From: a bacterium
GTDB lineage: Bacteria; Zhuqueibacterota; Zhuqueibacteria; Oceanimicrobiales; Oceanimicrobiaceae
NCBI GenBank assembly: GCA_037446635.1
Contig: JBBIIG010000013.1
Location: 17,855 to 81,854 of the forward strand
DNA: 64,000 bases
Direction of reading: 5' to 3'
The position numbers and the translations under genes were made by a program. Of this stretch, positions 1-64,000 are shown piece after piece; position 1 is the first letter of the stretch; every line of letters starts with the position of its first letter. The notes under the pieces were generated by a model. That model was given only the letters and a program-made list of their open reading frames with translations, did no database searches and had not been told where the DNA came from.

Positions 1-474
1 CTTGGCAAAGAAGGCGATGGCTGGAAAATCGCCATGCTGGCGTTTGATCATTCGCGCCCCGTGGTGGCCGCAGCCGCGGTGGGGTTGGCGCAGGGCGCGA
101 TGCAACATGCCATTCGCTACGCCACAGAGCGCAAAACGTTCGGAGTGCCCATCGCGCAACATCAAGCAATTAATTTTATGATCGCGGACATGGCGATGAA
201 CATCGAAGCGGCGCGGCTGCTGGTTTGGAAATCCGCGTGGAAAACCGATCGCGGCGAACGCAACACTCTTGAAGCCGCGTACGCCAAAGCCTTTGCCGCC
301 GACATGGCGATGAAAGTCGCCACCGATGCGGTGCAGGTATTTGGCGGCTATGGCTACTCCGCCGAATATCCCGTTGAAAAGATGATGCGCGACGCGAAGA
401 TTTTCCAAATCTATGAGGGCACGAGTCAGATTCAACGTGTGATCATTGCGCGTGAGTTGTTTGGTCGGAAATGA
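1..474 (+). CDS. Acyl-CoA dehydrogenase, C-terminal part (5' truncated by the window)
   Basis: Open frame from base 1 ([12 protein letters not shown]...). Motifs [17 protein letters not shown] and [17 protein letters not shown]. Confidence 0.95.
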
Positions 475-516
475 TGTTTACTCAACCTTCAAGGTTTTGT
501 AAACATGGGAGTAATC

Positions 517-996
517 ATGGCTCGAAAGTTAGTAACTCTAAACATCAACGGTTCAAACTACGAAACCGCCATTCGCGAGTATGACGTGCTGCTCGATGTC
601 ATCCGCGAGAATCTCAATCTCATTGGCACCAAACGCGGCTGCGACATGGGCACCTGCGGCTGCTGCACCGTCATCATTGATGGCCGCGCGCGGCTCTCGT
701 GTTTGACGCTGGCGATGGAGTGTCTCGGCAAAAAAATCACTACAATCGAGGGCTTGAAATCTCCACTCATTCATCCGCTGCAAAAAGCGTTTGCTGAGTC
801 CGGCGGCTCGCAGTGCGGATTTTGTACGCAGGGCTTCATCATGACGGCCAAAGCTTTTCTTGATGAACACCCCAATCCGACACGCAATGAAATCAAAGAA
901 GCTATTTCCGGCAACATGTGCCGCTGCACGGGATATATCAAAATCGTCGATGCCATCGAAGATGCTGCAGCAAAAGTTCGAGGCGAGGCGAGGTGA
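517..996 (+). CDS. hcrC: 2x[2Fe-2S] small subunit of the xanthine oxidase family (4-hydroxybenzoyl-CoA reductase gamma-like)
   Basis: GTKRGCDMGTCGCC, QCGFC and GNMCRCTGY motifs. GGAG precedes ATG 517; ATG 505 is an alternative start. Confidence 0.85.
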   Translation: MARKLVTLNINGSNYETAIREYDVLLDVIRENLNLIGTKRGCDMGTCGCCTVIIDGRARLSCLTLAMECLGKKITTIEGLKSPLIHPLQKAFAESGGSQCGFCTQGFIMTAKAFLDEHPNPTRNEIKEAISGNMCRCTGYIKIVDAIEDAAAKVRGEAR

Positions 997-1163
997 TAGG
1001 ATGCAATCAGGAAAATTTTACGGATGAATGGGTGGTACAAATCACTAAGTCGGACAGGCACAACAACCCTGTCGCCGGAGTCGTACTTTTTCACGGCTCG
1101 GAAGAAGAAGTTTCCGATAGGGGGGAATATCGCGAGCAGAATCCTAATGCCGAGGTGATTTAG
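993..1163 (+). pseudogene. Probable remnant of a small DUF5678-like gene
   Basis: Reads NFTDEWVVQITKSD...VAGVVLFHGSEEEVSDR...REQNPNAEV. No convincing start; the upstream DAIRK is in another frame; early stop. Confidence 0.4.
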
Positions 1164-1282
1164 TTCCAAAGGCATGGGGGTATTGCTTGGCGCGAGGGGA
1201 TAGGATAAAAGGCAGATTTCAACATTTCGGAGTGCATCGCCGCTTTGATTCTCAGAAAGATTCCGAAAGAAAGTGAGAGACT

Positions 1283-3652
1283 ATGCAAACAGTAAAATCA
1301 GCGACCAATATCATCGGCAAGCGCGTACCGCTCGTCGATGCCATGAAGAAAACCACGGGCGAAGGATTCTACACCGACGACATCAAACTCCCCGGCATGT
1401 TGGTGGGAAAGATTCTGCGCAGTCCATTTTCACACGCGCGCATCGTCAAAATCAATACGGCGAAAGCAGAGGCGCTGCCGGGCGTTCACGTGGTTCTCAC
1501 CGGCGACGAGCGCGGTGCGCAAAATCGCTTCGGCGTTTTGCCCATCTCCAAAGATGAAATCAGCCTTCCGAAACCGGGCGCCGCGGGACGCGCAGGCAAA
1601 GCGCTGTACATCGGCGATTGCGTTGCGGCCGTGGCGGCGGATGATGAGGAAATCGCGCTGGAAGCGTTGCGGCTCATTGAAATTGAATGGAAGGAGTTGC
1701 CGCCAATACTGCGTGTTGAAGATGGTCTCAAAAAAACCGACGAGCCGCTGCAAGACAATACCGAAGACGGCACCAACATTCACAAATCTGTTGAACAGCA
1801 TTTTGGCGACGTGCCGGCAGCGATCAAAAATTCCAAATATGTGAAGAGTGGCGAGTTTGAATTTGTGGGGTTGAACCACGCGTTTACCGAGCCCATTGCC
1901 ACCATCGCCCATTACGATGCTGATGACCGGCTGACGGTGTGGTCGGCGCAGCAGGTGCCGCACTACCTGCACCGCGCGCTGGCGGAAGTGATGGAGATGC
2001 CGATGCACCGCATCCGCGTCATTCGTCCGATGGTGGGCGGCGGCTTCGGCGGCAAGAGCGATCCGTTTCCCCATGAAATGATCGCCGCGCTGCTGTCGCG
2101 AAAGTGTCGGCGGCCCGTAAAGATACTTTTTGATCGCGAAGAAAATTTTTACAACAATCACGGCCGCCATCCCACCAAAACCAAAATCACGGTTGCCGCA
2201 GATGCAGATGGCAAAATCACCGCGCTGGATCTGGACGCCACCATCGACGGCGGCGCGTGGGGAAGTTTTGGCGTGGTGACCACCTACTACAACGGCGTGC
2301 TGGCGATGGGGCCGTATCAAATTCCAAATTTCCGTTACGCCGGCCGGCGCGTTTACACCAACAAAGCGCCCTGCGGTGCCATGCGCGGTCACGGGGCGGT
2401 GAACACCCGTTTTGCTTTCGAGGTATTGATGGATCAATTGGCCGAAGAAGCCAACGTCGATCCCTGCGATTTTCGTCTCGCCAATCTTTTGCCCGCGAAT
2501 TGTGAGACTGTCAACGGCTTTCGCATCACCAGCAACGGCACCCGTGAGTGTATTTTGCGGACCCGCGAGCGATCCGAGTGGAACAAAAAATTTCGTCGCT
2601 TGCCGTATGGTGAAGGCATTGGCATTGCCTGCGGATTTTATATCAGCGGCAGCGCGCATCGCATTCATTTCAACGAGCTGCCGCAGTCCACTGTGCACTT
2701 GAAGATTGACATGGATGGCGGCATCACCGTGCACTGCTTGGCTGCGGAGATCGGACAGGGCAGCGACACCATGCTGGCGCAATGCGTCGCCGAGCCGCTG
2801 GGCGTGAAGCTGGATCGTATTCGCATTTTCTCAGCCGACTCCGATACCGATCCCATCGATCTCGGCTCGTACTCCAGTCGCGTGACCTTTATGGCTGGCA
2901 ACGCCGCGATTCAAGCCGCGGAGAAGATTCGAGAAAAATTGGTCAATGCGGCTTCACGTGTTACAGGGCGACCCGCTGACGGTTTCATTCTGCAAAAGGA
3001 AAGAGTCGTTTACGCCCCCGATCCGAAAATCTCGCTTAGTTTTGATGAAGCGCTGCAAGCGGCGTTGGCAAAAAACGGCGCACTGATCGCCAAAGGGATT
3101 TACCAATCGCCGCCGCCCATTGGCAAGCGCGATCAATTCAAAGGCTGGCGCGCGGGACTTTCGCCGACGTACAGCTTTCAAGCCTATATCGCACAAGTCA
3201 AAGTCGATCCCGATACTTTTGAAGTTCGTGTGGAAAAAGTTTGGGCCGCGCATGATTGCGGGAAGGCGCTGAATCCGCTGGCGGTGGAAGGACAAATCGA
3301 GGGCTGCATTCACATGGGACTGGGACAGGCGCTGTGCGAGGAGATGCCGTACCTCAAAGGCGCGATTGCCGGCCCGAATTTTCTGGATTATCGCACCATT
3401 ACTCCGATGCAAATGCCTGAGGTGGACGTCATCATTGTCGAGAGCAACGATCCTGAAGGGCCGTTTGGCGCGAAGGAAGCAGGGGAGGGTCCACTGTTGC
3501 CAATTCTTCCGGCCGTTGCCAACGCCATTTACGATGCCATCGGCGTGCGGATGTATGAGCTACCCATGACGCCCGATAAAATTTGGCGTGAGGCGCAGCG
3601 GCAATTGCTAACCGCGGAAAAACTCAAAGCAGGATTCGTCCTCACAAAATAG
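1283..3652 (+). CDS. hcrA: Molybdopterin-binding large subunit, 4-hydroxybenzoyl-CoA reductase alpha-like
   Basis: FGVLPI, GGGFGGK, GAMRGHG, EIGQGSDT, GSYSSRVTFM and KEAGEG motifs closely follow HcrA/HbaC. Confidence 0.85.
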   Translation: MQTVKSATNIIGKRVPLVDAMKKTTGEGFYTDDIKLPGMLVGKILRSPFSHARIVKINTAKAEALPGVHVVLTGDERGAQNRFGVLPISKDEISLPKPGAAGRAGKALYIGDCVAAVAADDEEIALEALRLIEIEWKELPPILRVEDGLKKTDEPLQDNTEDGTNIHKSVEQHFGDVPAAIKNSKYVKSGEFEFVGLNHAFTEPIATIAHYDADDRLTVWSAQQVPHYLHRALAEVMEMPMHRIRVIRPMVGGGFGGKSDPFPHEMIAALLSRKCRRPVKILFDREENFYNNHGRHPTKTKITVAADADGKITALDLDATIDGGAWGSFGVVTTYYNGVLAMGPYQIPNFRYAGRRVYTNKAPCGAMRGHGAVNTRFAFEVLMDQLAEEANVDPCDFRLANLLPANCETVNGFRITSNGTRECILRTRERSEWNKKFRRLPYGEGIGIACGFYISGSAHRIHFNELPQSTVHLKIDMDGGITVHCLAAEIGQGSDTMLAQCVAEPLGVKLDRIRIFSADSDTDPIDLGSYSSRVTFMAGNAAIQAAEKIREKLVNAASRVTGRPADGFILQKERVVYAPDPKISLSFDEALQAALAKNGALIAKGIYQSPPPIGKRDQFKGWRAGLSPTYSFQAYIAQVKVDPDTFEVRVEKVWAAHDCGKALNPLAVEGQIEGCIHMGLGQALCEEMPYLKGAIAGPNFLDYRTITPMQMPEVDVIIVESNDPEGPFGAKEAGEGPLLPILPAVANAIYDAIGVRMYELPMTPDKIWREAQRQLLTAEKLKAGFVLTK

Positions 3653-3789
3653 TCTCTGAACGAAAACTCGCAAAGGGGTTGTCGCTGCGAGCGTTTTTCA
3701 GCGAAGCAGTCCGCAGGTCACCCATGAGAAATGCTTTCTGACTTTTCGGTCGGAACCAAATAACTGGTTTGATTTGAAAGGAGGTAAAT

Positions 3790-4818
3790 GTGTTTCGGAA
3801 AAGCTGGCTACTGTTTTTCATCGCTATCATTCTATTTCGCGATGCTCAATCTCAAGAGCAAATTGGTGCTCGAAAATTCGCCCGTCCAGTTCACACCTAT
3901 TCCATTGTCGCGCGCGAGCCCCAAACCGGCGAAATGGGCGTGGCGGTGCAGTCGCATTGGTTTTCGGTTGGTTCAGTCGTAACGTGGGCGGAGGCGGGAG
4001 TTGGCGCTGTCGCAACCCAATCTTTGGTTGATGTCACCTACGGGCCGCTGGCGTTGGAATTATTGCGCGCGGGCCGAACGGCAGAGCAAACGTTGGCGGC
4101 GTTGACCACCGCCGATCCGCATCCTGAAATTCGGCAAGTGGCCATCATCGATGCCATGGGAAACGTGGCGGCGCACACGGGCGAGAAGTGCATTCCCGAC
4201 GCCGGGCACATCGTCGGCGACAATTTTTCCGTACAAGCCAACTTGATGCTGAACGACAAAGTTTGGCCGGCAATGAAAGAAGCGTATGAAAAAACCAGCG
4301 GCGACCTCGCTGAAAAAATGCTGGCAGCGTTGGATGCGGCGCAAGCGGTTGGCGGCGACATTCGCGGCAAGCAATCGGCAGCGATTCTGATTGTGAAAGG
4401 CGAATCGACGGGACGTCCGTGGGCCGACAAAGTGATGGATTTGCGGGTCGAAGATCACCCCGAACCCCTGAAAGAGCTGCGGCGATTGGTGCAGGTTCAT
4501 CGCGCGTATGAACACATGAACAAGGGCGACTTGGCTTTGGAGCATAATGACATCGAAGGCGCGCTGCGGGAGTACGGTGCCGCGGAAGCCATGTTTCCCG
4601 ACAACCTCGAAATGAAATTCTGGCACGCCGTTTCACTTGTGAACGCTGGCCGAGTTGATGACTCGCTGCCGATTTTCAAAGCCATTTTTGAAAAAGACAA
4701 GAATTGGGCGATTTTGACGCCGCGGCTTCCGGGAGTCGATTTGCTTCCGGACGACCAGGCTGTAATCAACAAAATACTGTCCGTTGCACCAAAGGATGTC
4801 AACAAATCAACCAAATAG
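3790..4818 (+). CDS. DUF1028 (Ntn-hydrolase-like) exported protein with C-terminal TPR
   Basis: Signal peptide, HTYSIVAR, GVGAVATQS and GGDIRGKQSAA motifs. AAGGAGG RBS before the GTG. Confidence 0.85.
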   Translation: MFRKSWLLFFIAIILFRDAQSQEQIGARKFARPVHTYSIVAREPQTGEMGVAVQSHWFSVGSVVTWAEAGVGAVATQSLVDVTYGPLALELLRAGRTAEQTLAALTTADPHPEIRQVAIIDAMGNVAAHTGEKCIPDAGHIVGDNFSVQANLMLNDKVWPAMKEAYEKTSGDLAEKMLAALDAAQAVGGDIRGKQSAAILIVKGESTGRPWADKVMDLRVEDHPEPLKELRRLVQVHRAYEHMNKGDLALEHNDIEGALREYGAAEAMFPDNLEMKFWHAVSLVNAGRVDDSLPIFKAIFEKDKNWAILTPRLPGVDLLPDDQAVINKILSVAPKDVNKSTK

Positions 4819-4821
4819 AAA

Positions 4822-5793
4822 ATGATTTTACCAAAATTCCATTTTCATCAGCCAGCAACTGTAGAAGAGGCTGTAGTCATCGCCAAACAGTGTAACGGTG
4901 ATTTTGACTACATCGCCGGCGGCACCGATGTGCTGCCCAATTATAAAAACCGGCTGAACAATCGCAATAATGTCATCAGCCTGAGTCGAATCAAAACGCT
5001 TTTTGAGGTCTCCGAAACCCAAATCGGCAGTATGACGACGCTGGTGGAATTGGAGCGGAGCACGCTTCTCAATAAGCGGTATCCGGTAATCCCACAAACC
5101 GCAAAATTGATTGCCACACCGCTGATTCGAGAGTCTGCGACGGTGGGGGGAAATATCCTCCTGGATACGCGCTGCTGGTTTTTTAATCAGTCCTTTTTGT
5201 GGCGGCAGTCCAAAGGGTTTTGTTTGAAAGCAGATGGCGATGTGTGTCTGGTGGTGCCGCAAAAGGAAACCTGCTACGCAACTTACTCTGGGGATTTGGC
5301 GCCGGTGTTCATGGTGCTTGATGCCAGTTTCGCATTGGCTGGTCCCGAAAGAACGCGTTCTGTTCATTCCAGCCAATTTTTTACACACGACGGCATTACC
5401 CGTAATGTCAAATTACCGGAAGAAATCTTAACACATATCACTATTCCGAAGTCTTCGCGGCAATTACGGGCCGGTTACAAAAAGCTTCGCATGCGCGACA
5501 ACATGGATTATCCGGTGATGGGTACCGCCGTCGCCTTGCAGCTTAATCAAAGGACTATCGAAACCTTGCGAATCGCGGTGACAGGCACGGGCACCACCCC
5601 GTTTCTTTATGACGAAATCACTTCGCAATTCATCGGCGACCAATTGACACAGGAACTCATTCGCCAAATCAGTCACGAAATTATGGAGCAGGTTAAGCCC
5701 TATCGCAACGTTCATTTTTCTCCGCAGTATCGCAAGGCCATGGTGGGGATTTATTTGCAGCGGCTATTAACAGAACTTTCTGGTCTTTCCTGA
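4822..5793 (+). CDS. hcrB: FAD-binding medium subunit with [4Fe-4S] insert, 4-hydroxybenzoyl-CoA reductase beta-like
   Basis: AGGTD and ATVGGN motifs. Four-Cys insert RCWFFNQS..GFCLKADGDVC..KETCYATYSGD is typical of HcrB. Confidence 0.85.
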   Translation: MILPKFHFHQPATVEEAVVIAKQCNGDFDYIAGGTDVLPNYKNRLNNRNNVISLSRIKTLFEVSETQIGSMTTLVELERSTLLNKRYPVIPQTAKLIATPLIRESATVGGNILLDTRCWFFNQSFLWRQSKGFCLKADGDVCLVVPQKETCYATYSGDLAPVFMVLDASFALAGPERTRSVHSSQFFTHDGITRNVKLPEEILTHITIPKSSRQLRAGYKKLRMRDNMDYPVMGTAVALQLNQRTIETLRIAVTGTGTTPFLYDEITSQFIGDQLTQELIRQISHEIMEQVKPYRNVHFSPQYRKAMVGIYLQRLLTELSGLS

Positions 5794-5804
5794 ACCCGAT
5801 CACA

Positions 5805-6842
5805 ATGAAAAAAACGATGAAAGCCGTTGTCATCCATGAGCATGGCGGCGTGGATAAACTTTCCTATGAGGATTATCCCGTTCCTGAAATTCGAGCCGAT
5901 GAAATTTTGGTTGAGGTAAAGGCCATTGCCTTAAACCATCTTGATGTTTGGGTGCGCAAGGGCGTGGCTTCCACGAAATTGCCCATGCCGCATATTTTAG
6001 GCTCGGATACCGCCGGAGTTGTGGCTGCCGTGGGCGATATTGTAAAGAATGTACATGTCGGCGATAACGTTTTACTGGCGCCCGCCTGGGGCTGCGGTTA
6101 CTGCGAATACTGCCTCGCTGGCGACGACAACTTGTGCCGCGATTATAAAGTTTTGGGGGAAAATACCACGGGCGTTTATGCGCAGTATGTCAAAGCGCCG
6201 GCGCAAAATGCGTTTCCCATCCCCGATGGCTTGAGCTTCGAGGGAGCCGCTGCGATTCCGCTGGTTTTTTTGACGGCCTGGCACATGTTAGTGCACCAGG
6301 CTAAAGTTCAGCCGGGCGAGCTTGTGTTAATTTTGGCAGCGGGCAGCGGCGTTGGCAGTGCTGGCGTTCAAATCGCAAAACTGTTTGGAGCGCGCGTCAT
6401 CGCCACCGCAAGCACCGATGCAAAACTTGAGAGGGCGAAAGAACTGGGGGCGGACCATCTTATCAATCATCAAACGCAGGATGTTTTGGAGGAAGTGAAA
6501 CGGCTCACCAACAAACGCGGCGTGGACATAGTGTTCGAACACGTTGGCAAATCAACTTGGGAAAAGAGTATTAAGGCGCTGCGCAAGGGCGGCCGGCTAG
6601 TCACTTGCGGCGCAACCACCGGCTATGATGCCGTAACGGATTTGCGCTACGTCTTCTTCAAGGAACTTAAAATTTTAGGCAACTTCATGGGTCGCAAAGA
6701 GGGCTTGCGAAGAGCGCTGCAGTTTTTTCCGGAGCGACTGAAGCCGGTCATCGATACCACGTTTGCCCTGAAAGACGCAGCCAAAGCCCATGAGCGGCTG
6801 ATGAATCGTAAACAATTTGGAAAGGTCATTTTGAAACCATAA
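5805..6842 (+). CDS. Zinc-binding dehydrogenase / quinone oxidoreductase (MDR family)
   Basis: LNHLDVW, structural-Zn CGYCEYC..C, and AAGSGVG motifs. Confidence 0.9.
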   Translation: MKKTMKAVVIHEHGGVDKLSYEDYPVPEIRADEILVEVKAIALNHLDVWVRKGVASTKLPMPHILGSDTAGVVAAVGDIVKNVHVGDNVLLAPAWGCGYCEYCLAGDDNLCRDYKVLGENTTGVYAQYVKAPAQNAFPIPDGLSFEGAAAIPLVFLTAWHMLVHQAKVQPGELVLILAAGSGVGSAGVQIAKLFGARVIATASTDAKLERAKELGADHLINHQTQDVLEEVKRLTNKRGVDIVFEHVGKSTWEKSIKALRKGGRLVTCGATTGYDAVTDLRYVFFKELKILGNFMGRKEGLRRALQFFPERLKPVIDTTFALKDAAKAHERLMNRKQFGKVILKP

Positions 6843-6854
6843 ACCTATTATGAA

Positions 6855-7130
6855 ATGAGGTATGCACTTATGAAGAAGGGGTCGCGAAATATTAACAAAA
6901 ACTTTGTTCGAAAAGCTGAGGAGTTTTACCAAAAGCATTTGAAGGACAAATTAGAGAAAGAGCATTTTGGGGAGATTATTGCAATTGAGCCAATTTCTGG
7001 GGAATATTTTTTTGGAGACAAAGATATTGATGCGGCATTAAAAGCAAGAGAAAAATATCCGGAGCGATTAGTCTATATTAAGAAAATTGGGCATAAGGCC
7101 GTGCACTTTGTTGGATGCAATATAAAATGA
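6855..7130 (+). CDS. Small DUF5678-like hypothetical protein
   Basis: LEKEHFGEIIAIEPISGEYFFG...ALKAREKYP...KIG. AT-rich. ATGA overlap with the downstream protease gene. Confidence 0.65.
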   Translation: MRYALMKKGSRNINKNFVRKAEEFYQKHLKDKLEKEHFGEIIAIEPISGEYFFGDKDIDAALKAREKYPERLVYIKKIGHKAVHFVGCNIK

Positions 7131-7495
7131 CCCTCTCTGGCGAAGTAAAAGACGGACGACCTATAGTTGACTTAGAAATCGAGGGTGAAAAAGGTTTGGC
7201 TAAAATCCCTGTGAACCTTGATACTGGATTTAACGGCGAACTAATGCTGACATACGAAACGATTCGTTATTTGAAGCTTGATCTCTTGGGTAAAGAAAGT
7301 TTTTTTGTGGCAAGTGGTGATTATGTCGAAACGGATTTTTACCGTGCATTCCTCCATTGGTTCGGCCAAAGAAGAATCGTCGGGGTTTTGGCCACGAAAG
7401 GTTCGCATAACTTATTGGGAACGGATTTACTATCGCAATCGATTATTATGATCAACATGCCACAATCATCCGTGATTGTAGAACTCGTAAGGTAA
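7127..7495 (+). CDS. Clan AA (retropepsin-like) aspartic protease
   Basis: LDTGFNG catalytic motif and C-terminal LLGTDLL. Confidence 0.85.
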   Translation: MTLSGEVKDGRPIVDLEIEGEKGLAKIPVNLDTGFNGELMLTYETIRYLKLDLLGKESFFVASGDYVETDFYRAFLHWFGQRRIVGVLATKGSHNLLGTDLLSQSIIMINMPQSSVIVELVR

Positions 7496-7516
7496 ATTCA
7501 AACGGAGCTTGCTAAT

Positions 7517-8371
7517 TTGAACGTCAGAAAAATTTCCGTGGTTGGCGCCGGCACCATGGGGCGTGGTATCGCGCACGTGGCTTGTGTTGGCGGATTTGAA
7601 ACCGTGCTGCAGGATATTTCGGAGGAGATGCTGCAGAAATCGAAAGCGCAGATTCAGGAAAATCTGAATAAGGCGGTGGAGAGAAATTTGCTGAGTCGCA
7701 ACGATGCCGAAAAAGCTTTAGCGCGGTTGACCACCACGCGCGAGCTGAGCGCCGGTGTGCGCCACGCCAATTTTATCATCGAAGCCATCCCGGAGATTCT
7801 TGAAGCAAAACTCGAGCTGTTTTCAAAGATTGACAAAATATGCGCGCCGGAAGTGATTTTTGCATCCAATACTTCCGCTTTAAGCATCACCGAAATGGCC
7901 GCGGTAACCACTCGCCCGCAGCGGTTCATCGGCATGCACTTTTTCAATCCCGTGCATAAAATGAAACTGGTGGAGATCGTGCGCGGCTTGGAAACGGGCG
8001 CCGAGACCATCGAAACCACCAAAGCGGTCGCTGCGCAGATGGGGAAGGAAACCGTTGTCATCAAAGAATCGCCGGGGTTCATCACCAGCCGTCTCAACGC
8101 GCTGATTGGCAACGAGGCATTTTACCTGTTGCAGGAGGGTATCGCCAGCGCCGAGGAGATCGATAAGGCCCTCAAGCTGGGATTGAATCATCCGATGGGT
8201 CCGTTTGAAATGGTTGACCTCGTCGGCCTTGACACGCGATTGAGTATCCTCAAATTCCTGCACCAGACGCTTGGAGAAAAATATCGCCCCTGCCCGTTGC
8301 TGGAGCAGTATGTGAAAGCGGGAAGGTTGGGGAGGAAAGTAGGGCGGGGGGTGTATGAGTATGAAAAGTGA
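7517..8371 (+). CDS. hbd: 3-hydroxybutyryl-CoA / 3-hydroxyacyl-CoA dehydrogenase
   Basis: GAGTMG, ASNTS, GMHFFNPV, HPMGP and GRLGRKVGRG motifs. TTG start. Confidence 0.9.
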   Translation: MNVRKISVVGAGTMGRGIAHVACVGGFETVLQDISEEMLQKSKAQIQENLNKAVERNLLSRNDAEKALARLTTTRELSAGVRHANFIIEAIPEILEAKLELFSKIDKICAPEVIFASNTSALSITEMAAVTTRPQRFIGMHFFNPVHKMKLVEIVRGLETGAETIETTKAVAAQMGKETVVIKESPGFITSRLNALIGNEAFYLLQEGIASAEEIDKALKLGLNHPMGPFEMVDLVGLDTRLSILKFLHQTLGEKYRPCPLLEQYVKAGRLGRKVGRGVYEYEK

Positions 8372-8378
8372 ATGAGTG

Positions 8379-10511
8379 TTACTTGTCAGAAGCCTGAGAT
8401 AGGCTGGCGGCTTGAATTCGGCGCAGCGTCGCCAGCAATTCATCAAGGTTTGGGAAACGCATTGCGGGTTCGCTGTGAGAGGCCTTGCCGATTAATTCTT
8501 CCCATTCGTTTTTTAACCGTGAATTTTGGACGCCGCCGTTTGCTGCCAGCGTTTTGTCAAGAATGACGCCGAGGGAAAAAATATCGCTGCGCTCGTCGCC
8601 GGTTTCGCCCGCTGCCATTTCCGGCGCGAGATATTTTGATAAATGCGCTTGACCGCGATTCGTAAAGTTATCGCAGAAAAAATCCGTTAGTTTTAAAATG
8701 CGGCCTTCGTTCACCCAAATATTTGATGGCTTGAGATTGAGATGATGAAGGCCGTGGCTGCGAGCGTAGAGCAGCGCGCGGACGATCCTCAGAAACAACT
8801 CCAACATCTCCCTATCGAAATCTTCCTCTGGAATTTTGATGTCGGTGATGGCCTGCCCCTCAATAAACTCGCGAACGAAGTAGATCATCCCGTCCTGCAC
8901 TCCAAGATCGAAGATGGTGGCAATATTCGGATGACTTAAGCGAGCGATCGCTCCCAGCGCATCGAACATTTTTTGTCTCTCGTCTCCCTCTTTCAAAAAC
9001 GGCCAGGCTTGCTGCGGCGGCATTATTTTGATAATCAACCTTCGTCGCAAACGGCGATCGGCGCCGAGAAATACAGCATGGTGCTCGTGGTTCGCCAACT
9101 GCTTTTCCAATAAAAATTCTGACAGCTTGTAAGGATGATCATCATCAACATAATCGAGGGGATTAAACCAAAAAACTTCAGCGATTTTTCTTTCATCGCC
9201 GGGTAGGAGTGCGCCATAAGTTTTTTCTTCAAATCTGATATTTGCGGCGCGCAGTTGCTGGTGTATTTGCTCATCGGCGATGAGCAGCAACCGGCTTGAG
9301 TTGGGTTTGTCAAATTTTGGATCTTCGACAACGTGCAGCAGATGCGTCGCGGCGGCGCAATCGTGAAGAACTTCGCCGCTTTTTCGCGAATTGGACGAGG
9401 CCACGATTCCACAATTTAAAGTGCTTTGGAAATCATCGGAGAAGCGGTTGTGCGCCGTGATATTTTTTAATAGTCGCTGCGCACACTCAATCTGTCGCAG
9501 TGGATCCGTTGCCAGACTGATGAACCCGCCGCCGATAAGCCGCACAACGCTAGCCGGCGGGTTCGACAGATTAGAAACCAACTCCTGAATTTTTTGCGGT
9601 TGGAGTGCAGCGCCTTGGATTTCCGCAACCAGAACGCTTTGCCAGCGATCGCAGTCTGCGAGGGGCTGATTGCACTGATCCCCCTGCGCCAGGAGGTTGA
9701 GAATTTCTATGTTGGGATCGAATTTGTTTAAGATGAAGCGTTCTTTGCGCGCGCCATTTTTGAGGCGGCTGAAATAATCTTCCATTGCCACCAGCCCGAG
9801 AATAAACTGGTATTCATCGGCATCCTCGTTCTCGCTCACGTTACTGTGGATGATTTCAGGCAGCGCCAGGCGCAGGGTTAAATAATCGCGCAAGCGGTCG
9901 AGGGATTCGTCGGGTGCGATTTGTTCCAATCCGTCGAGAATTAGGTTGACCATTTGGTCGTCGCCAATCTTCTGATTTTGGGAGATGGCCTGGTACGCGT
10001 GGGTTAAGGCCAATTCGATGGTAACATCGCCTCCGTTGTTGTTTTCAATCTCGCGCAGCCGAAGCAGCGCCTCTTCAAACTCCCCGCGCCGCCATAATTT
10101 TTCCAACTCAGCGCGATCGAAATTTTTCAGAGGGGTAGGCGATGGCAACGCCGCCGCACCGGTGGCGTCGGAGGGAAAAATGATTTTGCGGATGGCGTTA
10201 GCCCTGTCGCCCCCCAAAACATCGAACTGTGAAAAAAGCTCGGCGAGTCCGTTTCGCAATGCTACCGAATTTGGATTGAGCGCTGCGGCTTTTTCATACA
10301 ATTTCAACACCGGCTCGGAAACGTCTTGCAGGGCGATCGCCGCCAGCGCCGCCTGCAGCGCGGCCTCCGAATGTTCGCCATCTATTTCTAAGAACTGTTG
10401 AAATTTCTCCAGCGCTTGCGAATATTGCTGGCGTTCGAAGTAAGCTTTGCCGAGCGCCATTAATAGTTGCTGAATTTTACCGAGCGCGTTGTCAGGTTCG
10501 ATCTGGGTCAT
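8379..10511 (-). CDS. TPR + degenerate class III cyclase-like domain + Ser/Thr pseudokinase
   Basis: N-terminal TPRs. Kinase fold LSHPNIATIFD, HLNLKPSN, LTDFF, YLAPE, SDIFSLG. Lacks the G-loop and catalytic Asp. Confidence 0.8.
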   Translation of the reverse strand: MTQIEPDNALGKIQQLLMALGKAYFERQQYSQALEKFQQFLEIDGEHSEAALQAALAAIALQDVSEPVLKLYEKAAALNPNSVALRNGLAELFSQFDVLGGDRANAIRKIIFPSDATGAAALPSPTPLKNFDRAELEKLWRRGEFEEALLRLREIENNNGGDVTIELALTHAYQAISQNQKIGDDQMVNLILDGLEQIAPDESLDRLRDYLTLRLALPEIIHSNVSENEDADEYQFILGLVAMEDYFSRLKNGARKERFILNKFDPNIEILNLLAQGDQCNQPLADCDRWQSVLVAEIQGAALQPQKIQELVSNLSNPPASVVRLIGGGFISLATDPLRQIECAQRLLKNITAHNRFSDDFQSTLNCGIVASSNSRKSGEVLHDCAAATHLLHVVEDPKFDKPNSSRLLLIADEQIHQQLRAANIRFEEKTYGALLPGDERKIAEVFWFNPLDYVDDDHPYKLSEFLLEKQLANHEHHAVFLGADRRLRRRLIIKIMPPQQAWPFLKEGDERQKMFDALGAIARLSHPNIATIFDLGVQDGMIYFVREFIEGQAITDIKIPEEDFDREMLELFLRIVRALLYARSHGLHHLNLKPSNIWVNEGRILKLTDFFCDNFTNRGQAHLSKYLAPEMAAGETGDERSDIFSLGVILDKTLAANGGVQNSRLKNEWEELIGKASHSEPAMRFPNLDELLATLRRIQAASLSQASDK

Positions 10512-10533
10512 TCAACCTCGACGGAAAAATTAT

Positions 10534-11649
10534 TCAGGATTTGTTTTGCTCGAGCTTCAACGCGCTTTCCAAAACCAGGTTGCTTTGGGTTGTCTGGCGG
10601 CTCGCCGCCGGTGGTTCTGCGGACGCTGTCGCGGCGCGGTAGATCAGCAAAGCCACTACGGTGAAAATGATGACGATCATGATCTTTAAAAGAGTTTTTT
10701 TTCGGCTGATTTTTTTCTTTTCCGTGGACGCTTGATAAATGGTTTTCACCGCTTGATCGAGATATGAGGTGACCTCCGGCGTTTCATCTAAGATGGTTTG
10801 CTTGTGGGCGGAGTAGGGCGCCGCTGGCTCGTTCCCAGAAATGTAGATGAGTCCGCCGGTGATGTTGTCTGAGCCATCGACCCGTTTGGCGTTGCGAATC
10901 AAACTGCTGATTTTATTTTGCAGCGAGCCGTGAAATTGGCGGAGCTCGCTTTGAATAAAATCCTCGGATAAGGCGTTATACAGACCGTCGGAGCAAATGA
11001 GGTAGAGGTCCTCATTGAGCAAGCTTTCGATGTACAGATCGATTTTAACGGTTGGCGCCAAACCCAGGGCGCGCGTGAGAACATTTTTTTTCTGGAAAAT
11101 TTTGATTTGCTCCTCGCCAATCTCTTTGTCTTCGATGAGCTCGTTCAGCCAGGAGTGATCGCGGGTGAGGCAGACAAGCCGGCCGTCGCGCAGGCGATAG
11201 ACGCGAGTGTCGCCCACGTGCGCGATGATAATTTTTCCGTTGTCCAGCGTAACGGCGCTGATGGTTGTGCCCATGCCGCGGGCGGCGGCATCGTGCGCGG
11301 CAGCATACAAAACCCGGCGATTGGCCAATCGGATGGCCGCGATCAATTTTTTAGCGGCCGGTGGAATTTCTGTTTTTAAATCGGGACATGCTTTAGTGAG
11401 ATCAAAAAATTTGTTTTGTACCACGAGGTTGCGCAGGGTCTCGTTGGCAAGCATCACGTCGCGGAGGGTTTCCGCGGCGATTTGGCTCGCTAGCGCGCCT
11501 TTGCGGTGCCCACCCATGCCGTCGCAAACCACGAAAAATTGTTTGGGCTGCGAGAAAAAAAAGAAATCCTCGTTTTGCTCGCGCACGGTTCCGACGTCGC
11601 TGTCGGCCGCCATGAGGACTTGTTCGTCGATGTGTGTCTCAGCGATCAT
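10534..11649 (-). CDS. PP2C-family Ser/Thr phosphatase (Stp1/PrpC-like) with C-terminal TM helix
   Basis: REQNED, CDGMGGH, HVGDTR, CSDGL and DNIT motifs. Confidence 0.92.
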   Translation of the reverse strand: MIAETHIDEQVLMAADSDVGTVREQNEDFFFFSQPKQFFVVCDGMGGHRKGALASQIAAETLRDVMLANETLRNLVVQNKFFDLTKACPDLKTEIPPAAKKLIAAIRLANRRVLYAAAHDAAARGMGTTISAVTLDNGKIIIAHVGDTRVYRLRDGRLVCLTRDHSWLNELIEDKEIGEEQIKIFQKKNVLTRALGLAPTVKIDLYIESLLNEDLYLICSDGLYNALSEDFIQSELRQFHGSLQNKISSLIRNAKRVDGSDNITGGLIYISGNEPAAPYSAHKQTILDETPEVTSYLDQAVKTIYQASTEKKKISRKKTLLKIMIVIIFTVVALLIYRAATASAEPPAASRQTTQSNLVLESALKLEQNKS

Positions 11650-14044
11650 AAATCCTTCGGCGCCTCCATTGCGCCCAAAATGTTGCCGCACCGGTTCCAA
11701 TAAACATTAGCAAACCCATCGCGATGGCAACATCGGCTTTGAACGTTGGCGGTAGCGGGGAGGTCTGCACCAGCGTAAGACTGCTCTGGCCATATTTTTG
11801 TCCCCACAAAACGCTTGCCGGTGGAATTTTACTGTTGGATTGAAACTGATAAACCAAGCCAGCTTTGTTGGCCAGAAAAAGATCGAGGCGGCCGTCTTTG
11901 CTTAAATCTGCCACCAGTGGCTGGTGGAAATTATTAAACGGCAAGGGTTCTGGGGGCAGCAGCTCCTCGCCGTTCCGGCCATCGAGAACTTTGAGTTTTG
12001 CCGCCTCCACAAACGTCACATCAGTCAGGCCGTCTTTGTTGACATCCACCGCCGCTAAGTCGGGGAACGGAGGAGCCGTCTGTTCCAACTCGGTGCGCCA
12101 AATGATTTTTGGCTGCTGCTCATCGCCGGCGCCGCAATACGCGCGAATTTCACCGAGGCTGGTGCAGGAGACCACGTCCGGGCGCGCGTCGCCATCGAAA
12201 TGGCCAAACGCGAACGGCAGGGTTGGGCCGCCATTTAGGGTCAGCTCATCGGTGAACACCTCGAACCACAGTCGGCTGTTGGCGGCGCCGTCGATGGCGA
12301 GGATGCGGCCCTGAAGCGTGGTGACGACGTAGTCGAGTATTTTGTCGCCGGTGAGATCCGCGGTTCCCACGGGATGGCGAATTTGATTGTCTTCGAAAAA
12401 CGTTCCGCGCGCTCGATTTAGCTCTTCATTGACGTCGATGGTTTTGGCGATTTTGCGCTCGTGCCCATCGATAATCAAAACCAGCCCACGTTCCGTTCCC
12501 ACCAACAACTGGCGCCGGCCCCGGCCATTATTTTGAAGTTCCGCGCTGGCGAGAGGACATTGCAGCGAAATCTCGGTTGCCATTTGGAACCACTCCATTT
12601 CCGTTACACGATTGTAGCCCAGATGCAACACGCCTTCGGAATTGACAATTGCCACGTCGTTCAAGTCATCGCCGTCGAGATCGTCCACCAGCGCCGGGCC
12701 AATGAGTTGGCCGGTTAAAACGGGACTCATCCAGATTTCCGCGCCATGCAGGCCGTCGATGGCGGCCAGCCGGCCGTCGCTGGTGATGTAAACAAGATCG
12801 GCATTGCCGTCCTGGTTGATGTCGGCGCACGCAAACGGCAAGCGCGGATCGGCCGGCGCCGTGTCGATGATCCATTTCGGCTGTTTCGATTCGCCGTCAA
12901 TGAGCAGCGGCTTGTGGCTGATGTTGGTGGTGATGATATCGACAAAACCGTCGCGATTGCAATCGGCGGCGGCCGCAGGTTGTGGGGCAAGCGCGGCGGA
13001 CTGGCCCTGGTCAGTCGAAGGCAAGGCGCCGCTTTCCTCCGCGCCCCAACGCGAAAGCTCGAGGGTGAAGGGCTGTGGTTTTTGAGTGATCAGGCGGCGT
13101 TCCAAAAATCCACTTGTCAACAAGAAGATGCCGAGAATCAGCACCGCTGTCGCCAGTGCACGTCTGAAATGGGTTTGATAGCGAACCCACCACACGCCCG
13201 CGCGTTTGGGCGGACTGAAATCAAGTTTGTCTTCGCAGCAAAAACGAAAAATGGTGCTCTGCTGATCGCTGACAATTTCAAGCTCGTCGCCCGGGAAAAT
13301 TTCCACATCGTCGTCCACCGGCACGATGAGCTGATTCACGTGCGTGCGCGTCTTGCTGCGTTTGTCGCGCACAAAAAATGAGTTGTTTTGAAAATAAACG
13401 GTGGCGTGCCGCCGCGAAATGCTTTGATCGGTTTCGCCTTTGGGATTCTTTTGCAGGACGATATCGTTGAGTTTTTCGTCGCGGCCAATTTTGGTTTCCC
13501 CGCAGCGCAGTTGATAGCGTTTGCCTCTATACGGACCATAAATTGCGATCAGGTAGTACGGAGTTCCGTCGGTTTCGGTTTTCTTTAAAGTTTGCAGCGC
13601 GATGGAGTTTTCTGTTTCGGCGTTTGCGATGGCCGGCGGCGGCGACGCCGCGCCGGCGTGGGGGTATGATGAGTGCGGGAGCGGGGATTCCCAAAAAGGC
13701 GCTGGGGTTTCATCAGGCGGTTCAGCTTGCACCCACGCCATCTCCAGCGGCGACTGCTCGAAGACGATGGCATGTGCGCCAAGTTGGATGAGATCGCCGT
13801 TTTTGAGCGCCGCGATGTCTTCAATTTTTTGGCCATTCAAATAGGTGCCGAAGGCGCTGTTCAAATCGCGGATGAAATAGCCCCGGCTGCGGCGCTCGAT
13901 GCTGGCGTGGGTCATCGAAACCAGTTTGTCGTGGATCACGATGTTGTTGAATTTATCAGAACCGATAGTGCACGAGTTTTGAGTGGATTTCATGGTGAAC
14001 TCGTCAAGGACTTCCGCTTTCTTTTTCAAGATCAATTTTGGCAT
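11639..14044 (-). CDS. FHA-FHA-TM-FG-GAP/beta-propeller-TM membrane protein
   Basis: Two FHA domains (IGS..VSMTHA; IGR..ISRRHA). Multiple DxNxDGxxD repeats. Two hydrophobic helices. Confidence 0.85.
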   Translation of the reverse strand: MPKLILKKKAEVLDEFTMKSTQNSCTIGSDKFNNIVIHDKLVSMTHASIERRSRGYFIRDLNSAFGTYLNGQKIEDIAALKNGDLIQLGAHAIVFEQSPLEMAWVQAEPPDETPAPFWESPLPHSSYPHAGAASPPPAIANAETENSIALQTLKKTETDGTPYYLIAIYGPYRGKRYQLRCGETKIGRDEKLNDIVLQKNPKGETDQSISRRHATVYFQNNSFFVRDKRSKTRTHVNQLIVPVDDDVEIFPGDELEIVSDQQSTIFRFCCEDKLDFSPPKRAGVWWVRYQTHFRRALATAVLILGIFLLTSGFLERRLITQKPQPFTLELSRWGAEESGALPSTDQGQSAALAPQPAAAADCNRDGFVDIITTNISHKPLLIDGESKQPKWIIDTAPADPRLPFACADINQDGNADLVYITSDGRLAAIDGLHGAEIWMSPVLTGQLIGPALVDDLDGDDLNDVAIVNSEGVLHLGYNRVTEMEWFQMATEISLQCPLASAELQNNGRGRRQLLVGTERGLVLIIDGHERKIAKTIDVNEELNRARGTFFEDNQIRHPVGTADLTGDKILDYVVTTLQGRILAIDGAANSRLWFEVFTDELTLNGGPTLPFAFGHFDGDARPDVVSCTSLGEIRAYCGAGDEQQPKIIWRTELEQTAPPFPDLAAVDVNKDGLTDVTFVEAAKLKVLDGRNGEELLPPEPLPFNNFHQPLVADLSKDGRLDLFLANKAGLVYQFQSNSKIPPASVLWGQKYGQSSLTLVQTSPLPPTFKADVAIAMGLLMFIGTGAATFWAQWRRRRIYDR

Positions 14045-14076
14045 CGGGCCTCCTTTTGAAACTCAAGGAAATGGAT

Positions 14077-16614
14077 TCACCGGGCCAGGGTCAGGCGAAA
14101 GGTCAAACGATTTTCCTGATCGCTGCGCACGCGCAGCATTTTGACCTGTTCCTGATACCCCTCTTTCACAAGCGTAATTTCATAGAAACCGGGCATGAGC
14201 CGCACCTCCAATTGGCCCGCGGCGTCGGTGACTCCCAACACGGCGGCGCCGTTGGCCGCGCGATCTTCGCGGTACAAGATTTTCGCCGATTGGATGGGAT
14301 CGCTGGTGATAGCGTCCAGCGCCTTTATGGTCGCTGGAGTAAGTGAAGGATGCATCCTCGCAATCACCGTGGTCTCGCTCGGCGGGATTTCGACGAAGGT
14401 TTCGAGGTAACCCTCTTTGCGCAACTTTGCGGTGTAGGTCCTCGGCAGCAATTCCACTTCTGCCGGCGTTTTAATGTTATAAACAATGGTTTTGCGGTTT
14501 ACCGTCAGTTCCACCAGCTCTGCCTCGAGCTCGGGTTCGTCGGGCGCGCCGGCGTCGTGCGTGACGAGTTTGACCATTCGCCCCAACTCATGATGGATGC
14601 GGCTCGGCGTCGATTCGTTGACGTGCACCGTAAAGCTGCGCGGCAGGTAGCCCGTTTTGCTGAGGGTGATGTGATGTTCGCCCATTTTCAAAAACAGCTC
14701 GCCATTGAGCCCGGTGACGCCCACTGGTTTCGGGCTGTGGTCGAGGTAAATATCCGCGCGTTCGGGGTTGGAGGAAATGGCGACGCTTTTATGAAACGTG
14801 CCTTTGATGTTGAACTGCGCTTTTCCGCGAACGATTTTCTCGACGTTCCAAAAGCGGCGATCTTCGATGAATTCTTTGCCTTGAATCGTGTTGACGCGTA
14901 AGCCGCTCAAACGCGGCAGTCCGGGCAACTCCAGCTCGATCGTCAGCGGTTTTTCTGAGACTTCCCAAAAAATTGTGGCCGGCGTTTTGTGATTGGTTTT
15001 GACGCCGTCAAAAAGGATCTCCGCGCCCGCTGGTTCTGAGGCAATTTCAAATTGATTTTTGAAACGAAAAATGTAGGGCTGGCTGGCGTGGCGCTGGCTT
15101 TCGCCGGCGACGCGAACGCCGCCGGCGCGCGGCACGGTGATCGCTTTCACAATGGGCTCGAACTGCGGCAGGGTGAGCTTCAGTTTGTGCACCCCCGGCG
15201 TAATTTTTTCCAAACGCAGCGGCGTGGTCGCGTTTACCATCTCGTCGTCGAGGTAAACTTGCGCACCCGCGGGAACGGAAACAATTTTGATGGCCGGGGG
15301 GAAAAGAAAATCATAAATACCGGCGCCGACTTTCGTGAAATGCGCCAACGTATCCACCGCCGCTAAAAGCAGCGCGAGCAGGAGCAGGCCCAGCGCGCCC
15401 AGCGTAACCGCCTTGCGGTGCGTGCGCGACGAAAGCCGAATCACGTCGATAATCGTTCGCTGGCCGTCCTCTTCGCTTTCTTCTATGATGCTATAAAATC
15501 GCGAGGCATAGTCTTTCGCTGCCGATGGTTCCAAAATTTCGAGCGCGGTCGAGTCTTGCGCGCCGGGCCAGTGGCTGTTTGAGTTTAAGGTTTCCGCAGG
15601 GGTTGGTTGCCCCACGTTCATTTCCACCAATCCCTGTTCGCGCTGCTCCACTTCCGATGAGACCCACTGCGTTTCGCTTTCGGGATTTTTGATGTAGTCC
15701 AATTTTTGGATGAATTGAGCGAGCTCGCCCATCAAATCCGCGGCCGGCGCGGCGAGTTGCAGATAACTCATCAAATCTTTGTAAAAGGCGCCAGCGTCGG
15801 GGTAACGATTTTTGGGATGATATTCCAGCGCCCGCCGCAGCGGGCCCCGGAGTTTTTCGGGAATGTTTTCGGAGTCGAAGCGAATCACATCCCAACCGCC
15901 GGCGACCAGCGTCTCCAAAATTTCCCGCGGCTGGCGCGCGGGGATCAGCCGCTCGCCGGTGAGAATTTCAAACAGGATCGCCGCGCTGGAAAAAATATCG
16001 CAGCGCCCATCGAGAACGGCCGCGCCGTTGACTTGTTCGGGCGCCAGGTAATGAATGTTGCCTTGCACGAACACCTGATTGCCAATCTTGCTCTGCTGCC
16101 GGCGCAGGTCGGCCATCCCAAAGTCGATGATTTTCACTTCCCCCGAGCGCATAATCATGATATTGACCGGCGAAATATCCTGGTGGACGATGTTCATCGG
16201 CTCGCCGCGCAAACTATCGCAGCGATGGTGCGCGTAATCGAGGCCGGCGCACACTTCGGCGATGATGTACACCCCAAGATGTTTTGGAATGGCGACTTGA
16301 TGGCGGCGCGCCGCCAAAAGCACGCTCAACAAATCCGGGCCATCGATGAACTCCATAATGATGAACAATTGATTGGCGGCGCCGCGCTGGATGTCATAGA
16401 TTTGGACGATGTTATGGTGGTTGAGCTGCGCGATGCTCATGGCCTCGCGTTGGAACATATCGATGTAACGAGCCTCGGACAAAAACTGCGGGTCAATGGA
16501 TTTGATGGCCACCGTTTTCCCGAGCCGGCGATCGCGGCCTTTGTAAATGACGCCAAAGCCGCCGCGTTTGATTTCGTGGAGAATCTCGTACTTGTCGCTA
16601 ATCTCAACGTTCAT
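14077..16614 (-). CDS. Hanks-type Ser/Thr kinase with TM helix and extracytoplasmic PEGA repeats
   Basis: GGFGVIY, VAIK, HQDISPVN, DFG and APE motifs. PEGA units SVPAGAQVYLD, SEPAGAEILFDG, SNPERADIYLD. Alternative start 16656. Confidence 0.92.
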   Translation of the reverse strand: MNVEISDKYEILHEIKRGGFGVIYKGRDRRLGKTVAIKSIDPQFLSEARYIDMFQREAMSIAQLNHHNIVQIYDIQRGAANQLFIIMEFIDGPDLLSVLLAARRHQVAIPKHLGVYIIAEVCAGLDYAHHRCDSLRGEPMNIVHQDISPVNIMIMRSGEVKIIDFGMADLRRQQSKIGNQVFVQGNIHYLAPEQVNGAAVLDGRCDIFSSAAILFEILTGERLIPARQPREILETLVAGGWDVIRFDSENIPEKLRGPLRRALEYHPKNRYPDAGAFYKDLMSYLQLAAPAADLMGELAQFIQKLDYIKNPESETQWVSSEVEQREQGLVEMNVGQPTPAETLNSNSHWPGAQDSTALEILEPSAAKDYASRFYSIIEESEEDGQRTIIDVIRLSSRTHRKAVTLGALGLLLLALLLAAVDTLAHFTKVGAGIYDFLFPPAIKIVSVPAGAQVYLDDEMVNATTPLRLEKITPGVHKLKLTLPQFEPIVKAITVPRAGGVRVAGESQRHASQPYIFRFKNQFEIASEPAGAEILFDGVKTNHKTPATIFWEVSEKPLTIELELPGLPRLSGLRVNTIQGKEFIEDRRFWNVEKIVRGKAQFNIKGTFHKSVAISSNPERADIYLDHSPKPVGVTGLNGELFLKMGEHHITLSKTGYLPRSFTVHVNESTPSRIHHELGRMVKLVTHDAGAPDEPELEAELVELTVNRKTIVYNIKTPAEVELLPRTYTAKLRKEGYLETFVEIPPSETTVIARMHPSLTPATIKALDAITSDPIQSAKILYREDRAANGAAVLGVTDAAGQLEVRLMPGFYEITLVKEGYQEQVKMLRVRSDQENRLTFRLTLAR

Positions 16615-16976
16615 GTCGATCTCGAATCTCCTTCCGGCCAAAAAGGAATGCCGCAATCAGCGAATTTGCAAGTGGCAACTCCCAGTGAAGTCTTTGCAAA
16701 ACGACTCACACCAGGATGCCAATTCGCTAAGGTTCGTAAAAAATTTTAGCGGTATCTTGCGTCTCTGCGTACGTTCTTTTGGGTATCGGCTCGCCTGCCT
16801 GTCCGTGTTAGGGTATATTTGGTTTGAATCAGTTATTTTATAGATGAAAAAGAGAGGGATTGCTGAAAACTTTTTGAGTTAGGCAGAAATTTAGAGAAAA
16901 TTTTTACGCATAAGGCGCGTCTTATGGCTAAATTGCTAAGTTGAGGGTCAGAATAAATCATCGAACAAACGGGATA

Positions 16977-17972
16977 ATGGCAATGGTTGCTCGGATTGTT
17001 TTATCTTTTTTGATCACGCAACTGATCGCTGCTGATTTGACAAGCGCCCAGAGCGGCACGCCGGCGAGCAAAAAGTTCAAAGAGAAGTGCTGGTCCAAAG
17101 ACGACGACTCCACTCTGTTAGGTTTGATGGAGAAGGTGACCAAAAAGCCGCTGGAGCAAATTTACGTCAACAACGATTATATCCAGACGTTTGGCTGCGC
17201 GTACGAAGACGATGATATCGAAGAAAACTCCATTCGCGCGGTGTTTCGCGCCATCGACCAATCGCTGCGCAACCGCCGCATTACCGCACGCGACAACGTC
17301 CTGGGCCTGCTGCGCTCGCATCCTCCCCGGCCAGATAATTTAACCCGGGATTATACCCTCTACGTCAACCTCGTGAAAAATGAAAAAGTCCAGCAAGCGC
17401 GCTATGAGGTGAAAATTTTGGATCTGGAAATGGCGCCGACCTTTGAGTCGCGACGCGCCGTTTGGACGCGGGTGATTACTCGTTATGCGTATCAGGAAGA
17501 TTTTAAAAATGCCCCGATCCCGCAAAACAATCTTTCCGAGTTCGTGCAGGTGATGGAATTGGCGGAACAAATTTTAGAAGCCGCCGGCAAAGGTAATTTC
17601 AAGGAAGTGAATGAAATGATCGCCAGCACCAAAAAGCCGACCTTTCACCCCACCGACATCCGCGATTTGGTTTTTGGAGATTTCCTGACCTTGTTTTCAG
17701 AAAAAGATCCGACGTTAGGAGAGATTCCCGCCATTTACATCGGCAAGGGCATCTTCATCGCCAAGATTCCCAAATTCGGATCAACGATTTTAAAGTTTGG
17801 TGAGGAGCGGTTGTTCGGTTTGAGGTTAGACACCAGTATGTTTCATCGCGCCAGCAGCTTGTTTGTCAATCTGCAGTATCAAGGCCCGGAGTCGGTGCTG
17901 CAGTGCGTCTTGCTGCGATTCGGCCACAAAAAGCCGCTCTATCTTCCCGATTTGGCCAGCGACAGCCGTTGA
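16977..17972 (+). CDS. Hypothetical exported protein
   Basis: Long ORF with signal-peptide-like N-terminus (ARIVLSFLITQLIAADLTSAQ). Start uncertain (16941, 16977 or 16983). Confidence 0.75.
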   Translation: MAMVARIVLSFLITQLIAADLTSAQSGTPASKKFKEKCWSKDDDSTLLGLMEKVTKKPLEQIYVNNDYIQTFGCAYEDDDIEENSIRAVFRAIDQSLRNRRITARDNVLGLLRSHPPRPDNLTRDYTLYVNLVKNEKVQQARYEVKILDLEMAPTFESRRAVWTRVITRYAYQEDFKNAPIPQNNLSEFVQVMELAEQILEAAGKGNFKEVNEMIASTKKPTFHPTDIRDLVFGDFLTLFSEKDPTLGEIPAIYIGKGIFIAKIPKFGSTILKFGEERLFGLRLDTSMFHRASSLFVNLQYQGPESVLQCVLLRFGHKKPLYLPDLASDSR

Positions 17973-18102
17973 GTTGTTTTGGTGTGTTCAATCGCTGTTC
18001 CAATATGGATCAAAAAATACAGCAGCGACTTAAACGAATCGGATTCCCCTAACTTCAAGGGAATCAGCTCAGAATATATCCGGGGAAAATTTTTGAGGAG
18101 GC

Positions 18103-18117
18103 TGGCACGGGGTTTGT
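18103..18117 (+). promoter_or_regulatory. Candidate sigma54 (-24/-12) promoter
   Basis: TGGCACG-N4-TTGT, with GT instead of GC at -12, about 70 bp upstream of ORF 18190. Confidence 0.35.
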
Positions 18118-18189
18118 GAAATGCTGGCTTCGACTTGCGCCAGTGTACAACTCAGAATTACTAACCAATCATGCTAAGCATCTAAGCAC

Positions 18190-19161
18190 GTGTTTCAAAG
18201 GAAAGCGAAATCTAGACGATTTGTTCTGGGCAGAAGCTCGGATAAAACAAATTTAGCGGCGGTCAAACACCGTTACCGGCGCAATATGGAATTGGCGTTA
18301 GCCATCAGCTTGGCCGCGGCCATTGTGACGATACGTTTGCTCTCAATGGTGCATTTCGACCAGCTTTTCGTGTTTGAGGATCGGGCCAAGTTCGAGTCGA
18401 TTGACATTATCGAGATTCCGCCGGTGATCGAAGAGCCGCCCAAGTTGAAAATGGAAGAGGTCGTCGAAATTCCCCCGGAAGAAGAGAGCGAAAAAAGCGC
18501 GATTGAAAAAGACCTCGAAGAATTAATCGAAGAGAAAAAAGACGAGGTGCAATTGAGCTTGAGCTCGAATAATTTGGGAGAGTTGTTGCTCACCAATTCC
18601 CCGTTAGGCGATATCGCCGGGCCTGAATTGAATTTCAGGAAGGTGCGCGCCGACGACGCCAGCCGCATCGATCTAAAAAGCCGCAAATTTTACGGCGACG
18701 CCAACAGTGGTTTGGATATCGGTAAAACCGAAAGTTCCTCCCGCAAGATCAGCAATGATAACGTCGGTTTGGATTTGAAAACCAAACCGGTGGAGTTCGG
18801 AAAGGCCGCCGAGGCCCAAAAAAAATCGGACCCGAAGCTCGGCATCTCCGATGTTCCCGAGCGCATCATCTCTTTCGCGTCTTCGACCTTCGGCACGGAA
18901 GATTACAAACTTTGGAATAAAATCAATGCCGAATTGGATCGCTTGAACAAAGGCCGCTACGGTTCGGTGCCGAAGGAAATCGAGAGGTTCAGAGGCGGGT
19001 TCCGCATTCACTTTTCGTTTCCCGACGGCACGCGGCAAGAAATTCATTGGGAAAATGCTGGCAACGTTTGGATCAAAATTATTGGCAAGAGCAATCGAAC
19101 GCAGGTGCAGGAGCTGCGCCGCGCGCTCGATGGCCTATTAAAACTAACCCTGGGCAGTTAG
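18190..19161 (+). CDS. Single-pass membrane protein with TonB-like N-terminal anchor/linker and an unrecognised C-terminal domain
   Basis: YRRNMELALAISL TM segment, Pro/Glu-rich linker (EIPPVIEEPP), no recognisable TonB_C domain. Confidence 0.7.
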   Translation: MFQRKAKSRRFVLGRSSDKTNLAAVKHRYRRNMELALAISLAAAIVTIRLLSMVHFDQLFVFEDRAKFESIDIIEIPPVIEEPPKLKMEEVVEIPPEEESEKSAIEKDLEELIEEKKDEVQLSLSSNNLGELLLTNSPLGDIAGPELNFRKVRADDASRIDLKSRKFYGDANSGLDIGKTESSSRKISNDNVGLDLKTKPVEFGKAAEAQKKSDPKLGISDVPERIISFASSTFGTEDYKLWNKINAELDRLNKGRYGSVPKEIERFRGGFRIHFSFPDGTRQEIHWENAGNVWIKIIGKSNRTQVQELRRALDGLLKLTLGS

Positions 19162-19176
19162 CGGAGATCGGTTATT

Positions 19177-20613
19177 ATGAAAAAATTCTGTCTTTTGCTT
19201 TTGATAATAGGCTTTGCAAACGTCGGGGGAGTTCTCGCACAGCCAGTCAGCACATTGTACGACGAAATTCAACAGAGCTACCGCAATCAAGATTACGGCC
19301 GCACCGTGGACCTGTGCCGGCAGATCATCGTGCGCTGCGCCGAAAGCGTGCCGGACGTGGAGTGCCGCTTCACCGACGTCATGAAAAACGTTTATCGGCT
19401 CAAAGGATTCGCCGAGTACAATTTGTATCTGAAGGATCGCAGCATCGTCACCCTCGACGCCGCTATCCTCTCCCTTAAAAAAAGTTATGAGCTGTTTGGC
19501 GATCCGGAAATCGCCTTTAACTTCGGATACATGGAATCCCTGCGCGCCATCGAGATGCAGGACGGCGCCTACCTCGACGGTCTGGTGCACGCCTGGCAGG
19601 GCATCCTCGGCCTCTATGCCAAAGATGAGTGGACGGTTTCGCAGGAGCTGGTGGAAAAAATCAAAACTTTTATCAACCAGTCGGTGGAGCTGACTATCAC
19701 CCCAGCCGACAGCGCCGTAACCAATGGCATTTTCACCAGCTTCATGGTGCGGCTGGCCTGCGACCTTGCGGAGAAGGCCTATCTTGGCAGCCAGGACAGC
19801 CTGTTTTTCCGAGTCTATCGCAAACGCGCGGTGGAGGATGAGTTCAATTTACGCGGCAACGAGTGGCGGGCGCGCGGCTTCAGCGCTCAAAAAGATTTGA
19901 ACAATTACCCCGACGATTACAACTACCGCACCACCCGCCGCTATTTAGAGCTGGCTTACAAACACGCCAAAAGCACGGAGCGGCAGGCGGAGATGCTCAA
20001 AGAGCTCACCAAAGTCGCGCTCTTCATGGAGAAAGAAGGTATCAACAATCAACCCGAGGCCGATCTGCAATACGCCCGGGAGAAGGCGCAGCAGGCGTAT
20101 AAAATTTTGGTGGATCGCGGTGCCGATATCCCGCTTTCGCTGGCCACCGAAATCAAGAAGGTTTATGGCAACTCCATTTTCCGATTGGTGAATTACTATT
20201 TTAGTTTCGCGGATTCCACCAACCGCTTGAACGCTTACGCGCGCGCTAAACGCGTTGGCGAGGAGCTGCTGGTTCCCGATGGCTTCGGCCGCCGGCAAAA
20301 ATTTCAATGGGATGGCTACGAAGATTTGTACTTGCGGCTTTCCGAGATCGGTTATGAAATCGGCGAAAAGGAGTTTGCGGTGGACATGGTTGATAAAGCC
20401 TGGAAAGCCGCATTGGAAGCCAACGCTCTGAACCAGGGAAATCTCTGCGCCCATTTGGATTCCCATTCGGCTTCGGAGCTGCTGCCGTTTGCGCGAGTCT
20501 ATCGCCAGATCGCCGAGCGCTTCGGCTTGCAGCCGGTGCTGCACTGGCTGCGCCCAATCATAAAATGTATCGCGGAGAACGCGCGCAACCTGACCTCGAA
20601 GGAAGGCGCTTGA
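19177..20613 (+). CDS. Exported alpha-helical / TPR-like hypothetical protein
   Basis: Signal peptide MKKFCLLLLIIG...VLAQ; helical repeats; GGAG RBS. Confidence 0.8.
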   Translation: MKKFCLLLLIIGFANVGGVLAQPVSTLYDEIQQSYRNQDYGRTVDLCRQIIVRCAESVPDVECRFTDVMKNVYRLKGFAEYNLYLKDRSIVTLDAAILSLKKSYELFGDPEIAFNFGYMESLRAIEMQDGAYLDGLVHAWQGILGLYAKDEWTVSQELVEKIKTFINQSVELTITPADSAVTNGIFTSFMVRLACDLAEKAYLGSQDSLFFRVYRKRAVEDEFNLRGNEWRARGFSAQKDLNNYPDDYNYRTTRRYLELAYKHAKSTERQAEMLKELTKVALFMEKEGINNQPEADLQYAREKAQQAYKILVDRGADIPLSLATEIKKVYGNSIFRLVNYYFSFADSTNRLNAYARAKRVGEELLVPDGFGRRQKFQWDGYEDLYLRLSEIGYEIGEKEFAVDMVDKAWKAALEANALNQGNLCAHLDSHSASELLPFARVYRQIAERFGLQPVLHWLRPIIKCIAENARNLTSKEGA

Positions 20614-20614
20614 A

Positions 20615-21190
20615 ATGAAGGTTTTCTTTTTAGTCGGACTGCTAATAATTATTTGGGGGAATAGCGCTAACGTACGTGCACAAGCGATTGAGATGAAGTT
20701 AGAAGAGCAGATGGTGGCGCTGGAGCGCGACGTCGTGCGCATTTATAATGAGCTGCAAAAATTTTTGAGCGATGATCCCGCTCGCCGCGGCAACGAGCTG
20801 CTCGCTTTCGAGTCGCTGATTACGATCTATGTCGATGAAGTGCTCAACCTCTACGACACCTTCTGGCGCATGAAAGGCACGACGCTGGAGTCGCAGCAAA
20901 ATATTGCGGCGCGCTGCTTGATGTTCCGCGCGCTCACCTATCTCGAGCGTGCCAATAAAAATTCGACTAATTACGCCAAAGCCTGTGAGGATTATAAAAA
21001 GGCGCTCTATCTCTCGCAAAACAAGTTAGAGGAACCTCTTCTCAGCTCAAAGCTGCCCCACGAAGTCTGGGTGGGGAAAAAGCTTTACACCCGCCTCGCG
21101 GATCTCTTAGACAGTCGATCCAAAAATTTTCAAATGATCGAATGCTTTCGTATGACCAATGGGGTTTCGCAATTCGGAGACGGCAAATGA
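20615..21190 (+). CDS. Exported hypothetical protein, paralog of the N-terminal domain of the next gene
   Basis: Signal peptide; aligns by eye with the 21187 protein. Confidence 0.8.
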   Translation: MKVFFLVGLLIIIWGNSANVRAQAIEMKLEEQMVALERDVVRIYNELQKFLSDDPARRGNELLAFESLITIYVDEVLNLYDTFWRMKGTTLESQQNIAARCLMFRALTYLERANKNSTNYAKACEDYKKALYLSQNKLEEPLLSSKLPHEVWVGKKLYTRLADLLDSRSKNFQMIECFRMTNGVSQFGDGK

Positions 21191-22479
21191 AAACGGTTGC
21201 AGGATGCAGTTTAAGTTTGATCATCTACTCGATTCTCGCGGCAGTGGTCTATTCACAACAAGACCAAAGCATACTGGTCAATCGCATGAAGCAGCACGAG
21301 AACGACATCGTGAACACCTACCTCGAATACCAGAAACTTTATTATGAGGACAAGGCTCGCGTCAACGAACTGCACGCCTTCGAGGATTTGTTGACGGTTT
21401 ACATCAATCAGGTCGCGGAGATTTACGAGACCCTCAATCTCTCTGAAAAGAAAACGCAAACGCCGCGTGACATCGCCGCCCGCGCGCTCATTTTCAAAGC
21501 CTTGATGTATCTCGAAAAGGCGCCGCTCAATCCGGAATATTTTGAAAAGGCGTGTTACGAATATTACGAGGCCCTCAACCTTTACAACGGCGTCGATGAT
21601 CCGCCGGTCATCTTCAAAGACCTGCCGCAGACCATTCAAAGCGGCGATAAAATTTATTACCGCCTGATGGACATTCTCGATGATAAAGGCAAAGGGTTGT
21701 TTGAATTCGGCAAAGTGGTCATTTCATTCAGAAATTTTCGAGTGACCGCGAATTTTGATCCGCAGATGATCGAGCTAATCAAAGTCGAGGACGCGCAAAC
21801 GCTGAGGTCGCCCAATACCTATCGCCTGGCCAGCCCGAGAATCGTTCATGCTTTCGACGAAGTTTTCCGCCGCGCGCGGGAGGTCGAGACCTACGTGGCG
21901 CTGCCGCAAGGCACTTATATTTTGCGGTTGAACAATCCCACCGCCAATAATAACGCCTACACGCCGCTGACCAGATTTTATGTCAGCGCGAACCAGGAAC
22001 AGTTTTATATTCTCGAGCCGCTGGCCGATTGGATCATTCTCTACGAAAACCCCACCAGCAAGCGGCCGGATTTCTACAAATTTCGCCGTACCAGCCAAAG
22101 TGGCAATTCCCCAAACGCCACCAACAACATCGGGTTTCCCTCTCAAACGAACGGCTCATCGCACAAAAGCGCCTCCAGCCAGCAAGCCGGCGCCAACACT
22201 CACGAACAATTGGTGGCGGAAATCGTGTCGGTTTATCTGCCGCAGTTCGATATCAAGCTTATGTTTGATCTGAACGATCCGAATATCAGCGGCAACGCCG
22301 TTCAAATTATTTCCCGCGCCGTAGTGGAATACGTCGAAAGCCGCGCTTTTTATAACGAATGGAATTTGTGGACCGCCAGTTGGGACATTTCCAAAAAAGT
22401 ACGGGAGATTATCAGCCCCGGCAGCTTTATTCCCATCGAGCTGGTTGAGTTGATTTACAAAGTTCTCCGCGAGCTTTAG
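21187..22479 (+). CDS. Exported hypothetical protein
   Basis: ATGA overlap with the upstream gene; signal peptide MKTVAGCSLSLIIYSILAAVVYSQ. Confidence 0.8.
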   Translation: MKTVAGCSLSLIIYSILAAVVYSQQDQSILVNRMKQHENDIVNTYLEYQKLYYEDKARVNELHAFEDLLTVYINQVAEIYETLNLSEKKTQTPRDIAARALIFKALMYLEKAPLNPEYFEKACYEYYEALNLYNGVDDPPVIFKDLPQTIQSGDKIYYRLMDILDDKGKGLFEFGKVVISFRNFRVTANFDPQMIELIKVEDAQTLRSPNTYRLASPRIVHAFDEVFRRAREVETYVALPQGTYILRLNNPTANNNAYTPLTRFYVSANQEQFYILEPLADWIILYENPTSKRPDFYKFRRTSQSGNSPNATNNIGFPSQTNGSSHKSASSQQAGANTHEQLVAEIVSVYLPQFDIKLMFDLNDPNISGNAVQIISRAVVEYVESRAFYNEWNLWTASWDISKKVREIISPGSFIPIELVELIYKVLREL

Positions 22480-22522
22480 CCGTTTGCCCTCCAAAATCTG
22501 ATTTTTCCACAAGATTTTTTTC

Positions 22523-22551
22523 TTGCTTCTTTGCGAGCGCTTTTTTATTAT
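22523..22551 (+). promoter_or_regulatory. Sigma70-type promoter
   Basis: TTGCTT-N17-TATTAT, 30 bp upstream of ATG 22581. Confidence 0.5.
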
Positions 22552-22580
22552 CCAACTCTTAATAATCCAACCGCTAAAAC

Positions 22581-22721
22581 ATGAGTGAGAAGCCTGTTGC
22601 CAACGAAGAAACGCGCAAGAAATTGAAAGAGGCGTTTCAGAAGTTGCAGGGGACGCCCTTCGTAAAAACCGATGGCAAGCAAAACGACGAGGAAAAGACT
22701 GATTTTCCGAGTAAGAAATAG
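22581..22721 (+). CDS. 46-aa small hypothetical protein
   Basis: MSEKPVANEETRKKLKEAFQKLQGTPFVKTDGKQNDEEKTDFPSKK, directly downstream of a promoter. Too short for the ORF track. Confidence 0.45.
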   Translation: MSEKPVANEETRKKLKEAFQKLQGTPFVKTDGKQNDEEKTDFPSKK

Positions 22722-22793
22722 CGTTTTCGCTTTAAGTTATCGCATCCTGTTTTTTCGCCATTTCTAAAAATATTTATTCCCTTTCGTTTTCAC

Positions 22794-23147
22794 ATGCCGG
22801 CGCTCGCTTTTGAAAAACGAAAATTTCCGCGCATCGATACGTCAAAGCAAGCGGGTTGTCAAATTAGAGTCTTTGGCGTAAAGGGCAAACCCCTGGTGGG
22901 TAAGGTCGTCAACATTAGCCTGGGTGGGGTAGCTTTTGTCAGCAGTTATAAAAATATTTCCCAAGCGCTGAAAAAGTACTCGACCAAAGTGAAGATTCAA
23001 TTGCCCGAACTTGATCCCATTGAAGCTAGCACCACGTTGTTGCGTATTCGCCCAGAGCCAGCCGGCGAGGACTGTCTCTTCGTGATGAAATTGACCGATA
23101 TGAATGGCAACAGCGCCACCCGCCTGCAAAAATTTATTTCGATCTAA
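22794..23147 (+). CDS. Stand-alone PilZ domain protein (c-di-GMP receptor)
   Basis: RxxxR (KRKFPR) and D/NxSxxG (NISLGG) motifs. Confidence 0.85.
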   Translation: MPALAFEKRKFPRIDTSKQAGCQIRVFGVKGKPLVGKVVNISLGGVAFVSSYKNISQALKKYSTKVKIQLPELDPIEASTTLLRIRPEPAGEDCLFVMKLTDMNGNSATRLQKFISI

Positions 23148-23249
23148 CAGAGGAAATCCCGTGTCAAATACAAGAGTTGGGTGAAACTTGATTTTGTTCC
23201 AAATTTCTCTATCTTTGGGCAGACAAATTTCAAATAACGGAGGACAAAT

Positions 23250-24485
23250 ATGGATCGACAGGTTATCGATGATTTGGTTTTGAAAGGTAAGAAAGTTTTG
23301 ACGCGCGTGGATTTCAACGTGCCACTCGAGAACGGCAAAGTCAAGGATGATACCCGCATTCGCGCCGCGCTGCCCACCATCAAAAAAATTATCGACGACG
23401 GCGGCAAACTGATTTTGATGTCCCACCTCGGCCGGCCCAAAGGCCAGGGCGCGGAACCGGCTTATAGCCTGCAGCCTGTGGCCGCGCATCTCTCCCAGCT
23501 TTTGGGAAAGGAAGTCAAAATGGCGCCCGATTGTGTTGGCGAAGAAGTGGAGAAAATGGCCAATTCTTTGAACGAAGGCGAAATTCTCATGCTCGAAAAC
23601 ACTCGCTTTCATAAAGCCGAAACCAAGAATGATCCGGAGTTCTCCAAAAAGTTGGCCAGCCTCGGCGAAGTTTATGTCAACGATGCCTTTGGCGCGATTC
23701 ACCGTGCGCACGCTTCCACCGAAGGCGTCGCAAAGATTCTGAAAGAATCGGCTGCGGGCTACCTGTTGCAAGCGGAGATCGAGAATCTCACCCAGCTCAT
23801 CGAGTCTCCCGAAAAACCGTACGTCGTCATCCTCGGCGGCGCCAAAGTGAGCGATAAAATTCAGGTGATTCACAACCTCATCACCAAAGTCAGCGCCATG
23901 CTCATCGGCGGCGGCATGGCTTATACTTTTTTGAAGGCGAAAGAAATCGCAATCGGCGACTCGATCCTCGACGCCGAACATCTCGCCATGGCTTACAACA
24001 TGCTGGTGGTGGCACGCAATCCGCATCCCTACAAAAAACTGAAATTCATTCTGCCGCAAGATCATCTCATCGCCCGCACTGGTAACGACGCTGAGCATAA
24101 AGTCTGCGAAACCATTGCTATCCCCGCCGGCTGGAAGGGCGTGGACATCGGCCCCAAAACCATCGCTGAGTTTAAAGAGCAGATCGCCACGGCGAAGACT
24201 GTTTTTTGGAACGGCCCGATGGGGATTTTTGAAAACGACGCCTTTGCGCGCGGCACCGTCGAAATCGCGAAAGCCGTGGCCGCGGCCACAGAACGCGGCG
24301 CGTTCACCGTGGTTGGCGGCGGCGATTCCATCGCAGCCATTGAAAAGGCCGGCGTGGCCGATAAAATTTCCCACGTCTCCACCGGCGGCGGCGCGTCGCT
24401 CGAATTTTTGGCGGGCATCGATTTGCCGGGAATCACGGCGCTGGCCAAAGCCAAGAAAAAGCCGGAGCCGGCGAAGGCGGCGTAG
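23250..24485 (+). CDS. pgk: Phosphoglycerate kinase
   Basis: RVDFNVP, SHLGRP, LENTRF, GGAKVSDK and STGGGASLEF motifs. Confidence 0.98.
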   Translation: MDRQVIDDLVLKGKKVLTRVDFNVPLENGKVKDDTRIRAALPTIKKIIDDGGKLILMSHLGRPKGQGAEPAYSLQPVAAHLSQLLGKEVKMAPDCVGEEVEKMANSLNEGEILMLENTRFHKAETKNDPEFSKKLASLGEVYVNDAFGAIHRAHASTEGVAKILKESAAGYLLQAEIENLTQLIESPEKPYVVILGGAKVSDKIQVIHNLITKVSAMLIGGGMAYTFLKAKEIAIGDSILDAEHLAMAYNMLVVARNPHPYKKLKFILPQDHLIARTGNDAEHKVCETIAIPAGWKGVDIGPKTIAEFKEQIATAKTVFWNGPMGIFENDAFARGTVEIAKAVAAATERGAFTVVGGGDSIAAIEKAGVADKISHVSTGGGASLEFLAGIDLPGITALAKAKKKPEPAKAA

Positions 24486-24496
24486 GTCATGGCCAT

Positions 24497-24525
24497 GTGC
24501 TACGCACTTTAAAAGTGTGTAGCAC
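24497..24525. repeat. Hairpin (REP-like or terminator) after pgk
   Basis: GTGCTACGCACTTT-A-AAAGTGTGTAGCAC near-perfect inverted repeat. Confidence 0.55.
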
Positions 24526-24598
24526 GTAGTGAATTTTGTTGGAATGTTCTCTCCGATTCTTTGGTTTTGAATATTTGAAACGAAATGGGCGTGAGAGA

Positions 24599-24946
24599 AT
24601 GCTAAAACAATTTTTCATAACAGGGGCGATTTTGCTGACCCTGCTTTCGGCCGGCGAAGCACTGCCACAGATTTCTGAAGCAGAAAGGTCCGTTGCAGCG
24701 AATTGCCAACCCGACACATTGAGCAAACCACACGACCAAAACGCCGCGGCGGTGGCACCACGTTTGTTTCCAACGCCGAATCAATTTCAAGAATATCGAA
24801 TACCGCTTGATGTTTTCAAATATGATACGTCCAAAGAAAATCCGGAGCATCGCTGTTATGAAATCGTCAAGCCAATTTCAAAGAGCTACCATTTCGTTTT
24901 CAATTTGATTTTGATCGAAAAATTTACCACGGGCGGCGCGCGATGA
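24599..24946 (+). CDS. Hypothetical exported protein
   Basis: Signal peptide MLKQFFITGAILLTLLSAGEA; followed by a terminator. Confidence 0.55.
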   Translation: MLKQFFITGAILLTLLSAGEALPQISEAERSVAANCQPDTLSKPHDQNAAAVAPRLFPTPNQFQEYRIPLDVFKYDTSKENPEHRCYEIVKPISKSYHFVFNLILIEKFTTGGAR

Positions 24947-24979
24947 ACAGAAAGCTTGTTCATGGTAACCTCCTATAAC

Positions 24980-25010
24980 AAAAGCCCCGGCCAAAAGCTG
25001 GGGCTTTTTA
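24980..25010. terminator. Intrinsic (bidirectional) terminator
   Basis: AAAAGCCCCGGC-CAAAA-GCTGGGGCTTTTT. Confidence 0.8.
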
Positions 25011-25022
25011 TTTAAAAATAGA

Positions 25023-25051
25023 TTGACAAAGTTGGCAAACATTAATATAAT
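25023..25051 (+). promoter_or_regulatory. Perfect consensus sigma70 promoter
   Basis: TTGACA-N17-TATAAT, 28 bp upstream of ATG 25079. Confidence 0.85.
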
Positions 25052-25078
25052 TTCTCTGCAAAAAATGACTACGATTTT

Positions 25079-25969
25079 ATGCCCACGCGCTTAAATAAAA
25101 CCCGCCAGAAATTAACCCTCTTCAAATTTGATCCCAACCGCCGTTTATCAAAAGACATTTTAATCAACGAAGACGAAATTTTCTGCCACCCCCTCGGCTC
25201 AACGGAGCCGGCTTGTTTTTTAGGCGTGGTGGCGCCGGAACAATTGGAGTCTCTGTTTCAGCGCTTCCAAGTTTTTGCCGGATTGAGGAAAATGGGATTT
25301 GAGAACGTCGTTCTCGAATCCCATTCGAAAGATGGCTACAATCACGTCTTCCGAGTTTTCTGCAACGATACCATACTGATTGAGGCGGTGCTTCATAAAG
25401 CAACGTTGCCGCTGGGCAAGTCAGCAAAAAGGTCTGCGGCACAGGATGTCCTGTTTGTGGAATGGCTGCTCCTGCAAAATCCCTTTCGTGATTTTGACGA
25501 ACAGCGGCCGCAGCTTCCCGGCCAGCGCCGGCCAGGGCTCGGGTTGGCCAAAGAGGTTATGAACGTTCTGGTTGAGCTGACGAAACTGTGTGGATTGGGA
25601 GGTCTGGCGGCTGTGCCCGGACACTATCACAACGCGGTGATTTTTTCGAAATCCTTCAAGTATTTGAATGCGGACTGCGAGGGCAAACTGCGCGCCCTGC
25701 GTCGCGATCTTTCGGAGTTTCCGCTGGCAATGGTTTCCTGGGCGGTGGAATTGAATTGCGTCAAGAACGCCGACACGGGAGACTACTTGAACTGGTTCGT
25801 CGATTGGCAGGTGTTGGGAATGAGCGAGCGTTTAAAAAAATATTTTGCGTCCGGCGAGTACCGCAATTGTGTCAATCGAACGTTTCGAGAGTCGCACTAT
25901 ATTTTGGATGAAGCCAAGTTCGAAGTTGAAAAGGAGAAGATTCCGCGCCTGGCGGAGGTGATTATTTGA
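25079..25969 (+). CDS. Hypothetical protein resembling the C-terminal accessory domain of some bacterial histone-deacetylase-family proteins
   Basis: LFVEWLLLQNP...RPQLPGQRRPGLG...PGHYHNA motif (recalled resemblance). Confidence 0.6.
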   Translation: MPTRLNKTRQKLTLFKFDPNRRLSKDILINEDEIFCHPLGSTEPACFLGVVAPEQLESLFQRFQVFAGLRKMGFENVVLESHSKDGYNHVFRVFCNDTILIEAVLHKATLPLGKSAKRSAAQDVLFVEWLLLQNPFRDFDEQRPQLPGQRRPGLGLAKEVMNVLVELTKLCGLGGLAAVPGHYHNAVIFSKSFKYLNADCEGKLRALRRDLSEFPLAMVSWAVELNCVKNADTGDYLNWFVDWQVLGMSERLKKYFASGEYRNCVNRTFRESHYILDEAKFEVEKEKIPRLAEVII

Positions 25970-25992
25970 AACCGAGAGCGGAAGCGAGTGTC

Positions 25993-26868
25993 ATGAAAAT
26001 TGGATTTGTCGGGTTGGGCATCATGGGCCAGTTCATGAGCTTGAATTTGATTAAAGCCGGATTCAAACTCACCGTTTGGAATCGCACCAAAGATAAAACC
26101 ACTTCATTGAAAGCAGCCGGCGCCAGCGTTGCTGAGACCCTCGCCGATTTAGCGGCCGCCAGCGATGTTATCATCACGATGGTGAACGACACGCCGGACG
26201 TCGAGGAAGTGATATTCGGACAACAAGGTCTGATCACGGGATTGGCTAAAGGAAAAATCGTGATCGATATGAGCACCATCAGTCCAGAAGCCACGGAAGA
26301 TTTTGCAGCGCGTTTGCGAAAGCTCGGCTGCGAAATGTTGGATGCCCCGGTCTCCGGCGGCGACACCGGCGCACGCAACGCCACGTTGACCATCATGGTA
26401 GGAGGAAAGCAGAATATTTTTGAGAAATGCCGACCCATTTTTCAAGCACTGGGAAAAAATATTTTTTACTGCGGCCATCACGGCAACGGCCAACGCACCA
26501 AAATGATCAATCAGGTTTTGTGTGGACTGCACGCGGTGGCGCTTTCGGAAGCGTTTATCCTCGCGGAAAAAGTGGGGCTCGATTTGCAGGTCATGCACCA
26601 AGTTGTTTCCAGCGGCGCGGCCGGCTCGTGGGCGTTGAGCAACTACGGCCCGCGCGTTCTCAACGGCGACTTTGCCCCCGGTTTCAAGTTGAAAATGCAG
26701 CACAAAGACCTGCGCATTGCTCATGAAACCGCGCAAAGATTTGACGAAGATTTTAAAGGCATCGAGTTGGCATTTCAACTCTACACCGAGGCCGTGAAAA
26801 AGGGATTGGGAGATTTTGGATCGCACGCGCTCATCAAGCTATATCAAAACGACGCGGGGAAAACGTGA
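25993..26868 (+). CDS. NAD(P)-dependent beta-hydroxyacid dehydrogenase (GarR/MmsB family)
   Basis: GFVGLGIMG, DAPVSGG and KDLR motifs. Confidence 0.92.
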   Translation: MKIGFVGLGIMGQFMSLNLIKAGFKLTVWNRTKDKTTSLKAAGASVAETLADLAAASDVIITMVNDTPDVEEVIFGQQGLITGLAKGKIVIDMSTISPEATEDFAARLRKLGCEMLDAPVSGGDTGARNATLTIMVGGKQNIFEKCRPIFQALGKNIFYCGHHGNGQRTKMINQVLCGLHAVALSEAFILAEKVGLDLQVMHQVVSSGAAGSWALSNYGPRVLNGDFAPGFKLKMQHKDLRIAHETAQRFDEDFKGIELAFQLYTEAVKKGLGDFGSHALIKLYQNDAGKT

Positions 26869-27260
26869 AGCCAGTCGCCAGTCGCGCCAAACGATTTTGG
26901 GTGGTGTACGCAGCGCTAATTGTTTTGGCGGCGGTTTTTATCGTGCCACTTTGCGGGTGGCTCTATCAATGCGGTTGCACATTTTTGTGGGCGGGCGCCG
27001 CGCGTTACTGCAACATCCATCACGCGGAGGGGCCGCATTGTCCGTGGTGCGTGGCCGGAGGAGAACCTTTGCCCACAACTGCGCTGGGATTCTTACTATT
27101 TGCACCGCCGGCCATCGCCATTCATTGGTTCAACAAAAAGCCGGAAGCCTCGATCCCAAAGCTGTTTGTCGCCGGCTTGCTGACCTTTTTGCTCGCCGCG
27201 ATTATTAGCGGATACATTTTTAAGTTGGTTTACGATTATCCCTATTTCTTTTTTAAGTGA
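26865..27260 (+). CDS. Cys/His-rich small membrane protein
   Basis: About three TM helices; CxxxxxCGC...CNIHH...HCPWC; GTGA overlap with the upstream gene. Confidence 0.7.
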   Translation: MKPVASRAKRFWVVYAALIVLAAVFIVPLCGWLYQCGCTFLWAGAARYCNIHHAEGPHCPWCVAGGEPLPTTALGFLLFAPPAIAIHWFNKKPEASIPKLFVAGLLTFLLAAIISGYIFKLVYDYPYFFFK

Positions 27261-27323
27261 ACGGGTCCGCTGTCAGGCAGTTATCATTAGTCAATAGACA
27301 ATAATCAATAGTCAATTCAAAAA

Positions 27324-28697
27324 GTGAATTCGAAAACTCGTTCCGAGCGGTTGGTGGTGATTGGCGGCTGCGCGGCTGGCATGAGCGCCGCCAGCAAAGC
27401 CAAACGCATGAACAAAAATCTGCAAGTCATTGCATTGGAGAAAACGCCGCACGTGTCGTACAGCGCCTGCGGCATCCCGTACTTTGTCGCGGATTTGGTG
27501 CGCGAGCCGCGGGAGTTGATTGCCATCACGCTGGAGGAATTTCGCGAGCAGCGCGGCATCGAGGCGTTGACCCGGCACGAGGTTGTCGAGATTCAGCCGG
27601 TGAAGAAGGCCGTTACCGCTATTAATTTAGATTCTGGCAAAGAAACAAGGTTTGATTACGACAAGCTGGTAATTGCCGTTGGCGGCGTTCCCCAAAAACC
27701 AAATTTGCCAGGCTTGGATGCGAAGAATGTTTTTACTCTGCAGACGCTGCAGGATGGAATTTACCTTCGCAAATATATTGACGAACACCGCCCGAAACGT
27801 GCGGCGATCATCGGCGGCGGGTACATCGCTATGGAAATGGCGGAGGCCTTTCGCCAGCGTTCCCTCGAGGTGACGGTGATTCAAAAACGCGAGCAGATTT
27901 TATCGAGCTTTGAAGCGGATATCGTTGCGAAGGTTGCCGATGAATTAACCAAAAATGAAGTCAACATATTAACCGGCCGGGAAGCGAGCGCTTTGGAGGT
28001 AGAAGACGGTGGAATTGCCAAAAGTGTGGTTTTAACAGACAGCCAAAAGCTACCGGTGGATTTGGTACTCGTTTCCATTGGCCTTGCCCCCAACACAAAG
28101 TTGGCGGAAATGGCCGGTGTGCGAGCGGGCAACACTGGCGCCATCGCGGTGGATTGGAAAATGCAAACTAACGTACCCAACATTTACGCCGCCGGCGATT
28201 GCGTGGAGGTGAAGCATTTGGTCTCCGGCAAACCCGATTACATTCCCCTCGGCCCGACGGCCAACAAACAGGGCCGCGTGGCTGGCGAAAATATTGGCGG
28301 CGGCACCGCGACTTTCAAAGGCGTAGTGGGCACGACGGTTTTCAAAACCTTCAATTTAGAAGTGGCGCAAACGGGTTTAAACGTTCAGCAGGCGAAGCAA
28401 AGCGGCTTTGAGCCGGATTCAATCACAATTACCGAGAATTCCAAAGCCGGTTATTATCCCGGCGTCAAGCCCATCACCGTGACGGTGATTTGGGACAAAC
28501 GCAGCCGGCGCTTGTTGGGCGCGCAGATGGTGGGGGAGGAGGGCGTCAGCAAGCGCATCGATATTTTTGCGGCGGCGTTCACCAACAAAATGACGCTGGA
28601 GGAGATGGCCTATCTCGATCTCAGTTACGCGCCGCCGTTTGCGCCGGTGTGGGATCCGGTGCTGGTGGCGGTGGCTGCGGCGCGGGGGAAGCGGTGA
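27324..28697 (+). CDS. CoA-disulfide reductase / NADH oxidase family flavoprotein
   Basis: GGCAAGMSAA, SYSACGIPY, GGGYIAME and LDLSYAPPF motifs. Confidence 0.92.
   Translation: MNSKTRSERLVVIGGCAAGMSAASKAKRMNKNLQVIALEKTPHVSYSACGIPYFVADLVREPRELIAITLEEFREQRGIEALTRHEVVEIQPVKKAVTAINLDSGKETRFDYDKLVIAVGGVPQKPNLPGLDAKNVFTLQTLQDGIYLRKYIDEHRPKRAAIIGGGYIAMEMAEAFRQRSLEVTVIQKREQILSSFEADIVAKVADELTKNEVNILTGREASALEVEDGGIAKSVVLTDSQKLPVDLVLVSIGLAPNTKLAEMAGVRAGNTGAIAVDWKMQTNVPNIYAAGDCVEVKHLVSGKPDYIPLGPTANKQGRVAGENIGGGTATFKGVVGTTVFKTFNLEVAQTGLNVQQAKQSGFEPDSITITENSKAGYYPGVKPITVTVIWDKRSRRLLGAQMVGEEGVSKRIDIFAAAFTNKMTLEEMAYLDLSYAPPFAPVWDPVLVAVAAARGKR
28575..28697 (+). repeat. Gene-end direct repeat, copy 1 (current 3' end of the reductase)
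   Basis: About 120 bp, repeated at 29430 and 30181. Confidence 0.95.
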
Positions 28698-28703
28698 AGT
28701 GTG

Positions 28704-28731
28704 TTGATTATCGGTTTAACTTTACTAAATT
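28704..28731 (+). promoter_or_regulatory. Promoter of TA cassette 1
   Basis: TTGATT-N16-TAAATT, 6 nt after repeat copy 1. Confidence 0.5.
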
Positions 28732-28766
28732 TAGAGATGAAGTTTTAAAACATGAGGTCTTGACAA

Positions 28767-29078
28767 ATGATTACCAAAACATTAGATGGCCACATCGAAA
28801 TGACTGAAGGAATTGCCGGCGGCAAACCGAGGATAGCCGGACATCGCATCACGGTACAAAATATTGTCATCTGGCATGAAATGTTGGGCCGCAGCGCCGA
28901 TGAAATCGCAGCCGAATATGATCTCACTTTAGCAGACGTTTATGCAGCACTCGCTTATTACTATGACCATAGATCTGAAATTGATCAATCCATCGAACAG
29001 AGCGACTCTTTTGTCGAAGCCCTGCGTCAAAAAACACCTTCAAAACTTGCAGAAAAATTGAATGAGCAAAAAGCTTAA
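28767..29078 (+). CDS. DUF433 family antitoxin
   Basis: GIAGGKPRIAGHRITV...EIAAEYDLTLADVYAALAYY. Confidence 0.92.
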   Translation: MITKTLDGHIEMTEGIAGGKPRIAGHRITVQNIVIWHEMLGRSADEIAAEYDLTLADVYAALAYYYDHRSEIDQSIEQSDSFVEALRQKTPSKLAEKLNEQKA

Positions 29079-29395
29079 GTTCTACACCGATGAGCATGTT
29101 CCGAATTCCGTTGTGAAGGGGTTGCGACTACGAGGTATTAACGTTCTAACAACAAAGGAGGCTGGAATGCTCAGCGCAAGTGATGAGGAGCATATCGCTT
29201 TTGCAAAAAAGGAGCAAAGGGTCCTATTCACTCAGGACGAGGATTTTCTTCGACTGCATTCTAAAGGCGTCGAGCATTGCGGTCTCGTTTTTGCTCATCA
29301 GCGTACACCCGTAGGTGATGTAAATTCGTGGGTTGATGCTCATCTACCAAGTACTCGATTACAAAGACATGCAAAATCATGTTGAATTTATTTGA
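29062..29395 (+). pseudogene. DUF5615 PIN-like toxin with an apparent +1 frameshift at about 29322-29324
   Basis: FYTDEHV, SDEEHI and LFTQDEDF motifs. Removing one A restores the C-terminus GDVIRGLMLIYQVLDYKDMQNHVEFI*. Could be a sequencing error. Confidence 0.75.
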
Positions 29396-29429
29396 CCACT
29401 TTGATAAACAGATCGAAATTTTCACAACG

Positions 29430-29550
29430 GCGCTCACCAGCAAAATGACGCTGAATGAAATGGCATATCTCGATGTGAGTTACGCCCCGCCGTTTGCGCC
29501 GGTGTGGGATCCGGTGCTGGTGGCGGTGGCTGCGGCGCGGGAAGCGGTGA
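29430..29550 (+). repeat. Gene-end direct repeat, copy 2
   Basis: Encodes ALTSKMTLNEMAYLDVSYAPPFAPVWDPVLVAVAAAR. Weaker homology extends back to about 29406. Frameshifted at the terminal G-run. Confidence 0.95.
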
Positions 29551-29556
29551 AAGGGT

Positions 29557-29585
29557 TTGATTTCTACTGCGCTAATTATTAAATT
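29557..29585 (+). promoter_or_regulatory. Promoter of TA cassette 2
   Basis: TTGATT-N17-TAAATT, 6 nt after repeat copy 2. Confidence 0.55.
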
Positions 29586-29599
29586 GCTGACGAGTTACA

Positions 29600-29884
29600 A
29601 TGAACTTGAACTTTGAATGGGATGAAAACAAAGCCAACGCAAATCTTAAAAAACACAAGATCAGTTTTGAGGAGGCAAAGACGATTTTTAATGATCCTTT
29701 TTTAATGACATTTCCTGATCCATATCATTCAAGTATTGAAAAACGTTATATCAATTTAGGTTGCTCTTCAAAAGGACGAATTCTGATTGTAATTCACACA
29801 GAACGAGGGGCAAATATTCGTCTTATCAGTTGCCGCAAAGCAACCCCATCGGAACGGAGAGTTTATGAAGAAAAAAAATTCTAA
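29600..29884 (+). CDS. brnT: BrnT family toxin (DUF497)
   Basis: FEWDENKANANLKKHKISFEEA...IRLISCRKAT. Confidence 0.93.
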   Translation: MNLNFEWDENKANANLKKHKISFEEAKTIFNDPFLMTFPDPYHSSIEKRYINLGCSSKGRILIVIHTERGANIRLISCRKATPSERRVYEEKKF

Positions 29885-30170
29885 GTCAATGGACGTCGAT
29901 AATGATATGCGTCCTGAATATGATTTCAAAAACATGGCTGGCGGCGTCCAGGGCAAATACTACAAGGCCTATCGTGCGGGACATATGGTTAAGGTTCATA
30001 AAGTGGATGGAACAACCGTTGTCCAGTACTTCAAGCTTGAAGATGGCGCCGTAATGTTAGAGCCGGACGTGCGAAAATATTTTCCTGACTCGGAAACGGT
30101 GAACAAGGCATTACGTTCTTTGATTGATCTCATACCAAGAAAGCGCCGGGCGGCCATTAAGGAAAATTAA
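29865..30170 (+). CDS. BrnA-like antitoxin
   Basis: MRPEYDF...GKY...LEPDVRKYFPDSETVNKALR; overlaps brnT. Confidence 0.85.
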   Translation: MKKKNSKSMDVDNDMRPEYDFKNMAGGVQGKYYKAYRAGHMVKVHKVDGTTVVQYFKLEDGAVMLEPDVRKYFPDSETVNKALRSLIDLIPRKRRAAIKEN

Positions 30171-30180
30171 GCCGGCCGCC

Positions 30181-30300
30181 GCGCTCACCAGCAAAATGAC
30201 GCTGAATGAAATGGCATATCTCGATGTGAGTTACGCCCCGCCGTTTGCGCCGGTGTGGGATCCGGTGCTGGTGGCGGTGGCTGCGGCGGGGAAGCGGTAG
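30181..30300 (+). repeat. Gene-end direct repeat, copy 3 (in-frame, with its own stop)
   Basis: Identical to copy 2 for 108 nt; ends ...AAAGKR*(TAG). Confidence 0.95.
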
Positions 30301-30345
30301 CTCAAGCATTATTTTTGGAGAAATTCAAAAAAGAAGAAATAGTTT

Positions 30346-31287
30346 ATGAAAAAAATCCTCATCACCGGCATCAACGGGCAAATCGGCAGTGAACTGAGCG
30401 AGAAGTTAGAAGCTATCGTCGGAGTTGAAAACATCGTCGGGCTCGATGTGCGGCCGTCAACCCCGCCGTATCGCATCGCCCACGAGATTGTGGACGTCAC
30501 CCAAAAAGATGCGCTGCGCCACATCATCGAGCGCTATCACATCGATACCATTTTTCACCTCGCGTCGATTCTCTCGGCGCGCGGCGAACAGAATCCGGAT
30601 CAGGCGTGGGAAATCAACACCACCGGCTTGAAGAATGTTTTGGATTTGTGCCGCGGCAAAAACATCAAAGTTTTCTGGCCCAGCTCCATTGCCGTGTTTG
30701 GCCCCACGACGCCAAAAGAGAACACGCCGCAGGACACGGTGGTGGAACCCAGCACAATGTACGGCATCACCAAGCGTACTGGTGAGATGCTCTGCCAGTA
30801 CTATTTCATGAAGTTTCATGTGGACGTGCGCAGCGTGCGCTATCCCGGTATCATCAGTTACAAAACCGAGCCCGGCGGCGGCACAACCGATTACGCCGTG
30901 GAGATTTTTTATGAAGCCCTGCGCGATCGTGTTTACACCTCCTTTGTCGGCCCTGAAACCTGCTTGCCGATGATGTACATGGACGACGCCGTGCAAGCGG
31001 CGATTCAAATCATGCAATGCGATTCCCAAAAAATCAAAATCCGTTCGAGCTACAATTTGACGGGAGTGAGTTTTACCGTCGAACAATTGGTGCGCGAGAT
31101 TCAAAAATACATTCCTGAATTCCGCTGCAATTACGCGCCGGACTTCCGTCAGCAAATCGCCGATTCCTGGCCGAAGACCATCGATGATTCACGCGCCCGC
31201 CGCGATTGGGGCTGGCAGCACCAGTATGATTTGCCGGCGATTACGAAAGTGATGCTGGAAAAATTGCGTGAAAAGTTGAATTTGTAA
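30346..31287 (+). CDS. SDR/epimerase-type L-threonine 3-dehydrogenase
   Basis: GINGQIG, PSSIAVFG, YGITK and PGGGTTDYAV motifs; adjacent to kbl. Confidence 0.88.
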   Translation: MKKILITGINGQIGSELSEKLEAIVGVENIVGLDVRPSTPPYRIAHEIVDVTQKDALRHIIERYHIDTIFHLASILSARGEQNPDQAWEINTTGLKNVLDLCRGKNIKVFWPSSIAVFGPTTPKENTPQDTVVEPSTMYGITKRTGEMLCQYYFMKFHVDVRSVRYPGIISYKTEPGGGTTDYAVEIFYEALRDRVYTSFVGPETCLPMMYMDDAVQAAIQIMQCDSQKIKIRSSYNLTGVSFTVEQLVREIQKYIPEFRCNYAPDFRQQIADSWPKTIDDSRARRDWGWQHQYDLPAITKVMLEKLREKLNL

Positions 31288-31350
31288 CTCAACATTTATG
31301 TTTGAGTCGAACCCACGACATTCATGTCGTGTTACGAATTAGGAGGAACT

Positions 31351-32526
31351 ATGGCGAACTTGAGTTTTCTCGATGACGAATTAAAGCAGCTGAAAGATCA
31401 GGGACTCTTCAACACCATTCGCACCATCGGCTCGGCCATGGGCGCGTGGATTGAAGTGGATGGCAAAAAAGTGTTGAACATGTGCGCCAACAATTACCTC
31501 GGGTTTGCGAATCATCCGGAGCTGAAAAAGGCGGCGCAAGATGCTATCGAAAAATACGGTGTGGGACCGGCAGCGGTGAGATCGATTGCCGGGACGATGA
31601 CCTTGCACCTCGAGTTAGAGGACAAGCTTGCCAAATTCAAAAACGTCGAGGCAGCGATTTCCTTTCAATCCGGGTTCAATTCCAACGTAGCGACGATTCC
31701 GACTTTGATGGGCCCGGAGGACGTGATTTTCTCTGACGAGCTGAACCACGCCAGCATCATTGACGCCTGTCGTCTCACGAAAGCGAAAACGGTGCGCTAT
31801 GCCCACTGCGATGCGGCCTCTCTGGAGGAAAAAATGAAAGAAGAAAACTCCGCCCGCCGCAAATTGGTGGTTACGGACGGCGTTTTCAGCATGGACGGCG
31901 ACATCGCGCCGCTGCCGGAAATTGTGGAAGTCGCCGCCAAATACGACGCGATGGTGATGACCGACGACGCCCACGGCGAGGGCGTGCTCGGCCGCGCGGG
32001 CCGCGGCATCGCGGATCATTTTGGGCTGCACGGCAAAGTAGATATCGAAGTCGGCACGCTGTCGAAAGCGTTTGGCGTGGTGGGCGGATACGTGGCCGGC
32101 AAAAAGAAGATCGTCGATTACTTGCGGCAGCGGGCGCGGCCGTTTTTATTTTCCAGCGCGGTGACGCCGGCAGACGTGGCGGCATGCATCAAAGCCGTGG
32201 ACATTTTAACGGCTTCCGGCGATCTGGTGGAAAAGCTTTGGCAGAACACGCGCTACTTTCAAACCAAATTAAAAAATTTAGGCTACAACTTGGGTGTCAC
32301 CACGACGCCCATCACGCCAGTGATGATCGGCGACCCGAAGAAGGCGCGCGAGTTCAGCGCGGCGTTGTTCGAGAACGGAATTTTCGGCATGGCGATTAGT
32401 TACCCAACAGTACCGAAGGGCAAAGACCGTATTCGCGTGATGAACTCCGCGACGCATTCAAAGGAGGATCTCGATTTTGCGGCGGGGGTATTTGAGAAGG
32501 TTGGTAAAAAGTTGAATATTATTTAA
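31351..32526 (+). CDS. kbl: Glycine C-acetyltransferase (2-amino-3-ketobutyrate CoA ligase)
   Basis: [26 protein letters not shown] and GTLSKA motifs. AGGAGG RBS. Confidence 0.9.
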
Positions 32527-32534
32527 AAATCAGC

Positions 32535-32655
32535 GCCACAGAGGCACAGAGATATTTGACCGCAAAGAACGCAAAGCCGGCGCAAAGGTTCGCTAAAAAA
32601 AACAAATCTTTTTCCTTGCGTTGCTTTGCGTTTTCTTAGCAAACTTTGCGGTTAT
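32535..32655. repeat. Intergenic imperfect inverted repeat built from CGCAAAG / CTTTGCG units
   Basis: Three CGCAAAG units followed by CTTGCG/CTTTGCG complements. Confidence 0.55.
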
Positions 32656-32710
32656 TTGGGTTGCGGGCTAATTCGGGCGGTGTACTCCGTGCCTCACTGA
32701 CTTTATTAAA

Positions 32711-33127
32711 ATGAAAGCCATCGTCAAACAAATTCAGGGCAACACGTTTGTTGCCAAAGCGGACTCGGGTCATTGGCTCACCATCGACACTTCGAAAAAC
32801 GATGCGGGCTCGGCGGGCGCCAGCAGTCCGGTGGAGATGGTGTTGATGGCTTTGGGCGCGTGTTCCGCGATGGACGTGGTGTTGATGCTTAAAAAGATGC
32901 GCGCCAACGTCACCGCATTTCATATCAACCTCGATGCCGAACGCGCGGAGACCTTTCCGCGGGTGTTCACGAAAGTGAAAATGGAATACGTTCTCTCCGG
33001 CGAAGACATCAAACCCAAAGACGTCGAACGGGCGATTCAGCTTTCTATTGAGAAATACTGCTCGGTAGCGGGAATGGTGGGGAAGACGGCGGAGATTAAG
33101 ACGTCGTACAAAATCAAAAGCAGTTAA
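32711..33127 (+). CDS. OsmC/YhfA family protein
   Basis: SPVEMVLMALGACSAMDV...EKYCSV. Confidence 0.9.
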   Translation: MKAIVKQIQGNTFVAKADSGHWLTIDTSKNDAGSAGASSPVEMVLMALGACSAMDVVLMLKKMRANVTAFHINLDAERAETFPRVFTKVKMEYVLSGEDIKPKDVERAIQLSIEKYCSVAGMVGKTAEIKTSYKIKSS

Positions 33128-33209
33128 CCTCGCCTACCTTTCTCTCTGTCCGTTGAGATAGGAGATAAGATTTTCGGCAAAGCTGATCCGCTTTCGCGGA
33201 CAGGTTCCA

Positions 33210-34127
33210 TCAGATTATCCTTTTCCCCAACGCGCTTTCCACCAATTCCGCCGCTACTTCTCCGGTGGTGTTGCGGAAGTCGAGAATCGGATTCACCTCC
33301 ACCACTTCCATTGAACACAACCGCCGCGTACCGGCGATGATCTCCATTGCGGTATGTGCCTCACGATAGGTGAGGCCGCCGCGCACCGGCGTGCCGACGC
33401 CCGGTGCCACCTGCGGATCGAGCGCATCCAGGTCGAGACTAAGGTGGAGAGCATCAGTGTGCTGGCTGGCGATTTCCACGGCCTCGACCATCACCTCAAA
33501 AATTCCTCGCCGGTCGATGTCTTCCATCGTGTAAACGGTGATGCCGCTTTCGCGAATCAATTGCTGCTCTTTCGGATCGAGGTTGCGCGCGCCCACCAAT
33601 ACCGCATCCTGCGGCCGGACTTTTTGAAAATCGCCGCCGACGCTCACCAACTCCGGTGCGCCTTTTCCTAACACCGCGGCAAAGGGCATCCCGTGAATGT
33701 TGCCGCTCAGGGTGGTCTCGTGCGTGTTCATGTCGCCGTGAGCATCGATCCAGAGGACGCCCAATTTTTTGTTGTGCTGGCGCAGATAAGCCGCCACCCC
33801 GCCGATGGCGCCCATCGCAATAGAATGATCGCCCCCCAACACCAGCGGAAAATGCTCGCGTTCCAGGGCGCCGCCGACGTGTTGCGCGAGCTGCGAAAGA
33901 GTCTTGGTGATTTCCGGCAGGTATTTGAGTTTGGGATCGAGTATGGTCTGTACTTCCGGCGCCTCCACTTCGAGATCGCCGGCATCGATCACTTCATGGC
34001 CGATGCGCTGCAAGCGCTCGGTGATGCCGGCAATGCGAATGGCCGAGGGTCCCATATCCACGCCGCGGCGGCTGGCGCCTAAATCGAGGGGGACGCCAAT
34101 AAGTTCGATTTTCATAGTTTTCTTCAC
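33210..34127 (-). CDS. rocF: Arginase
   Basis: GGDHS, DAHGD, SGNIHGMP, DLDALDP and EVNP motifs. Confidence 0.95.
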   Translation of the reverse strand: MKKTMKIELIGVPLDLGASRRGVDMGPSAIRIAGITERLQRIGHEVIDAGDLEVEAPEVQTILDPKLKYLPEITKTLSQLAQHVGGALEREHFPLVLGGDHSIAMGAIGGVAAYLRQHNKKLGVLWIDAHGDMNTHETTLSGNIHGMPFAAVLGKGAPELVSVGGDFQKVRPQDAVLVGARNLDPKEQQLIRESGITVYTMEDIDRRGIFEVMVEAVEIASQHTDALHLSLDLDALDPQVAPGVGTPVRGGLTYREAHTAMEIIAGTRRLCSMEVVEVNPILDFRNTTGEVAAELVESALGKRII

Positions 34128-34131
34128 TTAT

Positions 34132-34160
34132 CCTTGCGAAGGTTCCGAACCTTCGCAAGG
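34132..34160. repeat. REP-like palindrome, copy A
   Basis: CCTTGCGAAGGTTC-C-GAACCTTCGCAAGG; second copy at 48592. Confidence 0.75.
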
Positions 34161-34169
34161 TTGTGGTAT

Positions 34170-35372
34170 TCAGCTTGTGGGTTTTTCGGGCGGCGGCAAA
34201 CTGGCGTGAAAATCGCGCGCGAAACGTTCGCGGTACTCGTTCAGCAACTCCTGCACGCGATCCCACTTTTTCGCTCGCACAATTAAACCCACGTGATGAT
34301 TCTTATCCTGCAGTCGCCAAGTGATTTCCGGATCGCAATACGCGGAGGTATCGGGTTGCGGCTGGCGGGCGAGGGTGATGATCAGCCCGGCGTAGTCGCT
34401 TCGCAGCTTTGGAAGCGTGTAGGCTTTTTTCCCGCGCCCGATTTCCAACTTCGCCCACTCGACCCAGAGGTTAACACCCGTCGCGGCCTCCACCAGATCT
34501 GCGATATGCGCCCCGCCCACCCGCGCCGCGGTTTCGAGAAAATAGAATCGGCCGTTGTTGCTGCTTTTGATGAATTCCGTGTGGGTAACGCCGCGCACCA
34601 ACCCAAAGTTGGCGATTAGCTTTTTGTTCATTTCTCGCAATTTGGCGATCTCGGGATCCGCCCGTTTCATGGTGAAGCTGGTGAAGATGCCGCCTTCGTG
34701 CGCCACATTCATCGGCGGCGCGCCGTATTTATGAAACGCGGCGAACACCACCTTGCGCTCCGAGACAATAGAGTCCACGTGATAGACATCGCCGCTGAGG
34801 TATTTTTCCAGCAAATGAAAGGATTGGCGATCTCCTAATTCTTCTAGCGTTTTCCACAAATGATTTTGATTGATGATTTTTTTGATGCCGATGGCCGAGG
34901 CCTGCGACCGCGGCTTCAACACCCACGGCGGCGGCACGCGCTTCATGAATTCGTGCAGACGGTCGTAATTTAGCACGTGAATGAAATCCGGCACAGGTAT
35001 GCTGCTCTCTCGCGCCTGCACCCGCATCGCCAATTTGTCGCGAAAGTAGCGCGCGGTGGTGTCGCCCATGCCGGGCGTGCGCAGGTGTTCGCGCAGCCGG
35101 GCCGCGGTTTCCACATCGAAATCATCCAGCGCCACGATGACGTCAAACTTGCGAGTGCGGGCGAGGTAGCTGACACCGTTGATCACATGATCGAGGTTGT
35201 ATAAATCCGACAAGGCGTGAATTTCGTCAATGTGATCGCGCGGCCAGTTTTCGCTCAACAATTTCTCTGCCGTCAGCAACGTAACGCGTGCGCCATTTCG
35301 TTTGCATTCGATGAGAAACGCGGCGCCTTTAAAATAACTGGCGAGGCACAAAACCGACGGGGGTGCAGCCAC
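34170..35372 (-). CDS. ATP-grasp domain protein
   Basis: [17 protein letters not shown] and [10 protein letters not shown] motifs. Confidence 0.85.
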
Positions 35373-35875
35373 GAAGATTGTTTCTCCTTAATTTTTTTTC
35401 ACAAGAAATAAAAATATTAAACACCCAAAGACACCGAAACGACCGAACGTTATTTTGAGGTTTTGAAGACTTTTTTGATCAATGAATTTTAATAACTTCG
35501 ATGGTTAGGCGTTCTTCGGTGGTCTAATTTTTCATTGAATCATTAGATGAAACAATTTTTCGCATGTTGCGACGACTGGTTTCACGGCGAATTTAAGAGA
35601 ATGGACTCAAAAGCGCAAAGGTTTTTCCTAAGGAACACAGGAAAAAATCTTTTCTGCGAAGGGACGCTGCCGAAAACTTTCGGATTTTAAATCCGACTTT
35701 TTCTGATCATCCGAGTTCTATTTGAGCAACCGTTTCCAAAACCCCCTGACTTCCGAGTTTTCACTTTACTTTTGAAAAAAGATTTTATATTTTCACGCCG
35801 GAATTTAGCAGCCAACACCGCAGCCCTGCCGTTTCGTTTTCTAATAATTACGATCTCATTCACAAAAACCAAGAG

Positions 35876-36922
35876 GTGGCTATGTTGAAAATTGGCATCC
35901 TTCGCGGCATGGAAAACTCGTTTCCGGAGGCGCTGATTCAGCGGATAAACGAAAAAGCCAAGAAAATTAAGCAGGAGGTGGTGGGTGAATACGTGGCCGT
36001 CGGCGGCGTTCGCATGGACGCGCCCTGCCCCTACGCCGTCATCCTCGATCGCATTTCGCAAGACGTGGTTTTTTATCGAACCTATTTGAAACAGGCGGTG
36101 CTGCAGGGGGCGTACGTCGTCAACAACCCGTTTTGGTGGAGCGCCGACGACAAATTTTTTAACTACGCGCTGATGACGAAGTTGGGGGTCGCGATTCCGA
36201 AAACGGTGGTGCTGCCGCAGAATGCTCATCCAGAGGGCACCACCACGGAGTCCATGAGAAATTTAATCTATCCATTGAACTGGGACGAAATTTTCCGCTA
36301 TATCGAATTCCCCGCGTTCCTCAAGCCGCACAGCGGCGGCGGCTGGAAAAAGGTTTACAAAGTGCACGCCCCCGATGAATTTTTTCATTATTACAATCAA
36401 AGCGGAACCACCTGCATGGTGCTGCAGGAAAACATTGAGTTTCAGGAATATTATCGCTGCTATTGCGTGGGGCAGAAGGATGTCCATATTATGCCGTATG
36501 ATCCGAAGTTGCCCTACGGTCAGCAATATTTGACCGACGCCCAGCCGCTGAGCAATAAAATGAAAAAGCGCGTGCAGGAAGATGTTTTAAAAATTTGTCA
36601 GACCTTGGGCTATGATTTGAACACCGTGGAATTTGCGGTGCGCGACGGCGTGCCCTACGCCATCGATTTTCTCAACCCGGCGCCGGATGCGGACTATCAT
36701 TCCGTAACGCCCACAAATTTCGAATGGATTGTGGAGAAGACGGCGGGCTTCTTAATTCATTGCGCATTGAACAAGCCTAACCCCGCAAAAGAATTTCACT
36801 GGTCGAAATTTTTGAAACCGCAGCCACTTGTGTCGTCCAAACCGAAGGCGAAGGTAGCAGAAAAAGTTAAGGGAAAAAAGATCACTAAGCCCAAATCCCA
36901 AGCATCGAAAAAGAAAAAATAA
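35876..36922 (+). CDS. RimK / glutathione-synthetase-like ATP-grasp protein with Lys-rich tail
   Basis: DDKFF, IPKT, FLKPHSGGGW, LQENI and AIDFLNPAPD motifs. Confidence 0.85.
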   Translation: MAMLKIGILRGMENSFPEALIQRINEKAKKIKQEVVGEYVAVGGVRMDAPCPYAVILDRISQDVVFYRTYLKQAVLQGAYVVNNPFWWSADDKFFNYALMTKLGVAIPKTVVLPQNAHPEGTTTESMRNLIYPLNWDEIFRYIEFPAFLKPHSGGGWKKVYKVHAPDEFFHYYNQSGTTCMVLQENIEFQEYYRCYCVGQKDVHIMPYDPKLPYGQQYLTDAQPLSNKMKKRVQEDVLKICQTLGYDLNTVEFAVRDGVPYAIDFLNPAPDADYHSVTPTNFEWIVEKTAGFLIHCALNKPNPAKEFHWSKFLKPQPLVSSKPKAKVAEKVKGKKITKPKSQASKKKK

Positions 36923-37041
36923 AACAGAGGCGCGGATTCCGTGCTTTTCAGTGTGCCGCGGTATTTAATTTATCGATTTCCGAGTTGGTGCTTTCGGTGT
37001 GCTTCGGTGTTGATATCGACCTTCCGAATTTGGAACTGGAA

Positions 37042-37275
37042 TCAGGTTTGAATGGCGATGCGGTCCGGGTTGACGATTTTCAAAAGCGCCCACAAAGCGT
37101 CTTTGATTTCAGGCAAAGATGCGGGGCTGAGCGATACGACAAACTCGTCGTTTATCACGCGATTGACGATATCCTCCTGATAGTAATCGCTGCGCAGATT
37201 TTTGATTTCTGCAGTTAATTGGCTAAGCTCGTTTAGGTTGACTTGGTTAACGATGAGATCCACACGGTTTACCAT
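37042..37275 (-). CDS. Small hypothetical protein
   Basis: 77-aa ORF with GAGGGAG RBS. Confidence 0.55.
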   Translation of the reverse strand: MVNRVDLIVNQVNLNELSQLTAEIKNLRSDYYQEDIVNRVINDEFVVSLSPASLPEIKDALWALLKIVNPDRIAIQT

Positions 37276-37643
37276 AGAACTGCTCCCTCATCCTTTCGTT
37301 TTTGATTCCGACGTTATACTTGTTTAGTGTTTGAAATGATCCCTTTTCTTTCAAACAAATTTTGAAATCTTAGATCTCAAAAATGTAAAACCGCTTCGTT
37401 GGCGTCTCTAATTTGTGCGGCTTTTGCTCAATTAGAGACAATCACTGTGCCAGAAAAAGTCAAGCGCATTCAAGCGGAGTTCGAATTTTTAAGTGCTGCC
37501 CAGCAGTACAGGTTGAACGAATTGGTGCAGATCAAAAACTACATTTATTGCTGGAAGGGAAGGAGATCGGCTAAGAACGCGATTATTTTGTTGAAAAAAC
37601 GGATGCCGGAGAAATGATCACCGGTATCCGTTTAAGATTCAAA

Positions 37644-38606
37644 TTACGCCGCTTCGAGAGATTCTTCTTTTTGCTTGAAATTTGGGGTCTCAATCTTCTC
37701 AACCGGCTGCGGAATGGTTTTTTTCTGCGGCGCCGATTTTACCAGCATCACTCCCGCCACGATAATAAGCGTCGCGGCGGCGACCATCCAGTCTAATCGT
37801 TCACCCAAAATCAGCCAGCCGAGGAAGACTGCAATCACCGGGTTGATATAGGCATACATCGAGACAATCGAGGCCGGCAGTTTCGCCAGCGCATAAATAT
37901 AAGAACCGTAGCCGACGATCGATCCAAAAACCAAAAGATAGCCAATTGCCGCAAAGCCTTTGGGACTGAAATAGAGTCGGCTAAATTCACCCGCCAGGCC
38001 GCCAACGGCTATGAGCACCGCGCCGGCAACGATCATCTGAATCGCCGCGCCCATAAACGGGTGGCTTTTAAACTTGCGGTATTTTGAATAAATCGATCCC
38101 GCGCCCCACGCGATGGGCGGAATTAGCATCGCGAAAATTCCTTTCAAATAATTAGGATCAATTGATCCCTGTAAATCCGGCCACAGCAGCAACACGAGCC
38201 CGGAAAAACCCACCAGAATTCCAAGCACCTTTTTGAGATTGAGTTTATCGCCGCGCGGCAGGGCCGCTTCCATTCCCACCATGAAAAACGGCAGCGTGGC
38301 CACGATCAGCGCCGCTAAACTGCTGGGAATCCACTGTTCTGCCCAAACCACCGTGCCATTGGCGATGGTCAGCAGCGCAATTCCGATGATGGCGTTGTCC
38401 AGCAATTCCCGGCCACGCGGAACCTTATAGCCTTTTGCCAGAAGAAAGGGCAAAAAAACCAGGCCGGCGGCCAAAAATCGAAAGCCCGCGAACAGCGCCG
38501 GCGGCACGCTTTCCACGCCAATGCGGATGGCGAGATAAGTTGTTCCCCAGAAGAAACACACCGCCGCCCACGCCAGATATGCTTTAAAATTTTCTTTGCT
38601 GTCCAT
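37644..38606 (-). CDS. EamA/DMT family transporter
   Basis: WGTTYLAI and YAYINPVIAV motifs; about 10 TM helices. Confidence 0.92.
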   Translation of the reverse strand: MDSKENFKAYLAWAAVCFFWGTTYLAIRIGVESVPPALFAGFRFLAAGLVFLPFLLAKGYKVPRGRELLDNAIIGIALLTIANGTVVWAEQWIPSSLAALIVATLPFFMVGMEAALPRGDKLNLKKVLGILVGFSGLVLLLWPDLQGSIDPNYLKGIFAMLIPPIAWGAGSIYSKYRKFKSHPFMGAAIQMIVAGAVLIAVGGLAGEFSRLYFSPKGFAAIGYLLVFGSIVGYGSYIYALAKLPASIVSMYAYINPVIAVFLGWLILGERLDWMVAAATLIIVAGVMLVKSAPQKKTIPQPVEKIETPNFKQKEESLEAA

Positions 38607-38848
38607 TTTATGTTTCCCTCACGTTGAGCGAGCTAAAATAGAATTTTCGGAATCAAATGCCAGCCGAATCTTGCTAAACTAACATGATTATTAAATCTAA
38701 CAGGGCTATATTTAAGCCTCAGTTGTATAGCGCACGGAGTAATAGAGTTTTGTATTGATGGATTAATGAAAAGCGAACAGCATTGATCCAATAATCCATC
38801 AATCCACTATTCCATCGTAATTGAATGGCGATATTCGACATTTAAAAC

Positions 38849-39310
38849 TCATCCGCTTCTCAACATCGTGCCGCCGATTTTCTCGAAATAGGTCTGCAGC
38901 ACGATGGTGGTTTTAGTGGTCATTTCCAGCGGCGTTTTCTTGAGTAAGTTCACGATCTCATTGAGTTGGTCGATGTCCGCCGCGCGGACTTTGAACAGAA
39001 AGCAATCCTCGCCGGCGATCGTATGAATTTCGAGAATCTCGTTTCGTTTGGCCAAGTCGCGCAGGGCTTTATCGGCCTCTTTGTTAACGATGCCAGCATA
39101 TCGCGCTGATATAAAAGCGGTGATGGACTGGCCCACGGCTACCGGATCGACAATCGCTGTGTAGCCTTTGATGACGCCGCTCTGCTCCAACTTTTTGACG
39201 CGCTCGGCTACCGCGGGCCGCGACAGACCGATCTCATCGGCGATTTGCGCGTGCGGGGTGCGCGCATCCTTTAACAGATAAGCGATGATTTGCTGATCGA
39301 CTTCGTTCAT
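38849..39310 (-). CDS. Lrp/AsnC family transcriptional regulator
   Basis: DARTP..IA..IGLS..AVAERVKKLEQSGVIKGY and AGED motifs. Confidence 0.93.
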   Translation of the reverse strand: MNEVDQQIIAYLLKDARTPHAQIADEIGLSRPAVAERVKKLEQSGVIKGYTAIVDPVAVGQSITAFISARYAGIVNKEADKALRDLAKRNEILEIHTIAGEDCFLFKVRAADIDQLNEIVNLLKKTPLEMTTKTTIVLQTYFEKIGGTMLRSG

Positions 39311-39549
39311 GGCAACCCGACTATTGGCAAATATTATTAAAATTTTTCTTTCAATACGACGGACTATTTCAAGAAGTTCCTACGAATAGTAAGTTTTTTT
39401 TTTGAAGAGTAGAAACGAATAGTTTTCTTAAAAATGATAATGATGGTGGTTGATTTTCTCAGCGATAAGAATACATCGTACTTTATCGGACTGCTTGAAG
39501 CGGTGTAAGCCTTTGAAGATACATTCACTAACTCACTTCTTTCGGCCAG

Positions 39550-39565
39550 TGGCATGATATCTGCT
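39550..39565 (+). promoter_or_regulatory. Candidate sigma54 promoter of the metal-efflux island
   Basis: TGGCATG-ATAT-CTGCT (GG-N10-GC). Confidence 0.45.
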
Positions 39566-39659
39566 AAAAACCTCAAAAATAAAACTTGATTTTATCTGCG
39601 GAAACCTTATTTTTCAAACCAGCGTTAAACCAGGCGATTTGAAATTTGATTTAGACGAC

Positions 39660-40067
39660 ATGAAACAAATCACCAAAATCTTCGCGGCTTTTTTGATTGT
39701 GCCGGTCATGCTGTTGAATCTCCCGTTTGTAAGCACCGTCTGCCAATCGACTCCCGGCATGGAGAAGATGTCCTGCTGCATTCCAAAGGCCGCCGCGTGC
39801 GATATGAGTGGCGCGCAATTGCAGAAAGCCAGTTGCGGTTGCTCCACCACCAAGAGCACGCAAAGCAACGCCAACGTCATCAACTCATCTGAAATTATTC
39901 GAATCTCTTCCAAGGAGTTATTCAAGACGAGTACTGCGGTTCTTTCGTTTGATCAGAACGAAGGCAATACGCATTTATTTACCCCCACAAGTTTCGACCT
40001 CTATCAACAACCCAAATTTCTCGATTCTCAAAAAATCTACGTTTTCGTCTCCTCGTACCTGATCTGA
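39660..40067 (+). CDS. Cys-rich exported hypothetical protein preceding the RND operon
   Basis: Hydrophobic N-terminus; SCC, CGC; C-terminal IYVFVSSYLI. Confidence 0.65.
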   Translation: MKQITKIFAAFLIVPVMLLNLPFVSTVCQSTPGMEKMSCCIPKAAACDMSGAQLQKASCGCSTTKSTQSNANVINSSEIIRISSKELFKTSTAVLSFDQNEGNTHLFTPTSFDLYQQPKFLDSQKIYVFVSSYLI

Positions 40068-40182
40068 TTTCTCCGCCTCTCGACTCTCTCATTTAGTCCC
40101 GGTTACGGTGTAACTGAAACCGATTCGTGCGTCTATTTGCACGTGCAAAGGTTATTTCATCAATTTTTAGATCAGGTGTGGA

Positions 40183-41460
40183 ATGAAAAATATTTTAGTC
40201 TCTGGCTTATTCGCCTTAATTTTTGCGGCGTCGTCGGGATTCGCTCAGGACGGCAGCGTTCTCAATCTCGATGAATTAATTGCGGAGGCGTTGAAAAATA
40301 ATCCCGGTTTGCAAGCGGCGCGGTTGCAAACCGAAGCTGCTCGCACCCAGATCCGGCAGGCTCGGGCCTGGGAGGCGCCGCAAGTTGGAATCGAATTTTT
40401 TCAAACTCCCATCCAATCTTTTCCAAACCCCGCCAAAGATGGGATGGAAACGGATTACTTCGTGCAGCAAATGATCCCGTTTCCCGGGAAAATTTCCAAC
40501 ATGGCAAAAGCCGCGCGCAGCAACGCGGAGATGTCGGCGGAAAATTACCGCGCGCTGGAGCGCAAAATCATCCGCGATTTGAAGTCCGCGTATTATGAGC
40601 TTTATCTCGTGCAGCGCAAAATTAAAGTCAACTCCGAAAATCAAGTGCTGCTGCGACAATTTGTTGACATCGCGATGAAGCAGTACGAAGTGGGAATGGG
40701 CAAACAGGTGGACATCTTTCGCGCGCAGACCGAGATCTCGAGTCTCATCACCGAGGGCATCAACCTCGAGCAGGAGCGGAAAGTTGCGGAGGCGATGATC
40801 AACACCATTCTCAATCGTCCCGCCAACTCACTGCTGGGGCAGGTTCCGGATCTGGCTGACACGACGGCTACGTGGACGTTCGATCAAATGATGCCCATCG
40901 CTCTCGAGGCGCGACCGGAGTTGAAGGCGATGGATTACAACATCAGCATGAATCGCGCGGAGTTGGCGTTGTCGAAACGCGAGTATGTGCCCGACTTGAT
41001 GGTGCGCTTCATGTACAAAGACATGGCGGACACTGGCGACGACTTCTGGGCGTTGATGGGCGGCGTGAGTGTGCCGCTGGCGTTTTGGTCGAAAGGCAAA
41101 TTCAAAGGCAAAGTTCAGGAGAACCAGCTCAACGTCAATCGCGCCGAACAACAGTACACCGAAATGAAAAACATGATTCTGTTTGAAGTGCAGCAGGCGC
41201 TGGTGAAAGTGGAGAGCAATAAAAATGTTTTGCTGCTGTGTAAAAACACCATTGTGCCGCAGGCCGAGCAGACTCTGCAATCCACGTTGGCGGCGTATCA
41301 AACCGGCAAAACGGAATTTCTGATGCTGATCGACGCCTACCGCATGTTGCTCATGGCCAAGTTGGATTACTATGAGGCGGTCATGAATTACATGACGAGT
41401 CTCGCGCAGTTGGAGCAGGCCGTGGGCATGGATATTAAAGAGATTTCAGCTCGCATTTAA
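40183..41460 (+). CDS. TolC/CusC-type outer membrane efflux protein
   Basis: Signal peptide; ALKNNPGL, QMIPFPGK and AYQTGKTEF motifs; Met-rich. Confidence 0.9.
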   Translation: MKNILVSGLFALIFAASSGFAQDGSVLNLDELIAEALKNNPGLQAARLQTEAARTQIRQARAWEAPQVGIEFFQTPIQSFPNPAKDGMETDYFVQQMIPFPGKISNMAKAARSNAEMSAENYRALERKIIRDLKSAYYELYLVQRKIKVNSENQVLLRQFVDIAMKQYEVGMGKQVDIFRAQTEISSLITEGINLEQERKVAEAMINTILNRPANSLLGQVPDLADTTATWTFDQMMPIALEARPELKAMDYNISMNRAELALSKREYVPDLMVRFMYKDMADTGDDFWALMGGVSVPLAFWSKGKFKGKVQENQLNVNRAEQQYTEMKNMILFEVQQALVKVESNKNVLLLCKNTIVPQAEQTLQSTLAAYQTGKTEFLMLIDAYRMLLMAKLDYYEAVMNYMTSLAQLEQAVGMDIKEISARI

Positions 41461-41473
41461 GGAGTAATTAGTC

Positions 41474-43048
41474 ATGAAGAAAATAGGAATCACAGTCATT
41501 TTGAGTATTATTTTCGGCGTCGCCGTTGGCTACTTGTTGTTTCGGCCCTCTGAATCCAGCAGCGACGGCATAACGACGCCAGCCGCAAGCGATCAATCGG
41601 AGAAAAAAATCCTGTATTACAAAGATCCGATGCACCCGTGGCTGACGTCGCCGAATCCGGGCAAAGCGCCGGACTGCGGCATGGACATGGTGCCGGTTTA
41701 TGAGGGAGAAGAAGACGCCGCAGCTTCGGGCAGTGGGTTTAAAATCGATCCGACGGTAATCCAAAACATCGGCGTGAAAACTGAAGAGGTAAGCAAACGC
41801 CGCTTGTCGAAAGTTATCCGCACTGTGGGCAAAGTCGATGTGGACGAGACTCGCCTTTACTCCGTAAACACCAAAATCATGGGCTGGGTGGAGAAGCTGT
41901 ACGTCAACTACACCGGTCAGCCGGTGAAAAAGGGCCAACCGCTGCTCGAATTGTATTCGCCGGATTTGGTTTCGACGCAGGAGGAATATCTCACGGCGCT
42001 GCGCTATCAAAAGGCTCTCAGCGGCAGCAGCGTCAAAGAGACGCTGAGCGGTTCGGCAAATTTGGTTGAAAGTGTGCGGCGACGGCTTGAGTTGTGGGAC
42101 ATCACCGATGCACAAATCGCTGAATTGGAAAAAACCGGCCAGCCGCGTCGAACCCTTACGTTTTATTCTCCCGCCGACGGTTTCGTGATGGAGAAAATGG
42201 TGGTGGAAGGCGCCGCCGTGATGGCGGGAATGGATTTGTTCAAAATCGTCGATCTCGCCACGGTTTGGGTGATGGCGGACATTTACGAATACGAGCTGCC
42301 GTGGCTCAAGCTCGGCGCGACCGCAGAAATGGAGTTGCCTTATATTCCCGGAAAAACCTTCACGGGCAAAGTCACTTTCATTTATCCAATGTTAGCGATG
42401 GAGAGCCGCACCGCCAAAGTTCGCGTGGAGTTTCCGAATCCGCGCGGCGAAATTGAGCTGCGTCCGGAGATGTTCGCGACGGTGCGATTTCGTTCGGACA
42501 TGAGCAACGAAACCATTGCGGTGCCGGAGCAGGCGATCATTCGCAGCGGCGAACGGCTCATTGCTGTGGTCGCGAAAGACGGCGGCTACTTTGACGTCCG
42601 CGAAGTGAAAGGCGGAGTGGTAGCCGACGGCTACATGCAAATTCTCGAAGGTTTGGAAGAAGGGGAGCAGCTCGTGGTGTCCTCGCAATTTCTCATTGAC
42701 TCCGAAAGCAATCTGCGCACGGCGGTGGCGCAATTCACCAGCAGTCATGCCGGACATGCCGGCCAGTCTATGAGCACCTCGAAAAAAGAAGAACGTGAGG
42801 ATCACACTGGCCACGAGATGCAATCGACTCCCAAACAGGACGATCACTCCGGTCACCAAATGCCGCGGGAAAGTAAAGAAATCGACCATTCCGGACACAA
42901 CATGCCAGAGCATTCCGGGCACGACATGGGCGAAGTGAAAAAGGTTGCTGGCAAGAAGTACACCTGCTCGATGCATCCAGAAGTGATCATGGATGCGCCA
43001 GGCGATTGCCCGAAATGTGGGATGAAATTGATTGAGAAGAAGCAGTGA
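41474..43048 (+). CDS. cusB: CusB-type periplasmic adaptor with heavy-metal-binding domains and His/Met repeats
   Basis: YKDPMHP..CGMDM, GWVEKL, YSPDL and QFLIDSES motifs; C-terminal YTCSMHP..CPKCGM. Confidence 0.9.
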   Translation: MKKIGITVILSIIFGVAVGYLLFRPSESSSDGITTPAASDQSEKKILYYKDPMHPWLTSPNPGKAPDCGMDMVPVYEGEEDAAASGSGFKIDPTVIQNIGVKTEEVSKRRLSKVIRTVGKVDVDETRLYSVNTKIMGWVEKLYVNYTGQPVKKGQPLLELYSPDLVSTQEEYLTALRYQKALSGSSVKETLSGSANLVESVRRRLELWDITDAQIAELEKTGQPRRTLTFYSPADGFVMEKMVVEGAAVMAGMDLFKIVDLATVWVMADIYEYELPWLKLGATAEMELPYIPGKTFTGKVTFIYPMLAMESRTAKVRVEFPNPRGEIELRPEMFATVRFRSDMSNETIAVPEQAIIRSGERLIAVVAKDGGYFDVREVKGGVVADGYMQILEGLEEGEQLVVSSQFLIDSESNLRTAVAQFTSSHAGHAGQSMSTSKKEEREDHTGHEMQSTPKQDDHSGHQMPRESKEIDHSGHNMPEHSGHDMGEVKKVAGKKYTCSMHPEVIMDAPGDCPKCGMKLIEKKQ

Positions 43049-43057
43049 AAGATTCGG

Positions 43058-43429
43058 CTAAATCAATTGGATTTTTAGTGCAGAAGGGTCAATGATGATT
43101 TCTTCAGTCTCGGGATCGAGTTTGATTTTCAATTGCTGGAAAAAGTCTGATCCAATGATGAGTTCCTCTGTGAGGTCAGGGACGACAATGAAAGTCCAAG
43201 GGATCAGGTGTCCGTCTAATTCAACGAGGCTGTTCAACATCTCATCCACACTGGTGGAGCCCTTGCCTAATCGCAGGGTGACCGTGACCGGCATTTTCGA
43301 AAGCGCGGCTACTTGCACAGCTTGCTCGCGCTGAATATAACAACGCGATGCGCTGGTATCCATCAACGCATGGAGGGTTCGCGTGCCGGCTGTGCCGATG
43401 AGTGTGATTGGTTTGTAAATTAGTCCCAT
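43058..43429 (-). CDS. Retropepsin-like aspartic protease, antisense within the cus operon
   Basis: ALMDTSAS (variant of DTGAS) and LIIGSDF motifs. Confidence 0.8.
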   Translation of the reverse strand: MGLIYKPITLIGTAGTRTLHALMDTSASRCYIQREQAVQVAALSKMPVTVTLRLGKGSTSVDEMLNSLVELDGHLIPWTFIVVPDLTEELIIGSDFFQQLKIKLDPETEEIIIDPSALKIQLI

Positions 43430-43458
43430 ATTTTCAAACGCTAGTTAAGTGCTGAACA

Positions 43459-43487
43459 AGTATAACAGAATTTGACAGAAAATACAA
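43459..43487 (-). promoter_or_regulatory. Sigma70-type promoter for the antisense protease gene
   Basis: TTGTAT-N17-TATACT on the minus strand. Confidence 0.55.
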
Positions 43488-43520
43488 GCAGATTTTTTCT
43501 GCTTCGCACGGAGAGAAAGC

Positions 43521-46500
43521 ATGTTACCTAAAATTATAGAATGGTCCATCAACAACAAATTTCTGGTCATCCTGATGACGGTGTTCGCCATCCTCGGCGG
43601 CATCTACGCCATGCTCAACACGCCTGTGGATGCTATCCCGGATTTGAGCGACGTGCAGGTGATCATCTACACCAAGTACGACGGTCAGTCGCCGCGCATC
43701 GTGGAAGATCAGGTGACCTATCCGCTCACCACCGCGATGGTCTCGGTGCCGCGATCGACGGTGGTGCGCGGATACTCGTTTTTTGGCTACTCGCTGGTTT
43801 ATGTGATTTTCGAAGACGGCACCGACATCTACTGGGCACGCTCGCGGGTTTTGGAATATCTCAATTACGCGGCGAACCGTTTGCCGAAAGGAGTCGTGCC
43901 GGCGCTCGGCCCGGACGCCACAGGCGTCGGTTGGGTGTTTCAATACGCGCTCACTTCCGACAAACGCGATCTCGCCGAGCTGCGCTCGATTCAGGACTGG
44001 TATCTCAAATATGAGCTGAGCGCTGTGGAGGGCGTTTCGGAGGTCGCGAGCATCGGCGGTTTTGTAAAACAGTATCAAGTCACCGTCGATCCCAATCGCT
44101 TGCTGGCATACAACATTCCGCTCGATATGGTGATGATGGCCATCCGCAAAAGTAATCACGACGTTGGCGGCGAGACCATCGAAATGAGCGAGACCGAATT
44201 CATGATTCGCGGCCTCGGTTACATCAAGTCGATGAATGATTTGAAAATGATCCCGCTGATGGCCGACAAAATGAGCGGCACGCCGGTCTATTTGCGCGAC
44301 GTGGCGGACATTCAGATCGGCCCGGAGATGCGTCGCGGTATCGGTGAGTTCAATGGCCAGGGCGAAGCCGTGGGCGGCATCATCGTCATGCGCTACGGCG
44401 AGAACGCGTTGAAAGTCATCGACGCAGTGAAGAAAAAAATGGAAGTGCTGAAAGCCGGGCTGCCGGATGACGTGAAGATCGAAGTTGTTTATGATCGCTC
44501 GGCGCTGATCAAACGCGCAATCAGCAATTTGCGCGAAAAGCTGATTGAAGAAATCACCGTGGTCGGCATCGTGTGTTTGATTTTTCTTCTGCACTTGCGC
44601 AGCGGCTTCGTGGCCATTTTCACGCTGCCAACGGCGGTGCTGATTTCGTTTCTGATCATGTACTATCAGGGCATCAACGCCAACATTATGTCGCTGGGAG
44701 GCATCGCCATTGCCATCGGCGCGATGGTGGACGCCGGCATCATCATGATCGAAAACGCCCACAAGCACCTCGAACGCGACGCCGGCAAAAAAGATCATTG
44801 GTCGATCATCGCCGACGCCTCGAAAGAAGTCGGGCCGTCGCTGTTTTATTCGTTAATAGTGATGACCGTCTCCTTCCTGCCAGTTTTTGCTTTGCAGCAG
44901 CAGGAGGGACGTCTTTTCAAGCCCCTCGCATTTACGAAAACTTACGCCATGGGCGCGTCGGCGTTTTTAGCCATCACCATCGTGCCGATTTTGATGGGCT
45001 ACTTCATCCGCGGCCGCATTCGTCCGGAAGAAAAAAATCCCATCAACCGATTTTTGATTCGAATTTACGATCCGGTTTTGCACTTCGTCTTGCGTTGGAA
45101 GAAATTTGTGCTGGTGGCGGCGGTGGTCATCATGATCGCGACGGTTTTCCCATTCACCCAAATTGGCAACGAATTCATGCCGCCGCTGTACGAAGGCGAT
45201 CTCCTTTACATGCCCACGACGCTGCCCGGCATCAGCGTCACCAAAGCGCGGGAGATTCTTCAGCAGACGGATAAAATCATCCGGCAATTTCCGGAAGTGC
45301 ATCACGTGTACGGAAAAATCGGGCGCGCGGAAACCGCCACCGATCCCGCGGGGCTCGACATGGTTGAAACCACGATCATGCTCAAGCCCGAAGAAGAGTG
45401 GCGCGACGGCATGACCGTTCAGAAACTCATCGACGAGATGGATGCGGCGCTGCGCATTCCCGGTCTTTCCAATGTCTGGACGATGCCCATCAAAAATCGC
45501 GTGGATATGCTTTCCACCGGCATCAAAACCCCGGTGGGCGTGAAGATTTCCGGCGCGGATCTGAAAACGCTCGAAGCCATTGGCAAAGAAGTGGAGGCAG
45601 TAGTGAAGCAGGTGCCGAATACACTCTCGGCGTTTGCGGAGCGAGCCGTCGGTGGAAACTATGTTGATTTTCACATCAACCGCGAGGAAGCGGCTCGTTA
45701 CGGTTTGACAGTGGATGATATTCACGACGTCATTCAATCGGCGCTGGGCGGGATGTCCGTTACCACCACCGTCGAAGGACTCGAACGTTACCCGGTGAAT
45801 TTGCGTTACAGCCGCGAGCTGCGCGACAACATCGAGGAGCTGAAGCGCGTGTTGATTCCCACGCCCACCGGCCAACAAATTCCGCTGGGGCAGGTTACGA
45901 CCATCAGTGTTAACAAAGGGCCGATGGTGATTCGCACTGAGGATACCCGTCCCAACGTTTGGGTTTACATTGATATCAAAGACATCGATGTCGGCACTTA
46001 TGTGAAGATGGCGAAACGGGCAGTGGCGGAAAATATCAAACTGCCTGCCGGCTATAACATCGTTTGGAGCGGGCAGTACGAATACATGGAGCGCGCCAAG
46101 CAACGCCTGATGGTGGTGATTCCGCTCACCATTCTAATTATTTTCGTGATCATCTATCTCAGCACACGTTCCGTCACCAAAACGATGATCGTATTTCTTG
46201 CCGTGCCGTTTTCGCTGGTGGGCGCGATCTGGCTGCTCTATTTGCTGGATTACAATCTCAGCATCGCCGTCTGGGTTGGCATGATCGCCCTCGCCGGCCT
46301 CGATGCCGAAACTGGCGTGGTGATGCTGCTCTACTTGGATGTTGCTCACGACAACGCCAAAAAGCAGGGACTGATGCGCACCTTAGGCCATCTCCGCGAG
46401 GCCATTTACGAAGGCGCGGTGCGCCGCATTCGTCCCAAAGTGATGACAGTGGGCACAACCTTCGTTGGCCTGCTGCCGATTATGTGGAGCATGGGTACCG

Positions 46501-46631
46501 GCGCCGACGTGATGAAACGCATCGCCGCGCCGATGGTCGGTGGACTGTTCACCTCGCTGCTGCTGGAACTGACGGTTTACCCGGTCATTTACTACTTGTG
46601 GAAGGGGCGGGGGATGCGAGAGGATGCGTAA
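43521..46631 (+). CDS. cusA: CusA-type heavy-metal RND permease
   Basis: DAIPDLSDVQV, GPDATGVGW, MVDAGIIMIEN, EFMPPLYEGD and DMVET motifs. Confidence 0.95.
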   Translation: MLPKIIEWSINNKFLVILMTVFAILGGIYAMLNTPVDAIPDLSDVQVIIYTKYDGQSPRIVEDQVTYPLTTAMVSVPRSTVVRGYSFFGYSLVYVIFEDGTDIYWARSRVLEYLNYAANRLPKGVVPALGPDATGVGWVFQYALTSDKRDLAELRSIQDWYLKYELSAVEGVSEVASIGGFVKQYQVTVDPNRLLAYNIPLDMVMMAIRKSNHDVGGETIEMSETEFMIRGLGYIKSMNDLKMIPLMADKMSGTPVYLRDVADIQIGPEMRRGIGEFNGQGEAVGGIIVMRYGENALKVIDAVKKKMEVLKAGLPDDVKIEVVYDRSALIKRAISNLREKLIEEITVVGIVCLIFLLHLRSGFVAIFTLPTAVLISFLIMYYQGINANIMSLGGIAIAIGAMVDAGIIMIENAHKHLERDAGKKDHWSIIADASKEVGPSLFYSLIVMTVSFLPVFALQQQEGRLFKPLAFTKTYAMGASAFLAITIVPILMGYFIRGRIRPEEKNPINRFLIRIYDPVLHFVLRWKKFVLVAAVVIMIATVFPFTQIGNEFMPPLYEGDLLYMPTTLPGISVTKAREILQQTDKIIRQFPEVHHVYGKIGRAETATDPAGLDMVETTIMLKPEEEWRDGMTVQKLIDEMDAALRIPGLSNVWTMPIKNRVDMLSTGIKTPVGVKISGADLKTLEAIGKEVEAVVKQVPNTLSAFAERAVGGNYVDFHINREEAARYGLTVDDIHDVIQSALGGMSVTTTVEGLERYPVNLRYSRELRDNIEELKRVLIPTPTGQQIPLGQVTTISVNKGPMVIRTEDTRPNVWVYIDIKDIDVGTYVKMAKRAVAENIKLPAGYNIVWSGQYEYMERAKQRLMVVIPLTILIIFVIIYLSTRSVTKTMIVFLAVPFSLVGAIWLLYLLDYNLSIAVWVGMIALAGLDAETGVVMLLYLDVAHDNAKKQGLMRTLGHLREAIYEGAVRRIRPKVMTVGTTFVGLLPIMWSMGTGADVMKRIAAPMVGGLFTSLLLELTVYPVIYYLWKGRGMREDA

Positions 46632-46689
46632 TTCGCGATTCTGGGAGATAATGATGAAATTGCATCGTCAGTTAGTTAAGGTTTATTGC

Positions 46690-46770
46690 TATGGAGTATT
46701 GGATTACTGGAGTACCGGATTAGTGCTTTTGATCTTTCATTACTCCATTACTCCAGTACTCCAGTACCAC
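46690..46770. repeat. Intergenic imperfect inverted repeat of TGGAGTA / TACTCCA units
   Basis: atggagtattggattactggagta ... tactccattactccagtactccagta. A similar element lies at about 38750-38820. Confidence 0.55.
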
Positions 46771-46832
46771 ATCAATCCAACTCTGTACAATTTATGAAGA
46801 AATATGCATCACCAAACTTTGGAGGACGAACA

Positions 46833-47168
46833 ATGAAAACTCTGTTGACAACCGTTGGGCTGCTGTTGATTTTGGCAGTGGCGGCCCTACCGCAAGAAAA
46901 GAAAACCGAGACTCCTAAAAGTCAACCGGCAAAAAAAGACAGCGTTGAAGTGCTGGTCAAATTCAAACCCGAAGCCAAAGAAGAGGAAATCAAGGCGCTG
47001 GCTGCGGAAATCGGCATGTTGCAGGTGAAGCAAATCAAAGAGCTGAATCTGCGTGTGTTCCGCTTCCCGGCTGACAAAAAAATGGATGACGTCATTCGCC
47101 AGTGTGAGAAGAAGCCTTTTGTAGTATATGCGGAGGAAAATAAAAATTACAAAACCAAAAACAAATGA
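46833..47168 (+). CDS. Exported stand-alone subtilase (S8) pro-domain-like protein
   Basis: Signal peptide; EVLVKFKP...VVYAEEN; GGAGG RBS; no catalytic domain. Confidence 0.7.
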   Translation: MKTLLTTVGLLLILAVAALPQEKKTETPKSQPAKKDSVEVLVKFKPEAKEEEIKALAAEIGMLQVKQIKELNLRVFRFPADKKMDDVIRQCEKKPFVVYAEENKNYKTKNK

Positions 47169-47179
47169 AAGGAGAGGCT

Positions 47180-47347
47180 ATGCTTGGCTGGATGAAAAAA
47201 GCTATTGACCCGGTGTGCAAAATGAAAGTCGATCCGAAAAAAGCCGCGGCTACCAGTGAGTATCAAGGCAAGACCTACTACTTCTGCGCCCAAGGCTGCA
47301 AAGAGGCGTTCGATAACAACCCGGAAAAATTTTTGAAAACGAAGTGA
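47180..47347 (+). CDS. YHS domain protein
   Basis: DPVCKMKV...YQGKTYYFCAQGCKEAF..NPEKF. Confidence 0.9.
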   Translation: MLGWMKKAIDPVCKMKVDPKKAAATSEYQGKTYYFCAQGCKEAFDNNPEKFLKTK

Positions 47348-47382
47348 GCAAAAGTTCGATGCATCAATCATTGGAGGTTATC

Positions 47383-48579
47383 ATGAGTTCATTAGCGAAG
47401 CTGTTGCGGTCAGGGGTTGTTTTTGGGATTTGTGTGTGGAGCTTAATGCCTTTCCAGGTATCACAGCTTACGGCGCAGCACCATGATCATCAACATAATA
47501 ATCGCAACCACCTCGAAGATTGGCCGGATTCGCTGGCGGTGGTGACGGTTTCGGGCACGGCCAGAGTTGACAGCAGTGTTTTCCATTTTCGTTATTTGCT
47601 CGATGAAAACAACGACGGCAGCAGCGACTACCAACTCGGATTCGGCCCGTTCTGGTACGAACCCCCCAGCGGCGCTGCGCGTCCAAGTGATGGTGAGGCC
47701 ATCACGATTAAAGGCGGCTTGGTGACGCAACATATCCCGCCGCTCATCATCGTGTTTGAAATTAATGGCTTGGTTTGGCGGGATTCCACCGGCGCGCCGC
47801 CGTGGTCCGGGCGCTGGGTGCATCGCAATGCGCCAGACACCACGCTGGTTTTTTGTCCGACCGACAGCCTCGATTGGATAGGCTACCCGCCGCAAAGTAT
47901 GCACGGCATGATGTTCCCCGATTCCATTTTTTGCCAATTCGAGGAGGTGCATCCCGACAGCCTGCCGGGCATGATCGACTCCACAATGTTTGAAGGATAT
48001 TACTCCGAAATCATTCGCGACCACGGCCGGCACATGCGCGGCCGCATGATGATGAGTTTCAACCGCGACATTTCGATTCAATTTCATTATGATGAAAATG
48101 AGCTTCACCGCCGCGGTTTCGCCGAAGAATCTATGCACCTTATGTTTTTCGATGACGATCAAACCTGGAAAACGCTGGCAGCGACGATCAACACCGGCGC
48201 GAATACGGTTCAGGTCAACGCTAGCTCATTGAGCACGTATTATGCTTTGAGTGCGAGTCCGGTGACTTCGGTGGATGATTCCAGTCCGCTTGCGCCGGCT
48301 GAATTCACCCTCTTTCCTAATTTTCCCAATCCGTTCAATCCGCAAACGACAATTCGTTATCAACTCAAGCAGGATGCGGATATCCGGTTGTCGATTTTCG
48401 ACATCACAGGCCGGGAAGTGCGACTGCTTTTCAGCGGCCGTCAGCGCGCCGGCGACCATTCAGCCATTTGGGATGGCGCCGACAACAGCGGCAAGATCGT
48501 TGCAAGTGGAATTTATTTTGTTAAATTGCAGGACGGCAAACGCAATTCGCTGGTCCAAAAGATGACGATGGTGAAGTAG
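47383..48579 (+). CDS. Exported His/Met-rich protein with C-terminal FlgD-Ig / T9SS-type sorting domain
   Basis: HHDHQH after the signal peptide; NFPNPFNPQTTIRY...WDG...SGIYFVKL. Confidence 0.85.
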   Translation: MSSLAKLLRSGVVFGICVWSLMPFQVSQLTAQHHDHQHNNRNHLEDWPDSLAVVTVSGTARVDSSVFHFRYLLDENNDGSSDYQLGFGPFWYEPPSGAARPSDGEAITIKGGLVTQHIPPLIIVFEINGLVWRDSTGAPPWSGRWVHRNAPDTTLVFCPTDSLDWIGYPPQSMHGMMFPDSIFCQFEEVHPDSLPGMIDSTMFEGYYSEIIRDHGRHMRGRMMMSFNRDISIQFHYDENELHRRGFAEESMHLMFFDDDQTWKTLAATINTGANTVQVNASSLSTYYALSASPVTSVDDSSPLAPAEFTLFPNFPNPFNPQTTIRYQLKQDADIRLSIFDITGREVRLLFSGRQRAGDHSAIWDGADNSGKIVASGIYFVKLQDGKRNSLVQKMTMVK

Positions 48580-48591
48580 GGGAGATGCTCA

Positions 48592-48625
48592 AACCTTGCG
48601 AAAGTTTAAAAACCTTCGCAAGGTT
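48592..48625. repeat. REP-like palindrome, copy B
   Basis: AACCTTGCGAAAGTTT-AA-AAACCTTCGCAAGGTT. Confidence 0.75.
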
Positions 48626-49059
48626 ACTGGCGCTGAGGCTACTTTTTGCCAGTACGAGCTTTGAATTCTTCTTCTTGCTTTCGTTCAAAATACAAAAAAA
48701 CCACACCAACAATGGTAGAGATGAGAGCAACGAAAGCGGCTCCAATGAGGAATTCAGTCATGGCTTATCTCCTCTCTTCTCTTGGCGTAATGAGCTGTCT
48801 GTATAAAAATAAGACCCCATGCTGTCGGTATGAGGCTAAACACAATTTTGAGGAAAACTGTGGACCAAGAAATCGACACTTTAGCAAAGAATTTGGCAAC
48901 GATTGCAGCAATCAGAATCGCTTGTCCAAACCTAATAGGGTTTTGCCCAATTCACTATAAACATCACTAATAATTCTCACTTTCCTTCCCTCAGGTAGAA
49001 CGCAAAGAAAGATTGCAAATCGAGATTTAAATGTCAACGTCAACTTCGGAAAAGAACTT

Positions 49060-49554
49060 ATGAAATGTCAAAGCTGTCAGCAAACGGTAACTCGCAAAAG
49101 CCGTTATTGTCCCAACTGCGGCGCGGCGGTGATTCCGCGCCATTCACAAAGCCAGCCGAACGCCAAATCGAAGTCGCTGACCTTACCGTATGCGGCGGCG
49201 CTGGTTGGCGCCGGTGTGCTGGTGGGATTTTTGATTTTCAAATTCGGAGCGTCCAATTCTGGATCCGAATACAACGCCAATGTGCCCGTGGCCCTGCAGT
49301 CCGCCGCGGTGTTGGACGTCGCGCGCGAGTTCATGTGCCCCTGCGGCAACTGCAGCGACCCGCTGGATACCTGCACCTGCGACCATCCCCACGGCGCGTT
49401 TGAAGTGAAGGGGTTCATCGCCCAGCAGTTGGCGGCGGGACACAAAAAGCCGCACATCGTGGAAATGGTGCAGCAAAAGTACGGCGGCCTCAAACCCCAA
49501 GCGCCGCTGAAGTTGGATTTCCAGCTGCCGGATCCGTTGTCGAACTTCAAATAA
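49060..49554 (+). CDS. Zinc-ribbon + TM + CcmH-like Cys domain protein
   Basis: CQSC..CPNC; TM helix; FMCPCGNC..CTCDH...QKYG. Confidence 0.75.
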   Translation: MKCQSCQQTVTRKSRYCPNCGAAVIPRHSQSQPNAKSKSLTLPYAAALVGAGVLVGFLIFKFGASNSGSEYNANVPVALQSAAVLDVAREFMCPCGNCSDPLDTCTCDHPHGAFEVKGFIAQQLAAGHKKPHIVEMVQQKYGGLKPQAPLKLDFQLPDPLSNFK

Positions 49555-49591
49555 ATCACGCGGAGATTTATGCCGCAATCGGAGGTTCCAA

Positions 49592-49993
49592 ATGAAAGTG
49601 CTGATTTTTCTGTTCACTGTTTCATTCATTTTCATCTCATGTCATTCGCTTGAAAAAGAACGCGAGATTCGCAAACCGCAATCCGTTGCCGATACCACCG
49701 CAGCCTTGACACCCGATACACGGCTGGCAAACATCAAATCTGAATTAAAGACGATGAAGTCCGAATTAACCGCGGCGGGAAAATACAATTGCTGCGTCCA
49801 GCCCGCCTGCGATTGGTGCGCGCTCAAAGAGGGCGAGTGCCCTTGCCACGATCATCTGCTGGCGAAAAAGGCGGTCTGCCCGGATTGCGGACTCGGCTGG
49901 CACAACGGACAGGGCGTGGTGGAAGGCGTGAAAGTAGGCCAGGTGAAATGGGATATCACCCACGAGCATGCCGGTGCGCAACACCAACATTGA
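49592..49993 (+). CDS. Cys-rich lipoprotein
   Basis: Lipobox FISC; CCVQPACDWC..CPC..CPDC; His-rich tail; GGAGG RBS. Confidence 0.75.
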   Translation: MKVLIFLFTVSFIFISCHSLEKEREIRKPQSVADTTAALTPDTRLANIKSELKTMKSELTAAGKYNCCVQPACDWCALKEGECPCHDHLLAKKAVCPDCGLGWHNGQGVVEGVKVGQVKWDITHEHAGAQHQH

Positions 49994-50025
49994 ACATTGA
50001 TTTTTTTGGAGGACTTCGGAGGACT

Positions 50026-50580
50026 ATGACATCGAACTTAATATTCAGAAAAAGACAGACGGCGCTGTTCGCGCTGATCTTCTTTGGTTCTAACTTGCTG
50101 GCCCAAACACCCGCTCATTTTGAACAGAAAAACCAAACCATCAAAGCGCTTTCGGCCGAGGAGGTGCAGGGCTATCTTGCCGGACACGGCATGGGCTTGG
50201 CGAAAGCCGCCGAGTTGAATCACTATCCCGGACCCAAACACGTTTTGGAACTCGCCGACCAACTTAACCTGAGCCCCGAGCAACTTAATCAAACTAAAAA
50301 CGTCTTCGCGGAAATGTTAAGCGAAGCGATGCGATTGGGCGGAATCTACATCGCAAAAGAAAAAATGCTGGACAGCCTGTTTGCCACCGCTCAAATGGAT
50401 GAGCGCCAACTGCGAGCACTGATTTCGGAGATCGCGCGCCTGCGCGGCGAGCTGCGCTTCGTTCATCTCAAAGCGCATTTGGCGATGAAGGCGATTCTTT
50501 CCGAACAGCAAATCGCGGAATACGATCGCCTGCGCGGTTATTCCCATTCACAAAGTGAGAAACATCATCATCCGCATTAA
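50026..50580 (+). CDS. Spy/CpxP-like periplasmic heavy-metal-sensor family protein
   Basis: GMGLAKAAELNHYPGPKHVLEL, LSPEQ, LSEQQ..YDRLRGY; His tail. Confidence 0.8.
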   Translation: MTSNLIFRKRQTALFALIFFGSNLLAQTPAHFEQKNQTIKALSAEEVQGYLAGHGMGLAKAAELNHYPGPKHVLELADQLNLSPEQLNQTKNVFAEMLSEAMRLGGIYIAKEKMLDSLFATAQMDERQLRALISEIARLRGELRFVHLKAHLAMKAILSEQQIAEYDRLRGYSHSQSEKHHHPH

Positions 50581-50612
50581 ATTCATAAAATTAAACAATG
50601 AGGAGGTTCAAC

Positions 50613-50888
50613 ATGCGCGTCTTTTTGATGGCCGTTCTTTTTTTATCGTGTCTGTTGCTTGTGACTTGCAGCGAGAAATCTGCCCAGCAGCAATCGGTGT
50701 CCAGCGCGCGATCGCAGGCGGACTCGCTGGTGTCCAATCTGGTCACTGATCCCGTCTGTGGAATGGAGCTGGACAAAACCCAGATCAAACTCACCACCGA
50801 GTTCAACGGCGAGACCTATTATTTTTGCAACGAGTCCGAGAAAATCGCTTTTGAAAAAAATCCCGAGCGTTTTTTGAGCGCTGAGTAA
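50613..50888 (+). CDS. YHS domain lipoprotein
   Basis: Lipobox LVTC; DPVCGM..YYFC..NPERF; GAGGAGG RBS. Confidence 0.85.
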   Translation: MRVFLMAVLFLSCLLLVTCSEKSAQQQSVSSARSQADSLVSNLVTDPVCGMELDKTQIKLTTEFNGETYYFCNESEKIAFEKNPERFLSAE

Positions 50889-51162
50889 ATGCGATTCTAA
50901 AAATACGAAAGTTGAAATACCAGCAAATCCGAATCTCAGTATTCCAGCTACTGAATTTGCTCGTCATTTCAAAATTTTGTGTTTCGGAACTCTGCCGGTT
51001 AAACATCCTTCATCGAAATTGAATGTCTTGTTCCTGCCCGCGACGCATCTCGGGAAAATGACAACCTGAATGCGCCGCCACCTTTCTACATCCATAAGTT
51101 AAGAGCTAATTCTTATTGTGACTTAGCGCGGCAACAATTTCGCTTGCAGACCCGCCAAAAGA

Positions 51163-51177
51163 TGGTACGCCAATTGC
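51163..51177 (+). promoter_or_regulatory. Candidate sigma54 promoter
   Basis: TGGTACG-CCAA-TTGC, 47 bp upstream of ATG 51224. Confidence 0.45.
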
Positions 51178-51223
51178 CAAATCCTGTGCCGGACACTTAT
51201 GCAACAGGAGAAGCAACTTTGGT

Positions 51224-51478
51224 ATGGCATCTGAAAAAACCATCATCCGGCAAATTGAAAACACGGTAAGCGCGAAGTACACGGACTGGAAAATTGGCAT
51301 TACGGATGATCCCGCCAAAAGGAAAGCCGCACTTGGCAACCCTCTCAACTGGCTGCAATGGCAAGCCGATTCTAATCACGATGCGCAAAACGTGGTGAAT
51401 TATTTTGTGAAAAAGGGCATGAAGCGCTCCGGTGTGGCGAATAAAACAGCGATCTACGTTTATATTTTCCTGGCTTAA
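51224..51478 (+). CDS. Small hypothetical protein
   Basis: 84 aa; AGGAG upstream; WKIGITDDPAKR motif. Confidence 0.7.
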   Translation: MASEKTIIRQIENTVSAKYTDWKIGITDDPAKRKAALGNPLNWLQWQADSNHDAQNVVNYFVKKGMKRSGVANKTAIYVYIFLA

Positions 51479-51573
51479 GTTCGTCTCACCACCGGCCACA
51501 ACATGATACGAACTTGCATGATTCTCCTTTAAGCGCTATTTTTGATTCAATCAAAAATTAAAAGGAGAATCTC

Positions 51574-52770
51574 ATGCCGAGTTTCAAACGTATCGAAACC
51601 AAGCTCATTCATGCTGGCGAGCCGGAGCCGCGCATCAGCGGCGCGGTCACTATGCCGATTTATCAAACGGCGATGTTCGAGTACGCCGGCGAAACCAGCT
51701 ACCACGATCTCAAATACATCCGCCTCAACAACACGCCCAATCATGTCGCGCTTCATCAAAAATTAGCGGCGCTGGAAAATGCGGAAGCCGCTTTGGTGAC
51801 CAGCAGCGGCATGGCCGCGATTTCCACGGCGCTGCTCACAGTGCTGAGTGCCGGCGATCACCTGCTGGCGCAAAATTGCCTCTACGGCGGCACCCACGAT
51901 TTCGTCAATCGGGATTTGCCGGCGTTTGGAATCGAGTTCGATTTCATCGATGCCGCGGATCCCGATTCATGGAAAAGCAAATTGCGTCCGAATACCAAAG
52001 CCATTTACGTGGAGACGATGACAAATCCGTTAATTGAAGTTGGAGAATTACAAGCCGTGCCGAAATTTGCCCAAGCCCACGGGCTGGTTTCGCTGATCGA
52101 CAACACCTTCGCGAGTCCCATCAATTTTCGGCCCGCGGAATGGGGGTTCGATCTGTCGCTGCACAGTTGCACCAAATATTTGAACGGCCACAACGACATC
52201 GTGGCCGGCGCGGTCATCGGCCGCGCGGAACTGATTGAAAAGATCACCCACAAGCTCAATCACCTCGGCGGCTCGCTCGATCCGCACGCCTGTTTTCTTT
52301 TGCATCGCGGCATGAAAACCCTGGCGGTGCGCATGAAACAGCACAATGAAAGCGCTCTCAAAATCGCGCAGTTTTTAGAACGCCACCCGAAAATTTCGAA
52401 AGTGAATTATCCCGGACTCGAAAGTCATCCGGGGCATAAGCGGGCTAAGGAGATGTTCGATGGCTTCAGCGGCATGTTGAGTTTTGAGCTGTCGGGTACC
52501 CGGCCTGCGCAGGCAGGCGATCCGCTTCGCGGAAAAGAAGATTTACGCGCAGCGGAGCAATTCATGAAAAAGGTGACGCTGCCAACCATCGCGCCGAGTC
52601 TCGGTGGCGTGGAGTCGCTGCTCACGCGGCCGGCGATCACCTCGCACGCGGGTTTGTCGCCGGAAGATCGCCACAAATTAGGAATCACCGACGGGCTGAT
52701 CCGCATGTCCGTGGGCATCGAAGCCACGGAGGATATTTTAGAGGATTTTGAGCAAGCGCTGCGGGATTGA
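51574..52770 (+). CDS. Cys/Met metabolism PLP enzyme (cystathionine gamma-lyase/synthase family)
   Basis: SSGMAAI, DNTFA, HSCTKYLNGHND, SLGGVES and RMSVGIE motifs. Confidence 0.93.
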   Translation: MPSFKRIETKLIHAGEPEPRISGAVTMPIYQTAMFEYAGETSYHDLKYIRLNNTPNHVALHQKLAALENAEAALVTSSGMAAISTALLTVLSAGDHLLAQNCLYGGTHDFVNRDLPAFGIEFDFIDAADPDSWKSKLRPNTKAIYVETMTNPLIEVGELQAVPKFAQAHGLVSLIDNTFASPINFRPAEWGFDLSLHSCTKYLNGHNDIVAGAVIGRAELIEKITHKLNHLGGSLDPHACFLLHRGMKTLAVRMKQHNESALKIAQFLERHPKISKVNYPGLESHPGHKRAKEMFDGFSGMLSFELSGTRPAQAGDPLRGKEDLRAAEQFMKKVTLPTIAPSLGGVESLLTRPAITSHAGLSPEDRHKLGITDGLIRMSVGIEATEDILEDFEQALRD

Positions 52771-52925
52771 CTATTGATTGTATTTCCCTCGATGTGCACC
52801 TAAAAGACGGTTGCAAACCGTGTTGGATCTGGTTTGAAGCGAAATTGATTTATTTGCTTGCGCACGATCACAAAAATTTTAGATTATCACCACCCGCCGC
52901 TGCTTCATAAAATGAAAGGAAAGCG

Positions 52926-54458
52926 ATGAAATTCAAATTCAAAATCAGCGCCCAGTTTTTGGGCCGCCTGTTAGACGGCGTCGAAAAAGTCGGCAACCTG
53001 CTGCCGCACCCGGCCAGCCTGTTTGCGCTGTTCGCATTGACGGTGGTGATCGCGTCCGGCGTCGCCGCGATGTTTGAAATTTCGGCGCTGCACCCCGGCA
53101 CCGGCGAAACCATCCACCCGGTGAGCCTGCTTTCCGGCGACGGCCTGCGCCGGATGACCACCGACATGGTGCGCAATTTCACCAGCTTCGCGCCGCTGGG
53201 AACGGTGCTGGTGGCGCTGCTGGGAATCGGCGTGGCGGAGGGCAGCGGTTTAATTGGCGCCGGCATCCGCTTGATGGTGCTGTCGGCGCCGCCCAGGCTG
53301 CTGACGTTCACAATTGTTTTCGCTGGCGTCCTTTCTAACATGGCCTCGGAGATTGGTTACGTTTTGCTGGTGCCGTTGGGCGCGACGATTTTCCTGGCGG
53401 TGGGCCGTCACCCCATTGCCGGGCTGGCGGCGGCGTTTGCCGGCGTCTCTGGCGGTTACAGCGCCAATCTGCTGCTGGGCACGGTGGATCCGCTGCTGGC
53501 CGGCATTTCCGAAGAAGCGGCCAAAATTATTGATCCGAGTTACCTGGTCAATCCGGCGTGCAACTATTATTTTATGGTGGTTTCCACGTTTGTGATTGCG
53601 ATCGTGGGCACGCTGGTTTCGGAAAAGATCGTCGAGCCGCGTCTGGGAAAATACGACGGCGACGAAAAGCCGATGGCGATTGAAAAGTTGTCTGCCGATG
53701 AAAAACGCGGCCTGCTTTTCGCGGCGGTTGCCGCAATAATTTTCACGATTTTGTTGCTTTGGGCCGTGGTGCCGAGCGACGGCGTGCTGCGCGATCCTGC
53801 CACCGGCGACGTGCTGCATTCACCGTTTTTGCGTGGCATCGTCGCCATTATTTTTTTCGCGGGAGCGGTCACCGGAATTGCCTACGGGGTCGGCGCGCGC
53901 ACCCTGCGCAGCGATTCCGACGTCGCCAAAAGCATGGGCAAGGCCATGAGCACACTTGGCCTTTACATCGTGCTGGTATTTTTTGCCGCGCAATTTGTGG
54001 CATATTTTTCGTGGACGAACCTCGGCCTGATTTTCGCCGTGAAGGGCGCGGAATTTTTGCAGGCGATTCATTTCGAGGGCATCCCGCTGATTGTGAGTTT
54101 TATTTTGGTGGCGGCGTTCATCAATTTGTTTATGGGCAGCGCCTCGGCGAAATGGGCGATCATGGCCCCGGTGTTTATTCCGATGTTCATGATTTTGGGT
54201 TTCACTCCAGAATTCACCCAAAACGCCTACCGCATCGGCGATTCGGTCAGCAACGTGATCTCGCCGATGATGACCTACTTTGCGCTCATCATCGCTTTTG
54301 TGCAGCGCTACAAAACCGACGCTGGCATCGGCACGGTGGTGGCGACGATGCTACCCTTTACGGTGAGCTTTTTGATTGCGTGGATCGCGTTGTTGATTGT
54401 TTGGATTGTCTTAGGCTTGCCAGTTGGGCCGGGCGCGGAGATGTATTTATCGAAGTGA
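52926..54458 (+). CDS. AbgT family transporter
   Basis: [25 protein letters not shown] and YRIGDS motifs. Confidence 0.93.
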
Positions 54459-54467
54459 AGAAACCTT

Positions 54468-54629
54468 AACCTTGGGGCTGTCCAAAAAGGTCATCTGTCA
54501 TTGCCTGCCTGCGCAGGCAGGCGAGCGAAGCGAAGCAATCTCCAGATTCGTGCTTAAATCCTGGGATTGCTTCGTCGCTGCCGCTCCTCGCAATGACATT
54601 TTTCACCCTTTTTGGACAGCCCCAAGGTT
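54468..54629. mobile_element. 162-bp MITE-like element with nested REP-type palindromes
   Basis: Perfect 23-bp terminal inverted repeats AACCTTGGGGCTGTCCAAAAAGG. Internal GTCATTGC..GAAGCAATC / GATTGCTTC..GCAATGAC pair. Confidence 0.75.
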
Positions 54630-56300
54630 TTATTTTTTATCCTGCAATTTTTTCAGCTCGTCAAGATAAACGGGGTTGTCGGGATTAAGCTGAATCGCCT
54701 TCTGCAAGCTTTCCTCCGCCGCTTTACTATTTCCGAGATCGCGATAAACCAGAAATAGATTGTGAAAAATCACCGGGTCGTCGGGGTTGAGCTGCACCGC
54801 CTTTTTGTAATCCGCCAGCGCCTCCTGCAATTTCCCCTGGCTGTCAAAATCCACCCCGCGATCGTTGAACGCCAAGCCAAGTAGCTTGCGGTAAGTTGTG
54901 TCGCTGGGGTCGGACTGCGCCGCCAGCGCAATCGCCTTTTCATATTGTTCGATGGCGGCGTCGTAATTTCTCAGCCGGCGATAGAGATTGCCGATGCGGC
55001 TGTAGAAATTCGGCCGCGGCTGAATCGCGATGGCTTTTTGATAGTGTTCGATGGCTTTGGCATATTTCCCCATTTCACTGAAAGCGTTGCCAAGTCCTTC
55101 GTACGAAAGATCGTCCTCGGGATTGATTTGCAGGGCGCGGTTATAATACTCGACAGCCTGCTTCGGCTGCTTCAGAGCGTTGAAGGCGTCGCCGAGATTG
55201 GCATGATACACCGGGTTTTGTGAATTGATGGCCAGGGCTTTTTCGTAACACTCGATGGCTTGCTTGTGTTCGCCTTTCGAATAATAACATACGCCGAGAC
55301 TGTTGAGGATAATATCGTCGTCTGGAGCGATGGCCAATGCTTGAATGTAGCGCGCAATGGCGTCATCCCACTTGCGCAGGCCGCGATAAACATCACCGAG
55401 ATTGGCGTGATAGATATTATAATTGGGGTTGATGGCGATGGCCTTTTTGTAATGCTCGATGGCCAGCTCGTGTTTTTGCAGGGAATAGTAGGCGATGCCC
55501 AAACCGTTGTGAACGACGGCGTCGTTGGGATTGAGCACCAGCGCACGGGTATAATATTCCACGGCCTCGTTCCATTTGCCCTGCGAGCGATAGACGTCGG
55601 CGAGCCCGGCTACCAACAAAAAATCATTGGGGTTTTTTTCCAAGGCCTGCTGATACCAGCGCGCCGCTTCCGGCCAATTGCGCAGTTTGTTGTAGGCGTC
55701 GCCGATATTGGCGTAATAAACGAACTCGTCGGGATTGATGGCGATGGCTTGCTGATAATAGGCAATGGCCTGTTGGTAATCGCCGCTGGAATAAAGTGTG
55801 ACGCCCAAACTGTTGAGTGCGCCGGCGTTATTCGGATCCAAATTCAGCGACTCGTGATAATAATCGATGGCGTCCGGCCAGTTGCGCAGCGCGCGGTAAC
55901 TGTCGGCGATATTTTTGTAGTAGATGGCCGCGGGCTTGATCTTCACTGCTTTTAGATAATAGTCGATCGCCTGCTCCTGCTGATCCAGCCACGAATAAAC
56001 CACCCCGATGCTGTTGTTCAGCCAATCGCTGTTGGGATTGATGGCGAGCGCCTTTTGATAATTCTCGAGCGCGCCATCCCAATTTTTGAGCTGGCGGTTG
56101 GCGTCGCCGATGTTGGAAAAATAGACCCAGTGCTGCGGATTCAGAGTCAGCGCCTTCTGATAAAGCTCGATGGCCTGCTCGTAATCGCCGCGGTCAAAAT
56201 AAAAATTGCCGAGATCGTTGTAGGCGCGATCGTCGTTGGGGTTCTGCTTAATCGCTTCCAAATAGTTTTTGGCGGCGTCGTCTTTGGAATTGGTTGCCAT
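54630..56300 (-). CDS. All-TPR protein (about 15-16 repeats)
   Basis: Regular 34-aa units (NLG..Y......AI..Y.KAL.INP). No other domain and no signal peptide. Confidence 0.92.
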   Translation of the reverse strand: MATNSKDDAAKNYLEAIKQNPNDDRAYNDLGNFYFDRGDYEQAIELYQKALTLNPQHWVYFSNIGDANRQLKNWDGALENYQKALAINPNSDWLNNSIGVVYSWLDQQEQAIDYYLKAVKIKPAAIYYKNIADSYRALRNWPDAIDYYHESLNLDPNNAGALNSLGVTLYSSGDYQQAIAYYQQAIAINPDEFVYYANIGDAYNKLRNWPEAARWYQQALEKNPNDFLLVAGLADVYRSQGKWNEAVEYYTRALVLNPNDAVVHNGLGIAYYSLQKHELAIEHYKKAIAINPNYNIYHANLGDVYRGLRKWDDAIARYIQALAIAPDDDIILNSLGVCYYSKGEHKQAIECYEKALAINSQNPVYHANLGDAFNALKQPKQAVEYYNRALQINPEDDLSYEGLGNAFSEMGKYAKAIEHYQKAIAIQPRPNFYSRIGNLYRRLRNYDAAIEQYEKAIALAAQSDPSDTTYRKLLGLAFNDRGVDFDSQGKLQEALADYKKAVQLNPDDPVIFHNLFLVYRDLGNSKAAEESLQKAIQLNPDNPVYLDELKKLQDKK

Positions 56301-56320
56301 TGCTTTTAGCGGCTCCTCAA

Positions 56321-56905
56321 CTAATTGATGGCGGGCGCTCCCTGCGGCGCCCGGGAAATATGCTCGATTCGGCCTTGCTGCGAAGCCATGGTGCGCAGTT
56401 CTCTGGCGACGGTCAAAATTTCTTCCACGTTGCCGTGCGGCTTGATTTCTTTGGCGATGTTGATCGCCGCACGCCAGCTTTCGTCAACGTGAACGGTAAC
56501 GAGAGTTTTTGCTTCGGGAGATGGGACGCGGTCCTCGCGTGAGGGCGGCGACGCAACGGAGCGCGGTTCCTCCGGTGCAAGATTCTGGCTATCCTGCTGG
56601 CTTTGGCGGAAGCGTTTATAAATTTCGCTGTGGCGAAAGTCGTTGATAATGGTGCGAATTTTAATCAGTATTTCTTTTAGCTCTTTTTCTTTACCGCGAG
56701 TCTCATCCAACTCGTGAAACTCTTCCAGCTCGGTATCGAGAGTGGCAATGAGGGAGCTGATTTTTTGCCGTTCCTTCACCTCTATCAGCGGGTCATCGGC
56801 GAGGCGGTGAAGAAGATCGCGCAGGCTTTTGGTGAAGGTTCCCAAGTTTTTGGCTCGCCCATCATATTCGAGAAAGAGCGATTCAAAGTCTTTGACTAAA
56901 CTCAT
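56321..56905 (-). CDS. Hypothetical helical protein
   Basis: 194-aa ORF in a tight minus-strand operon. Confidence 0.7.
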   Translation of the reverse strand: MSLVKDFESLFLEYDGRAKNLGTFTKSLRDLLHRLADDPLIEVKERQKISSLIATLDTELEEFHELDETRGKEKELKEILIKIRTIINDFRHSEIYKRFRQSQQDSQNLAPEEPRSVASPPSREDRVPSPEAKTLVTVHVDESWRAAINIAKEIKPHGNVEEILTVARELRTMASQQGRIEHISRAPQGAPAIN

Positions 56906-56919
56906 TGCTTAGCCCTGCG

Positions 56920-57498
56920 TCAATAGCCCTTTAAAAAATCCCGGGCTTGAAAAATATTTTTTCGCAACTGGATGGCCGCGTTTTTTTCCTGCTCTTTATC
57001 GGCGCGAGAACCCGTCAGCCGCGCCGTGAAGCGGGCTTGTTCAAGTTCGTCGCAATTGGCCATGATGGCAGCGGCCACATCCACCATCTGCAGGCGTTTT
57101 TGAGTGGGAATCCCAAGGGCGTCGGCCTGGTCAATTAACACCTCGAGTTGGCGCGCCGCCAGCCGCGCCTGATCTTCCACCGGCGCTTCCTTTTCGCTCC
57201 ATTTTTGAAAGACTTCGTTGGAAATGATCTCCGCCGGCAGCGGGCTCTGTTTCAACTCAATCTGGGAGATTTTTTTGCGCAGCGCCTCCACTTCATCGTC
57301 TGTGATGTTGTCCGCTGGCTTTTTTTCCAACTGCTGCTTGAGAGTCTCAACTTCTTTTTTGAGCGCGGCGATTTCAGCCGTGGCTTTGCCGCCAAACTTT
57401 TGGCGAATGTATTCGCTGATTTTATCATCTATAAACCGGGCAACGGTTTTGGCGGTGGCGGAGGTGAGAATTACACCGAGGGTTTCAATGAGAGGCAT
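56920..57498 (-). CDS. Hypothetical coiled-coil protein
   Basis: AGGAG RBS before MPLIETLGV; promoter directly upstream. Confidence 0.7.
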   Translation of the reverse strand: MPLIETLGVILTSATAKTVARFIDDKISEYIRQKFGGKATAEIAALKKEVETLKQQLEKKPADNITDDEVEALRKKISQIELKQSPLPAEIISNEVFQKWSEKEAPVEDQARLAARQLEVLIDQADALGIPTQKRLQMVDVAAAIMANCDELEQARFTARLTGSRADKEQEKNAAIQLRKNIFQARDFLKGY

Positions 57499-57529
57499 CG
57501 TCGTCTCCTGGACGGTAAATTTTAAAAAA

Positions 57530-57558
57530 ATAATACAGATTAATCGCAAGAATGTCAA
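57530..57558 (-). promoter_or_regulatory. Sigma70 promoter
   Basis: TTGACA-N17-TATTAT on the minus strand. Confidence 0.75.
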
Positions 57559-57671
57559 GCGAAAAAACCTTTGCGCCGATGCTCCCGCTCGCTGGGATTT
57601 TGTCTCCGTGCTCGGCTCTCCAACAAATCCCCAGCGAAACCAATGCAAGTCGGAAAGTAAAGTGAACCTTT

Positions 57672-57722
57672 CTCGCTCCCCCGCTCTGCGTGGGAGCGCT
57701 GGAGTGTAGCCGCGTGGGAGCG
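57672..57722. repeat. REP-like GCTCCC..GCGTGGGAGC palindrome cluster
   Basis: CGCTCCCCCGC-TCT-GCGTGGGAGCG plus a second GCGTGGGAGCG. Confidence 0.55.
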
Positions 57723-57799
57723 GCCAACGTTCTCCTTCTGTTTGGCCAGCAGATTATTGCTTGCAGTTCAATTCAAAAGTTTTAGATTTATTTTTGAAA

Positions 57800-60700
57800 A
57801 TGAACATTACTATCACCGACATCCGCAAGCTTGTGCCGCGCATGATTTATGAACGCGGTGCCAGCTATCATCGCGCCGGCCGGGTGCAGCTCATTGAAAG
57901 CGCCCCCGACTTCTTCAAAGCAGTGGTTTCCGGCGCCAACGACTACCTGGTCGAAGTCCAGCAGGAGGAGGACGGCTGGCTTCAGGCAGAATGCAACTGC
58001 CCCTACTGGGATACCTGCAAGCACATCGTGGCGGCGCTGCTGACCGCCAAGGATTTTTATCAGCACCAGTCCGCCCAAATAGAATCGCCGGCGGCGCCGG
58101 GTTGGCAAGCCTATTTAACTCAGCTCGATGATGGCAAATCCGCCGCTGCAGAAGCGCCTAACAAATGGCAATTGATTTTTACGCTCGAGACCGGTTTTCT
58201 GGATTGGACGATCACGGTGCGCAAAGCGCGGTGCAAAAAAGACGGCACGCTTGGCGCACTGCGGGAGTTAAGTTTTTACGATTTTTCCGACTCTACCATC
58301 GCCAGCAGCCACTACGATAATTTAGCGTTAAATTTCCTAAAAGAGTGGGGAGAAGCCAGACCCTTCGGCTACTACGCTTACCCAAATCGCAGCAGTTATA
58401 AATTTAAATTTGGCGAAAAAATTGGCTTTCTGTTTACGCTGCTGCGCGACCGGAATCTCTATTTTCACAGCGGCTCGCATTTGGGCGCGCCCATCAAGTT
58501 TGCCGCGGAAAAAGGGCGCGTTGAGTTCCGGCTAACCGAGGAGGCCGATCAGACTCATTTTTATCCCTACCTAAATTTGTTCGGGGAAGAATTCCCGATT
58601 GACGCCAATGTCCGTGTGCTCACCTCCGAGCCGCTGTGGTTGTTGCTGCCCGGCCAGCTCGTCGAAATTGAGGGCATGAATCACGCCGCGTCTTTGATTC
58701 CATTTACCCGCCAGAATTACGAGCTGAGCATCCCCAAAGAAGATGTTCCGAAATTCTTGAGCGCGATCTCTTCGCAAATCGATCTCTTTGAACACGTGCG
58801 GTTGCCGGAAGGGGCGAAAACCAAGACCGTCGCTGAAATTTCGGAGAAGCGGCTTTATTTAAGTGAGTTTGATGAAGGGATCGCGATCAAGCTGCGTTTT
58901 TGCTACGGCAACCTGGAAGTGGATATCAACGATTCGCGGCCAACGCTCTGGGGCGCGGACGTTTCCGAAAATAGCTTTGTAAAAGTCGAGCGCAACCGCA
59001 AGCAGGAAGCGGAAGCGCTGCAGTCGCTGTTAAATACCAGCGTTAAGCTGACTCACGACGGCCGAGTGACGACTCGTAAAAACAAGTCGCTTATTTGGCT
59101 GCTGGAAGAAGTGCCGCAACTCCTCAGCGCCGGATTCTCGCTTTTTGGAGAAGAGCAACTGAAACGCTTCAAAGTCAATCGCTGGCCGGCGAAAGTGCGG
59201 GTGGCGGTGGAATCCGGCATCGACTGGTTCGATCTGAATGTGGAGATCGATTTTGGAGGCGTCCTGCTTTCGCTCAAAGAACTGCGCAAAGCGCTCAAAC
59301 AAAAAAGCTCGTTTGTGAAGCTTGCCGACGGCAGCTCGGCGCAGCTTCCGAAACCGTGGCTCGATCGTTTTCGCCACGTGCTGAATTTATCTGAAGCGGA
59401 GGAGGGCCGGCTCAAGCTTTCACATTTTCATGCCACGCTCATCGACGAGTTGTTCGACGAGGCCAGCGCCAAAGATTTCGATGAGCCTTATAAGAAAAAG
59501 CTGAAGCAATTGCAAAATTTCGACGGCATCAAAGAGATGCCGGCGCCGCTAACGTTGAATGGCGAGCTGCGGCCCTATCAAAAAGCCGGCCACAACTGGC
59601 TGCACTTTTTGCGGGAATTTCAATTCGGCGGCTGCCTGGCCGACGATATGGGATTGGGCAAAACCATTCAGGCGCTGGCGCTGCTGTTAGACGTGCATCA
59701 GAACGGTGCGGACTCGCCCAGTTTGATCGTTGCGCCCACGTCGGTGGTTTTCAATTGGCGCAACGAGATCGCCCGCTTTGCGCCCAGCCTGCGGGTGTTC
59801 AATCAAACCGGTGTTGAGCGCGACCGCACCACGAAAAATTATGCTAATTACGATATCATTCTCACCAGTTACGGCACCCTGCGCAGCGACATTATTTTTC
59901 TCAAAGACGTGCAATTCACCTACGTGATTTTGGATGAGTCGCAATACATCAAAAATCCCCAGTCGCAAACTGCCAAAGCGGTGAAGCTGCTGAAAGCCAA
60001 ACATCGGCTGGCGCTCACCGGCACCCCCATCGAAAACAACACCATCGAATTGTGGTCGTTGTTTTCGTTTTTAAATCCGGGGCTGCTGGGAAATCTGACC
60101 TACTTCAAGGAGGTGTTTGCGCGGCCAATCGAGCAAAACCGCGACGACCGCGTCGCGGAGCTGCTGCGAAAAATGGTGTTTCCCTTTTTGCTGCGGCGCA
60201 CCAAAGAGGAGGTGGAAAAAGAGCTGCCGCCAAAAGTGGAAAATGTGGTGTTTTGCGAGATGTCTCCCCAGCAGGAAAAAATTTACAACCAGTGGCGGGA
60301 TTACTTTCGCGCGGCCCTGCTCAAACAAATTGCCGACGTCGGTCTGGATAAAGCCCGTATGAACGTTCTCGAGGGGTTGGTGAAGCTGCGGCAGATCGCC
60401 TGCCACCCGGTTTTGGTGGAAAAAGATTTCAGCCACAGCGCCGGCAAGTACGACACCCTCATCGAAAGCGTTCACGAAATTCTGGCTGAAAAACACAAGG
60501 TTTTGATTTTTTCCCAGTTCGTCAAAATGTTGACCGTCATCCGCAGCTATTTTGACCGCGCTGGCATTGGCTACGAATATTTGGATGGCCGCACCCGCGA
60601 TCGCAAAAGCTGCGTGCAGCGATTTCAAAACGACCCGGAATGCGGAGTTTTTCTCATCAGCCTGCGCGCCGGCGGCACCGGGCTGAATCTTACCGCCGCG

Positions 60701-60946
60701 GACTACGTCATTCATTTCGACCCGTGGTGGAACCCAGCGGTGGAAGCGCAGGCCACGGACCGCAGCCACCGCATTGGCCAGGAGAAGCGGGTCTTCGTTT
60801 ACAAGATGATTACCCGCGGCACCGTCGAAGAAAAAATTTTGCAACTGCAGGCGCGCAAGAAAGAGCTGGTATCCAATATCATCGCCGCCGAAGCCGGTCT
60901 GTTCAAACAGTTATCGGTGGAAGATATTAGGGAGCTGTTCAGTTGA
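57800..60946 (+). CDS. SWIM zinc finger + SNF2 family helicase
   Basis: CNCP..CKH; LADDMGLGKT, DESQ, LTGTPIEN, FSQF and DRSHRIGQ motifs. Confidence 0.95.
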   Translation: MNITITDIRKLVPRMIYERGASYHRAGRVQLIESAPDFFKAVVSGANDYLVEVQQEEDGWLQAECNCPYWDTCKHIVAALLTAKDFYQHQSAQIESPAAPGWQAYLTQLDDGKSAAAEAPNKWQLIFTLETGFLDWTITVRKARCKKDGTLGALRELSFYDFSDSTIASSHYDNLALNFLKEWGEARPFGYYAYPNRSSYKFKFGEKIGFLFTLLRDRNLYFHSGSHLGAPIKFAAEKGRVEFRLTEEADQTHFYPYLNLFGEEFPIDANVRVLTSEPLWLLLPGQLVEIEGMNHAASLIPFTRQNYELSIPKEDVPKFLSAISSQIDLFEHVRLPEGAKTKTVAEISEKRLYLSEFDEGIAIKLRFCYGNLEVDINDSRPTLWGADVSENSFVKVERNRKQEAEALQSLLNTSVKLTHDGRVTTRKNKSLIWLLEEVPQLLSAGFSLFGEEQLKRFKVNRWPAKVRVAVESGIDWFDLNVEIDFGGVLLSLKELRKALKQKSSFVKLADGSSAQLPKPWLDRFRHVLNLSEAEEGRLKLSHFHATLIDELFDEASAKDFDEPYKKKLKQLQNFDGIKEMPAPLTLNGELRPYQKAGHNWLHFLREFQFGGCLADDMGLGKTIQALALLLDVHQNGADSPSLIVAPTSVVFNWRNEIARFAPSLRVFNQTGVERDRTTKNYANYDIILTSYGTLRSDIIFLKDVQFTYVILDESQYIKNPQSQTAKAVKLLKAKHRLALTGTPIENNTIELWSLFSFLNPGLLGNLTYFKEVFARPIEQNRDDRVAELLRKMVFPFLLRRTKEEVEKELPPKVENVVFCEMSPQQEKIYNQWRDYFRAALLKQIADVGLDKARMNVLEGLVKLRQIACHPVLVEKDFSHSAGKYDTLIESVHEILAEKHKVLIFSQFVKMLTVIRSYFDRAGIGYEYLDGRTRDRKSCVQRFQNDPECGVFLISLRAGGTGLNLTAADYVIHFDPWWNPAVEAQATDRSHRIGQEKRVFVYKMITRGTVEEKILQLQARKKELVSNIIAAEAGLFKQLSVEDIRELFS

Positions 60947-60967
60947 TTTTGTGATGGAAGCCCTAAC

Positions 60968-61372
60968 ATGCAAAAGCGATTCAAACGAGATATTAACTCG
61001 TTAAACTCGATTTTCAAATTTATTGCGACCTTTGCCGAGCGGCATGATTTTGATCAAGGGGTTCTGTTCGCTTTAAATCTCGTGGTGGAAGAATTGTTCA
61101 CCAATGTTGTAAAATACAACGCTGAAAATCAAAACGAGGTTTTGATCGAGCTTGAAAAAAGGAATAAGGATATTACCATCGCACTAACAGATTTTGACGT
61201 GGAGCCTTTTGACATCACCAAGCGGCCCGAGCTCAATTTGGATCAACATCTCGGCGAGCGAAAGGTGGGGGGGCTGGGTATCCACCTCGTTAAAAAGATG
61301 GTGGACAAAATCGATTACGAATACAAAGATCGCTGCAGCAAAATTATCTTAACCAAACATCTGGAGAAATGA
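60968..61372 (+). CDS. RsbW-like anti-sigma factor (HATPase_c)
   Basis: EELFTNVVKY and GGLGIHLV motifs. Confidence 0.9.
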   Translation: MQKRFKRDINSLNSIFKFIATFAERHDFDQGVLFALNLVVEELFTNVVKYNAENQNEVLIELEKRNKDITIALTDFDVEPFDITKRPELNLDQHLGERKVGGLGIHLVKKMVDKIDYEYKDRCSKIILTKHLEK

Positions 61373-61373
61373 T

Positions 61374-61658
61374 ATGTTCGATGCTAAAGTCAATGACAAA
61401 GGAGAGCTGGTGCTGAGCGGCCGCTTCGACGCCTCGCAAGTGGAGAAAGCGCGGCCGATTTTTGATAATTTGCAAAAATCGTGCGTCGTCAATTTCAATG
61501 AGCTGGATTATATTTCCAGCGCCGGTCTCAGCGTTCTGCTCGCCACCCAGAAACGCCTCAATGAATCCGGCGAAGGCCTCAAGCTGTGTGGTTTGAACAA
61601 GTATATTCGCGATGTGTTTCGCTACGCTGGCTTCGACACGGTTTTTGAAATTGACTGA
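61374..61658 (+). CDS. STAS anti-anti-sigma factor
   Basis: LSGRFD and LDYISSAGL motifs. Confidence 0.9.
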   Translation: MFDAKVNDKGELVLSGRFDASQVEKARPIFDNLQKSCVVNFNELDYISSAGLSVLLATQKRLNESGEGLKLCGLNKYIRDVFRYAGFDTVFEID

Positions 61659-61666
61659 GATTCCAA

Positions 61667-61696
61667 TTGACATTTCCCAAGTCGCTTTAGTATATT
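61667..61696 (+). promoter_or_regulatory. Sigma70-type promoter
   Basis: TTGACA-N18-TATATT upstream of the ECF sigma gene. Confidence 0.5.
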
Positions 61697-61764
61697 CACT
61701 TGTCCTTTCTTTTCAGCTTTTCTCAAACAGGCTAAAAGGTTTAATCAAAAAAATTAAAAACCCG

Positions 61765-61789
61765 CCAACTTTCGAGGGGGTGTGTTGTA
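61765..61789 (+). promoter_or_regulatory. Candidate ECF promoter motif, copy 1
   Basis: CCAACT-N14-TTGTA; identical architecture at 63096. Confidence 0.5.
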
Positions 61790-61792
61790 CTT

Positions 61793-62341
61793 ATGACAGA
61801 ACGCGATGACGCGCAGTTGGTCGGCGAGTGTTTGTCCGGGAATGTGAATGCGTTCGAGACCATCGTTGACCGCTACCAAAAACCGATTTATAATGCGGCT
61901 TTGCGCATCGTTCACAATCGCGATGACGCCGAGGATATCACCCAGACGGTGTTTGTAAAACTGTATGAAAATCTGGCGGCTTTCAACCCAAAACATAAAT
62001 TATTCAGTTGGATTTATCGCATGGCGATTAACGAGTCCATCAATTTTATTAAGCAAAAGCGAGCGGCTGGCGAGCCGCCGTCCACTCTGTTAGCCCTTGA
62101 CAAAACCCCGGAGGAGAATTACAGCGACGCGGCGCTGCGCGAATCCCTGCTCGGCGCCTTGATGAAGCTCGACATTGACTACCGGGTCGTTATCATCCTC
62201 AGGCATTTTGAGGGGTTTTCTTACGAAGAGATCAGCTACATCATCGAAGTTCCTGAAAAAACCGTTAAGTCGCGATTGTTTTCGGCGCGCCAAAATTTAC
62301 GTGAGATCTTGATTAAAGAAGGTGTAACGCCCAATGACTGA
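61793..62341 (+). CDS. ECF sigma factor (sigma70 group 4)
   Basis: DAEDITQTVF, SWIYRMAIN and SYEEIS..TVKSRLFSAR motifs. Confidence 0.95.
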   Translation: MTERDDAQLVGECLSGNVNAFETIVDRYQKPIYNAALRIVHNRDDAEDITQTVFVKLYENLAAFNPKHKLFSWIYRMAINESINFIKQKRAAGEPPSTLLALDKTPEENYSDAALRESLLGALMKLDIDYRVVIILRHFEGFSYEEISYIIEVPEKTVKSRLFSARQNLREILIKEGVTPND

Positions 62342-63086
62342 AAAGCAATTACTCGAGGCCATCCACAAAGAGATCGATGGCGAGCTGACCGAAGCGGAGA
62401 AAGTTCGACTGCACGAACATCTGGCGAATGATGCGCAGGCGCAGCGGCTGCACCGCGATCTCAAGAGAATGAGCGAGGCGCTCGCCCAAATAACTCCCGA
62501 GACTCCCTCCGTGAATTTGAAGAAACGCATCATGAATGCCATCCCTCGCTACCGCTATGCGCCGCAAGCGAAGTCGTTTGCCAAACTGTTTTTCCCAGGA
62601 TTGAAGTTTCATTTCAAATATGCCTATATTTTTTTGTTTGGCTTGGCCATTGGCGCCGTGGTAACGACGGTCGTAATCAACAAGACGCAACCGCTGAACC
62701 CGGCGGAGGTCAGCGGTTCGCTGATGAATCCCTCAGAACAACCTGTCCTTGTAAAACAATTCAACTTTAATCAAGAAAACCTGTCCGGAACGATTGCGAT
62801 AAAAACGAATTCCAACTTCGTGTTCACGGAAATAAATTTGCGATCCAGCGCAGAGCTGGATATCCGACTGGAGTTCAATGCGCAGCATCTCGATTTTAAT
62901 GGGGCAAACAATTTACAAACGGAGCGGATGCAATTGATTCGCGAAGCCAATCTTCTACAATTACGCGGCGCGACAGTCAGCGGCACGTTGATGTTCCTGC
63001 GAAAAACCGGCACCGAATCCGGTTTGCGGCTGATTGTTTTAAATGGGGACGAAGTGGCGATTGACGAGATAATTGGAGTCAAATAG
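62334..63086 (+). CDS. Membrane-anchored anti-sigma factor
   Basis: IDGEL..LHEHL (ASD-like, lacking the CxxC); one TM helix; periplasmic beta domain; overlaps the sigma gene. Confidence 0.8.
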   Translation: MTEKQLLEAIHKEIDGELTEAEKVRLHEHLANDAQAQRLHRDLKRMSEALAQITPETPSVNLKKRIMNAIPRYRYAPQAKSFAKLFFPGLKFHFKYAYIFLFGLAIGAVVTTVVINKTQPLNPAEVSGSLMNPSEQPVLVKQFNFNQENLSGTIAIKTNSNFVFTEINLRSSAELDIRLEFNAQHLDFNGANNLQTERMQLIREANLLQLRGATVSGTLMFLRKTGTESGLRLIVLNGDEVAIDEIIGVK

Positions 63087-63095
63087 TGCAACACA

Positions 63096-63120
63096 CCAAC
63101 TATTTTGATTTTTCTTTGTA
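63096..63120 (+). promoter_or_regulatory. Candidate ECF promoter motif, copy 2
   Basis: CCAACT-N14-TTGTA, 59 bp upstream of ATG 63179. Confidence 0.55.
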
Positions 63121-63178
63121 ATGAAATCAAACGAGAATAATCAATCTATTTACTAAACCCCAAAACGGGAGGCTCATT

Positions 63179-63952
63179 ATGGAGGACAAATCCTTTTTCA
63201 GCGGCAGCAAGGCCAAATGGTTGATTGCTGTTGCGGTGTTGGTCGTAATCGCTGTCGTCTATTTTTCGTACACCGGATTCCCACCCAGCGGCGAAGAGGT
63301 CTCGGGCACCATTAGCGGCGTGCAAAAGGCTGAAAAATACCGCACCGGTCAAATTTCGGACTCCGACGTGGTTTTGCAAAGTCCCGAGATTCAATATCTG
63401 CTGCAAAGCGATCAAGTCCGCCGATTGATTAACAACGAGAGCTTTCAGCAGTTGATGGCGGACGCAGAGCTGCGCTCGAAATTTGCGGAAGCAACCGCCA
63501 GCGCCGATCTGCAATCGAAATTTGCGGAGCTAACGAGCACGGCGGACATTCGTTCGAAATTTACCGAGGCCACGGCCAGCGCGGAGCTGCGCTCGAAGTT
63601 TGCCGAGGCGATGTCGCCGGCGGAGCTGCGCTCGAAATTTGTCGAATTGATGGCCGTTGCCGATCTGCGCTCTAAAATCGCCGAGCTGACTTCCGAGGCC
63701 GAGATTAAATCCAAATTTGCGGAAATCCAAGCCGATGCCGAGTTGAAGTCGAAGTTTGCGGAGCTGACGAGCACGGCTGATTTGCGCTCGAAATTCGTCG
63801 AGGCCATGGCCATTGCGGAATTGCGTTCTAAATTTGCGGAGTTGACCTCCGAAGCCGATCTGCGCTCGAAATTTGCGGAATTGACAGCCAACGCCGATAT
63901 GCGATCTAAATTTGCTGAGTTGAGGTCGGAAGCGGATCTTGTATATAAATAG
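63179..63952 (+). CDS. Membrane-anchored protein with 12 tandem 13-aa repeats
   Basis: GGGAGG RBS; N-terminal TM helix; repeats A[DE]LRSKFAE[LA]xxx. Confidence 0.85.
   Translation: MEDKSFFSGSKAKWLIAVAVLVVIAVVYFSYTGFPPSGEEVSGTISGVQKAEKYRTGQISDSDVVLQSPEIQYLLQSDQVRRLINNESFQQLMADAELRSKFAEATASADLQSKFAELTSTADIRSKFTEATASAELRSKFAEAMSPAELRSKFVELMAVADLRSKIAELTSEAEIKSKFAEIQADAELKSKFAELTSTADLRSKFVEAMAIAELRSKFAELTSEADLRSKFAELTANADMRSKFAELRSEADLVYK
63464..63940 (+). repeat. 39-bp coding tandem repeat (12 copies plus a partial copy)
   Basis: Units recur every 39 nt with mostly synonymous variation in the SKFAE core. Confidence 0.9.
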
Positions 63953-64000
63953 AGATGGTCTAGGGCGTCGGCGGATGTTTAAAGAAATATTGGGGGGGGG

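Follow-up and report, generated by a model that had tools for sequence, protein, structure and literature searches.

Divergent kinase-cassette and TonB-anchored envelope-module genes in an uncultured KSB1 bacterium

The window analysed here, a 64,000-nucleotide stretch of DNA from an uncultured KSB1 bacterium, carries two divergent gene sets: a four-gene kinase cassette on the minus strand and five envelope genes, u1 to u5, on the plus strand. All ten ORFs reported by the first-pass annotation were found at the positions it gave, and the minus-strand operon is as tightly packed as it had stated, with 32 bp between the first two genes, an overlap at the next junction, and 22 bp at the last. The kinase gene (14077..16656, minus strand; likely start 16614) encodes, by Pfam, a non-RD Hanks-type Ser/Thr kinase with a kinase domain, a linker, a single TM segment (aa 416-434), and periplasmic PEGA/carboxypeptidase-regulatory repeats. 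The kinase had been described as intact, and VAIK, HxD (as HQD), and DFG are all kept; in an alignment of homologues, the glycine loop G32-G33-F34-G35, K52, D160, and DFG are invariant in 30/30. With its catalytic residues complete, the kinase is predicted to be active. The second gene (11639..14044, minus strand; Pfam) encodes an 801-aa protein comprising a degenerate FHA1, a canonical FHA2, a TM segment, an FG-GAP beta-propeller, and a further TM segment. FHA2 has GR in 30/30 homologues, SRR in 30/30, and SRRH in 29/30 (SRRQ in one); FHA1 has GS in the window protein, and only 2 of 27 rows aligned over this domain have GR. Phosphothreonine-binding residues are confined to FHA2, the predicted reader.

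The third gene (10534..11700, minus strand; likely start 11649) encodes a PP2C-type phosphatase with one TM segment (aa 336-354), identified by its motifs and by a match to NF033484 that, at E 1e-63, falls short of that model's cut-off; the PP2C/PPM metal-binding motifs SDVG, DGMGG, GSDN, and CSDGL are present. The window phosphatase lacks the periplasmic extension typical of close relatives (546-552 aa in 5/8 shown), and the window cassette lacks a TPR-TM-TPR gene found in most close relatives. A TPR gene at 54630-56300, considered as the missing cassette gene, was rejected as encoding a generic TPR protein. The fourth gene (8379..10511, minus strand) encodes a cytoplasmic protein of 710 aa in which TPRs precede a degenerate class III cyclase domain and a pseudokinase domain (Pfam TPR and Pkinase; no TM). 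In the pseudokinase, HLN stands for HRD, DFF for DFG, and the glycine loop is absent; the catalytic Asp is absent in 16/16 homologues covering the site. The profile of the middle, pseudocyclase domain (about aa 285-450) matches the solved mycobacterial adenylyl cyclase Ma1120 (E 4e-5) and, in all, four cyclase sequences (E 4e-5 to 2.5e-4); HHalign against cyclase spans 163 columns at E 0.0016 with a probability of merely 16%. The domain is without the two metal-binding Asp residues (E and G in the window) and the catalytic N-x-x-x-R of class III cyclases; G66 is the only nearly invariant residue among 17 rows. Pfam, TM, and profile evidence bear out the FHA-FHA-TM-propeller-TM, PP2C-TM, and TPR-pseudocyclase-pseudokinase architectures originally proposed.

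The kinase alignment (30 rows) places one further invariant element outside the catalytic domain. In the juxtamembrane linker, T401, I403, and D404 of T401-I-I-D404 (15445..15456, minus strand), a predicted FHA docking phosphosite, are kept in 30/30 kinases as T-x-I-D, and the rest of the linker is unconserved. The motif pT-x-x-D is a reported FHA ligand (PMC5549992), and the linker T-x-I-D fits the invariant FHA2, so that the two form a predicted docking pair. With T-x-I-D and FHA2 both at 30/30 whatever the neighbouring genes, the cassette looks self-contained, and it is likely a signalling unit that tags its own kinase. In such a unit, a periplasmic cue, picked up by the PEGA repeats, by the propeller, or by the TPR-TM partner, would make the kinase cluster and phosphorylate its own linker Thr401. 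FHA2 would dock on pThr401 and recruit a scaffold, the TPR-pseudocyclase-pseudokinase, and resetting would fall to the membrane PP2C.

The cassette resembles two known circuits. In the T6SS threonine-phosphorylation pathway (PMC5995506), a membrane Ser/Thr kinase, a PP2C, and an FHA protein (PpkA/PppA/Fha) are encoded together, and the window cassette likewise combines all three. Unlike in that pathway, however, the window FHA protein is membrane-bound with a periplasmic propeller, the PP2C has a TM segment, TPR-pseudocyclase-pseudokinase and TPR-TM-TPR genes are added, and the cassette is tied to no single machine; a search for one T6SS family, TssC/VipB, found none in the 97% complete genome, with a positive E. 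coli control. In the mycobacterial PknB-FhaA-MviN-PstP circuit, phosphothreonine recruits FHA (PMC12599244), and the window cassette shares with that circuit an active kinase (predicted here), an FHA reader, a pseudokinase, and a membrane PP2C at the envelope. By contrast with that circuit, the window kinase has PEGA rather than PASTA repeats and is non-RD, the host is diderm, and the soluble pseudokinase carries a dead cyclase domain where the mycobacterial one has a flippase.

The five plus-strand genes had been described as without recognizable family, and u1-u5 indeed give nothing in Pfam or NCBIfam at curated cut-offs and no PADLOC match. Profiles of u1, u2, and u3 matched nothing among the sequences of solved structures. 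Kinase matches in the PADLOC search are generic kinase-domain matches. The predicted topology, four exported proteins and one with a TonB-like anchor, is likewise confirmed: u1, u3, u4, and u5 have hydrophobic N-termini (signal peptides read from N-terminal hydropathy peaks and by eye), and the u2 anchor is homologous to TonB. The first of the five, u1 (16941..17972, plus strand; start more probably near 16977-16983), is exported, carries a lipobox-like motif in 13/124 homologues, and comprises a putative SHS2-like domain (aa 70-190) and a dead NlpC/P60-like domain (aa 201-307). In VIA comparisons of its AlphaFold2 model (pLDDT 88), where Z-scores of 6-8.6 are close to the level reached by unrelated folds, the N-terminal domain aligns 85 residues to a 352-aa flagellar LPHT-ring chain (Z 8.6, rmsd 2.8), with lower scores for Lpp20 (Z 5.9) and dodecin (Z 5.0), and about 25 of 50 rows are NlpC/P60-type, the best being a MepS complex chain (Z 6.6, rmsd 3.5, 112 aligned). 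Foldseek gave nothing for u1 at E 0.001 or better.

The model suggests that the u1 N-terminal domain may be FlgT/Lpp20-like, with an SHS2-like fold (one helix crossing a three-stranded sheet) and, as in FlgT, FlgP, and Lpp20, some lipoprotein members; it also carries an insert after the SHS2 helix, and such an insert has been tied to ring formation (PMC12222027). Unlike for those proteins, there is no sequence-level match (profile test against 21 LPP20 domains), the host genome has no flagellin, and ring formation by u1 is hypothetical. Prediction of a three-copy u1 complex scored 0.16 vs. a mark of 0.42, a value that speaks neither for nor against assembly. For the C-terminal domain, HHalign against NlpC/P60 gives 92% (E 5.6e-7; reversed control 8.9%) over a match that spans only the His-bearing half. 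The His position is Y, I, F, V, or A in 118/124 rows, and the five commonest residues at the Cys position, its register set by eye, are P, K, E, Q, and S. We conclude that the domain is probably a catalytically dead NlpC/P60-like domain. Like MepS, which pairs with the TPR adaptor NlpI, u1 has the C-terminal fold, GD..F and IYLG.G motifs, and TPR-like neighbours; unlike MepS, it has a hydrophobic residue for the catalytic His, lacks the expected Cys, and is fused to the SHS2-like domain. A metagenome scan for the gene context of P0015, one of five distant u1 homologues, returned nothing.

The second gene, u2 (18190..19161, plus strand), encodes a bitopic protein with a TonB-type anchor (aa 18-86), a variable acidic linker, and a new C-terminal domain (aa 222-323). 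The anchor matches the genome's TonB proteins (HHalign 97.5%, E 6.6e-12), with no match for the C-terminus. At E < 0.01 the anchor profile recovers, besides itself, only five TonB genes, with E-values between 3e-17 and 5e-6, the best match being the TonB gene beside exbB-exbD-exbD, and the sequence ELALAISL is identical to that of one TonB of the genome. The protein is absent from the genome's 10 TonB_C matches and has no HHalign match to TonB_C; the AgmX/PglI domain is likewise absent, and Atlas gave no usable match for the C-terminal domain. We conclude that u2 is, judged by sequence, a true TonB-type membrane anchor with a new conserved C-terminal domain in place of TonB_C.

The most conserved member of the module, u3 (19177..20613, plus strand), is exported and predicted to be a helical-repeat (TPR-like) protein, with Atlas features weakly closest to TPR clusters. 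Its identity is 80-83%, vs. 69-75% for the adjoining PGK, in 7/7 loci with both genes and a full-length u3, and every one of its 87 homologues is at least 52% identical. The exported helical protein u4 (20615..21190, plus strand) and the N-terminal domain of u5 are paralogues, 37% identical across 171 aa. The exported u5 (21187..22479, plus strand), whose most probable start at 21187 overlaps the u4 stop, comprises a helical bundle, a beta-sandwich, and, at the C-terminus, a helical domain in which three Trp residues are invariant; its AlphaFold2 model (pLDDT 86) has no Foldseek match at E 0.001 or better, and its VIA rows are generic helical bundles. Homology between u3 and u5 was considered and rejected, the profile comparison having matched signal peptides only. 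A stand-alone PilZ gene (22794..23147, plus strand; Pfam) follows u5 as had been noted, and its motifs RKFPR (RxxxR) and NISLGG ((D/N)xSxxG) are kept; c-di-GMP binding is predicted on the consensus of such proteins. The gene lies outside the conserved module, as a neighbour in the window's own family, f1, only: 10 loci of that family have it after u5, and it is missing at 3 further f1 loci and at every locus of families f11-f14. A promoter/terminator scan gave results at chance level.

Energization of u2 by ExbB/ExbD is predicted from its anchor alone. The genome has ten MotA/ExbB-family genes, none of them in the window region, and four TonB genes without adjacent exbB. As these four must, the u2 TonB-type helix would plug into a shared ExbBD motor encoded elsewhere; u3, u4, and u5 would make up a helical scaffold, and the new C-terminal domain of u2 would exert the pull on it; and u1 would tie this scaffold to the wall or outer membrane via its dead NlpC/P60 and FlgT-like domains. 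On the other side, the module has no motor gene, and a TonB-like helix may serve as a passive anchor. The absence of a motor gene from every module locus, the conserved TPR-like u3, and the rank of MepS chains in NlpI complexes as top NlpC/P60 matches also fit a static scaffold in which TPR-like adaptors and a dead endopeptidase would bind wall enzymes and regulate them, in the manner of NlpI-MepS, with u2 as a passive tether; we consider this decidedly unlikely, the u2 anchor being specifically TonB-homologous, with no other membrane anchor at E < 0.01. Like the TonB/TolA transducers and Agl-Glt (AglRQS, GltC/D/E/G; PMC3169522), the module sets a bitopic TonB-anchored transducer beside exported TPR-like proteins. 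Unlike in Agl-Glt, u2 has no TonB_C, AgmX/PglI, or FHA domain, the locus has no motor genes, and no Glt model is matched by u1-u5. On another contig the genome does carry a GltG-like gene with ExbB/D; such genes, present in 148/167 phylum genomes, were rejected as specific module partners. Family, structure, and literature searches gave no described system that u1-u5 match; the literature search, which left most subscription papers outside, found no description of the module or the cassette, and the main text of two KSB1 genome papers, searched by word, mentions neither TonB nor pili nor secretion systems. The first-pass view of u1-u5 as an uncharacterized trans-envelope-type module is upheld, with conservation added and both T6SS (no TssC match) and the Glt core excluded as its identity.

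Across the phylum, u1-u5 form a fixed module in 40/167 genomes. The gene order u2-u3-u4-u5 is constant, and u1 is always attached, shifted to the opposite end in f11-f13. The module stands back to back with the cassette in 12 of the 17 determinable genomes of the window's order, the pairing being broken in the other five, and in 0/16 determinable genomes elsewhere; an independent count of 36 loci gave 11 intact pairings, 1 remnant, and 24 without. In genome G064, u1-u5 lie beside fragments of kinase, FHA, and TPR-TM genes, a collapsed cassette. In family f15, the FHA gene is found in 17/19 genomes and u1, u3, and u5 in 0/19, and the two FHA proteins sampled from it form the sister group of the clade with the window protein (SH-aLRT 99 in a quick-search, midpoint-rooted tree of 31 sampled rows). 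The two gene sets do co-occur, so that the lack of co-occurrence named in the first pass as a refutation does not apply, in that 40/40 module genomes carry some FHA-propeller gene, but 29/69 FHA-propeller genomes have no module, and paralogous cassettes have other neighbours. Because module and cassette occur apart in most relatives, the two systems are likely separate. The proposal that the kinase-phosphatase-FHA triad regulates the u1-u5 module is not supported by these counts, and four of the five module proteins are predicted to be exported, beyond the reach of a cytoplasmic kinase; the results argue at most weakly for functional coupling. Against separation, the pairing has persisted across at least 11 genera, and in genomes that have lost the linked cassette its role could be taken over by another paralogue.

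We give an even chance to a joint reading with two separable systems, a self-signalling cassette and an ExbB/ExbD-driven, peptidoglycan-gripping periplasmic complex. Gene content, linkage pattern, conserved residues, and the sequence homology of the u2 anchor and the NlpC/P60-like half of u1 are observed; from these we infer every binding, phosphorylation, and energy step of its mechanism. In an alternative that we judge unlikely, a narrower form of the first-pass proposal, the cassette was recruited in the window's order to control the module: most simply, the kinase would phosphorylate the short u2 cytoplasmic tail, FHA2 would capture it, and motor coupling would switch. The back-to-back pairing is stable in 12 genomes, a Thr in the u2 tail (T20) is kept in 14/16 rows of the order, with the collapsed-cassette G064 among the two exceptions, and PMC5995506 offers a precedent in PpkA acting on Thr14 of TssL in Agrobacterium. 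However, the tail Thr is also kept in the unlinked G051, G062, G065, and G066 and in 4/8 rows of f11-f13, and the tail is absent in 9/9 rows of f14, though f14 has an orthologous cassette. Nor does a cassette gene in 40/40 module genomes weigh heavily: 67/72 genomes of the clade carry the FHA gene, so module genomes are nested within FHA-gene genomes as expected.

The genome has three cassettes, and their neighbours bear on cassette output. In each of two relatives, G058 and G051, the other two cassettes flank a run of same-strand genes for a pilin-like protein, PilC, PilB, a second ATPase, a SPOR protein, a secretin, and three pilin-like proteins; the same pilus genes adjoin these cassettes on two contigs of the window's own genome, PilT, PilQ, and PilM share a contig with one cassette, and in f1 the module is followed by the PilZ gene, of c-di-GMP type. 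It is possible on this evidence, if on balance doubtful, that the cassette family chiefly regulates type IV pilus/secretion assembly and that the window copy is a reduced third paralogue: the pilus link was read in 2 relatives only, and these pilus genes lie within about 20 kb of the cassette in 0 of 16 cassette loci sampled from f11-f15, four of which face an Rsb-Mla operon. Type IV pilus control is compatible with the two-system explanation and would supply the cassette with an output.

A partner for the module might be sought in a flagellum-free rotary motor encoded by a FliF-FliG fusion/MotA/MotB operon, with the module as periplasmic accessory ring or output and u1 as an FlgT/FlgP-like ring. 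The fusion occurs in 24/167 genomes, 23 of them with the module, in the same families and in 0/19 of f15; its partner gene is in module carriers in 20 of 21 cases; the two operons lie divergent and about 4 kb apart in G065; the genome has no flagellin; and u1 has the insert associated with rings. We nevertheless consider the idea highly improbable, as the fusion is missing from 17/40 module genomes, G050 has the fusion without the module, physical proximity was found in 1 of the 18 loci read, and the Fisher p of 0.003 is overstated, related genomes not being independent.

It is conceivable, though very unlikely, that these elements form one proton-driven KSB1 envelope machine in which u2, through its new output domain, pulls an ultraconserved helical scaffold tied to the wall by u1 as a dead NlpC/P60 ring protein and works with the flagellum-free FliF-FliG/MotAB rotor, switched in one order by the cassette via the u2-tail Thr; if true, an energy coupler of the TonB type would here be under phospho-control. 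The cassette is an unusually complete membrane signalling unit, with a receptor kinase, an FHA-propeller protein, a phosphatase, and a double-pseudoenzyme scaffold, and it has a single invariant candidate phosphosite; its core step is therefore testable with purified domains, host culture being unnecessary. In Ton, Tol, and Agl-Glt alike, a TonB_C-type domain transmits the force of the motor; u2 retains the motor-facing anchor and has a new domain instead. This design, together with a core protein more conserved than a glycolytic enzyme, points to an energized envelope job in a widespread uncultured phylum.

The window lies on contig C13 of a genome that is 97% complete. The four minus-strand and six plus-strand open reading frames were recovered where the first-pass annotation had placed them, with the domains that it named: a cassette of genes for Pkinase-TM-PEGA, FHA-FHA-TM-propeller-TM, PP2C-TM, and TPR-pseudocyclase-pseudokinase proteins (8379–16656, minus strand), a module of five genes, u1–u5 (16941–22479, plus strand), and a PilZ gene (22794–23147). 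Signal peptides were called from hydropathy and by eye. The relation of the pseudocyclase domain of the TPR protein to cyclases is supported by homology, and the catalytic Asp of the pseudokinase is missing in all 16 homologues that cover the site. Elsewhere in the window are a 296-residue protein without a Pfam family (25079–25969), homologues of which lie approximately 6 kb upstream of an orthologous cassette in two genomes of family f14; a DUF433 and DUF5615 (PIN-like) pair (28767–29385), likely a toxin-antitoxin module; an ORF with a subtilase-type prodomain and, after it, one for a protein bearing a FlgD-Ig/T9SS-like tail (46686–48579), which may be a split protease gene; and, within 54630–57648, a 556-residue all-TPR protein downstream of two unknown helical proteins and adjoining an SNF2 helicase.

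Together, u1–u5 make up a single module. Among 167 genomes of the phylum (KSB1), u5 is present in 40 and u3 and u1 in 39 each, the difference being one genome (G068) with a short contig. In the stretches around u5, examined in 38 of 39 relatives, the order u2-u3-u4-u5 is preserved in every locus whose contig spans it. The gene u1 is first in f1 (the window's own family), f3, and f14 and last in f11–f13, and thus has relocated yet remained attached to the module. Short paralogues occur as well: u4, which corresponds to u5, and, in f12 and f13, an additional gene corresponding to the N-terminal half of u3. The homologue families of u1 and u3 are small and tight: among the best 7,996 candidates scored, u3 has 87 homologues, every one at least 52% identical, and a search of 1.84 billion proteins gave 22 representatives for u1, of which five are distant singletons. 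At 7 of 7 loci, u3 identity is 80–83%, vs. 69–75% for PGK.

The first-pass annotation proposed that the kinase/PP2C/FHA triad regulates a trans-envelope complex encoded by the divergent operon; we find that the pairing of module and cassette is local. The window's order includes 19 genomes with the module. In 12 of these the cassette lies back-to-back with it (four with an intervening TPR-TM gene); one (G064) has the module beside cassette fragments only, and four (G051, G062, G065, and G066, the last judged on a 1.6 kb flank only) have other neighbours; G067 and G068, where pairing is not determinable, were left out of the count. Outside the order, back-to-back pairing occurs in 0 of 16 determinable genomes (G144 on a 2.3 kb flank), five further genomes ending at contig edges and not being counted. 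A separate count of 36 loci gives 11 intact pairings, 1 remnant, and 24 without pairing, seven of which have at most 2.5 kb of upstream flank. In one stretch (L061:1–1790) a collapsed cassette has kinase, FHA, and TPR-TM fragments within approximately 600 bp before the pseudokinase gene. Of the 167 genomes, 69 have the FHA-propeller gene, and 29 of these lack the module. A quick tree inferred from a sample of 31 FHA proteins places the window's copy with f1, f3, and f14 copies (support 99), and this group then joins f15 copies (support 99); the orthologous cassette of f14 is unlinked to the module, and f15, which has the cassette, has the module in 0 of 19 genomes. Two observations count against separation: every one of the 40 module genomes carries a cassette gene of some kind, and the pairing has persisted across many genera. 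The first, however, must be set against the presence of the FHA gene in 67 of 72 genomes of the clade containing the module genomes.

Cassettes of this kind form a family whose neighbours change from copy to copy, and the window's genome carries two further copies. In G058 and G051, the counterparts of these two copies flank a type IV pilus-like operon whose genes share one strand; one of the two faces an Rsb-Mla operon that is also faced by four f11 and f13 copies; copies in f12, f14, and f15 have unrelated neighbours. The pilus-like operon between cassettes is approximately 21 kb long (L087–L090, L051–L052), and FHA-gene pairs at about this spacing occur in six f1 genomes, two of which were examined. 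A second pilus gene set in the window's genome (C36:25114–31682; L240) encodes a PilM fusion (857 residues), PilQ, and PilT. The Rsb-Mla arrangement joins a GAF-SpoIIE phosphatase, an anti-sigma kinase, and a STAS protein to MlaE/F/D (L051:15222–19917; L079, L083–L085, L087, L089) and faces a kinase cassette in three families. Most cassette copies contain one or two TPR-TM-TPR genes, the window's copy having none, and many have a PP2C with a periplasmic extension.

An alignment of 30 kinases shows that the 100-residue kinase-TM linker is unconserved apart from T401, I403, and D404. The activation loops have no conserved Thr. The second FHA domain is invariant in 30 of 30, and the first has lost its Arg. 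The motif pT-x-x-D has been reported to bind FHA domains (PMC5549992, accessible text). From these features we infer that the kinase recruits the FHA protein through a phosphosite in its own linker. Among well-characterised circuits the nearest, as described in the available portions of the sources, are PknB-FhaA-MviN (PMC12599244) and PpkA-Fha-TssL (PMC5995506).

The predicted structure of u1 is a confident two-domain model. The second domain matches NlpC/P60 peptidases by structure and by profile (HHalign 92% against 27 KSB1 NlpC/P60 domains), and another residue stands in place of the catalytic His. In structure comparison the first domain is similar to FlgT, Lpp20, RcsF, and dodecin, sequence support for this assignment not being found; the predicted model has an insert of the kind linked, in the accessible part of PMC12222027, to ring formation in this fold group, where it follows the helix. 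The predicted u5 combines a helical bundle with a beta-sandwich and a helical domain rich in Trp, and structure comparison gave no clear match for it; u3 is near TPR proteins by language-model features, at low recognition. Over its first 86 residues, u2 shares homology with the anchors of TonB proteins encoded in the same genome (HHalign 97.5%, E 6.6e-12, against 1.1% for the reversed control); a search with the anchor profile yields five TonB genes and no other match below E 0.01, and the top-scoring gene adjoins exbB-exbD-exbD on contig C14. For the conserved last 100 residues, the comparisons made gave no match to TonB_C or to any other sequence. Another locus of this genome (C38; L241:5333–11937) encodes a PorP-like barrel, an ExbB-like protein, two ExbD-like proteins, a 348-residue bitopic protein with a C-terminal domain of no recognised family, and a TPR lipoprotein; it is a further motor operon with a non-TonB_C transducer.

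Since only the short tail of u2 faces the cytoplasm, its T20 is the one plausible route by which the kinase could directly control the module. Counted by eye, T20 is conserved in 14 of 16 rows from the window's order and in 4 of 8 rows of f11–f13, and is missing from all nine rows of f14. We regard direct control as unlikely. We propose instead, at about an even chance of being right, two separate systems: a receptor-kinase cassette in which the kinase would dock the FHA protein on its own phosphorylated linker, and a periplasmic complex that would draw energy, through u2, from a motor encoded elsewhere and that u1, predicted to bind peptidoglycan without cleaving it, would fasten to the wall. 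That the module is a static, NlpI-MepS-like scaffold seems to us somewhat less probable even than direct control. A partnership with a flagellum-free FliF-FliG/MotAB operon is more doubtful still: 23 of the 24 genomes with this operon have the module, but the operon is absent from 17 module genomes, and genome counts are not independent. This operon, nested almost wholly within module carriers, encodes a FliF-like/TM/FliG-C fusion, a 367-residue exported protein, a TPR lipoprotein, MotA, and MotB (C9:7657–13093; L243, L260); the order is the same in 16 of 18 loci examined, the other two showing the fusion alone.

Neither flagellin nor TssC was found in the 97%-complete genome. Its cluster resembling the Agl-Glt core (defined in PMC3169522, available text) lies elsewhere than the module and is nearly universal in the phylum; it encodes TPR proteins, ExbB, two ExbD-like proteins, and a GltG-like protein with an AgmX/PglI C-terminus (C3; L236:2787–11100), the GltG-like gene being present in 148 of 167 genomes. 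The accessible portions of the literature searched, including PMC9012183 and PMC11683472, contain no description of the u1–u5 module. We conclude that the cassette is new as a variation on kinase/FHA/PP2C/pseudokinase circuits, and that the module is new as a variation on TonB-type trans-envelope systems, with partners that belong to no described family.
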